A stretch of 64,000 nucleotides of DNA from contig OZ241831.1 of assembly GCA_965202585.1 (NCBI GenBank), forward strand, positions 14,818,001 to 14,882,000, in the 5' to 3' direction. The position numbers were made by a program, and so were the translations under genes. The stretch is from Thalia democratica. Taxonomy: Eukaryota. Below the pieces are notes generated by a model. The model had not been told where the DNA came from. It did not search any database and saw only the letters and a program-made list of their open reading frames with translations. Shown in pieces: positions 1-64,000 of the stretch (its first letter is position 1; each line of letters starts with the position of its first letter).

Positions 1-331
1 AAATGTATTCTTTATTCTCAGGTGTTTTGAGCACTTCTGTTGTAACAACAGCATTTAAATTTCTAACATGTTAACAATTAGCTAATGTGTTTGTTTGATT
101 TTTGTGTCTTTTCCTTTTAAAACAGGGTATTTACTTATTTGAAAACTGTACGTTGCTTTTGCACTCGTACTATCATAGCTGAACAGTTTTACGAAGCTTA
201 CTTTGAAGCAAATAAAAAAAAAATAAGTAAAGGCAAGAAAAACTTAAATTATTTGTTAGTTAGAACAAAGTTAGCTCTAAACATAAGAAACACTTAAGCA
301 AATAAGCTACAAGTTTCAGACAGTTCATTGG

Positions 332-338
332 TTTATAA
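332..338 (+). promoter_or_regulatory. TATA-like element upstream of 5S (present before all four copies)
   Basis: TTTATAA at -29..-23 from the 5S start, the usual position of the 5S upstream element. Confidence 0.5.
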
Positions 339-360
339 CAACTTTTTATCGTTTTCGAAC

Positions 361-482
361 GCCTACGACCATACCACACTGAACACACCCCATCTCGTCC
401 GATCTGGGAAGTTAAAAAAGTGTCGGGCTTAAAGGTTAGTACTTAGATGGGTGACCGCTTGGGAATACCGCGTGCCGTAGGC
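361..482 (+). rRNA. 5S: 5S rRNA gene, aberrant 122-nt form (variant or pseudogene), copy 1
   Basis: Begins GCCTACGACCATACCAC, contains GGTTAGTACTTAGATGGGTGACCGCTTGGGAATACC and ends GTAGGC followed by TTTT. A TATA-like TTTATAA lies at -29..-23. It is 4 nt longer than the standard eukaryotic 5S. Confidence 0.88.
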
Positions 483-486
483 TTTT
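483..486 (+). terminator. Pol III terminator T-run of 5S (present after all four copies)
   Basis: TTTT directly follows GTAGGC, with a second T-run just after. Confidence 0.7.
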
Positions 487-3400
487 ATTTTCAAGCACTT
501 ATTTGTTGGATTTATTCTTCATACTTATTATGAAAGTTTCTAGTTTATCTTAAACATTTTTCAATAATAAATGACACACTAACTAGACTGTCATTTAGTT
601 GTAGACTTATTTTGTCTGTTGCTTTCATTTTGCTATTTATATAAAAGCCATAACTTTATTTCTTAAAAGCGTTTCGTTCTGCTCTAGACTTTTAACAAAT
701 ATAACTTGAAATAAACAGTTGCAGTAGTTTTTAGTTATCAAGTTGTCTCATACACAGTCTTCAATAAAGTTACAAAGCTGTTTACTTCTTTTCCTTTGCA
801 TAATGTTTCAGCTATTGGTTTTTTTACGCGTTGATGTTTTATGTTAAAAATCCATAAGCAACTAAGTTTAATAAAACAAGTCTAAGATTTGTAAAAAAAA
901 AATTCAACTTTGCTATTCATGACAGTTGTACTGAAATTGAATGCTTTTTGGTCGTTTTTTTTCTTTAGAACAATCACTGTTGTTTACATTTATTTATTTT
1001 TGAAAATACATTTTGATAAGCATGATCAGTATAATTTTCATGAATAAACCTCTACTGTTCAAGTATTTTTTAAAATAATACGAAATTTATTAAAACTAAC
1101 TGTTTTATTTTCATTCCATAATGAAATTACTTTTTATAGTGACGTAGAACAAGTTTTAAAAATAAAGTTTAGTATTTATTAAATTAAAAAAAAAGTCTAC
1201 GAAGTAAGCATAATTGAGAATTTTTTTTTTGTCTAAATAAAGAAGTTAACAAGAAAAAGCCTTTGGACAACACGTTTAAGTTAGTTGAAGCTTTTTATGA
1301 AACATCAAATTACAACTAGTTAACAAAACTTATTCCACGATTTAGGCAATACTTTCAAAACATAACTAGCTCTCTTATTAAAAGTTGCTTAGAATGTCCA
1401 GTAAAAGTACAAAGGCAATAGTAAGTATGCATATCTAGGTGACAAAAGAAAAGACAGAAAAAATATTATTTAGAAGTAAAATGTGTCATTCAACTAGCTC
1501 TAACTCTTACTTTTGATCTTTTACCACCACAAAGTTGGTTGAGTTGCACATTTTTGTTGTTTAGTTAAAGCTTGTTTAACACTGCTTAGTAGACTTTAAA
1601 GCTGGTTAAATAAGCTGGTTGTCCTGATTACATTAGATTAACTTGATAAAGCTATAAGCAATGCTAGATCAACTAAAAGATGTAAGCTTTTTAAAGTTAT
1701 AGATTCGAAATGTTCTTTTTCGTTCATGTTGTGATGCATATATGTTGTTTTTTGTTTATGTATTTATGAGTTGTAATGCATGTTTTAAATGTGTTTTAGT
1801 TAAAGTTATTTTCTGAAACGATACAACATAAATTAGACCCAAAGCTAAACTAATTTTCAACTTGATAAATCTGTGAACAATTTGAGTTCAATAAAAAGCT
1901 TTGTAAAAAGAATTCGGTTGTAATACATGATGGTTGTTGTACTGAAATTGCAGTTTTGTTGATTTTTTTATTTTGGTTTGAACAGCTTCTGTTGTTAATT
2001 GTATTTTAAACTGTTTTACTTAGTTTGAGTTGCATTGTAATAAAAAGAAATAATAAATTTTAGAAACTACTGGTTTATTAGATTGTAATTGTTAATATCC
2101 AAAGTTAAGTTTGTTTTATTATAATTTAATGTATTATTTTCATTTAAAATCTAATACTTTTTACAGTGACGTAGAACAGTATTTTTTAAATAAACTAAAT
2201 ACTTTTTCAATTTTACAAAAAGAAGTATACAAAATAAGCATAACGGGAATAAGTTTTGTTTAAAGAAAGAAGTTTACAAGAAAATCTTATGGACACAAAA
2301 ATCAAGTTAGTTGAAGCTTTCTGCGAAACGTATATTTATTTGTAATGTAACAGACTTAAGCAATGGTTTTTAAATACAACTAGCTCCCTCCTCAAAAGTA
2401 GTTTAAAATGTCATGTAAGAGAACAAAAACAATTGTAAATACAAGTATGTGACAAAAAGTTAAAACACAAAAGTATAAGTTAGAAGTAAACTGTTTTATA
2501 CAAACATTCTAACTCACCTTTTACCAGCACAAAAAACATTAAGTTTGGTTCGTTTTTGTCGTCTAGTTAGAGCTTGTTTAATGCTGCTTAGTGGACATTG
2601 ATATCTGGTTGAATCAGTTGGTGGTCCTTATCACTTTAGACTTATAACAGAAATGACTATAGACTGTAAAAGTCGTTTTAAGTCATCAAGTTGTCTCACA
2701 TATAGTTGTAACAAGTAATACAAATGAGTGGTGACAAGCTGTTACTTCTTTTCCTTTCAGCTTAAAAATTGAGTTCTTTCATGTATTCGACTAATTAAGC
2801 AATCAAAAACAAACTAAATAGATGTCAGCTTTGTAAAATAAAAGTTTTAATGATAAGCTTTCATCAACTATTTCAGCTATTTTTGTTTTGGTAAATCGCG
2901 TACTTGTTTATAGTGTTGTTTTTCTTTGAACAATCGATGTTGTTTACATTTATGTATTTTAATGTATGATTTTTAAATTACTATGCATGTTTTTAATTGT
3001 TAGTTGTAATTAAACTATATTTTTTGTGAAACAAATATTGTTTGTTGTTAACAATTGAAAACATACTTTGTTGATAAACCAAAGTAAGTTTTATTCTTAT
3101 TACTATTTAAGTGTACTATTTTCATTGAAAAATATAAATAGTTTTTAAAGTGACGTAGCGTAACTTTTTTTAATAAGTTAAAAAACAAATAATTATTGAA
3201 TGTTTAAGAAAAGTGCACAAAGTAAGAACGAATAAGATAGAGTTCTTAGAAAAAAAAAGATATCAAGAAGAAAAAGACATCCAAGTTAGTTAATTATGTT
3301 AAGCATTCAATTACAGTAGTTGTTACATCAAGTTGTCTAACACCTAGTCTAAACAAGTAACTTTACCATGAAAATAATAAAACAAGCATTTTTTAACCGT

Positions 3401-4052
3401 GTTTAAGCTAATGAGTTGGTTTGTATCATAGGGTGATGTTTTGGCTTGAAATGATATCTTAAATAAGCTAAATAGATGTCAGCCTTGTAGGTGGGAATAC
3501 TTAAATGTGTTTGAAATTCACATTTGTTATCTTTTGTTCTGAACTTTTATTTCTATTTATATACTTATAACTTTTTAAAACATTTTACATGGTTTTAACT
3601 GCATTTAAGTTGATAAAAAGAAGACGTTTAAAAGTTAAACCTTTGTTGTGTTGCTGATAATCAACAACAACAACTTAAAAATGTAACAAAAACTAAGGTT
3701 TTTTTTGGTATAAGTTAAGTATACGTTACTGTATTATTTTTTTTAAACACTTATTTACTGAATGTTTTAACAGAAATTCAACAAATGAACAAGAAGTTGT
3801 ATAGAAAAAAAAAAGTTCACGGACAACGTATTGAAGTTAGTTAAATCCTTTTTTACATATACTACTGTTTTTTCAAATTAGACTTGAGCAATGGTAACCA
3901 TAAGATTAAAACTTGAAAGTACGACAAATTTTAAATCAAACAACTAAAGTGTTTGATCTTTTAATTCTTATAACAACCAGTTTGTTTGTACAATTATCAA
4001 TTTGTGGCTTGTACTTTAAGTAGATATCAATAGCCGGTTTTGTTCAAATGGT

Positions 4053-4068
4053 GGTCCTAAAAAGGACC
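4053..4068 (-). terminator. Histone 3' stem-loop of H2B (same offset in all 7 units)
   Basis: Minus strand GGTCCT-TTTT-AGGACC followed by ACCA, 13 nt after the stop codon. Confidence 0.95.
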
Positions 4069-4081
4069 GGTTGTTGAGCAT

Positions 4082-4441
4082 TTATTTTGAGCTGGTGTAC
4101 TTGGTAACAGCTTTAGTTCCCTCTGAAACTGCGTGCTTTGACAACTCGCCGGGGAGCAAGAGCCTGACAGCAGTTTGAATTTCGCGGCTGCTCACAGTTG
4201 ACCTCTTGTTGTAATGAGCCAAACGTGAAGCCTCTGCTGCAATGCGCTCGAAGATGTCGTTGACAAATGAGTTCATGATTCCCATCGCCTTGCTGGAAAT
4301 TCCGGTGTCGGGGTGCACTTGCTTCAAAACTTTGTACACGTAGATGCCAAAGCTTTCTTTGTGCCTCCTCCTTCGCTTCTTCTTGCCGTCGACCGGGGTG
4401 GTCTTGGCTACTGACTTCTTCGCGCCTTTGGTTGCGGTCAT
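4082..4441 (-). CDS. H2B: Histone H2B, unit 1
   Basis: 119 aa with [26 protein letters not shown] and [13 protein letters not shown]; TATA box upstream and stem-loop downstream. Confidence 0.98.
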
Positions 4442-4472
4442 GATGATGTGTGAACTTCAGTCTCGGCGCCAG

Positions 4473-4480
4473 CTTATATA
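4473..4480 (-). promoter_or_regulatory. TATA box of H2B
   Basis: TATATAAG on the minus strand, 32-39 nt upstream of the ATG. Confidence 0.8.
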
Positions 4481-4489
4481 CTGAAAGTT

Positions 4490-4501
4490 TATGCAAATTA
4501 G
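4490..4501. promoter_or_regulatory. Octamer-containing 12-mer in the H2B promoter
   Basis: TATGCAAATTAG, the reverse complement of CTAATTTGCATA; it contains ATGCAAAT. Confidence 0.75.
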
Positions 4502-4570
4502 CATTTCCGTACGCGAACGACAGCCTCTCTCATTTTATGATTCTCTCGTTTGTCGTAAATATTTTTAGGT

Positions 4571-4586
4571 GGTCCTGAAAAGGACC
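4571..4586 (-). terminator. Histone 3' stem-loop of H2A (all units)
   Basis: Minus strand GGTCCT-TTTC-AGGACC followed by ACC. Confidence 0.95.
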
Positions 4587-4600
4587 TGGTTTGTTTTAAC

Positions 4601-4981
4601 TTAGGCTGATTTTTTTGAAGCGGTCTTCTTGGGCAATAATACTGCCTGGATGTTTGGAAGAACACCTCCTTGAGCAATAGTGACGCCGCCGAGAAGTTTG
4701 TTCAACTCTTCGTCGTTGCGGATAGCTAGTTGCAAATGGCGGGGAATGATCCTGCTTTTCTTGTTGTCACGAGCAGCGTTACCGGCAAGCTCGAGCACTT
4801 CTGCGCTCAAATACTCGAGAACGGCAGCCAGATAAACTGGAGCACCAGCTCCGACTCTTTGGCTGTAGTTGCCAGTGCGCAACAGGCGGTGCACGCGACC
4901 GACTGGAAACTGCAGTCCTGCACGAGAAGACCTGCTCTTCGGCTTAGATTTGAGTTTTGATCCTTTACCACGTCCCGACAT
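4601..4981 (-). CDS. H2A: Histone H2A, unit 1
   Basis: 126 aa from MSGRGK with [12 protein letters not shown] and [11 protein letters not shown]. The start is trimmed from the ORF track's GTG at 5017. Confidence 0.98.
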
Positions 4982-5059
4982 CTTGTTGTTCGAATGATTG
5001 TGCCAAGATGCTCGCACAGCTCTGTATAAAACTCAAACCTAACCGCGTCGAACGAACAA

Positions 5060-5071
5060 CTAATTTGCATA
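5060..5071. promoter_or_regulatory. Octamer-containing 12-mer in the H2A promoter
   Basis: CTAATTTGCATA. The nearby TATA-like sequence (5024-5031) reads TTTTATAC on the gene strand, which is the consensus TATAAAA inverted. Confidence 0.75.
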
Positions 5072-5144
5072 TGTCGTAGCTGCTCTTTAATCTTGTCAAA
5101 ATGTTTGTTCAGCAGTGTTGAAGAAATTTGATTTTGAAATGGGT

Positions 5145-5160
5145 GGTCCTAAAAAGGACC
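5145..5160 (-). terminator. Histone 3' stem-loop of H4 (all units)
   Basis: Minus strand GGTCCT-TTTT-AGGACC followed by ACCCA. Confidence 0.95.
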
Positions 5161-5175
5161 GAGTTTGCTAAATGT

Positions 5176-5520
<345 letters not shown>

Positions 5521-5521
5521 T

Positions 5522-5529
5522 TATTTATA
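5522..5529 (-). promoter_or_regulatory. TATA box of H4
   Basis: TATAAATA on the minus strand, 35-42 nt upstream of the ATG. Confidence 0.8.
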
Positions 5530-5561
5530 AGCTGTTACGGACGCGTACGGTTACTACTAAA

Positions 5562-5573
5562 CTAATTTGCATA
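5562..5573. promoter_or_regulatory. Octamer-containing 12-mer in the H4 promoter
   Basis: CTAATTTGCATA. Confidence 0.75.
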
Positions 5574-5645
5574 CTCAGAAAAGTCTCTAACTTACATTCT
5601 TTCGTTTGGTTTATTTTTTCTCACTATCAAACAAAGTTTAAAAGT

Positions 5646-5661
5646 GGCCCTGAAAAGGACC
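5646..5661 (-). terminator. Histone 3' stem-loop of H3 (all units)
   Basis: Minus strand GGTCCT-TTTC-AGGGCC, with one G-U pair. Confidence 0.93.
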
Positions 5662-5669
5662 GGTTTTAG

Positions 5670-6215
<546 letters not shown>

Positions 6216-6243
6216 TCATGTTTTGTTAATATTTTGATTGAGT

Positions 6244-6259
6244 GGTCCTGAAAAGGACC
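6244..6259 (-). terminator. Histone 3' stem-loop of H1 (all units)
   Basis: Minus strand GGTCCT-TTTC-AGGACC followed by AC. Confidence 0.95.
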
Positions 6260-6276
6260 TTGGGTAAAAGAACAAC

Positions 6277-6864
6277 TTATTTTTTACAGCTCTTCTTGGT
6301 ACTTGCCTTCTTAGATGCTTTTTTGGCTACCGGCTTCTTCTTGGTTACTTTCTTCTTCTTGCTTGCAGCTTTTTTAGATGCTGCTTTCTTAGGAGCACAC
6401 TTTTTAGCAGGTCGCTTTTTGGCTGCTGGTTTTTTCGCTGCCTTCTTGGGAGCACACTTCTTTACTCGTTTCTTTGCTGCGGCCTTCTTTACTGCTGGCT
6501 TTTTAGCTACTTTTTTTGTCCTCTTCTTGGGACCAGCAGCTGGCATTGGAGCAAGCTTGAACGAGCCGGAAGCGCCTTTTCCAGTAGTCTGGAGAAAAGA
6601 ACCTTTGGTCACGCCGCTGGTAAGTGCTCTCTTCAAGTGAGAATTAGAAGCTGAGAGGTCAAGCTTGTAGGTGTCCGCGATATATTTTTGTATCTTCTGG
6701 CGGGATGTACCTTTTCGTTCCTTCATTGCTCCCAGGGCAGAGCTAATCATCTCCCTGTAAGTCGGGTGTTCTGCCTTCTTGGCGCTTGGTCTCTTGGAAG
6801 ACCTGGCCTTGGCTGCGGCCGCCGCCGCTGCTACTGCTGGTGCTGCTACTGCTGTGGTAGACAT
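6277..6864 (-). CDS. H1: Linker histone H1, unit 1 (195 aa)
   Basis: Winged-helix globular domain from HPTYREMI to GKGASGSFKL, a Lys/Ala/Pro-rich tail and a downstream stem-loop. Confidence 0.96.
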   Translation of the reverse strand: MSTTAVAAPAVAAAAAAAKARSSKRPSAKKAEHPTYREMISSALGAMKERKGTSRQKIQKYIADTYKLDLSASNSHLKRALTSGVTKGSFLQTTGKGASGSFKLAPMPAAGPKKRTKKVAKKPAVKKAAAKKRVKKCAPKKAAKKPAAKKRPAKKCAPKKAASKKAASKKKKVTKKKPVAKKASKKASTKKSCKK

Positions 6865-8550
6865 TTTGTATGTATTTTAAAGCAACCGAAACAATACTTT
6901 TAGTAGTTACTGACTGTGACGAATTGACTGTTGAGCAGTTTTACTTTGTGAAGTACCTTTTACTGATTAATACGAGCATTATCATGTGAGTTTAAAGCGC
7001 ATATGCTCATAAAAGCATAGTTATTTTTTTACGAACGTCAAAAACATTCCAGTGACAAAGAAACCAGACTTAGCCTGGTCGGAAACAGAGTTTTTTTTAA
7101 AGCTTAGCTTTAAAGGTCCAGAAAAACAGTCTAAAAGTTACAGCACACCTCTGCATTTAATAATATAAACCTCAAATGAAACAAAATACATTACTACACA
7201 TCCGGTTTAGTTTTCTTCAGCTGCAAACTTAAAACTGTAAGATTTTAGACAAGCACAAGTATTTTTTCCACTTCAAGCTTAAGTTAAGTTTTATTATTTT
7301 AATTTCATTCGGTTTTGTCAATTGTAAAACCCATTAAGTATGTTTAACTTGATTACAACTTTAACTGTGCTGGTTAGTAAAAAGTAATTCATAAACAAAC
7401 ACAAGTATTTAATTTATGATACTTTACAAGTTATCATTACTTTAAGTATACTTATATTCAAAATGGCAGTACTAAACCACATAAAAAAACTTAAGTTCAT
7501 AAGTTTTGAATTTGTTCTTCCACATACTAGTAACTTCAAAAATGTTCTGAACAGTAGCCATACAAAACTTGTTAAAAAGCTAGAAACTAATGTTTAACTT
7601 GTTATATAAAACAGTCCCAACTAGTTACTAGTATTTCACAGTTAGAAAAATTTGAAACAACTTTTTAAAACTATTACACAGTTGTTTTGATTTTTTAACA
7701 ACGTTTTATTTGTTATACTCGAAGCTGAACTAAGAACTTTTTCTTTGTAGATTTCATGAAAAGAAAGCGAACAAATGGATTTGATCGTAACTTTCCAAAA
7801 CAAGACGAAATAACTTGCACTTAAATGAATATCAGTACTGTTCACTTATGTTCAAAGAAAAGGACCGAAATTTCAATATGAAGTTTAAAAGAGTTGCTTA
7901 TTTTGAGACGAAGAACTTTACTTAAAAAAAGAGGTTAGGCTAATTTTAAAAGTAACAAAAGTACAGTTCAAAAATGACTGCATAATGATAGAAGTGTTTA
8001 TGTTTACTAAGTGAAGATTTGTTTAAATAAACTTTAATTGATTTACTGCTTAAAGTAGTTTCTAAGTGTAATAAAAACTAGATTCATTACAATGTTCTGC
8101 ACAATTTAGACAGTTGACTAAATGTTTTGCTGTGGTATATTTTAAAAAAGGTTGTTAAATCAACTCTAACTTGATATAAATGTAATTTCAAAATGTATTC
8201 TTTATTCTCAGGTGTTTTGAGCACTTCTGTTGTAACAACAGCATTTAAATTTCTAACATGTTAACAATTAGCTAATGTGTTTGTTTGATTTTTGTGTCTT
8301 TTCCTTTTAAAACAGGGTATTTACTTATTTGAAAACTGTACGTTGCTTTTGCACTCGTACTATCATAGCTGAACAGTTTTACGAAGCTTACTTTGAAGCA
8401 AATAAAAAAAAAATAAGTAAAGGCAAGAAAAACTTAAATTATTTGTTAGTTAGAACAAAGTGAGCTCTAAACATAAGAAACACTTAAGCATATAAGCTAC
8501 AAGTTTCAGACAGTTCATTGGTTTATAACAACTTTTTATCGTTTTCGAAC

Positions 8551-8672
8551 GCCTACGACCATACCACACTGAACACACCCCATCTCGTCCGATCTGGGAA
8601 GTTAAAAAAGTGTCGGGCTTAAAGGTTAGTACTTAGATGGGTGACCGCTTGGGAATACCGCGTGCCGTAGGC
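8551..8672 (+). rRNA. 5S: 5S rRNA gene, aberrant 122-nt form, copy 2
   Basis: Identical to 361-482. Confidence 0.88.
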
Positions 8673-11600
8673 TTTTATTTTCAAGCACTTATTTGTTGGA
8701 TTTATTCTTCATACTTATTATGAAAGTTTGTAGTTTATCTTAAACATTTTTCAATAATAAATGACACACTAACTAGACTGTCATTTAGTTGTAGACTTAT
8801 TTTGTCTGTTGCTTTCATTTTGCTATTTATATAAAAGCCATAACTTTATTTCTTAAAAGCGTTTCGTTCTGCTCTAGACTTTTAACAAATATAACTTGAA
8901 ATAAACAGTTGCAGTAGTTTTTAGTTATCAAGTTGTCTCATACACAGTCTTCAATAAAGTTACAAAGCTGTTTACTTCTTTTCCTTTGCATAATGTTTCA
9001 GCTATTGGTTTTTTTACGCGTTGATGTTTTATGTTAAAAATCCATAAGCAACTAAGTTTAATAAAACAAGTCTAAGATTTGTAAAAAAAAAATTCAACTT
9101 TGCTATTCATGACAGTTGTACTGAAATTGAATGCTTTTTGGTCGTTTTTTTTCTTTAGAACAATCACTGTTGTTTACATTTATTTATTTTTGAAAATACA
9201 TTTTGATAAGCATGATCAGTATAATTTTCATGAATAAACCTCTACTGTTCAAGTATTTTTTAAAATAATACGAAATTTATTAAAACTAACTGTTTTATTT
9301 TCATTCCATAATGAAATTACTTTTTATAGTGACGTAGAACAAGTTTTAAAAATAAAGTTTAGTATTTATTAAATTAAAAAAAAAGTCTACGAAGTAAGCA
9401 TAATTGAGAATTTTTTTTTTGTCTAAATAAAGAAGTTAACAAGAAAAAGCCTTTGGACAACACGTTTAAGTTAGTTGAAGCTTTTTATGAAACATCAAAT
9501 TACAACTAGTTAACAAAACTTATTTCACGATTTAGGCAATACTTTCAAAACATAACTAGCTCTCTTACTAAAAGTTGCTTAGAATGTCCAGTAAAAGTAC
9601 AAAGGCAATAGTAAGTATGCATATCTAGGTGACAAAAGAAAAGACAGAACAAATATTATTTAGAAGTAAAATGTGTCATTCAACTAGCTCTAACTCTTAC
9701 TTTTGATCTTTTACCACCACAAAGTTGGTTGAGTTGCACATTTTTGTTGTTTAGTTAAAGCTTGTTTAACACTGCTTAGTAGACTTTAAAGCTGGTTAAA
9801 TAAACTGGTTGTCCTGATTACATTAGATTAACTTGATAAAGCTATAAGCAATGCTAGATCAACTAAAAGATGTAAGCTTTTTAAAGTTATAGATTCGAAA
9901 TGTTCTTTTTCGTTCATGTTGTGATGCATATATGTTGTTTTTTGTTTATGTATTTATGAGTTGTAATGCATGTTTTAAATGTGTTTTAGTTAAAGTTATT
10001 TTCTGAAACGATACAACATAAATTAGACCCAAAGCTAAACTAATTTTCAACTTGATAAATCTGTGAACAATTTGAGTTCAATAAAAAGCTTTGTAAAAAG
10101 AATTCGGTTGTAATACATGATGGTTGTTGTACTGAAATTGCAGTTTTGTTGATTTTTTTATTTTGGTTTGAACAGCTTCTGTTGTTAATTGTATTTTAAA
10201 CTGTTTTACTTAGTTTGAGTTGCATTGTAATAAAAAGAAATAATAAATTTTAGAAACTACTGGTTTATTAGATTGTAATTGTTAATATCCAAAGTTAAGT
10301 TTGTTTTATTATAATTTAATGTATTATTTTCATTTAAAATCTAATACTTTTTACAGTGACGTAGAACAGTATTTTTTAAATAAACTAAATACTTTTTCAA
10401 TTTTACAAAAAGAAGTATACAAAATAAGCATAACGGGAATAAGTTTTGTTTAAAGAAAGAAGTTTACAAGAAAATCTTATGGACACAAAAATCAAGTTAG
10501 TTGAAGCTTTCTGCGAAACGTATATTTATTTGTAATGTAACAGACTTAAGCAATGGTTTTTAAATACAACTAGCTCCCTCCTCAAAAGTAGTTTAAAATG
10601 TCATGTAAGAGAACAAAAACAATTGTAAATACAAGTATGTGACAAAAAGTTAAAACACAAAAGTATAAGTTAGAAGTAAACTGTTTTATACAAACATTCT
10701 AACTCACCTTTTACCAGCACAAAAAACATTAAGTTTGGTTCGTTTTTGTCGTCTAGTTAGAGCTTGCTTAATGCTGCTTAGTGGACATTGATATCTGGTT
10801 GAATCAGTTGGTGGTCCTTATCACTTTAGACTTATAACAGAAATGACTATAGACTGTAAAAGTCGTTTTAAGTCATCAAGTTGTCTCACATATAGTTGTA
10901 ACAAGTAATACAAATGAGTGGTGACAAGCTGTTACTTCTTTTCCTTTCAGCTTAAAAATTGAGTTCTTTCATGTTTTCGACTAGTTAAGCAATCAAAAAC
11001 AAACTAAATAGATGTCAGCTTTGTAAAATAAAAGTTTTAATGATAAGCTTTCATCAACTATTTCAGCTATTTTTGTTTTGGTAAATCGCGTACTTGTTTA
11101 TAGTGTTGTTTTTCTTTGAACAATCGATGTTGTTTACATTTATGTATTTTAATGTATGATTTTTAAATTACTATGCATGTTTTTAATCGTGTTTTAGTTG
11201 TAATTAAACTATATTTTTTGTGAAACAAATATTGTTTGTTGTTAACAATTGAAAACATACTTTGTTGATAAACCAAAGTAAGTTTTATTCTTATTACTAT
11301 TTAAGTGTACTATTTTCATTGAAAAATATAAATAGTTTTTAAAGTGACGTAGCGTAACTTTTTTTAATAAGTTAAAATACAAATAATTATTGAATGTTTA
11401 AGAAAAGTGCACAAAGTAAGAACGAATAAGATAGAGTTCTTAGAAAAAAAAGATATCAAGAAGAAAAAGACATCCAAGTTAGTTAATTATGTTAAGCATT
11501 CAATTACAGTAGTTGTTACATCAAGTTGTCTAACACCTAGTCTAAACAAGTAACTTTACCATGAAAATAATAAAACAAGCATTTTTTAACCTTGTTTAAG

Positions 11601-12266
11601 CTAATGAGTTGGTTTGTATCATAGGGTGATGTTTTGGCTTGAAATGATATCTTAAATAAGCTAAATAGATGTCAGCCTTGTAGGTGGGAATACTTAAATG
11701 TGTTTGAAATTCACATTTGTTATCTTTTGTTCTGAACTTTTATTTCTATTTATATACTTATAACTTTTTAAAACATTTTACATGGTTTTAACTGCATTTA
11801 AGTTGATAAAAAGAAGACGTTTAAAAGTTGTTGTGTTGCTGATAATCAACAACAACAACTTAAAAATGTAACAAAAACTAAGGTTTTTTTTGTTATAAGT
11901 TAAGTATACGTTACTGTATTATTTTTTTTAAACACTTATTTACTGAATGTTTTAACAGAAATTCAACAAATGAACAAGAAGTTGTATAGAAAAAAAAAAG
12001 TTCACGGACAACGTATTGAAGTTAGTTAAATCCTTTTTTACATATACTACTGTTTTTTCAAATTAGACTTGAGCAATGGTAACCATAAGATTAAAACTTG
12101 AAAGTACGACAAATTTTAAATCAAACAACTAAAGTGTTTGATCTTTTAATTCTTATGACAACCAGTTTGTTTGTACAATTATCAATTTGTGGCTTGTACT
12201 TTAAGTAGATATCAATAGCCGGTTTTGTTCAAATGGTGGTCCTAAAAAGGACCGGTTGTTGAGCAT

Positions 12267-12626
12267 TTATTTTGAGCTGGTGTACTTGGTAACAGCTTTA
12301 GTTCCCTCTGAAACTGCGTGCTTTGACAACTCGCCGGGGAGCAAGAGCCTGACAGCAGTTTGAATTTCGCGGCTGCTCACAGTTGACCTCTTGTTGTAAT
12401 GAGCCAAACGTGAAGCCTCTGCTGCAATGCGCTCGAAGATGTCGTTGACAAATGAGTTCATGATTCCCATCGCCTTGCTGGAAATTCCGGTGTCGGGGTG
12501 CACTTGCTTCAAAACTTTGTACACGTAGATGCCAAAGCTTTCTTTGTGCCTCCTCCTTCGCTTCTTCTTGCCGTCGACCGGGGTGGTCTTGGCTACTGAC
12601 TTCTTCGCGCCTTTGGTTGCGGTCAT
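12267..12626 (-). CDS. H2B: Histone H2B, unit 2
   Basis: Protein identical to unit 1. Confidence 0.98.
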
Positions 12627-12785
12627 GATGATGTGTGAACTTCAGTCTCGGCGCCAGCTTATATACTGAAAGTTTATGCAAATTAGCATTTCCGTACGCG
12701 AACGACAGCCTCTCTCATTTTATGATTCTCTCGTTTGTCGTAAATATTTTTAGGTGGTCCTGAAAAGGACCTGGTTTGTTTTAAC

Positions 12786-13166
12786 TTAGGCTGATTTTTT
12801 TGAAGCGGTCTTCTTGGGCAATAATACTGCCTGGATGTTTGGAAGAACACCTCCTTGAGCAATAGTGACGCCGCCGAGAAGTTTGTTCAACTCTTCGTCG
12901 TTGCGGATAGCTAGTTGCAAATGGCGGGGAATGATCCTGCTTTTCTTGTTGTCACGAGCAGCGTTACCGGCAAGCTCGAGCACTTCTGCGCTCAAATACT
13001 CGAGAACGGCAGCCAGATAAACTGGAGCACCAGCTCCGACTCTTTGGCTGTAGTTGCCAGTGCGCAACAGGCGGTGCACGCGACCGACTGGAAACTGCAG
13101 TCCTGCACGAGAAGACCTGCTCTTCGGCTTAGATTTGAGTTTTGATCCTTTACCACGTCCCGACAT
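12786..13166 (-). CDS. H2A: Histone H2A, unit 2
   Basis: 126 aa from the ATG of MSGRGK; identical to unit 1. Confidence 0.98.
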
Positions 13167-13360
13167 CTTGTTGTTCGAATGATTGTGCCAAGATGCTCGC
13201 ACAGCTCTGTATAAAACTCAAACCTAACCGCGTCGAACGAACAACTAATTTGCATATGTCGTAGCTGCTCTTTAATCTTGTCAAAATGTTTGTTCAGCAG
13301 TGTTGAAGAAATTTGATTTTGAAATGGGTGGTCCTAAAAAGGACCGAGTTTGCTAAATGT

Positions 13361-13705
<345 letters not shown>

Positions 13706-13861
13706 TTATTTATAAGCTGTTACGGACGCGTACGGTTACTACTAAACTAATTTGCATACTCAGAAAAGTCTCTAACTTACATTCTTTCGTTTGGTTTATT
13801 TTTTCTCACTATCAAACAAAGTTTAAAAGTGGCCCTGAAAAGGACCGGTTTTAGCTAATGC

Positions 13862-14398
<537 letters not shown>

Positions 14399-14459
14399 TC
14401 ATGTTTTGTTAATATTTTGATTGAGTGGTCCTGAAAAGGACCTTGGGTAAAAGAACAAC

Positions 14460-15047
14460 TTATTTTTTACAGCTCTTCTTGGTACTTGCCTTCTTAGATG
14501 CTTTTTTGGCTACCGGCTTCTTCTTGGTTACTTTCTTCTTCTTGCTTGCAGCTTTTTTAGATGCTGCTTTCTTAGGAGCACACTTTTTAGCAGGTCGCTT
14601 TTTGGCTGCTGGTTTTTTCGCTGTCTTCTTGGGAGCACACTTCTTTACTCGTTTCTTTGCTGCGGCCTTCTTTACTGCTGGCTTTTTAGCTACTTTTTTT
14701 GTCCTCTTCTTGGGACCAGCAGCTGGCATTGGAGCAAGCTTGAACGAGCCGGAAGCGCCTTTTCCAGTAGTCTGGAGAAAAGAACCTTTGGTCACGCCGC
14801 TGGTAAGTGCTCTCTTCAAGTGAGAATTAGAAGCTGAGAGGTCAAGCTTGTAGGTGTCCGCGATATATTTTTGTATCTTCTGGCGGGATGTACCTTTTCG
14901 TTCCTTCATTGCTCCCAGGGCAGAGCTAATCATCTCCCTGTAAGTCGGGTGTTCTGCCTTCTTGGCGCTTGGTCTCTTGGAAGACCTGGCCTTGGCTGCG
15001 GCCGCCGCCGCTGCTACTGCTGGTGCTGCTACTGCTGTGGTAGACAT
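14460..15047 (-). CDS. H1: Linker histone H1, unit 2 (195 aa)
   Basis: As unit 1, with one A-to-T change in the tail (KKTAKK). Confidence 0.96.
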   Translation of the reverse strand: MSTTAVAAPAVAAAAAAAKARSSKRPSAKKAEHPTYREMISSALGAMKERKGTSRQKIQKYIADTYKLDLSASNSHLKRALTSGVTKGSFLQTTGKGASGSFKLAPMPAAGPKKRTKKVAKKPAVKKAAAKKRVKKCAPKKTAKKPAAKKRPAKKCAPKKAASKKAASKKKKVTKKKPVAKKASKKASTKKSCKK

Positions 15048-16740
15048 TTTGTATGTATTTTAAAGCAACCGAAACAATACTTTTAGTAGTTACTGACTGT
15101 GACGAATTGACTGTTGAGCAGTTTTACTTTGTGAAGTACCTTTTACTGATTAATACGAGCATTATCATGTGAGTTTAAAGCGCATATGCTCATAAAAGCA
15201 TAGTTATTTTTTTACGAACGTCAAAAACATTCCAGTGACAAAGAAACCAGACTTAGCCTGGTCGGAAACAGAGTTTTTTTTAAAGCTTAGCTTTAAAGGT
15301 CCAGAAAAACAGTCTAAAAGTTACAGCACACCTCTGCATTTAATAATATAAACCTCAAATGAAACAAAATATATTACTACACATCCGGTTTAGTTTTCTT
15401 CAGCTGCAAACTTAAAACTGTAAGATTTTAGACAAGCACAAGTATTTTAAAAACTTCAAGCTTAAGTTAAGTTTTATTATTTTAATTTCATTCGGTTTTG
15501 TCAATTGTAAAACCCATTAAGTATGTTTAACTTGATTACAACTTTAACTGTTCTGGTTAGTAAAAAGTAATTCATAAACAAACACAAGTATTTAATTTAT
15601 GATACTTTACAAGTTATCATTACTTTAAGTATACTTATATTCAAAATGGCAGTACTAAACCACATAAAAAAACTTAAGTTCATAAGTTTTGAATTTGTTC
15701 TTCCACATACTAGTAACTTACCTTTTCAAAAATGTTCTGAACAGTAGCCATACAAAACTTGTTAAAAAGCTAGAAACTAATGTTTAACTTGTTATATAAA
15801 ACAGTCCCAACTAGTTACTAGTATTTCACAGTTAGAAAAATTTGAAACAACTTTTTAAAACTATTACACAGTTGTTTTGATTTTTTAACAACGTTTTATT
15901 TGTTATACTCGAAGCTGAACTAAGAACTTTTTCTTTGTAGATTTCATGAAAAGAAAGCGAACAAATGGATTTGATCGTAACTTTCCAAAACAAGACGAAA
16001 TAACTTGCACTTAAATGAATATCAGTACTGTTCACTTATGTTCAAAGAAAAGGACCGAAATTTCAATATGAAGTTTAAAAGAGTTGCTTATTTTGAGACG
16101 AAGAACTTTACTTAAAAAAAGAGGTTAGGCTAATTTTAAAAGTAACAAAAGTACAGTTCAAAAATGACTGCATAATGATAGAAGTGTTTATGTTTACTAA
16201 GTGAAGATTTGTTTAAATAAACTTTAATTGATTTACTGCTTAAAGTAGTTTCTAAGTGTAATAAAAACTAGATTCATTACAATGTTCTGCACAATTTAGA
16301 CAGTTGACTAAATGTTTTGCTGTGGTATATTTTAAAAAAGGTTGTTAAATCAACTCTAACTTGATATAAATGTAATTTCAAAATGTATTCTTTATTCTCA
16401 GGTGTTTTGAGCACTTCTGTTGTAACAACAGCATTTAAATTTCTAACATGTTAACAATTAGCTAATGTGTTTGTTTGATTTTTGTGTCTTTTCCTTTTAA
16501 AACAGGGTATTTACTTATTTGAAAACTGTACGTTGCTTTTGCACTCGTACTATCATAGCTGAACAGTTTTACGAAGCTTACTTTGAAGCAAATAAAAAAA
16601 AAATAAGTAAAGGCAAGAAAAACTTAAATTATTTGTTAGTTAGAACAAAGTGAGCTCTAAACATAAGAAACACTTAAGCATATAAGCTACAAGTTTCAGA
16701 CAGTTCATTGGTTTATAACAACTTTTTATCGTTTTCGAAC

Positions 16741-16862
16741 GCCTACGACCATACCACACTGAACACACCCCATCTCGTCCGATCTGGGAAGTTAAAAAAG
16801 TGTCGGGCTTAAAGGTTAGTACTTAGATGGGTGACCGCTTGGGAATACCGCGTGCCGTAGGC
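16741..16862 (+). rRNA. 5S: 5S rRNA gene, aberrant 122-nt form, copy 3
   Basis: Identical to 361-482. Confidence 0.88.
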
Positions 16863-19800
16863 TTTTATTTTCAAGCACTTATTTGTTGGATTTATTCTTC
16901 ATACTTATTATGAAAGTTTGTAGTTTATCTTAAACATTTTTCAATAATAAATGACACACTAACTAGACTGTCATTTAGTTGTAGACTTATTTTGTCTGTT
17001 GCTTTCATTTTGCTATTTATATAAAAGCCATAACTTTATTTCTTAAAAGCGTTTCGTTCTGCTCTAGACTTTTAACAAATATAACTTGAAATAAACAGTT
17101 GCAGTAGTTTTTAGTTATCAAGTTGTCTCATACACAGTCTTCAATAAAGTTACAAAGCTGTTTACTTCTTTTCCTTTGCATAATGTTTCAGCTATTGGTT
17201 TTTTTACGCGTTGATGTTTTATGTTAAAAATCCATAAGCAACTAAGTTTAATAAAACAAGTCTAAGATTTGTAAAAAAAAAATTCAACTTTGCTATTCAT
17301 GACAGTTGTACTGAAATTGAATGCTTTTTGGTCGTTTTTTTTCTTTAGAACAATCACTGTTGTTTACATTTATTTATTTTTGAAAATACATTTTGATAAG
17401 CATGATCAGTATAATTTTCATGAATAAACCTCTACTGTTCAAGTATTTTTTAAAATAATACGAAATTTATTAAAACTAACTGTTTTATTTTCATTCCATA
17501 ATGAAATTACTTTTTATAGTGACGTAGAACAAGTTTTAAAAATAAAGTTTAGTATTTATTAAATTAAAAAAAAAGTCTACGAAGTAAGCATAATTGAGAA
17601 TTTTTTTTTTGTCTAAATAAAGAAGTTAACAAGAAAAAGCCTTTGGACAACACGTTTAAGTTAGTTGAAGCTTTTTATGAAACATCAAATTACAACTAGT
17701 TAACAAAACTTATTTCACGATTTAGGCAATACTTTCAAAACATAACTAGCTCTCTTACTAAAAGTTGCTTAGAATGTCCAGTAAAAGTACAAAGGCAATA
17801 GTAAGTATGCATATCTAGGTGACAAAAGAAAAGACAGAACAAATATTATTTAGAAGTAAAATGTGTCATTCAACTAGCTCTAACTCTTACTTTTGATCTT
17901 TTACCACCACAAAGTTGGTTGAGTTGCACATTTTTGTTGTTTAGTTAAAGCTTGTTTAACACTGCTTAGTAGACTTTAAAGCTGGTTAAATAAACTGGTT
18001 GTCCTGATTACATTAGATTAACTTGATAAAGCTATAAGCAATGCTAGATCAACTAAAAGATGTAAGCTTTTTAAAGTTATAGATTCGAAATGTTCTTTTT
18101 CGTTCATGTTGTGATGCATATATGTTGTTTTTTGTTTATGTATTTATGAGTTGTAATGCATGTTTTAAATGTGTTTTAGTTAAAGTTATTTTCTGAAACG
18201 ATACAACATAAATTAGACCCAAAGCTAAACTAATTTTCAACTTGATAAATCTGTGAACAATTTGAGTTCAATAAAAAGCTTTGTAAAAAGAATTCGGTTG
18301 TAATACATGATGGTTGTTGTACTGAAATTGCAGTTTTGTTGATTTTTTTATTTTGGTTTGAACAGCTTCTGTTGTTAATTGTATTTTAAACTGTTTTACT
18401 TAGTTTGAGTTGCATTGTAATAAAAAGAAATAATAAATTTTAGAAACTACTGGTTTATTAGATTGTAATTGTTAATATCCAAAGTTAAGTTTGTTTTATT
18501 ATAATTTAATGTATTATTTTCATTTAAAATCTAATACTTTTTACAGTGACGTAGAACAGTATTTTTTAAATAAACTAAATACTTTTTCAATTTTACAAAA
18601 AGAAGTATACAAAATAAGCATAACGGGAATAAGTTTTGTTTAAAGAAAGAAGTTTACAAGAAAATCTTATGGACACAAAAATCAAGTTAGTTGAAGCTTT
18701 CTGCGAAACGTATATTTATTTGTAATGTAACAGACTTAAGCAATGGTTTTTAAATACAACTAGCTCCCTCCTCAAAAGTAGTTTAAAATGTCATGTAAGA
18801 GAACAAAAACAATTGTAAATACAAGTATGTGACAAAAAGTTAAAACACAAAAGTATAAGTTAGAAGTAAACTGTTTTATACAAACATTCTAACTCACCTT
18901 TTACCAGCACAAAAAACATTAAGTTTGGTTCGTTTTTGTCGTCTAGTTAGAGCTTGCTTAATGCTGCTTAGTGGACATTGATATCTGGTTGAATCAGTTG
19001 GTGGTCCTTATCACTTTAGACTTATAACAGAAATGACTATAGACTGTAAAAGTCGTTTTAAGTCATCAAGTTGTCTCACATATAGTTGTAACAAGTAATA
19101 CAAATGAGTGGTGACAAGCTGTTACTTCTTTTCCTTTCAGCTTAAAAATTGAGTTCTTTCATGTTTTCGACTAGTTAAGCAATCAAAAACAAACTAAATA
19201 GATGTCAGCTTTGTAAAATAAAAGTTTTAATGATAAGCTTTCATCAACTATTTCAGCTATTTTTGTTTTGGTAAATCGCGTACTTGTTTATAGTGTTGTT
19301 TTTCTTTGAACAATCGATGTTGTTTACATTTATGTATTTTAATGTATGATTTTTAAATTACTATGCATGTTTTTAATCGTGTTTTAGTTGTAATTAAACT
19401 ATATTTTTTGTGAAACAAATATTGTTTGTTGTTAACAATTGAAAACATACTTTGTTGATAAACCAAAGTAAGTTTTATTCTTATTACTATTTAAGTGTAC
19501 TATTTTCATTGAAAAATATAAATAGTTTTTAAAGTGACGTAGCGTAACTTTTTTTAATAAGTTAAAATACAAATAATTATTGAATGTTTAAGAAAAGTGC
19601 ACAAAGTAAGAACGAATAAGATAGAGTTCTTAGAAAAAAAAGATATCAAGAAGAAAAAGACATCCAAGTTAGTTAATTATGTTAAGCATTCAATTACAGT
19701 AGTTGTTACATCAAGTTGTCTAACACCTAGTCTAAACAAGTAACTTTACCATGAAAATAATAAAACAAGCATTTTTTAACCTTGTTTAAGCTAATGAGTT

Positions 19801-20456
19801 GGTTTGTATCATAGGGTGATGTTTTGGCTTGAAATGATATCTTAAATAAGCTAAATAGATGTCAGCCTTGTAGGTGGGAATACTTAAATGTGTTTGAAAT
19901 TCACATTTGTTATCTTTTGTTCTGAACTTTTATTTCTATTTATATACTTATAACTTTTTAAAACATTTTACATGGTTTTAACTGCATTTAAGTTGATAAA
20001 AAGAAGACGTTTAAAAGTTGTTGTGTTGCTGATAATCAACAACAACAACTTAAAAATGTAACAAAAACTAAGGTTTTTTTTGTTATAAGTTAAGTATACG
20101 TTACTGTATTATTTTTTTTAAACACTTATTTACTGAATGTTTTAACAGAAATTCAACAAATGAACAAGAAGTTGTATAGAAAAAAAAAAGTTCACGGACA
20201 ACGTATTGAAGTTAGTTAAATCCTTTTTTACATATACTACTGTTTTTTCAAATTAGACTTGAGCAATGGTAACCATAAGATTAAAACTTGAAAGTACGAC
20301 AAATTTTAAATCAAACAACTAAAGTGTTTGATCTTTTAATTCTTATAACAACCAGTTTGTTTGTACAATTATCAATTTGTGGCTTGTACTTTAAGTAGAT
20401 ATCAATAGCCGGTTTTGTTCAAATGGTGGTCCTAAAAAGGACCGGTTGTTGAGCAT

Positions 20457-20816
20457 TTATTTTGAGCTGGTGTACTTGGTAACAGCTTTAGTTCCCTCTG
20501 AAACTGCGTGCTTTGACAACTCGCCGGGGAGCAAGAGCCTGACAGCAGTTTGAATTTCGCGGCTGCTCACAGTTGACCTCTTGTTGTAATGAGCCAAACG
20601 TGAAGCCTCTGCTGCAATGCGCTCGAAGATGTCGTTGACAAATGAGTTCATGATTCCCATCGCCTTGCTGGAAATTCCGGTGTCGGGGTGCACTTGCTTC
20701 AAGACTTTGTACACGTAGATGCCAAAGCTTTCTTTGTGCCTCCTCCTTCGCTTCTTCTTGCCGTCGACCGGGGTGGTCTTGGCTACTGACTTCTTCGCGC
20801 CTTTGGTTGCGGTCAT
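20457..20816 (-). CDS. H2B: Histone H2B, unit 3
   Basis: Protein identical to unit 1; one synonymous change at 20703. Confidence 0.98.
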
Positions 20817-20975
20817 GATGATGTGTGAACTTCAGTCTCGGCGCCAGCTTATATACTGAAAGTTTATGCAAATTAGCATTTCCGTACGCGAACGACAGCC
20901 TCTCTCATTTTATGATTCTCTCGTTTGTCGTAAATATTTTTAGGTGGTCCTGAAAAGGACCTGGTTTGTTTTAAC

Positions 20976-21356
20976 TTAGGCTGATTTTTTTGAAGCGGTC
21001 TTCTTGGGCAATAATACTGCCTGGATGTTTGGAAGAACACCTCCTTGAGCAATAGTGACGCCGCCGAGAAGTTTGTTCAACTCTTCGTCGTTGCGGATAG
21101 CTAGTTGCAAATGGCGGGGAATGATCCTGCTTTTCTTGTTGTCACGAGCAGCGTTACCGGCAAGCTCGAGCACTTCTGCGCTCAAATACTCGAGAACGGC
21201 AGCCAGATAAACTGGAGCACCAGCTCCGACTCTTTGGCTGTAGTTGCCAGTGCGCAACAGGCGGTGCACGCGACCGACTGGAAACTGCAGTCCTGCACGA
21301 GAAGACCTGCTCTTCGGCTTAGATTTGAGTTTTGATCCTTTACCACGTCCCGACAT
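20976..21356 (-). CDS. H2A: Histone H2A, unit 3
   Basis: 126 aa from MSGRGK. Confidence 0.98.
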
Positions 21357-21550
21357 CTTGTTGTTCGAATGATTGTGCCAAGATGCTCGCACAGCTCTGT
21401 ATAAAACTCAAACCTAACCGCGTCGAACGAACAACTAATTTGCATATGTCGTAGCTGCTCTTTAATCTTGTCAAAATGTTTGTTCAGCAGTGTTGAAGAA
21501 ATTTGATTTTGAAATGGGTGGTCCTAAAAAGGACCGAGTTTGCTAGATGT

Positions 21551-21895
<345 letters not shown>

Positions 21896-22051
21896 TTATT
21901 TATAAGCTGTTACGGACGCGTACGGTTACTACTAAACTAATTTGCATACTCAGAAAAGTCTCTAACTTACATTCTTTCGTTTGGTTTATTTTTTCTCACT
22001 ATCAAACAAAGTTTAAAATTGGCCCTGAAAAGGACCGGTTTTAGCTAATGC

Positions 22052-22588
<537 letters not shown>

Positions 22589-22649
22589 TCATGTTTTGTT
22601 AATATTTTGATTGAGTGGTCCTGAAAAGGACCTTGGGTAAAAGAACAAC

Positions 22650-23219
22650 TTATTTTTTACAGCTCTTCTTGGTACTTGCCTTCTTAGATGCTTTTTTGGC
22701 TACCGGCTTCTTCTTGGTTACTTTCTTCTTCTTGCTTGCAGCTTTTTTAGATGCTGCCTTCTTAGGAGCACACTTTTTAGCAGGTCGCTTTTTGGCTGCT
22801 GGTTTTTTCGCTGCCTTCTTGGGAGCACACTTCTTTACTCGTTTCTTTGCTGCGGCCTTCTTTACTGCTGGCTTTTTAGCTACTTTTTTTGTCCTCTTCT
22901 TGGGACCAGCAGCTGGCATTGGAGCAAGCTTGAACGAGCCGGAAGCGCCTTTTCCAGTAGTCTGGAGAAAAGAACCTTTGGTCACGCCGCTGGTAAGTGC
23001 TCTCTTCAAGTGAGAATTAGAAGCTGAGAGGTCAAGCTTGTAGGTGTCCGCGATATATTTTTGTATCTTCTGGCGGGATGTACCTTTTCGTTCCTTCATT
23101 GCTCCCAGGGCAGAGCTAATCATCTCCCTGTAAGTCGGGTGTTCTGCCTTCTTGGCGCTTGGTCTCTTGGAAGACCTGGCCTTGGCTGCGGCCGCCGCTG
23201 CTACTGCTGTGGTAGACAT
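22650..23219 (-). CDS. H1: Linker histone H1, unit 3 (189 aa, shortened N-terminus)
   Basis: In-frame loss within the N-terminal Ala/Val/Pro repeat. Confidence 0.96.
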   Translation of the reverse strand: MSTTAVAAAAAAKARSSKRPSAKKAEHPTYREMISSALGAMKERKGTSRQKIQKYIADTYKLDLSASNSHLKRALTSGVTKGSFLQTTGKGASGSFKLAPMPAAGPKKRTKKVAKKPAVKKAAAKKRVKKCAPKKAAKKPAAKKRPAKKCAPKKAASKKAASKKKKVTKKKPVAKKASKKASTKKSCKK

Positions 23220-25164
23220 TTTGTATGTATTTTAAAGCAACCGAAACAATACTTTCAGTAGTTACTGACTGTGACGAATTGACTGTTGAGCAGTTTTACT
23301 TTGTGAAGTACCTTTTACTGATTAATACGAGCATTAGCATGTGAGTTTAAAGCGCATATGCTCATAAAAGCATAGTTATTTTTTTACGAACGTCAAAAAC
23401 ATTCCAGTGACAAAGAAACCAGACTTAGCCTGGTCGGAAACAGAGTTTTTTTTAAAGCTTAGCTTTAAAGGTCAAGAAAAACAGTCTAAAAGTTACAGCA
23501 CACCTCTGCATTTAATGATATAAACCTCAAATGAAACAAAATATATTACTACACATCCGGTTTAGTTTTCTTCAGCTGCAAACTTAAAACTGTAAGATTT
23601 TAGACAAGCACAAGTATTTTTTTCCACTTCAAGCTTAAGTTAAGTTTTATTATTTTAATTTCATTCGGTTTTGTCAATTGTAAAACCCATGAAGTATGTT
23701 TAACTTGATTACAACTTTAACTGCGCTGGTTAGTAAAAAGTAATTCATAAACAAACACAAGTATTTAATTTATGATACTTTACAAGTTATCATTACTTTA
23801 AGTAAACTTATATTGAAAATGGCAGTACTAAACCACCTAAAAAAACTTAAGTACATAAGTTTTGAATTTGTTCTTCTACATACTAGTAACTTACCTTTTC
23901 AAAATTGTTCTGAACAGTAGCCATACAAAACTTGTTAAAAAGCTAGAAACTAATGTTTAACTTGTTATATAAAACAGTCCCAACTAGTTACTAGTATTTC
24001 ACAGTTAGAAAAATTTGAAACAACTTTTTAAAACTATTACACAGTTGTTTTGATTTTTTAACAACGTTTTATTTGTTATACTCGAAGCTGAACTAAGAAC
24101 TTTTTCTTTGTAGATTTGATGAAAAGAAAGCGAACAAATGGATTTGATCGTAACTTTCCAAAACGAGACGAAATAACTTACACTTAAATGAATATCAGTA
24201 CTGTTCACTTATGTTCAAAGAAAAGGACCGAAATTTCAATATGAAGTTTAAAAGAGTTGCTTATTTTGAGACGAAAAACTTTACTTTAAAAAAGAGGTTA
24301 GGCTAATTTTAAAAGTAGTATCAAGTAAGTAACGATCATAAAAAAATATCAATGTTTCATAAGTAATTTGAAAAACTAGATTGGATAAACTTTTGTTTAC
24401 ATTCAGTACTCATAAACTTGCGATGTGTTTAAGAAAGTCTATTTGACAATCATACAGTTAAAGTTTATTTTTCTAAAATTTGTTCATCATGAATTGAAAC
24501 TATATGAGCAACTAAATTAAATCTTGTTCAATGCATATTACAAAACATCATTAAATGTTCAAAGCAACAAAAGTACAGTTCAAAAATGACTGCATAATGA
24601 TAGAAGTGTTTATGTTTACTAAGTGAAGATTTGTTTAAATAAACTTTAATTGATTTACTGCTTAAAGTAGTTTCTAAGTGTAATAAAAACTAGATTCATT
24701 ACAATGTTCTGCACAATTTAGACAGTTGACTAAATGTTTTGCTGTGGTATATTTTAAAAAAGGTTGTTAAATCAACTATAACTTGATATAAATGTAATTT
24801 CAAAATGTATTCTTTATTCTCAGGTATTTTGAGCACTTCTGTTGTAACAACAGCATTTAAATTTCTAACATGTTAACAATTAGCTAATGTGTTTGTTTGA
24901 TTTTTGTGTCTTTTCCTTTTAAAACAGGGTATTTACTTATTTGAAAACTGTACATTGCTTTTGCACTCGTACTATCATAGCTGAACAGTTTTACGAAGCT
25001 TACTTTGAAGCAAATAAAAAAAAAGAATAAGTAAAGGCAAGAAAAAGTTAAATTATTTGTTAGTTAGAACAAAGTGAGCTCTAAACATAAGAAACACTTA
25101 AGCAAATAAGCTACAAGTTTCAGACAGCTCATTGGTTTATAACAACTTTTTATCGTTTTCGAAC

Positions 25165-25286
25165 GCCTACGACCATACCACACTGAACACACCCCATCTC
25201 GTCCGATCTGGGAAGTTAAAAAAGTGTCGGGCTTAAAGGTTAGTACTTAGATGGGTGACCGCTTGGGAATACCGCGTGCCGTAGGC
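25165..25286 (+). rRNA. 5S: 5S rRNA gene, aberrant 122-nt form, copy 4 (type B spacer)
   Basis: Identical to 361-482 despite diverged flanks. Confidence 0.88.
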
Positions 25287-28200
25287 TTTTACTTTCAAGC
25301 TCTTGTTTGTTGGATTAATTCTTCATACTTATTATGAAAGTTTCTAGTTTATCTTAAACATTTTTCAATAATAAATGACACATTAACTAGACTGTCATTT
25401 AGTTGTAGACTTATTTTGTCTGTTGCTTTCATTTTGCTATTTACATAAAAGCCATAACTTTATTTTTTATAAGCGTTTCGTTCTGCTCTAGACTTTTAAC
25501 AAATATAACTTGAAATAAACAGTAGTTTTTAGTTATCAAGTTGTCTCATACACAGTCTTCAATAAAGTTACAAAGCTGTTTACTTCTTTTCCTTTGCATA
25601 ATGTTTCAGCTATTGGTTTTTTTACGCGTTGATTATGTTAAAAATCCATAAGCAACTAAGTTTTATAAAACAAGTCTAAGATTTGTAAAAAAAATTCAAC
25701 TTTGCTATTCATGACAGTTGTACTGAAATTGAATGCTTTTTGGTCGTTTTTTTTTCTTTAGAACAATCACTGTTGTTTACATTTATTTATTTTTGAAAAT
25801 ACATTTTGATAAGCATGATCAGTATAATTTTCATGAATAAACCTCTACTGTTCAAGTATTTTTAAAAACAATACGAAATTTATTAAAACTAACTGTTTTA
25901 TTTTCATTCCATAAATGAAATTACTTTTTATAGTGACGTAGAACAAGTTTTAAAAATTAAGTTTAGTATTTATTAAATTAAAAAAAAGTCTACGAAGTAA
26001 GCATAATTGAGAATTTTTTTTGTCTAAATAAAGAAGTTAACAAGAAAAAGCCTTTGGACAACACGTTTAAGTTAGTTGAAGCTTTTTATGAAACATCAAA
26101 TTACAACTAGTTTACAAAACTTATTCCACGATTTAGGCAACACTTTCAAAACATAACTAGCTCTCTTATTAAAAGTTGCTTAGAATTTCCAGTAAAAGTA
26201 CAAAGGCAATAGTAAGTATGCATAACTAGGTGACAAAAGAAAAGACAGAAAAAATATTATTTAGAAGTAAAATGTGTCATTCAACTAGCTCTAACTCTTA
26301 CTTTTGATCTTTTACCACCACAAAGTTGGTTGAGTTGCACATTTTTGTTGTTTAGTTAAAGCTTGTTTAACACTGCTTAGTAGACTTTAAAGCTGGTTAA
26401 ATAAACTGGTTGTCCTGATTACATTAGATTAACTTGATAAAGCTATAAGCAATGCTAGATCAACTAAAAGATGTAAGCTTTTTAAAGTTATAGATTCGAA
26501 ATGTTCTTTTTCGTTCATGTTGTGATGCACATATGTTGTTTTTTGTTTATGTATTTATGAGTTGTAATGCATGTTTTAAATGTGTTTTAGTTAAAGTTAT
26601 TTTCTGAAACGATACAACATAAATTAGACCCAAAGCTAAACTAATTTTTAACTTGATAAATCTGTGAACAATTTGAGTTCAATAAAAAGCTTTGTAAAAA
26701 GAATTCGGTTGTAATACATGATGGTTGTTGTACTGAAATTGCAGTTTTGTTGATTTTTTTATTTTGGTTTGAACAGCTTCTGTTGTTAACTTATGTTGCA
26801 TTGTAATAAAAAGAAATAATAAGTTTTAGAAACTACTGGTTTATTAGATTGTAATTGTTAATATCCAAAGCTAAGTTTGTTTTATTATAATTTAATGTAT
26901 TATTTTCATTTAAAATCTAATACATTTTACAGTGACGTAGAACAGTATTTTTTAAATAAACTAAATACTTTTTCAATTTTACAAAAGAAGTATACAAAAT
27001 AAGCATAACGGGAATAAGTTTTGTTTAAAGAAAGAAGTTTACAAGAAAATCTTATGGACACAAAAATCAAGTTAGTTGAAGCTTTCTGCGAAACGTATAT
27101 TTATTTGTAATGTAACAGACTTAAGCAATGGTTTTTAAATGCAACTAGCTCCCTCCTCAAAAGTAGTTTAAAATGTCATGTAAGAGAACAAAAACAATTG
27201 TAAATACAAGTATGTGACAAAAAGTTAAAACACAAAAGTATAAGTTAGAAGTAAACTGTTTTATACAAACATTCTAACTTACCTTTTACCAGCACAAAAA
27301 ACATTAAGTTTGGTTCGTTTTTGTCGTCTAGTTAGAGCTTGTTTAATGCTGCTTAGTGGACATTGATATCTGGTTGAATCAGTTGGTGGTCCTTATCACT
27401 TTAGACTTATAACAGAAATAACTATAGACTGTAACAGTCGTTTTAAGTCATCAAGTTGTCTCACATATAGTTGTAACAAGTAATACAAATGAGTGGTGAC
27501 AAGCTGTTACTTCTTTTCCTTTCAGCTTATAAATTGAGTTCTTTCATGTATTCGACTAGTTAAGCAATCAAAAACAAACTAAATAGATGTCAGCTTTGTA
27601 AAATAAAAGTTTTAATGATAAGCTTTCATCAATTATTTCAGCTATTTTTGTTTTGGTAAATCGCGTACTTGTTTATAGTGTTGTTTTTCTTTGAACAATC
27701 GATGTTGTTTACATTTATGTATTTTAATGTATGATTTTTAAATTACTATGCATGTTTTTAATTTTAGTTGTAATTAAACTATATTTTTTGTGAAACAAAT
27801 ATTGTTTGTTGTTAACAATTGAAAACATACTTTGTTGATAAACCAAAGTAAGTTTTATTCTTATTACTATTTAAGTGTACTATTTTCATTGAAAAATATA
27901 ACTAGTTTTTAAAGTGACGTAGCGTAACTTTTTTAAATAAGTTAAAAAACAAATAATTATTGAATGTTTAAGAAAAGTCCACAAAGTAAGAACGAATAAG
28001 ATAGAGTTCTTAGAAAAAAAAGATATCAAGAAGAAAAAGACATCCAAGTTAGTTAATTATGTTAAGCATTCAATTACAGTAGGCAATAAATTAAGGATTA
28101 TAGCAGTGATCACACTAGTTTACATCGCAAAAGTTAGATCAAAAATAAAGTAAAAGTAGAGAAATCACAGCAAGCTTAACTGTTCAATTAATAATGGAAA

Positions 28201-29870
28201 GCGATAAAATATAGTTTGGAAGTAAACAGTGTTGTTCAGAGTTCTTTGATCCTTTATCATAACAAAGTAGATTTAGTATGTAAATTTGTGTCATTGAGTT
28301 TAGTACACATTAGAAGCTTGCATCAATGACTGGTGATCCACGTAAGCTTTAGACTTATGGAAAATACAAAGAAAAAACAAATGTTTTTTGGAGTTGTCTC
28401 ATATACAGTATAAAAAAGAGATCAAGTTGTTCATTTTTTCTTTTGTATCATGTTTTTATGTGTCGACGTTTTTGTTTGATAGAGCCACAAACAATTTGAG
28501 TTCAACGAAACAAGTTTAAATATTTGTAAATAGAAATATTTCAACTGTACTCTTAAACTATTGTTGTACTGAAACTGTATGTTTGTTTTGAACAGTCGCT
28601 GCTGTATACATTAATGCATTGTACAACTTTCAATCTGCTTTTTATGGTTTCAGTTGCATTCTAACTAACAACACTAGTATACTTAAAAAATTAAACCTCA
28701 GTTTAATTGTTATCTTTGACTAAAGTGTTTTTGATATCAATACAAATTCAAGTTTTCTTCTCATTATAATCAACTGAAATTTGAATTTTAAAATTTAACT
28801 AATTTTTCAGTGACATGGTATTATTTTAGATATTTCATTTATAAAACCTATCTTGACATTAAAAATAACATTGACTGTTTGAAAAACTTGTCCACAAAGT
28901 AAGCATGAATAAGAATAAATTTTGTTTAATATACCTATTTAAAAACATTTTTACCTAACATTCAAATACTAGTAAGAAAGGAAAACAGATAAATATTATC
29001 ATTTAGAAGTAAAATGTTTAGATACATTAGTAACTGGTTAAATCAGTTGGTGGTCCTTATTATTTTAGATTTATAACCAACATAACTTAGAACAAACAGT
29101 TAGAGTTACTTTAGGTCATCAAGTTGTCTAACACCTAGTCTAAACAAGTAACTTTACCATGAAAATAATAAAACAAGCATTTTTTAACCGTGTTTAAGCT
29201 AATGAATTGGTTTGTATCATAGGGTGATGTTTTGGCTTGAAATGATATCTTAAATAAGCTAAATAGATGTCAGCCTTGTAGGTGGGAATACTTAAATGTG
29301 TTTGAAATTCACATTTGTTATCTTTTGTTCTGAACTTTTATTTCTATTTATATACTTATAACTTTTTAAAACATTTTACATGGTTTCAACTGCATTTAAG
29401 TTGATAAAAAGAAGACGTTTAAAAGTTAAACCTTTGTTGTGTTGCTGATAATCAACAACAACTTAAAAATGTAACAAAAACTAAGGTTTTTTTTTGTTAT
29501 AAGTTGAGTATACGTTACTGTATTATCTTTTTTTAAACACTTATTTACTGAATGTTTTAACAGAAATTCAACAAATGAACAAGAAGTTGTATAGAAAAAA
29601 AAAGTTCACGGACAACGTATTGAAGTTAGTTAAATCCTTTTTTACAGATACAACTGTTTTTTCAAATTAGACTTATGCAATGGTAACCATAAGATTAAAA
29701 CTTGAAAGTACGACAAATTTTAAATCAAACAACTAAAGTGTTTGATCTTTTAATTCTTATAACAACCAGTTTGTTTGTACAATTATCAATTTGTGGCTTG
29801 TACTTTAAGTAGATATCAATAGCCGGTTTTGTTCAAATGGTGGTCCTAAAAAGGACCGGTTGTTGAGCAT

Positions 29871-30230
29871 TTATTTTGAGCTGGTGTACTTGGTAACAGC
29901 TTTAGTTCCCTCTGAAACTGCGTGCTTTGACAACTCGCCGGGGAGCAAGAGCCTGACAGCAGTTTGAATTTCGCGGCTGCTCACAGTTGACCTCTTGTTG
30001 TAATGAGCCAAACGTGAAGCCTCTGCTGCAATGCGCTCGAAGATGTCGTTGACAAATGAGTTCATGATTCCCATCGCCTTGCTGGAAATTCCGGTGTCGG
30101 GGTGCACTTGCTTCAAAACTTTGTACACGTAGATGCCAAAGCTTTCTTTGTGCCTCCTCCTTCGCTTCTTCTTGCCGTCGACCGGGGTGGTCTTGGCTAC
30201 TGACTTCTTCGCGCCTTTGGTTGCGGTCAT
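29871..30230 (-). CDS. H2B: Histone H2B, unit 4
   Basis: 119 aa, identical protein. Confidence 0.98.
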
Positions 30231-30389
30231 GATGATGTGTGAACTTCAGTCTCGGCGCCAGCTTATATACTGAAAGTTTATGCAAATTAGCATTTCCGTA
30301 CGCGAACGACAGCCTCTCTCATTTTATGATTCTCTCGTTTGTCGTAAATATTTTTAGGTGGTCCTGAAAAGGACCTGGTTTGTTTCAAC

Positions 30390-30770
30390 TTAGGCTGATT
30401 TTTTTGAAGCGGTCTTCTTGGGCAATAATACTGCCTGGATGTTTGGAAGAACACCTCCTTGAGCAATAGTGACGCCGCCGAGAAGTTTGTTCAACTCTTC
30501 GTCGTTGCGGATAGCTAGTTGCAAATGGCGGGGAATGATCCTGCTTTTCTTGTTGTCACGAGCAGCGTTACCGGCAAGCTCGAGCACTTCTGCGCTCAAA
30601 TACTCGAGAACGGCAGCCAGATAAACTGGAGCACCAGCTCCGACTCTTTGGCTGTAGTTGCCAGTGCGCAACAGGCGGTGCACGCGACCGACTGGAAACT
30701 GCAGTCCTGCACGAGAAGACCTGCTCTTCGGCTTAGATTTGAGTTTTGATCCTTTACCACGTCCTGACAT
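30390..30770 (-). CDS. H2A: Histone H2A, unit 4
   Basis: 126 aa; synonymous change at 30765. Confidence 0.98.
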
Positions 30771-30964
30771 CTTGTTGTTCGAATGATTGTGCCAAGATGC
30801 TCGCACAGCTCTGTATAAAACTCAAACCTAACCGCGTCGAACGAACAACTAATTTGCATATGTCGTAGCTGCTCTTTAATCTTGTCAAAATGTTTGTTTA
30901 GCAGTGTTGAAGAAATTTGATTTTGAAATGGGTGGTCCTAAAAAGGACCGAGTTTGCTAAATGT

Positions 30965-31309
<345 letters not shown>

Positions 31310-31465
31310 TTATTTATAAGCTGTTACGGACGCGTACGGTTACTACTAAACTAATTTGCATACTCAGAAAAGTCTCTAACTTACATTCTTTCGTTTGGTT
31401 TATTTTCTCTCACTATCAAACAAAGTTTAAAAGTGGCCCTGAAAAGGACCGGTTTTAGCTAATGC

Positions 31466-32002
<537 letters not shown>

Positions 32003-32063
32003 TCATTTTTTGTTAATATTTTGATTGAGTGGTCCTGAAAAGGACCTTGGGTAAAAGAACAAC

Positions 32064-32648
32064 TTATTTCTTGCAGCTCTTCTTGGTACTTGCCTTCTTA
32101 GATGCTTTTTTGGCTACCGGCTTCTTCTTGGTTACTTTCTTCTTCTTGCTTGCAGCTTTTTTAGATGCTGCCTTCTTAGGAGCACACTTTTTAGCAGGTC
32201 GCTTTTTGGCTGCTGGTTTTTTCGCTGCCTTCTTGGGAGCACACTTCTTTACTCGTTTCTTTGCTGCGGCCTTCTTTACTGCTGGCTTTTTAGCTACTTT
32301 TTTTGTCCTCTTCTTGGGACCAGCAGCTGGCATTGGAGCAAGCTTGAACGAGCCGGAAGCGCCTTTTCCAGTAGTCTGGAGAAAAGAACCTTTGGTCACG
32401 CCGCTGGTAAGTGCTCTCTTCAAGTGAGAATTAGAAGCTGAAAGGTCAAGCTTGTAGGTGTCCGCGATATATTTTTGTATCTTCTGGCGGGATGTACCTT
32501 TTCGTTCCTTCATTGCTCCCAGGGCAGAGCTAATCATCTCCCTGTAAGTCGGGTGTTCTGCCTTCTTGGCGCTTGGTCTCTTGGAAGACCTGGCCTTGGC
32601 TGCGGCCGCCGCTGCTACTGCTGGTGCTGCTACTGCTGTGGTAGACAT
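32064..32648 (-). CDS. H1: Linker histone H1, unit 4 (194 aa)
   Basis: H1 with one fewer N-terminal Ala than units 1-2. Confidence 0.96.
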   Translation of the reverse strand: MSTTAVAAPAVAAAAAAKARSSKRPSAKKAEHPTYREMISSALGAMKERKGTSRQKIQKYIADTYKLDLSASNSHLKRALTSGVTKGSFLQTTGKGASGSFKLAPMPAAGPKKRTKKVAKKPAVKKAAAKKRVKKCAPKKAAKKPAAKKRPAKKCAPKKAASKKAASKKKKVTKKKPVAKKASKKASTKKSCKK

Positions 32649-35600
32649 TTTGTATGTATTTTAAAGCAACCGAGACAATACTTTTAGTAGTTACTGACTG
32701 TGACGAATTGACTGTTGAGCAGTTTTACTTTGTGAAGTACCTTTTACTGATTGTTACGAGCATTAGCATGTGAGTTTAAAGCGCATATGCTCATAAAAGC
32801 ATAGTTATTTTTTTACGAACGTCAAAAACATTCCAGTAACAAAGAAACCAGACTTAGCCTGGTCGGAAACAGAGTTTTTTTTAAAGCTTAGCTTTAAAGG
32901 TCCAGAAAAACAGTCTAAAAGTTACAGCACACCTCTGCATATAATGATATAAACCTCAAATGAAACAAAATATACTACTACACATCAGGTTTAGTTTTCT
33001 TCAGCTGCAAACTTAAAACTGTAAGATTTTAGACAAGCACAAGTGTTTTTTTCCACTTCAAGCTTAAGTTAAGTTTTATTATTTTAATTTCATTCGGTTT
33101 TGTCAATTGTAAAACCCATGAAGTATGTTTAACTTGATTACAACTTTAATTGTGCTGGTTAGTAAAAAGTAATTCATAAACAAACACAAGTATTTAATTT
33201 ATGACACTTTACAAGTTATCATTACTTTAAGTATACTTATATTGAAAATGGCAGTACTAAACCACCTAAAAAAACTTAAGTACATATGTTTTGAATTTGT
33301 TCTTCCACATACTAGTAACTTATCTTTTCAAAAATGTTCTGAACAGTAGCCATACAAAACTTGTTAAAAAGCTAGAAACTAATGTTTAACAAAGTTTGTT
33401 ATATAAAACAGTCCCAACTAGTTACTAGTATTTCACAGTTAGAAAAATTTGAAACAACTTTTTAAAACTGTTACACAGTTGTTTAGATTTTTTAACAACG
33501 TTTTATTTGTTATACTCAAAGCTGAACTAAGAACTTTTTCTTTGTAGATTTCATGAAAAGAAAGCGAACAAATGGATTTGATCGTAACTTTCCAAAACAA
33601 GACGAAATAACTTACACTTAAATGAATATCAGTACTGTTCACTTATGTTCAAAGAAAAGGACCGAAATTTCAATATGAAGTTTAAAAGAGTTGCTTATTT
33701 TGAGACGAAAAACTTTACTTAAAAAAAGAGGTTAGGCTAATTTTAAAAGTAGTATCAAGTAAGTAACGATCATAAAAAAAAATATCAGTGTTTCATAACT
33801 AATTTGAAAAACTAGATTGGATAAACTTTTTTTTACATTCAGTACTCATAAACTTGCGATGTGTTTAAGAAAGTCTATTTGACAATCATTTGTTGGATTA
33901 GTTCTTCATACTTATTATGAAAGTTTCTAGTTTATCTTAAACATTTTCAATAATAAATGACACACTAACTAGACTGTCATTTAGTTGTAGACTTATTTTG
34001 TCTGTTGCTTTCATTTTGCTATTTATATAAAAGCCATAACTTTATTTTTTATAAGCGTTTCGTTCTGCTCTAGACTTTTAACAAATATTACTTGAAATAA
34101 ACAGTTGCAGTAGTTTTTAGTTATCAAGTTGTCTCATACACAGTCTTCAATAAAGTTACAAAGCTGTTTACTTCTTTTCCTTTGCATAATGTTTCAGCTA
34201 TTGGTTTTTTTACGCGTTGATGTTTTATGTTAAAAATCCATAAGCAACTAAGTTTAATAAAACAAGTCTAAGATTTGTAAAAAAATTCAACTTTGCTATT
34301 CATGACAGTTGTACTGAAATTGAATGCTTTTTGGTCGTTTTTTTTCTTTAGAACAATCACTGTTGTTTACATTTATTTATGTTTGAAAATACATTTTGAT
34401 AAGCATGATCAGTATAATTTTCATGAATAAACCTCTACTGTTCAAGTATTTTTAAAAATAAAACGAAATTTATTAAAACTAACTGTTTTATTTTCATTCC
34501 ATAATGAAATTACTTTTTATAGTGACGTAGAACAAGTTTTAAAAATTAAGTTTAGTATTTATTAAATTAAAAAAAAGTCTACGAAGTAAGCATGGTTGAG
34601 AATTTTTTTTTGTCTAAATAAAGAAGTTAACAAGAAAAAGCCTTTGGACAACACGTTTAAGTTAGTTGAAGCTTTTTATGAAACATCAAATTACAACTAG
34701 TTTACAAAACTTATTCCACGATTTAGGCAATACTTTCAAAACATAAAACTAGCTCTCTTATCAAAAGTTGCTTAGAATGTCCAGTAAAAGTACAAAGGCA
34801 ATAGTAAGTATGCATAACTAGGTGACAAAAGAAAAGACAGAAAAAATATTATTTAGAAGTAAAATGTGTCATTCAACTAGCTCTAACTCTTACTTTTGAT
34901 CCTTTACCACCACAAAGTTGGTTGAGTTGCACATTTTTGTTGTTTGTTTAACACTGCTTAGTAGACTTTAAAGCTGGTTAAATAAACTGGTTGTCCTGAT
35001 TACATTAGATTAACTTGATAAAGCTATAAGTAATGCTAGATCAACTAAAAGATGTAAGCTTTTTAAAGTTTTAATAGATTCGAAATGTTCTTTTTCGTTC
35101 ATGTTGTGATGCATATATGTTGTTTTTTGTTTATGTATTTATGAGTTGTAATGCATGTTTTAAATGTGTTTTAGTTAAAGTTATTTTCTGAAACGATACA
35201 ACATAAATTAGACCCAAAGCTAAACTAATTTTCAACTTGATAAATCTGTGAACAATTTGAGTTGAATAAAAAGCTTTTTAAAAAGAATTCGGTTGTAATA
35301 CATGATGGTTGTTGTACTGAAATTGCAGTTTTGTTGATTTTTTTATTTTGGTTTGAACAGCTTCTGTTGTTAACTGTATTTTAAACTGTTTTATTTAGTT
35401 TGAGTTGCATTGTAATAAAAAGAAATAATACATTTTAGAAACTACTGGTTTATTAGATTGTAATTGTTAATATCCAAAGTTAATTTTGTTTTATTATAAT
35501 TTAATGTATTATTTTCATATAAAATCTAATACTTTTTACAGTGACGTAGAACAGTATTTTTTAAATAAACTAAATACTTTTTTAATTTTACAAAAAGAAG

Positions 35601-38481
35601 TATACAAAATAAGCATAACGGGAATAAGTTTTGTTTAAAGAAAGAAGTTTACAAGAAAATCTTATGGACACAAAAATCAAGTTAGTTGAAGCTTTCTGCG
35701 AAACGTATATTTATTTGTAATGTAACAGACTTAAGCAATGGTTTTTAAATGCAACTAGCTCCCTCCTCAAAAGTAGTTTAAAATGTCATGTAAGAGAACA
35801 AAAACAATTGTAAATACAAGTATGTGACAAAAAGTTAAAACACAAAAGTATAAGTTAGAAGTAAACTGTTTCATACAAACATTCTAACTCACCTTTTACC
35901 AGCACAAAAAACAATAAGTTTGGTTCGTTTTTGTCGTCTAGTTAGAGCTTGTTTAATGCTGCTTAGTGGACATTGATATCTGGTTGAATCAGTTGGTGGT
36001 CCTTATCACTTTAGACTTATAACAGAAATGACTATAGACTGTAAAAGTCGTTTTAAGTCATCAAGTTGTCTCACATATAGTTGTAACAAGTAATACAAAT
36101 GAGTGGTGACAAGCTGTTACTTCTTTTCCTTTCAGCTTATAAATTGAGTTCTTTCATGTATTCGACTAGTTAAGCAATTAAAAACAAACTAAATAGATGT
36201 CAGCTTTGTAAAATAAAAGTTTTAATGATAAGCTTTCATCAATTATTTCAGCTATTTTTGTTTTGGTAAATCGCGTACTTGTTTATAGTGTTGTTTTTCT
36301 TTGAACAATCGATGTTGTTTACATTTATGTATTTTAATGTATGATTTTTAAATTACTATGCATGTTTTTAATCGTGTTTTAGTTGTAATTAAACTATATT
36401 TTTAGTGAAACAAATATTGTTTGTTGTTAACAATTGAAAACATACTTTGTTGATAAACCAAAGTAAGTTTTATTCTTATTACTACTTAAGTGTACTATTT
36501 TCATTGAAAAATATAACTAGTTTTTTAAGTGACGTAGCGTAACTTTTTTTAATAAGTTAAAAAACAAATAATTGTTGAATGTTTAAGAAAAGTCCACAAA
36601 GTAAGAACGATTAAGATAGAGTTCTTAGAAAAAAAACATATCAAGAAGAAAAAGACATCCAAGTTAGTTAATTATGTTAAGCATTCAATTACAGTAGGCA
36701 ATAAATTAAGGATTATAGCAGTGATCACACTAGTTTACATCGCAAAAGTTAGATCAAAAATAATGTAAAAGTAGAGAAATCACAGCAAGCTTAACTGTTC
36801 AATTAATAATGGAAAGCGATAAAATATAGTTTGGAAGTAAACAGTGTTGTTCAGAGTTCTTTGATCCTTTATCATCACAAAGTAGATTTAGTATGTAAAT
36901 TTGTGTCATTGAGTTTAGTACACATTAGAAGCTTGCATCAATGACTGGTGATCCACGTAAGCTTTAGACTCATGGAAAATACAAAGAAAAAACAAATGAT
37001 TTTTGGAGTTGTCTCATATACAGTATAAAAAAGAGATCAAGTTGTTCATTTTTTCTTTTGTATCATGTTTTTATGTGTCGACGTTTTTGTTTGATAGAGC
37101 CACAAACAATTTGAGTTCAACGAAACAAGTTTAAATATTTGTAAATATTTCAACTGTACTCTTAAACTATTGTTGTACTGAAACTGTATGTTTGTTTTGA
37201 ACAGTCGCTGTTGTATACATTAATGCATTGTACAACTTTCAATCTGCTTTTTATGGTTTCAGTTGCATTCTAACTAACAAGACTAGTATACTTTGAAAAA
37301 TTAAACCTCAGTTTAATTCTTATCTTTGACTAAAGTGTTTTTGATATCAATACAAATTCAAGTTTTCTTCTCATTATAATCAACTGAAATTTGAATTTGA
37401 AAATTTAACAAATTTTTTCAGTGACATGGTATTATTTTAGATATTTCATTTATAAAACTTATTTTGATATTAAAAATAACATTGTCTGTTTGAAAAACTT
37501 GTCCACAAAGTAAGCATGAATAAGAATAAATTTTGTTTAATATACCTATTGAAAAACATTTTTACCTAACATTCAAATACTATTAAGAAAGGAAAACAGA
37601 TAAATATTATCATTTAGAAGTAAAATGTTTAGATACATAAGTAACTGGTTAAATCAGTTGGTGGTCCTTATTATTTTAGATTTATAACCAACATAACTTA
37701 GAACAAACAATTAGAGTTACTTTAGGTCATCAAGTTGTCTAACACCTAGTCTAAACAAGTAACTTTACCATGAAAATAATAAAACAAGCATTTTTTAACC
37801 GTGTTTAAGCTAATGAATTGGTTTGTATCATAGGGTGATGTTTTGGCTTGAAATGATATCTTAAATAAGCTAAATAGATGTCAGCCTTGTAGGTGGGAAT
37901 ACTTAAATGTGTTTGAAATTCACATTTGTTATCTTTTGTTCTGAACTTTTATTTCTATTTATATACTTATAACTTTTTAAAACATTTTACATGGTTTCAA
38001 CTGCATTTAAGTTGATAAAAAGAAGACGTTTAAAAGTTAAACCTTTGTTGTGTTGCTGATAATCAACAACAACTTAAAAATGTAACAAAAACTAAGGTTT
38101 TTTTTTGTTATAAGTTGAGTATACGTTACTGTATTATCTTTTTTTAAACACTTATTTACTGAATGTTTTAACAGAAATTCAACAAATGAACAAGAAGTTG
38201 TATAGAAAAAAAAAGTTCACGGACAACGTATTGAAGTTAGTTAAATCCTTTTTTACAGATACTACTGTTTTTTCAAATTAGACTTATGCAATGGTAACCA
38301 TAAGATTAAAACTTGAAAGTACGACAAATTTTAAATCAAACAACTAAAGTGTTTGATCTTTTAATTCTTATAACAACCAGTTTGTTTGTACAATTATCAA
38401 TTTGTGGCTTGTACTTTAAGTAGATATCAATAGCCGGTTTTGTTCAAATGGTGGTCCTAAAAAGGACCGGTTGTTGAGCAT

Positions 38482-38841
38482 TTATTTTGAGCTGGTGTAC
38501 TTGGTAACAGCTTTAGTTCCCTCTGAAACTGCGTGCTTTGACAACTCGCCGGGGAGCAAGAGCCTGACAGCAGTTTGAATTTCGCGGCTGCTCACAGTTG
38601 ACCTCTTGTTGTAATGAGCCAAACGTGAAGCCTCTGCTGCAATGCGCTCGAAGATGTCGTTGACAAATGAGTTCATGATTCCCATCGCCTTGCTGGAAAT
38701 TCCGGTGTCGGGGTGCACTTGCTTCAAAACTTTGTACACGTAGATGCCGAAGCTTTCTTTGTGCCTCCTCCTTCGCTTCTTCTTGCCGTCGACCGGGGTG
38801 GTCTTGGCTACTGACTTCTTCGCGCCTTTGGTTGCGGTCAT
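38482..38841 (-). CDS. H2B: Histone H2B, unit 5
   Basis: 119 aa; synonymous change at 38749. Confidence 0.98.
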
Positions 38842-39000
38842 GATGATGTGTGAACTTCAGTCTCGGCGCCAGCTTATATACTGAAAGTTTATGCAAATTA
38901 GCATTTCCGTACGCGAACGACAGCCTCTCTCATTTTATGATTCTCTCGTTTGTCGTAAATATTTTTAGGTGGTCCTGAAAAGGACCTGGTTTGTTTCAAC

Positions 39001-39381
39001 TTAGGCTGATTTTTTTGAAGCGGTCTTCTTGGGCAATAATACTGCCTGGATGTTTGGAAGAACACCTCCTTGAGCAATAGTGACGCCGCCGAGAAGTTTG
39101 TTCAACTCTTCGTCGTTGCGGATAGCTAGTTGCAAATGGCGGGGAATGATCCTGCTTTTCTTGTTGTCACGAGCAGCGTTACCGGCAAGCTCGAGCACTT
39201 CTGCGCTCAAATACTCGAGAACGGCAGCCAGATAAACTGGAGCACCAGCTCCGACTCTTTGGCTGTAGTTGCCAGTGCGCAACAGGCGGTGCACGCGACC
39301 GACTGGAAACTGCAGTCCTGCACGAGAAGACCTGCTCTTCGGCTTAGATTTGAGTTTTGATCCTTTACCACGTCCCGACAT
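39001..39381 (-). CDS. H2A: Histone H2A, unit 5
   Basis: 126 aa from MSGRGK. Confidence 0.98.
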
Positions 39382-39575
39382 CTTGTTGTTCGAATGATTG
39401 TGCCAAGATGCTCGCACAGCTCTGTATAAAACTCAAACCTAACCGCGTCGAACGAACAACTAATTTGCATATGTCGTAGCTACTCTTTAATCTTGTCAAA
39501 ATGTTTGTTTAGCAGTGTTGAAGAAATTTGATTTTGAAATGGGTGGTCCTAAAAAGGACCGAGTTTGCTAAATGT

Positions 39576-39920
<345 letters not shown>

Positions 39921-40076
39921 TTATTTATAAGCTGTTACGGACGCGTACGGTTACTACTAAACTATTTTGCATACTCAGAAAAGTCTCTAACTTACATTCT
40001 TTCGTTTGGTTTATTTTCTCTCACTATCAAACAAAGTTTAAAAGTGGCCCTGAAAAGGACCGGTTTTAGCTAATGC

Positions 40077-40613
<537 letters not shown>

Positions 40614-40674
40614 TCATTTTTTGTTAATATTTTGATTGAGTGGTCCTGAAAAGGACCTTGGGTAAAAGAACAAC

Positions 40675-41259
40675 TTATTTCTTGCAGCTCTTCTTGGTAC
40701 TTGCCTTCTTAGATGCTTTTTTGGCTACCGGCTTCTTCTTGGTTACTTTCTTCTTCTTGCTTGCAGCTTTTTTAGATGCTGCCTTCTTAGGAGCACACTT
40801 TTTAGCAGGTCGCTTTTTGGCTGCTGGTTTTTTCGCTGCCTTCTTGGGAGCACACTTCTTTACTCGTTTCTTTGCTGCGGCCTTCTTTACTGCTGGCTTT
40901 TTAGCTACTTTTTTTGTCCTCTTCTTGGGACCAGCAGCTGGCATTGGAGCAAGCTTGAACGAGCCGGAAGCGCCTTTTCCAGTAGTCTGGAGAAAAGAAC
41001 CTTTGGTCACGCCGCTGGTAAGTGCTCTCTTCAAGTGAGAATTAGAAGCTGAAAGGTCAAGCTTGTAGGTGTCCGCGATATATTTTTGTATCTTCTGGCG
41101 GGATGTACCTTTTCGTTCCTTCATTGCTCCCAGGGCAGAGCTAATCATCTCCCTGTAAGTCGGGTGTTCTGCCTTCTTGGCGCTTGGTCTCTTGGAAGAC
41201 CTGGCCTTGGCTGCGGCCGCCGCTGCTACTGCTGGTGCTGCTACTGCTGTGGTAGACAT
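40675..41259 (-). CDS. H1: Linker histone H1, unit 5 (194 aa)
   Basis: Same protein as unit 4. Confidence 0.96.
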   Translation of the reverse strand: MSTTAVAAPAVAAAAAAKARSSKRPSAKKAEHPTYREMISSALGAMKERKGTSRQKIQKYIADTYKLDLSASNSHLKRALTSGVTKGSFLQTTGKGASGSFKLAPMPAAGPKKRTKKVAKKPAVKKAAAKKRVKKCAPKKAAKKPAAKKRPAKKCAPKKAASKKAASKKKKVTKKKPVAKKASKKASTKKSCKK

Positions 41260-44200
41260 TTTGTATGTATTTTAAAGCAACCGAAACAATACTTTTAGTA
41301 GTTACTGACTGTGACGAATTGACTGTTGAGCAGTTTTACTTTGTGAAGTACCTTTTACTGATTGTTACGAGCATTAGCATGTGAGTTTAAAGCGCATATG
41401 CTCATAAAAGCATAGTTATTTTTTTACGAACGTCAAAAACATTCCAGTGACAAAGAAACCAGACTTAGCCTGGTCGGAAACAGAGTTTTTTTTAAAGCTT
41501 AGCTTTAAAGGTCCAGAAAAACAGTCTAAAAGTTACAGCACACCTCTGCATTTAATGATATAAACCTCAAATGAAACAAAATATACTACTACACATCCGG
41601 TTTAGTTTTCTTCAGCTGCAAACTTAAAACTGTAAGATTTTAGACAAGCACAAGTGTTTTTTTCCACTTCAAGCTTAAGTTAAGTTTTATTATTTTAATT
41701 TCATTCGGTTTTGTCAATTGTAAAACCCATGAAGTATGTTTAACTTGATTACAACTTTAATTGTGCTGGTTAGTAAAAAGTAATTCATAAACAAACACAA
41801 GTATTTAATTTATGACACTTTACAAGTTATCATTACTTTAAGTATACTTATATTGAAAATGGCAGTACTAAACCACCTAAAAAAACTTAAGTACATAAGT
41901 TTTGAATTTGTTCTTCCACATACTAGTAACTTATCTTTTCAAAAATGTTCTGAACAGTAGCCATACAAAACTTGTTAAAAAGCTAGAAACTAATGTTTAA
42001 CAAAGTTTGTTATATAAAACAGTCCCAACTAGTTACTAGTATTTCACAGTTAGAAAAATTTGAAACAACTTTTTAAAACTGTTACACAGTTGTTTAGATT
42101 TTTTAACAACGTTTTATTTGTTATACTCAAAGCTGAACTAAGAACTTTTTCTTTGTAGATTTCATGAAAAGAAAGCGAACAAATGGATTTGATCGTAACT
42201 TTCCAAAACAAGACGAAATAACTTACACTTAAATGAATATCAGTACTGTTCACTTATGTTCAAAGAAAAGGACCGAAATTTCAATATGAAGTTTAAAAGA
42301 GTTGCTTATTTTGAGACGAAAAACTTTACTTAAAAAAAGAGGTTAGGCTAATTTTAAAAGTAGTATCAAGTAAGTAACGATCATAAAAAAAAATATCAGT
42401 GTTTCATAACTAATTTGAAAAACTAGATTGGATAAACTTTTTTTTACATTCAGTACTCATAAACTTGCGATGTGTTTAAGAAAGTCTATTTGACAATCAT
42501 TTGTTGGATTAGTTCTTCATACTTATTATGAAAGTTTCTAGTTTATCTTAAACATTTTCAATAATAAATGACACACTAACTAGACTGTCATTTAGTTGTA
42601 GACTTATTTTGTCTGTTGCTTTCATTTTGCTATTTATATAAAAGCCATAACTTTATTTTTTATAAGCGTTTCGTTCTGCTCTAGACTTTTAACAAATATT
42701 ACTTGAAATAAACAGTTGCAGTAGTTTTTAGTTATCAAGTTGTCTCATACACAGTCTTCAATAAAGTTACAAAGCTGTTTACTTCTTTTCCTTTGCATAA
42801 TGTTTCAGCTATTGGTTTTTTTACGCGTTGATGTTTTATGTTAAAAATCCATAAGCAACTAAGTTTAATAAAACAAGTCTAAGATTTGTAAAAAAATTCA
42901 ACTTTGCTATTCATGACAGTTGTACTGAAATTGAATGCTTTTTGGTCGTTTTTTTTCTTTAGAACAATCACTGTTGTTTACATTTATTTATGTTTGAAAA
43001 TACATTTTGATAAGCATGATCAGTATAATTTTCATGAATAAACCTCTACTGTTCAAGTATTTTTAAAAATAAAACGAAATTTATTAAAACTAACTGTTTT
43101 ATTTTCATTCCATAATGAAATTACTTTTTATAGTGACGTAGAACAAGTTTTAAAAATTAAGTTTAGTATTTATTAAATTAAAAAAAAGTCTACGAAGTAA
43201 GCATGGTTGAGAATTTTTTTTTGTCTAAATAAAGAAGTTAACAAGAAAAAGCCTTTGGACAACACGTTTAAGTTAGTTGAAGCTTTTTATGAAACATCAA
43301 ATTACAACTAGTTTACAAAACTTATTCCACGATTTAGGCAATACTTTCAAAACATAAAACTAGCTCTCTTATCAAAAGTTGCTTAGAATGTCCAGTAAAA
43401 GTACAAAGGCAATAGTAAGTATGCATAACTAGGTGACAAAAGAAAAGACAGAAAAAATATTATTTAGAAGTAAAATGTGTCATTCAACTAGCTCTAACTC
43501 TTACTTTTGATCCTTTACCACCACAAAGTTGGTTGAGTTGCACATTTTTGTTGTTTGTTTAACACTGCTTAGTAGACTTTAAAGCTGGTTAAATAAACTG
43601 GTTGTCCTGATTACATTAGATTAACTTGATAAAGCTATAAGTAATGCTAGATCAACTAAAAGATGTAAGCTTTTTAAAGTTTTAATAGATTCGAAATGTT
43701 CTTTTTCGTTCATGTTGTGATGCATATATGTTGTTTTTTGTTTATGTATTTATGAGTTGTAATGCATGTTTTAAATGTGTTTTAGTTAAAGTTATTTTCT
43801 GAAACGATACAACATAAATTAGACCCAAAGCTAAACTAATTTTCAACTTGATAAATCTGTGAACAATTTGAGTTCAATAAAAAGCTTTTTAAAAAGAATT
43901 CGGTTGTAATACATGATGGTTGTTGTACTGAAATTGCAGTTTTGTTGATTTTTTTATTTTGGTTTGAACAGCTTCTGTTGTTAACTGTATTTTAAACTGT
44001 TTTATTTAGTTTGAGTTGCATTGTAATAAAAAGAAATAATACATTTTAGAAACTACTGGTTTATTAGATTGTAATTGTTAATATCCAAAGTTAATTTTGT
44101 TTTATTATAATTTAATGTATTATTTTCATATAAAATCTAATACTTTTTACAGTGACGTAGAACAGTATTTTTTAAATAAACTAAATACTTTTTTAATTTT

Positions 44201-47092
44201 ACAAAAAGAAGTATACAAAATAAGCATAACGGGAATAAGTTTTGTTTAAAGAAAGAAGTTTACAAGAAAATCTTATGGACACAAAAATCAAGTTAGTTGA
44301 AGCTTTCTGCGAAACGTATATTTATTTGTAATGTAACAGACTTAAGCAATGGTTTTTAAATGCAACTAGCTCCCTCCTCAAAAGTAGTTTAAAATGTCAT
44401 GTAAGAGAACAAAAACAATTGTAAATACAAGTATGTGACAAAAAGTTAAAACACAAAAGTATAAGTTAGAAGTAAACTGTTTCATACAAACATTCTAACT
44501 CACCTTTTACCAGCACAAAAAACAATAAGTTTGGTTCGTTTTTGTCGTCTAGTTAGAGCTTGTTTAATGCTGCTTAGTGGACATTGATATCTGGTTGAAT
44601 CAGTTGGTGGTCCTTATCACTTTAGACTTATAACAGAAATAACTATAGACTGTAAAAGTCGTTTTAAGTCATCAAGTTGTCTCACATATAGTTGTAACAA
44701 GTAATACAAATGAGTGGTGACAAGCTGTTACTTCTTTTCCTTTCAGCTTATAAATTGAGTTCTTTCATGTATTCGACTAGTTAAGCAATTAAAAACAAAC
44801 TAAATAGATGTCAGCTTTGTAAAATAAAAGTTTTAATGATAAGCTTTCATCAATTATTTCAGCTATTTTTGTTTTGGTAAATCGCGTACTTGTTTATAGT
44901 GTTGTTTTTCTTTGAACAATCGATGTTGTTTACATTTATGTATTTTAATGTATGATTTTTAAATTACTATGCATGTTTTTAATCGTGTTTTAGTTGTAAT
45001 TAAACTATATTTTTAGTGAAACAAATATTGTTTGTTGTTAACAATTGAAAACATACTTTGTTGATAAACCAAAGTAAGTTTTATTCTTATTACTACTTAA
45101 GTGTACTATTTTCATTGAAAAATATAACTAGTTTTTAAAGTGACGTAGCGTAACTTTTTTTAATAAGTTAAAAAACAAATAGTTGTTGAATGTTTAAGAA
45201 AAGTCCACAAAGTAAGAACGATTAAGATAGAGTTCCTAGAAAAAAAAACATATCAAGAAGAAAAAGACATCCAAGTTAGTTAATTATGTTAAGCATTCAA
45301 TTACAGTAGGCAATAAATTAAGGATTATAGCAGTGATCACACTAGTTTACATCGCAAAAGTTAGATCAAAAATAATGTAAAAGTAGAGAAATCACAGCAA
45401 GCTTAACTGTTCAATTAATAATGGAAAGCGATAAAATATAGTTTGGAAGTAAACAGTGTTGTTCAGAGTTCTTTGATCCTTTATCATCACAAAGTAGATT
45501 TAGTATGTAAATTTGTGTCATTGAGTTTAGTACACATTAGAAGCTTGCATCAATGACTGGTGATCCACGTAAGCTTTAGACTCATGGAAAATACAAAGAA
45601 AAAACAAATGATTTTTGGAGTTGTCTCATATACAGTATAAAAAAGAGATCAAGTTGTTCATTTTTTCTTTTGTATCATGTTTTTATGTGTCGACGTTTTT
45701 GTTTGATAGAGCCACAAACAATTTGAGTTCAACGAAACAAGTTTAAATATTTGTAAATATTTCAACTGTACTCTTAAACTATTGTTGTACTGAAACTGTA
45801 TGTTTGTTTTGAACAGTCGCTGTTGTATACATTAATGCATTGTACAACTTTCAATCTGCTTTTTATGGTTTCAGTTGCATTCTAACTAACAAGACTAGTA
45901 TACTTTGAAAAATTAAACCTCAGTTTAATTCTTATCTTTGACTAAAATGTTTTTGATATCAATACAAATTCAAGTTTTCTTCTCATTATAATCAACTGAA
46001 ATTTGAATTTGAAAATTTAACTAATTTTTTCAGTGACATGGTATTATTTTAGATATTTCATTTATAAAACTTATTTTGATATTAAAAATAACATTGTCTG
46101 TTTGAAAAACTTGTCCACAAAGTAAGCATGAATAAGAATAAATTTTGTTTAATATACCTATTGAAAAACATTTTTACCTAACATTCAAATACTATTAAGA
46201 AAGGAAAACAGATAAATATTATCATTTAGAAGTAAAATGTTTAGATACATTAGTAACTGGTTAAATCAGTTGGTGGTCCTGATTATTTTAGATTTATAAC
46301 CAACATAACTTAGAACAAACAATTAAAGTTACTTTAGGTCATCAAGTCGTCTAACACCTAGTCTAAACAAGTAACTTTACCATGAAAATAATAAAACAAG
46401 CATTTTTTAACCGTGTTTAAGCTAAAGCTGGTTTGTATCATAGGGTGATGTTTTGGCTTGAAATGATATCTTAAATAAGCTAAATAGATGTCAGCCTTGT
46501 AGGTGGGAATACTTAAATGTGTTTGAAATTCACATTTGTTATCTTTTGTTCTGAACTTTTATTTCTATTTATATACTTATAACTTTTTAAAACATTTTAC
46601 ATGGTTTCAACTGCATTTAAGTTGATAAAAAGAAGACGTTTAAAAGTTAAACCTTTGTTGTGTTGCTGATAATCAACAACAACAACTTAAAAATGTAACA
46701 AAAACTAAGGTTTTTTTTGTTATAAGTTGAGTATACGTTACTGTATTATCTTTTTCTAAACACTTATTTACTGAATTTTAACAGAAATTCAACAAATGAA
46801 CAAGAAGTTGTATAGAAAAAAAAAAGTTCACGGACAACGTATTGAAGTTAGTTAAATCCTTTTTTACATATACTACTGTTTTTTCAAATTAGACTTGAGC
46901 AATGGTAACCATAAGATTAAAACTTGAAAGTACGACAAATTTTAAATCAAACAACTAAAGTGTTTGATCTTTTAATTCTTATAACAACCAGTTTGTTTGT
47001 ACAATTATCAATTTGTGGCTTGTACTTTAAGTAGATATCAATAGCCGGTTTTGTTCAAATGGTGGTCCTAAAAAGGACCGGTTGTTGAGCAT

Positions 47093-47452
47093 TTATTTTG
47101 AGCTGGTGTACTTGGTAACAGCTTTAGTTCCCTCTGAAACTGCGTGCTTTGACAACTCGCCGGGGAGCAAGAGCCTGACAGCAGTTTGAATTTCGCGGCT
47201 GCTCACAGTTGACCTCTTGTTGTAATGAGCCAAACGTGAAGCCTCTGCTGCAATGCGCTCGAAGATGTCGTTGACAAATGAGTTCATGATTCCCATCGCC
47301 TTGCTGGAAATTCCGGTGTCGGGGTGCACTTGCTTCAAAACTTTGTACACGTAGATGCCAAAGCTTTCTTTGTGCCTCCTCCTTCGCTTCTTCTTGCCGT
47401 CGACCGGGGTGGTCTTGGCTACTGACTTCTTCGCGCCTTTGGTTGCGGTCAT
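47093..47452 (-). CDS. H2B: Histone H2B, unit 6
   Basis: 119 aa, identical protein. Confidence 0.98.
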
Positions 47453-47611
47453 GATGATGTGTGAACTTCAGTCTCGGCGCCAGCTTATATACTGAAAGTT
47501 TATGCAAATTAGCATTTCCGTACGCGAACGACAGCCTCTCTCATTTTATGATTCTCTCGTTTGTCGTAAATATTTTTAGGTGGTCCTGAAAAGGACCTGG
47601 TTTGTTTCAAC

Positions 47612-47992
47612 TTAGGCTGATTTTTTTGAAGCGGTCTTCTTGGGCAATAATACTGCCTGGATGTTTGGAAGAACACCTCCTTGAGCAATAGTGACGCCGC
47701 CGAGAAGTTTGTTCAACTCTTCGTCGTTGCGGATAGCTAGTTGCAAATGGCGGGGAATGATCCTGCTTTTCTTGTTGTCACGAGCAGCGTTACCGGCAAG
47801 CTCGAGCACTTCTGCGCTCAAATACTCGAGAACGGCAGCCAGATAAACTGGAGCACCAGCTCCGACTCTTTGGCTGTAGTTGCCAGTGCGCAACAGGCGG
47901 TGCACGCGACCGACTGGAAACTGCAGTCCTGCACGAGAAGACCTGCTCTTCGGCTTAGATTTGAGTTTTGATCCTTTACCACGTCCCGACAT
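47612..47992 (-). CDS. H2A: Histone H2A, unit 6
   Basis: 126 aa from MSGRGK. Confidence 0.98.
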
Positions 47993-48186
47993 CTTGTTGT
48001 TCGAATGATTGTGCCAAGATGCTCGCACAGCTCTGTATAAAACTCAAACCTAACCGCGTCGAACGAACAACTAATTTGCATATGTCGTAGCTGCTCTTTA
48101 ATCTTGTCAAAATGTTTGTTTAGCAGTGTTGAAGAAATTTGATTTTGAAATGGGTGGTCCTAAAAAGGACCGAGTTTGCTAAATGT

Positions 48187-48531
<345 letters not shown>

Positions 48532-48687
48532 TTATTTATAAGCTGTTACGGACGCGTACGGTTACTACTAAACTAATTTGCATACTCAGAAAAGTCTCTA
48601 ACTTACATTCTTTCGTTTGGTTTATTTTCTCTCACTATCAAACAAAGTTTAAAAGTGGCCCTGAAAAGGACCGGTTTTAGCTAATGC

Positions 48688-49195
<508 letters not shown>

Positions 49196-49256
49196 TCATT
49201 TTTTGTTAATATTTTGATTGAGTGGTCCTGAAAAGGACCTTGGGTAAAAGAACAAC

Positions 49257-49841
49257 TTATTTCTTGCAGCTCTTCTTGGTACTTGCCTTCTTAGATGCTT
49301 TTTTGGCTACCGGCTTCTTCTTGGTTACTTTCTTCTTCTTGCTTGCAGCTTTTTTAGATGCTGCCTTCTTAGGAGCACACTTTTTAGCAGGTCGCTTTTT
49401 GGCTGCTGGTTTTTTCGCTGCCTTCTTGGGAGCACACTTCTTTACTCGTTTCTTTGCTGCGGCCTTCTTTACTGCTGGCTTTTTAGCTACTTTTTTTGTC
49501 CTCTTCTTGGGACCAGCAGCTGGCATTGGAGCAAGCTTGAACGAGCCGGAAGCGCCTTTTCCAGTAGTCTGGAGAAAAGAACCTTTGGTCACGCCGCTGG
49601 TAAGTGCTCTCTTCAAGTGAGAATTAGAAGCTGAAAGGTCAAGCTTGTAGGTGTCCGCGATATATTTTTGTATCTTCTGGCGGGATGTACCTTTTCGTTC
49701 CTTCATTGCTCCCAGGGCAGAGCTAATCATCTCCCTGTAAGTCGGGTGTTCTGCCTTCTTGGCGCTTGGTCTCTTGGAAGACCTGGCCTTGGCTGCGGCC
49801 GCCGCTGCTACTGCTGGTGCTGCTACTGCTGTGGTAGACAT
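49257..49841 (-). CDS. H1: Linker histone H1, unit 6 (194 aa)
   Basis: Same protein as unit 4. Confidence 0.96.
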   Translation of the reverse strand: MSTTAVAAPAVAAAAAAKARSSKRPSAKKAEHPTYREMISSALGAMKERKGTSRQKIQKYIADTYKLDLSASNSHLKRALTSGVTKGSFLQTTGKGASGSFKLAPMPAAGPKKRTKKVAKKPAVKKAAAKKRVKKCAPKKAAKKPAAKKRPAKKCAPKKAASKKAASKKKKVTKKKPVAKKASKKASTKKSCKK

Positions 49842-52800
49842 TTTGTATGTATTTTAAAGCAACCGAAACAATACTTTTAGTAGTTACTGACTGTGACGAA
49901 TTGACTGTTGAGCAGTTTTACTTTGTGAAGTACCTTTTACTGATTGTTACGAGCATTAGCATGTGAGTTTAAAGCGCATATGCTCATAAAAGCATAGTTA
50001 TTTTTTTACGAACGTCAAAAACATTCCAGTGACAAAGAAACCAGACTTAGCCTGGTCGGAAACAGAGTTTTTTTTAAAGCTTAGCTTTAAAGGTCCAGAA
50101 AAACAGTCTAAAAGTTACAGCACACCTCTGCATATAATGATATAAACCTCAAATGAAACAAAATATACTACTACACATCCGGTTTAGTTTTCTTCAGCTG
50201 CAAACTTAAAACTGTAAGATTTTAGACAAGCACAAGTGTTTTTTTCCACTTCAAGCTTAAGTTAAGTTTTATTATTTTAATTTCATTCGGTTTTGTCAAT
50301 TGTAAAACCCATGAAGTATGTTTAACTTGATTACAACTTTAATTGTGCTGGTTAGTAAAAAGTAATTCATAAACAAACACAAGTATTTAATTTATGACAC
50401 TTTACAAGTTATCATTACTTTAAGTATACTTATATTGAAAATGGCAGTACTAAACCACCTAAAAAAACTTAAGTACATAAGTTTTGAATTTGTTCTTCCA
50501 CATACTAGTAACTTATCTTTTCAAAAATGTTCTGAACAGTAGCCATACAAAACTTGTTAAAAAGCTAGAAACTAATGTTTAACAAAGTTTGTTATATAAA
50601 ACAGTCCCAACTAGTTACTAGTATTTCACAGTTAGAAAAATTTGAAGCAACTTTTTAAAACTGTTACACAGTTGTTTAGATTTTTTAACAACGTTTTATT
50701 TGTTATACTCAAAGCTGAACTAAGAACTTTTTCTTTGTAGATTTCATGAAAAGAAAGCGAACAAATGGATTTGATCGTAACTTTCCAAAACAAGACGAAA
50801 TAACTTACACTTAAATGAATATCAGTACTGTTCACTTATGTTCAAAGAAAAGGACCGAAATTTCAATATGAAGTTTAAAAGAGTTGCTTATTTTGAGACG
50901 AAAAACTTTACTTAAAAAAAGAGGTTAGGCTAATTTTAAAAGTAGTATCAAGTAAGTAACGATCATAAAAAAAAATATCAGTGTTTCATAACTAATTTGA
51001 AAAACTAGATTGGATAAACTTTTTTTTACATTCAGTACTCATAAACTTGCGATGTGTTTAAGAAAGTCTATTTGACAATCATTTGTTGGATTAGTTCTTC
51101 ATACTTATTATGAAAGTTTCTAGTTTATCTTAAACATTTTCAATAATAAATGACACACTAACTAGACTGTCATTTAGTTGTAGACTTATTTTGTCTGTTG
51201 CTTTCATTTTGCTATTTATATAAAAGCCATAACTTTATTTTTTATAAGCGTTTCGTTCTGCTCTAGACTTTTAACAAATATTACTTGAAATAAACAGTTG
51301 CAGTAGTTTTTAGTTATCAAGTTGTCTCATACACAGTCTTCAATAAAGTTACAAAGCTGTTTACTTCTTTTCCTTTGCATAATGTTTCAGCTATTGGTTT
51401 TTTTACGCGTTGATGTTTTATGTTAAAAATCCATAAGCAACTAAGTTTAATAAAACAAGTCTAAGATTTGTAAAAAAATTCAACTTTGCTATTCATGACA
51501 GTTGTACTGAAATTGAATGCTTTTTGGTCGTTTTTTTTCTTTAGAACAATCACTGTTGTTTACATTTATTTATGTTTGAAAATACATTTTGATAAGCATG
51601 ATCAGTATAATTTTCATGAATAAACCTCTACTGTTCAAGTATTTTTAAAAATAAAACGAAATTTATTAAAACTAACTGTTTTATTTTCATTCCATAATGA
51701 AATTACTTTTTATAGTGACGTAGAACAAGTTTTAAAAATTAAGTTTAGTATTTATTAAATTAAAAAAAAGTCTACGAAGTAAGCATGGTTGAGAATTTTT
51801 TTTTGTCTAAATAAAGAAGTTAACAAGAAAAAGCCTTTGGACAACACGTTTAAGTTAGTTGAAGCTTTTTATGAAACATCAAATTACAACTAGTTTACAA
51901 AACTTATTCCACGATTTAGGCAATACTTTCAAAACATAAAACTAGCTCTCTTATCAAAAGTTGCTTAGAATGTCCAGTAAAAGTACAAAGGCAATAGTAA
52001 GTATGCATAACTAGGTGACAAAAGAAAAGACAGAAAAAATATTATTTAGAAGTAAAATGTGTCATTCAACTAGCTCTAACTCTTACTTTTGATCCTTTAC
52101 CACCACAAAGTTGGTTGAGTTGCACATTTTTGTTGTTTGTTTAACACTGCTTAGTAGACTTTAAAGCTGGTTAAATAAACTGGTTGTCCTGATTACATTA
52201 GATTAACTTGATAAAGCTATAAGTAATGCTAGATCAACTAAAAGATGTAAGCTTTTTAAAGTTTTAATAGATTCGAAATGTTCTTTTTCGTTCATGTTGT
52301 GATGCATATATGTTGTTTTTTGTTTATGTATTTATGAGTTGTAATGCATGTTTTAAATGTGTTTTAGTTAAAGTTATTTTCTGAAACGATACAACATAAA
52401 TTAGACCCAAAGCTAAACTAATTTTCAACTTGATAAATCTGTGAACAATTTGAGTTCAATAAAAAGCTTTTTAAAAAGAATTCGGTTGTAATACATGATG
52501 GTTGTTGTACTGAAATTGCAGTTTTGTTGATTTTTTTATTTTGGTTTGAACAGCTTCTGTTGTTAACTGTATTTTAAACTGTTTTATTTAGTTTGAGTTG
52601 CATTGTAATAAAAAGAAATAATACATTTTAGAAACTACTGGTTTATTAGATTGTAATTGTTAATATCCAAAGTTAATTTTGTTTTATTATAATTTAATGT
52701 ATTATTTTCATTTAAAATCTAATACTTTTTACAGTGACGTAGAACAGTATTTTTTAAATAAACTAAATACTTTTTTAATTTTACAAAAAGAAGTATACAA

Positions 52801-55673
52801 AATAAGCATAACGGGAATAAGTTTTGTTTAAAGAAAGAAGTTTACAAGAAAATCTTATGGACACAAAAATCAAGTTAGTTGAAGCTTTCTGCGAAACGTA
52901 TATTTATTTGTAATGTAACAGACTTAAGCAATGGTTTTTAAATGCAACTAGCTCCCTCCTCAAAAGTAGTTTAAAATGTCATGTAAGAGAACAAAAACAA
53001 TTGTAAATACAAGTATGTGACAAAAAGTTAAAACACAAAAGTATAAGTTAGAAGTAAACTGTTTCATACAAACATTCTAACTCACCTTTTACCAGCACAA
53101 AAAACAATAAGTTTGGTTCGTTTTTGTCGTCTAGTTAGAGCTTGTTTAATGCTGCTTAGTGGACATTGATATCTGGTTGAATCAGTTGGTGGTCCTTATC
53201 ACTTTAGACTTATAACAGAAATGACTATAGACTGTAAAAGTCGTTTTAAGTCATCAAGTTGTCTCACATATAGTTGTAACAAGTAATACAAATGAGTGGT
53301 GACAAGCTGTTACTTCTTTTCCTTTCAGCTTATAAATTGAGTTCTTTCATGTATTCGACTAGTTAAGCAATTAAAAACAAACTAAATAGATGTCAGCTTT
53401 GTAAAATAAAAGTTTTAATGATAAGCTTTCATCAATTATTTCAGCTATTTTTGTTTTGGTAAATCGCGTACTTGTTTATAGTGTTGTTTTTCTTTGAACA
53501 ATCGATGTTGTTTACATTTATGTATTTTAATGTATGATTTTTAAATTACTATGCATGTTTATAATCGTGTTTTAGTTGTAATTAAACTATATTTTTAGTG
53601 AAACAAATATTGTTTGTTGTTAACAATTGAAAACATACTTTGTTGATAAACCAAAGTAAGTTTTATTCTTATTACTACTTAAGTGTACTATTTTCATTGA
53701 AAAATATAACTAGTTTTTTAAGTGACGTAGCGTAACTTTTTTTAATAAGTTAAAAAACAAATAATTGTTGAATGTTTAAGAAAAGTCCACAAAGTAAGAA
53801 CGATTAAGATAGAGTTCTTAGAAAAAAAACATATCAAGAAGAAAAAGACATCCAAGTTAGTTAATTATGTTAAGCATTCAATTACAGTAGGCAATAAATT
53901 AAGGATTATAGCAGTGATCACACTAGTTTACATCGCAAAAGTTAGATCAAAAATAATGTAAAAGTAGAGAAATCACAGCAAGCTTAACTGTTCAATTAAT
54001 AATGGAAAGCGATAAAATATAGTTTGGAAGTAAACAGTGTTGTTCAGAGTTCTTTGATCCTTTATCATCACAAAGTAGATTTAGTATGTAAATTTGTGTC
54101 ATTGAGTTTAGTACACATTAGAAGCTTGCATCAATGACTGGTGATCCACGTAAGCTTTAGACTCATGGAAAATACAAAGAAAAAACAAATGATTTTTGGA
54201 GTTGTCTCATATACAGTATAAAAAAGAGATCAAGTTGTTCATTTTTTCTTTTGTATCATGTTTTTATGTGTCGACGTTTTTGTTTGATAGAGCCACAAAC
54301 AATTTGAGTTCAACGAAACAAGTTTAAATATTTGTAAATATTTCAACTGTACTCTTAAACTATTGTTGTACTGAAACTGTATGTTTGTTTTGAACAGTCG
54401 CTGTTGTATACATTAATGCATTGTACAACTTTCAATCTGCTTTTTATGGTTTCAGTTGCATTCTAACTAACAAGACTAGTATACTTTGAAAAATTAAACC
54501 TCAGTTTAATTCTTATCTTTGACTAAAATGTTTTTGATATCAATACAAATTCAAGTTTTCTTCTCATTATAATCAACTGAAATTTGAATTTGAAAATTTA
54601 ACTAATTTTTTCAGTGACATGGTATTATTTTAGATATTTCATTTATAAAACTTATTTTGATATTAAAAATAACATTGTCTGTTTGAAAAACTTGTCCACA
54701 AAGTAAGCATGAATAAGAATAAATTTTGTTTAATATACCTATTGAAAAACATTTTTACCTAACATTCAAATACTATTAAGAAAGGAAAACAGATAAATAT
54801 TATCATTTAGAAGTAAAATGTTTAGATACATTAGTAACTGGTTAAATCAGTTGGTGGTCCTGATTATTTTAGATTTATAACCAACATAACTTAGAACAAA
54901 CAATTAAAGTTACTTTAGGTCATCAAGTCGTCTAACACCTAGTCTAAACAAGTAACTTTACCATGAAAATAATAAAACAAGCATTTTTTAACCGTGTTTA
55001 AGCTAAAGCTGGTTTGTATCATAGGGTGATGTTTTGGCTTGAAATGATATCTTAAATAAGCTAAATAGATGTCAGCCTTGTAGGTGGGAATACTTAAATG
55101 TGTTTGAAATTCACATTTGTTATCTTTTGTTCTGAACTTTTATTTCTATTTATATACTTATAACTTTTTAAAACATTTTACATGGTTTCAACTGCATTTA
55201 AGTTGATAAAAAGAAGACGTTTAAAAGTTAAACCTTTGTTGTGTTGCTGATAATCAACAACAACAACTTAAAAATGTAACAAAAACTAAGGTTTTTTTTG
55301 TTATAAGTTGAGTATACGTTACTGTATTATCTTTTTCTAAACACTTATTTACTGAATTTTAACAGAAATTCAACAAATGAACAAGAAGTTGTATAGAAAA
55401 AAAAAAGTTCACGGACAACGTATTGAAGTTAGTTAAATCCTTTTTTACAGATACTACTGTTTTTTCAAATTAGACTTATGCAATGGTAACCATAAGATTA
55501 AAACTTAAAAGTACGACAAATTTTAAATCAAACAACTAAAGTGTTTGATCTTTTAATTCTTATAACAACCAGTTTGTTTGTACAATTATCAATTTGTGGC
55601 TTGTACTTTAAGTAGATATCAATAGCCGGTTTTGTTCAAATGGTGGTCCTAAAAAGGACCGGTTGTTGAGCAT

Positions 55674-56033
55674 TTATTTTGAGCTGGTGTACTTGGTAAC
55701 AGCTTTAGTTCCCTCTGAAACTGCGTGCTTTGACAACTCGCCGGGGAGCAAGAGCCTGACAGCAGTTTGAATTTCGCGGCTGCTCACAGTTGACCTCGTG
55801 TTGTAATGAGCCAAACGTGAAGCCTCTGCTGCAATGCGCTCGAAGATGTCGTTGACAAATGAGTTCATGATTCCCATCGCCTTGCTGGAAATTCCGGTGT
55901 CGGGGTGCACTTGCTTCAAAACTTTGTACACGTAGATGCCAAAGCTTTCTTTGTGCCTCCTCCTTCGCTTCTTCTTGCCGTCGACCGGGGTGGTCTTGGC
56001 TACTGACTTCTTCGCGCCTTTGGTTGCGGTCAT
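55674..56033 (-). CDS. H2B: Histone H2B, unit 7 (private K-to-T change, YNTRST)
   Basis: 119 aa; T>G at 55798. Confidence 0.96.
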
Positions 56034-56192
56034 GATGATGTGTGAACTTCAGTCTCGGCGCCAGCTTATATACTGAAAGTTTATGCAAATTAGCATTTCC
56101 GTACGCGAACGACAGCCTCTCTCATTTTATGATTCTCTCGTTTGTCGTAAATATTTTTAGGTGGTCCTGAAAAGGACCTGGTTTGTTTCAAC

Positions 56193-56573
56193 TTAGGCTG
56201 ATTTTTTTGAAGCGGTCTTCTTGGGCAATAATACTGCCTGGATGTTTGGAAGAACACCTCCTTGAGCAATAGTGACGCCGCCGAGAAGTTTGTTCAACTC
56301 TTCGTCGTTGCGGATAGCTAGTTGCAAATGGCGGGGAATGATCCTGCTTTTCTTGTTGTCACGAGCAGCGTTACCGGCAAGCTCGAGCACTTCTGCGCTC
56401 AAATACTCGAGAACGGCAGCCAGATAAACTGGAGCACCAGCTCCGACTCTTTGGCTGTAGTTGCCAGTGCGCAACAGGCGGTGCACGCGACCGACTGGAA
56501 ACTGCAGTCCTGCACGAGAAGACCTGCTCTTCGGCTTAGATTTGAGTTTTGATCCTATACCACGTCCCGACAT
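56193..56573 (-). CDS. H2A: Histone H2A, unit 7 (private K5I change)
   Basis: 126 aa starting MSGRGIGS; T>A at 56557. Confidence 0.96.
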
Positions 56574-56767
56574 CTTGTTGTTCGAATGATTGTGCCAAGA
56601 TGCTCGCACAGCTCTGTATAAAACTCAAACCTAACCGCGTCGAACGAACAACTAATTTGCATATGTCGTAGCTGCTCTTTAATCTTGTCAAAATGTTTGT
56701 TTAGCAGTGTTGAAGAAATTTGATTTTGAAATGGGTGGTCCTAAAAAGGACCGAGTTTGCTAAATGT

Positions 56768-57112
<345 letters not shown>

Positions 57113-57268
57113 TTATTTATAAGCTGTTACGGACGCGTACGGTTACTACTAAACTAATTTGCATACTCAGAAAAGTCTCTAACTTACATTCTTTCGTTTG
57201 GTTTATTTTCTCTCACTATCAAACAAAGTTTAAAAGTGGCCCTGAAAAGGACCGGTTTTAGCTAATGC

Positions 57269-57776
<508 letters not shown>

Positions 57777-57837
57777 TCATTTTTTGTTAATATTTTGATT
57801 GAGTGGTCCTGAAAAGGACCTTGGGTAAAAGAACAAC

Positions 57838-58422
57838 TTATTTCTTGCAGCTCTTCTTGGTACTTGCCTTCTTAGATGCTTTTTTGGCTACCGGCTTCTT
57901 CTTGGTTACTTTCTTCTTCTTGCTTGCAGCTTTTTTAGATGCTGCCTTCTTAGGAGCACACTTTTTAGCAGGTCGCTTTTTGGCTGCTGGTTTTTTCGCT
58001 GCCTTCTTGGGAGCACACTTCTTTACTCGTTTCTTTGCTGCGGCCTTCTTTACTGCTGGCTTTTTAGCTACTTTTTTTGTCCTCTTCTTGGGACCAGCAG
58101 CTGGCATTGGAGCAAGCTTGAACGAGCCGGAAGCGCCTTTTCCAGTAGTCTGGAGAAAAGAACCTTTGGTCACGCCGCTGGTAAGTGCTCTCTTCAAGTG
58201 AGAATTAGAAGCTGAAAGGTCAAGCTTGTAGGTGTCCGCGATATATTTTTGTATCTTCTGGCGGGATGTACCTTTTCGTTCCTTCATTGCTCCCAGGGCA
58301 GAGCTAATCATCTCCCTGTAAGTCGGGTGTTCTGCCTTCTTGGCGCTTGGTCTCTTGGAAGACCTGGCCTTGGCTGCGGCCGCCGCTGCTACTGCTGGTG
58401 CTGCTACTGCTGTGGTAGACAT
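57838..58422 (-). CDS. H1: Linker histone H1, unit 7 (194 aa)
   Basis: Same protein as unit 4. Confidence 0.96.
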   Translation of the reverse strand: MSTTAVAAPAVAAAAAAKARSSKRPSAKKAEHPTYREMISSALGAMKERKGTSRQKIQKYIADTYKLDLSASNSHLKRALTSGVTKGSFLQTTGKGASGSFKLAPMPAAGPKKRTKKVAKKPAVKKAAAKKRVKKCAPKKAAKKPAAKKRPAKKCAPKKAASKKAASKKKKVTKKKPVAKKASKKASTKKSCKK

Positions 58423-61400
58423 TTTGTATGTATTTTAAAGCAACCGAAACAATACTTTTAGTAGTTACTGACTGTGACGAATTGACTGTTGAGCAGTTTT
58501 ACTTTGTGAAGTACCTTTTACTGATTGTTACGAGCATTAGCATGTGAGTTTAAAGCGCATATGCTCATAAAAGCATAGTTATTTTTTTACGAACGTCAAA
58601 AACATTCCAGTGACAAAGAAACCAGACTTAGCCTGGTCGGAAACAGAGTTTTTTTTAAAGCTTAGCTTTAAAGGTCCAGAAAAACAGTCTAAAAGTTACA
58701 GCACACCTCTGCATATAATGATATAAACCTCAAATGAAACAAAATATACTACTACACATCCGGTTTAGTTTTCTTCAGCTGCAAACTTAAAACTGTAAGA
58801 TTTTAGACAAGCACAAGTGTTTTTTTCCACTTCAAGCTTAAGTTAAGTTTTATTATTTTAATTTCATTCGGTTTTGTCAATTGTAAAACCCATGAAGTAT
58901 GTTTAACTTGATTACAACTTTAATTGTGCTGGTTAGTAAAAAGTAATTCATAAACAAACACAAGTATTTAATTTATGACACTTTACAAGTTATCATTACT
59001 TTAAGTATACTTATATTGAAAATGGCAGTACTAAACCACCTAAAAAAACTTAAGTACATAAGTTTTGAATTTGTTCTTCCACATACTAGTAACTTATCTT
59101 TTCAAAAATGTTCTGAACAGTAGCCATACAAAACTTGTTAAAAAGCTAGAAACTAATGTTTAACAAAGTTTGTTATATAAAACAGTCCCAACTAGTTACT
59201 AGTATTTCACAGTTAGAAAAATTTGAAGCAACTTTTTAAAACTGTTACACAGTTGTTTAGATTTTTTAACAACGTTTTATTTGTTATACTCAAAGCTGAA
59301 CTAAGAACTTTTTCTTTGTAGATTTCATGAAAAGAAAGCGAACAAATGGATTTGATCGTAACTTTCCAAAACAAGACGAAATAACTTACACTTAAATGAA
59401 TATCAGTACTGTTCACTTATGTTCAAAGAAAAGGACCGAAATTTCAATATGAAGTTTAAAAGAGTTGCTTATTTTGAGACGAAAAACTTTACTTAAAAAA
59501 AGAGGTTAGGCTAATTTTAAAAGTAGTATCAAGTAAGTAACGATCATAAAAAAAAATATCAGTGTTTCATAACTAATTTGAAAAACTAGATTGGATAAAC
59601 TTTTTTTTACATTCAGTACTCATAAACTTGCGATGTGTTTAAGAAAGTCTATTTGACAATCATTTGTTGGATTAGTTCTTCATACTTATTATGAAAGTTT
59701 CTAGTTTATCTTAAACATTTTCAATAATAAATGACACACTAACTAGACTGTCATTTAGTTGTAGACTTATTTTGTCTGTTGCTTTCATTTTGCTATTTAT
59801 ATAAAAGCCATAACTTTATTTTTTATAAGCGTTTCGTTCTGCTCTAGACTTTTAACAAATATTACTTGAAATAAACAGTTGCAGTAGTTTTTAGTTATCA
59901 AGTTGTCTCATACACAGTCTTCAATAAAGTTACAAAGCTGTTTACTTCTTTTCCTTTGCATAATGTTTCAGCTATTGGTTTTTTTACGCGTTGATGTTTT
60001 ATGTTAAAAATCCATAAGCAACTAAGTTTAATAAAACAAGTCTAAGATTTGTAAAAAAATTCAACTTTGCTATTCATGACAGTTGTACTGAAATTGAATG
60101 CTTTTTGGTCGTTTTTTTTCTTTAGAACAATCACTGTTGTTTACATTTATTTATGTTTGAAAATACATTTTGATAAGCATGATCAGTATAATTTTCATGA
60201 ATAAACCTCTACTGTTCAAGTATTTTTAAAAATAAAACGAAATTTATTAAAACTAACTGTTTTATTTTCATTCCATAATGAAATTACTTTTTATAGTGAC
60301 GTAGAACAAGTTTTAAAAATTAAGTTTAGTATTTATTAAATTAAAAAAAAGTCTACGAAGTAAGCATGGTTGAGAATTTTTTTTTGTCTAAATAAAGAAG
60401 TTAACAAGAAAAAGCCTTTGGACAACACGTTTAAGTTAGTTGAAGCTTTTTATGAAACATCAAATTACAACTAGTTTACAAAACTTATTCCACGATTTAG
60501 GCAATACTTTCAAAACATAAAACTAGCTCTCTTATCAAAAGTTGCTTAGAATGTCCAGTAAAAGTACAAAGGCAATAGTAAGTATGCATAACTAGGTGAC
60601 AAAAGAAAAGACAGAAAAAATATTATTTAGAAGTAAAATGTGTCATTCAACTAGCTCTAACTCTTACTTTTGATCCTTTACCACCACAAAGTTGGTTGAG
60701 TTGCACATTTTTGTTGTTTGTTTAACACTGCTTAGTAGACTTTAAAGCTGGTTAAATAAACTGGTTGTCCTGATTACATTAGATTAACTTGATAAAGCTA
60801 TAAGTAATGCTAGATCAACTAAAAGATGTAAGCTTTTTAAAGTTTTAATAGATTCGAAATGTTCTTTTTCGTTCATGTTGTGATGCATACATGTTGTTTT
60901 TTGTTTATGTATTTATGAGTTGTAATGCATGTTTTAAATGTGTTTTAGTTAAAGTTATTTTCTGAAACGATACAACATAAATTAGACCCAAAGCTAAACT
61001 AATTTTCAACTTGATAAATCTGTGAACAATTTGAGTTCAATAAAAAGCTTTTTAAAAAGAATTCGGTTGTAATACATGATGGTTGTTGTACTGAAATTGC
61101 AGTTTTGTTGATTTTTTTATTTTGGTTTGAACAGCTTCTGTTGTTAACTGTATTTTAAACTGTTTTATTTAGTTTGAGTTGCATTGTAATAAAAAGAAAT
61201 AATACATTTTAGAAACTACTGGTTTATTAGATTGTAATTGTTAATATCCAAAGTTAATTTTGTTTTATTATAATTTAATGTATTATTTTCATTTAAAATC
61301 TAATACTTTTTACAGTGACGTAGAACAGTATTTTTTAAATAAACTAAATACTTTTTTAATTTTACAAAAAGAAGTATACAAAATAAGCATAACGGGAATA

Positions 61401-64000
61401 AGTTTTGTTTAAAGAAAGAAGTTTACAAGAAAATCTTATGGACACAAAAATCAAGTTAGTTGAAGCTTTCTGCGAAACGTATATTTATTTGTAATGTAAC
61501 AGACTTAAGCAATGGTTTTTAAATGCAACTAGCTCCCTCCTCAAAAGTAGTTTAAAATGTCATGTAAGAGAACAAAAACAATTGTAAATACAAGTATGTG
61601 ACAAAAAGTTAAAACACAAAAGTATAAGTTAGAAGTAAACTGTTTCATACAAACATTCTAACTCACCTTTTACCAGCACAAAAAACAATAAGTTTGGTTC
61701 GTTTTTGTCGTCTAGTTAGAGCTTGTTTAATGCTGCTTAGTGGACATTGATATCTGGTTGAATCAGTTGGTGGTCCTTATCACTTTAGACTTATAACAGA
61801 AATGACTATAGACTGTAAAAGTCGTTTTAAGTCATCAAGTTGTCTCACATATAGTTGTAACAAGTAATACAAATGAGTGGTGACAAGCTGTTACTTCTTT
61901 TCCTTTCAGCTTATAAATTGAGTTCTTTCATGTATTCGACTAGTTAAGCAATTAAAAACAAACTAAATAGATGTCAGCTTTGTAAAATAAAAGTTTTAAT
62001 GATAAGCTTTCATCAATTATTTCAGCTATTTTTGTTTTGGTAAATCGCGTACTTGTTTATAGTGTTGTTTTTCTTTGAACAATCGATGTTGTTTACATTT
62101 ATGTATTTTAATGTATGATTTTTAAATTACTATGCATGTTTATAATCGTGTTTTAGTTGTAATTAAACTATATTTTTAGTGAAACAAATATTGTTTGTTG
62201 TTAACAATTGAAAACATACTTTGTTGATAAACCAAAGTAAGTTTTATTCTTATTACTACTTAAGTGTACTATTTTCATTGAAAAATATAACTAGTTTTTT
62301 AAGTGACGTAGCGTAACTTTTTTTAATAAGTTAAAAAACAAATAATTGTTGAATGTTTAAGAAAAGTCCACAAAGTAAGAACGATTAAGATAGAGTTCTT
62401 AGAAAAAAAACATATCAAGAAGAAAAAGACATCCAAGTTAGTTAATTATGTTAAGCATTCAATTACAGTAGGCAATAAATTAAGGATTATAGCAGTGATC
62501 ACACTAGTTTACATCGCAAAAGTTAGATCAAAAATAATGTAAAAGTAGAGAAATCACAGCAAGCTTAACTGTTCAATTAATAATGGAAAGCGATAAAATA
62601 TAGTTTGGAAGTAAACAGTGTTGTTCAGAGTTCTTTGATCCTTTATCATCACAAAGTAGATTTAGTATGTAAATTTGTGTCATTGAGTTTAGTACACATT
62701 AGAAGCTTGCATCAATGACTGGTGATCCACGTAAGCTTTAGACTCATGGAAAATACAAAGAAAAAACAAATGATTTTTGGAGTTGTCTCATATACAGTAT
62801 AAAAAAGAGATCAAGTTGTTCATTTTTTCTTTTGTATCATGTTTTTATGTGTCGACGTTTTTGTTTGATAGAGCCACAAACAATTTGAGTTCAACGAAAC
62901 AAGTTTAAATATTTGTAAATATTTCAACTGTACTCTTAAACTATTGTTGTACTGAAACTGTATGTTTGTTTTGAACAGTCGCTGTTGTATACATTAATGC
63001 ATTGTACAACTTTCAATCTGCTTTTTATGGTTTCAGTTGCATTCTAACTAACAAGACTAGTATACTTTGAAAAATTAAACCTCAGTTTAATTCTTATCTT
63101 TGACTAAAGTGTTTTTGATATCAATACAAATTCAAGTTTTCTTCTCATTATAATCAACTGAAATTTGAATTTGAAAATTTAACAAATTTTTTCAGTGACA
63201 TGGTATTATTTTAGATATTTCATTTATAAAACTTATTTTGATATTAAAAATAACATTGTCTGTTTGAAAAACTTGTCCACAAAGTAAGCATGAATAAGAA
63301 TAAATTTTGTTTAATATACCTATTGAAAAACATTTTTACCTAACATTCAAATACTATTAAGAAAGGAAAACAGATAAATATTATCATTTAGAAGTAAAAT
63401 GTTTAGATACATAAGTAACTGGTTAAATCAGTTGGTGGTCCTTATTATTTTAGATTTATAACCAACATAACTTAGAACAAGCAATTAGAGTTACTTTAGG
63501 TCATCAAGTTGTCTAACACCTAGTCTAAACAAGTAACTTTACCATGAAAATAATAAAACAAGCATTTTTTAACCGTGTTTAAGCTAATGAATTGGTTTGT
63601 ATCATAGGGTGATGTTTTGGCTTGAAATGATATCTTAAATAAGCTAAATAGATGTCAGCCTTGTAGGTGGGAATACTTAAATGTGTTTGAAATTCACATT
63701 TGTTATCTTTTGTTCTGAACTTTTATTTCTATTTATATACTTATAACTTTTTAAAACATTTTACATGGTTTCAACTGCATTTAAGTTGATAAAAAGAAGA
63801 CGTTTAAAAGTTAAACCTTTGTTGTGTTGCTGATAATCAACAACAACTTAAAAATGTAACAAAAACTAAGGTTTTTTTTTGTTATAAGTTGAGTATACGT
63901 TACTGTATTATCTTTTTTTAAACACTTATTTACTGAATGTTTTAACAGAAATTCAACAAATGAACAAGAAGTTGTATAGAAAAAAAAAGTTCACGGACAA

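Follow-up and report, generated by a model that had tools for sequence, protein, structure and literature searches.

Why does a tandem histone array of Thalia democratica carry a 5S rRNA-like gene that bears two fixed lesions and is nevertheless less variable than the DNA around it? The window analysed here, a stretch of 64,000 nucleotides, consists of tandem histone units in which H2B, H2A, H4, H3 and H1 lie on the minus strand and the 5S-like gene, where present, lies on the plus strand. The initial annotation had offered three answers: a dead 5S gene, a lineage-specific expanded 5S rRNA, or a 5S-derived element kept for another role. From the evidence set out below, we consider that the element is probably what is left of a histone-linked 5S rRNA gene that once worked, was disabled recently and is now decaying.

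The gene is present in window units 1–4 only, units 5–8 having lost it. The copies and the quintet that hosts the first of them are located as follows.

361–483, plus strand: histone-linked 5S variant, copy 1 (RF00001 84.1 bits, model positions 1–120; 123 nt including the first terminator T).
8551–8673, plus strand: 5S variant, copy 2 (RF00001 match; same sequence as copy 1).
16741–16863, plus strand: 5S variant, copy 3 (RF00001 match; same sequence as copy 1).
25165–25287, plus strand: 5S variant, copy 4 (same sequence as copy 1), in the unit with the fullest spacer, comprising segment B, segment C and the 5S.
4082–6864, minus strand: histone quintet of unit 1 (H2B, H2A, H4, H3, H1), the host repeat of the 5S.

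Rfam and local BLAST searches were run on sub-ranges of the window other than the H4 stretch. In the Rfam covariance search, each of the four copies covers the full RF00001 model at 84.1 bits (E 1.9e-16), above the family threshold of 38 bits yet 28 bits under the intact 5S genes of the same genome (112 bits). These matches, together with sequence comparison, confirmed that the copies beginning at 361, 8551, 16741 and 25165 are identical, as the initial annotation had claimed, and its tally for copies 1 and 4 was reproduced: three differences in 120 bp upstream, none in the gene and five in 105 bp downstream. The host units themselves are less uniform, with lengths of 8190 bp for units 1–3 and ~8.4–8.6 kb for units 4–8. 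The H3 gene of unit 1 has a frameshift (window 5670–5710) that replaces its last ~10 residues, and those of units 6 and 7 (~48919 and ~57500) lack ~26 nt, leaving no H3 ORF of at least 100 aa, while H3 is normal in units 2–5. With H3 broken in three of the eight window units, selection on single units of this array is weak.

Differences of the variant were scored against the genome's own intact 5S (119 nt, 112 bits), whose numbering is the same as that of Xenopus through nt 100. The Xenopus-type internal control region comprises box A (+50–64), the intermediate element (IE, +67–72) and box C (+80–97), and because the numbering agrees, the lesions map to box A (nt 56–57) and the IE (nt 68–69). 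Both of the lesions described in the initial annotation stand on this comparison, and the following features were assigned around copy 1.

414–419, plus strand: box A lesion, a six-A run against AAGCA in the intact gene (G56C57 replaced by AAA, +1 nt).
429–433, plus strand: IE/helix V lesion, the dinucleotide G68T69 replaced by TTAAA (+3 nt).
444–461, plus strand: box C equivalent, corresponding to nt 80–97 of the intact gene and of the same sequence as in the rDNA-linked 5S.
330–338, plus strand: TATA-like motif GGTTTATAA at −31 to −23, which occurs at the same distance before the intact rDNA-linked 5S.
483–491, plus strand: T4-A-T4 run, Pol III terminator-like on reading of the sequence.
254–329, plus strand: upstream block, approximately −107 to −32, conserved between the C7 and C8 histone-linked 5S copies.

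In the RF00001 alignment, the two lesions appear as an inserted A after the AAA of box A and as a 'uaa' insert in helix V. The former breaks the G21–C57 pair at the top of helix II; the latter breaks the third pair of helix V and leaves a 5×2 internal loop. Three further differences from the intact gene had escaped the initial annotation: G23T24 to AC, A106 to G, and a 3'-terminal C to T. The internal control region of the variant thus appears to combine a normal box C with an altered box A (nt 56–57, +1) and an altered IE (nt 68–69, +3). Its flanks are unrelated to those of the intact rDNA-linked gene apart from GGTTTATAA and the T-run terminator. The TATA-like element, box C and terminator, previously described as intact in the window, proved to be so on comparison with the intact 5S, and they are likewise intact in 20 of 20 main copies of the window's array (C7). 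Box A is a general Pol III element, whereas TFIIIA is bound by the IE and box C (PMC3123226). Under the Xenopus model of the internal control region, the lesions would be predicted to cripple TFIIIA/TFIIIC-dependent transcription and ribosome assembly. The conserved TATA-like motif near −30 suggests a reliance on upstream elements that could let the lesioned gene still be transcribed.

A genome-wide RF00001 search for canonical 5S elsewhere, a check proposed in the initial annotation, found intact 119-nt genes (112 bits) in 15.5-kb repeats, one of which carries 5S, 18S, 5.8S and 28S on a single strand. Each 45S rDNA unit holds two intact 5S genes, ~2.95 kb apart, upstream of 18S and on the same strand, and the rDNA-type 3' end is carried by ~536 5S copies genome-wide, giving a count of ~536 intact genes in rDNA. 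These fall into two subtypes, GAGTAC...GGCC (112 bits) and GAGCAC...GGCT (111.7 bits), with some units carrying the second subtype twice; examples are L051:425-543 and L087:131-249, from rDNA units on C258 and C26. Two solitary, dispersed copies of rDNA type were also seen. One (L089:173-291, C10:1.921 Mb) is nearly intact at 105 bits, and the other (L088:195-313, C4:50.638 Mb) is heavily mutated at 48 bits and illustrates what an old 5S pseudogene looks like in this genome. Location of 5S in the 45S rDNA intergenic spacer is reported for several taxa in passages of PMC8789306, PMC10138776 and PMC3692318. The intact genes found here resemble this L-type/NOR-5S arrangement, as outlined in those passages, in occupying the rDNA spacer upstream of 18S and sharing its strand; they differ from it in that two are present per unit and that they apparently form the main supply rather than an extra class.

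Could the variant be a working 5S rRNA in its own right, lineage-specific and expanded or stage-specific (for example, of oocyte type), that enters ribosomes? Its 84 bits against RF00001, its retention of 31 of 34 consensus pairs and its promoter-like and terminator signals speak for such a role, as does the occurrence in animals of two expressed 5S classes, an example being the oocyte-specific rDNA-linked 5S of turtles described in a passage of PMC8789306. Against it, threading on the Rfam consensus structure gave the variant −16.2 kcal/mol with its 31 pairs, compared with −24.8 kcal/mol and 33 pairs for the intact gene, a loss of 8.6 kcal/mol in stability. The variant also falls short of a five-helix fold with intact helix V and loop E, the top pair of helix II and the third pair of helix V being broken. 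The minimum free energy (MFE) z-score was −0.5, no better than for shuffled sequence, compared with −3.1 for the intact gene. MFE folding performs poorly on 5S, and even the intact gene did not yield the textbook shape by this method; we therefore placed weight on the consensus-structure energy.

Comparison among arrays bears on the same question. The histone-linked 5S genes form a separate lineage of 48–49 copies found in four places only: 21 copies in the window's array (C7:14.67–14.84 Mb), 14 at C8:46.2 Mb, 12 at C8:47.0 Mb and one on C1648. The census rested on two anchors, a 3' 22-mer and a 5' 30-mer with one mismatch allowed in each, and both returned the same set of copies. All 48–49 share A23, G106 and the 3' T, and none of those read is structurally intact. 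Counted by their H1 genes, there are at least 150 histone units, spread over a dozen arrays. Neither lineage anchor matched any of the more than 100 units in other arrays (C10, C8:54 Mb, C7:31 Mb, C167, C342), and no 5S was found in 3-kb stretches upstream of H1 taken from four of these anchor-negative arrays; arrays were sampled as 3-kb and 1.1-kb stretches. Two trivial origins for the copies were considered and set aside: an assembly artefact was rejected because the copies lie in units with distinct flanks, and a 5S-derived SINE because they occur only inside histone units.

The left-edge copy, L058, is informative about the history of this lineage. Its helix V reads GCGCGG opposite CCGCGT, where the rDNA type reads GCGTGG opposite CCACGT. 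This compensatory exchange of T-A for C-G shows that selection formerly acted on the fold in this lineage, which was thus once functional. Copies at the edge of an array usually escape homogenisation, so L058 preserves an older state. Like the main C7 copies it carries the box A lesion, but it has GCGCGG at the site where they carry TTAAA; the box A lesion is thus the older and TTAAA the younger. L058 has also acquired a scrambled loop E and two substitutions and has no TATA motif, and its homology to the upstream region begins at −107.

The C8 copies were damaged differently. Their box A is kept, but nt 64–71 are deleted (8 nt), and with these nucleotides the IE, the 5' strand of helix V and the end of helix II are gone; threaded on the Rfam consensus, this form keeps 26 pairs. 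The C8:46 Mb array has in addition a 1-nt deletion near nt 80 and a change of TATA to TATG. Since the sister arrays have lost the 5' strand of helix V and the edge copy differs again, no variant structure is conserved, and with ~536 intact 119-nt genes in rDNA and lesions that differ between histone arrays, we reject the proposal of a lineage-specific expanded 5S. A working variant 5S rRNA of any kind is, in our judgement, highly improbable. TTAAA, the 8-nt deletion and the scrambled loop E are three independent lesions within nt 64–82, a 19-nt stretch covering the 5' strand of helix V, loop E and the IE, while the rest of the gene is almost invariant. The chance of such clustering is ~0.02, a rough estimate rather than a formal test, and the cluster could reflect a mutational hotspot or selection. 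Every lesion enriches A/T, as expected from mutation pressure in a spacer of ~28% GC.

We also looked for the lineage in environmental sequence. Two scans of JGI metagenome contigs, one with the lineage-specific 3' part and one with the upstream block and the 5S head, returned no copy, and neither H1 nor two short ORFs that overlap the 5S region gave a record when looked up by exact sequence. A homologue search with H1 found many marine-metagenome relatives; in the parts searched of the related contigs L091–L098, most of which are too short to reach one, no 5S was found. One of these, the Tara Oceans contig L092, holds a related quintet (H1 88% identical) and a canonical histone 3' stem-loop at L092:3242-3287 (RF00032, 34.8 bits), and the 3.4 kb of it searched contained no 5S. 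Public runs matching the window stretch included marine metagenomes and three metatranscriptomes.

Beyond its point lesions, the gene has been removed outright from part of the window's array. The segments concerned, and the large insertions that also distinguish the units, are these.

24318–24553, plus strand: spacer segment B, 236 nt, kept only in the copy 4 unit (97% over 206 nt).
33752–33887, plus strand: deletion scar of unit 5, segment B joined to sequence 18 nt past the 5S end.
42363–42498, plus strand: deletion scar of unit 6, same deletion as in unit 5.
50945–51080, plus strand: deletion scar of unit 7, same deletion as in unit 5.
59526–59661, plus strand: deletion scar of unit 8, same deletion as in unit 5.
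28083–29116, 36698–37727, 45310–46339, 53891–54920 and 62472–63501: insertions of ~1.03 kb at unit position 3319/3326, which units 4–8 have and units 1–3 lack.

Units 5–8 and further units rightward hold 137 bp in place of the 736 bp of the common unit, and the piece left in these 5S-less units is the first ~137 nt of segment B. Their junction shows a 2-nt microhomology, with ~850 bp including the 5S missing. Segment C adjoins the 5S and is also present in arrays without it. As the copy 4 unit holds segment B together with the 5S, and segment C and the 5S are common to outgroup arrays, the ~850-bp deletion is the derived state; it is carried by at least eight tandem units, window units 5–8 among them. 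A second, independent deletion of 239 bp (−44 to +72 past the gene) occurs in one unit at C7:14.727 Mb. The 5S has been deleted from about a third of the units of the window's array, a further point against a working variant rRNA. Elsewhere in the spacer, a block at ~8960–9060 (unit 1 ~770–870), ~290–400 nt past the 5S, is 85–90% conserved between C7 and C8, and a 40–56-nt core of it (78–87% identical) recurs in sampled 5S-less arrays; the block could be a regulatory element of the histone arrays.

The pattern of variation among the surviving copies is the part of the evidence that fits decay least well. The initial annotation had taken substitution at the flank rate across many copies as the mark of an ordinary pseudogene, and this is not what we found: even after the lesions, variation is about four-fold lower in the gene than in the flanks. 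The 20 C7 copies that carry both lesions have one variable site in the 123-nt gene and 97 in 1667 nt of well-aligned flank. Of 1423 windows of 123 nt lying wholly in flank, only 5 (0.35%) are as invariant as the gene, and the longest invariant run in these copies, −28 to +108, coincides with it. Corrected for base composition, the expectation is 8.4 variable sites against the one observed (P = 0.002). Among the 26 C8 copies that share the 8-nt deletion, there are four variable sites (five with the copy L064) against 12.3 expected (P ~0.006–0.015), and for C7 and C8 combined, 5–6 against ~21 (P ~1e-4). Variants within the gene are all singletons or doubletons, whereas those in the flanks reach 4:16 or 7:13. 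Between C7 and C8, outside the lesions, 1 of 104 gene sites differs compared with 62 of 242 in the flanks (Fisher 5e-10). Three technical or trivial sources of this contrast were assessed. Base composition is ruled out, as the correction raises the expected count; so is ascertainment bias, given that both anchors converge on one set of 48 copies and that including L064 contributes a single further variant; and conversion by the rDNA 5S genes is an unlikely source of the conservation, with no copy showing the rDNA-type states at nt 23 or 106.

Variation this low among copies already sharing their lesions counts against free drift, and hence against decay. It raises a second reading, in which the Pol III machinery still occupies the damaged copies, or they are still transcribed, and weak selection maintains them for some role outside the ribosome; TFIIIA would bind the intact box C and TBP/TFIIIB the TATA-like element at −30. 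The copies might then serve as a factor landing site or boundary in the histone locus, or yield a 5S-like RNA with the half that comprises helices I–III and binds uL18. The four-fold deficit arose in two independent lesion lineages, the variants within the gene are all rare, and the upstream block from −107 to −32 is common to the C7 and C8 arrays, all of which favours such a role. The intact box C, TATA-like motif and terminator of the 20 main copies speak for it as well and, like the clustering of lesions in nt 64–82, were counted against decay. A further point in its favour is that, across arrays, the lesions lie within nt 54–82, and nt 1–53 and 83–122 are nearly invariant. A corollary, to which we give limited credence, is that selection keeps nt 1–53 and 83–122, including box C, and that the lesions in nt 64–82 represent the switching off of ribosomal function. 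Set against continued binding are the two deletions of the gene in the window's array, one of them in at least eight units, the more than 100 units of other arrays that match neither anchor, the additional damage to the border of box C and to the TATA motif in the C8:46 Mb array, and the failure of any common RNA structure to survive across the lesion types. Overall, we regard a selected element that is still Pol III-bound or transcribed as unlikely.

The low variation could also be non-functional. If homogenisation had acted on the 5S segment more efficiently or at a later date, for example by gene conversion in short tracts centred on it, the gene would be dead and would have a younger common ancestor than its flanks. 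The trough is indeed narrow (−28 to +108 in C7) and is flanked on both sides by variants of older subfamilies at 4:16, and the excess of singletons within the gene fits a recent local sweep. Yet no conversion from the ~536 rDNA-type genes is seen, A23 and G106 being present in every copy, and G/C sites in the flanks vary more than A/T sites, so that GC-biased conversion offers no explanation. We know of no mechanism by which conversion tracts would come to be centred on the gene in each of two arrays, which also counts against this account. Local homogenisation is, on this balance, a distinctly unlikely cause.

We therefore return to decay as the preferred explanation. Eight observations lead to it: the intact paralogues, the separateness of the lineage, its former function, the differing lesions, the tolerated loss, the loss of fold stability, the A/T-enriching nature of the lesions and the weak selection on single units seen in the broken H3 genes. 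Among the options raised initially, the dead 5S is the best supported, given array-specific lesions acquired stepwise, two independent whole-gene deletions, the lack of any detected 5S in more than 100 other histone units and a destabilised fold. Of the features expected of a pseudogene, intact paralogues and tolerated loss are both present, while evolution at the flank rate is not observed. A long period of selection in the past, released recently and in parallel, can account for the contrast between gene and flanks across arrays, and the strong similarity outside the lesions would mainly reflect that history. With C7 and C8 nearly identical in the gene outside the lesions, decay requires that both sets of lesions be recent and nearly simultaneous. 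The deficit of variation within arrays arose after the lesions and is left over by the decay model.

The course of events we propose is as follows. The ancestor of one clade of histone arrays with 8–10-kb units (C7, C8 and C1648) would have carried a working 5S in each unit. With ~536 intact genes, two per 45S rDNA unit, providing the present 5S supply, the histone-linked copies would have become redundant and selection on them relaxed. Each array may then have fixed its own lesions through unequal crossing-over and concerted evolution. In the window's array, the replacement of GC by AAA in box A came first and TTAAA in the IE and helix V second; after both lesions, the whole gene was deleted in some units, and one such deletion was amplified to at least eight tandem units.

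Linkage of 5S to tandem histone quintets is known in Artemia, Mytilus and some snails, as reviewed in PMC13525598, which cites Andrews 1987, Perez-Garcia 2010 and Drouin & de Sa 1995 for it; the terms 'tunicate', 'Ciona', 'Oikopleura' and 'urochordat' do not occur in that review. As in those animals, the 5S lies here inside a tandem five-histone unit and is homogenised with it. Unlike in those animals, all linked copies are damaged while intact genes reside in rDNA, and the 5S is confined to one clade of arrays, from which it is disappearing one unit at a time. Variants and pseudogenes of 5S that evolve by a mixture of concerted and birth-and-death processes have been well described, pseudogenes being a normal outcome (PMC3123226), and variant classes and pseudogenes evolving in this manner are also treated in a passage of PMC3215682. 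Thalia resembles such systems in having several 5S classes per genome, some with mutated internal control regions that homogenisation has spread through arrays. It departs from them in the unusual completeness of its decay series, which runs from a compensatory pair through a box A lesion and an IE lesion to deletion, and from an ordinary 5S pseudogene in a gene body that varies about four times less than its flanks. The histone-linked 5S described here is a further case of the known histone-linked and pseudogene kinds of 5S; the present analysis contributes the sequence in which the changes occurred, the compensatory pair in helix V, both deletions and the statistically supported shortage of variation.

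For annotation, if these are ordinary pseudogenes, the copies should be left out of any tally of 5S genes, despite scores well over the Rfam threshold. The four-fold deficit of variation in copies that look dead raises the question of whether 5S-derived DNA is protected by bound Pol III machinery or through some other role. A compensated helix, a first lesion, a second lesion and deletions occur side by side in one genome, a series in which the death of redundant tandem genes under concerted evolution can be studied. For the organism itself, the genome catches a change of 5S locus part-way, with the histone-linked family being dismantled while the rDNA-linked family supplies the RNA.
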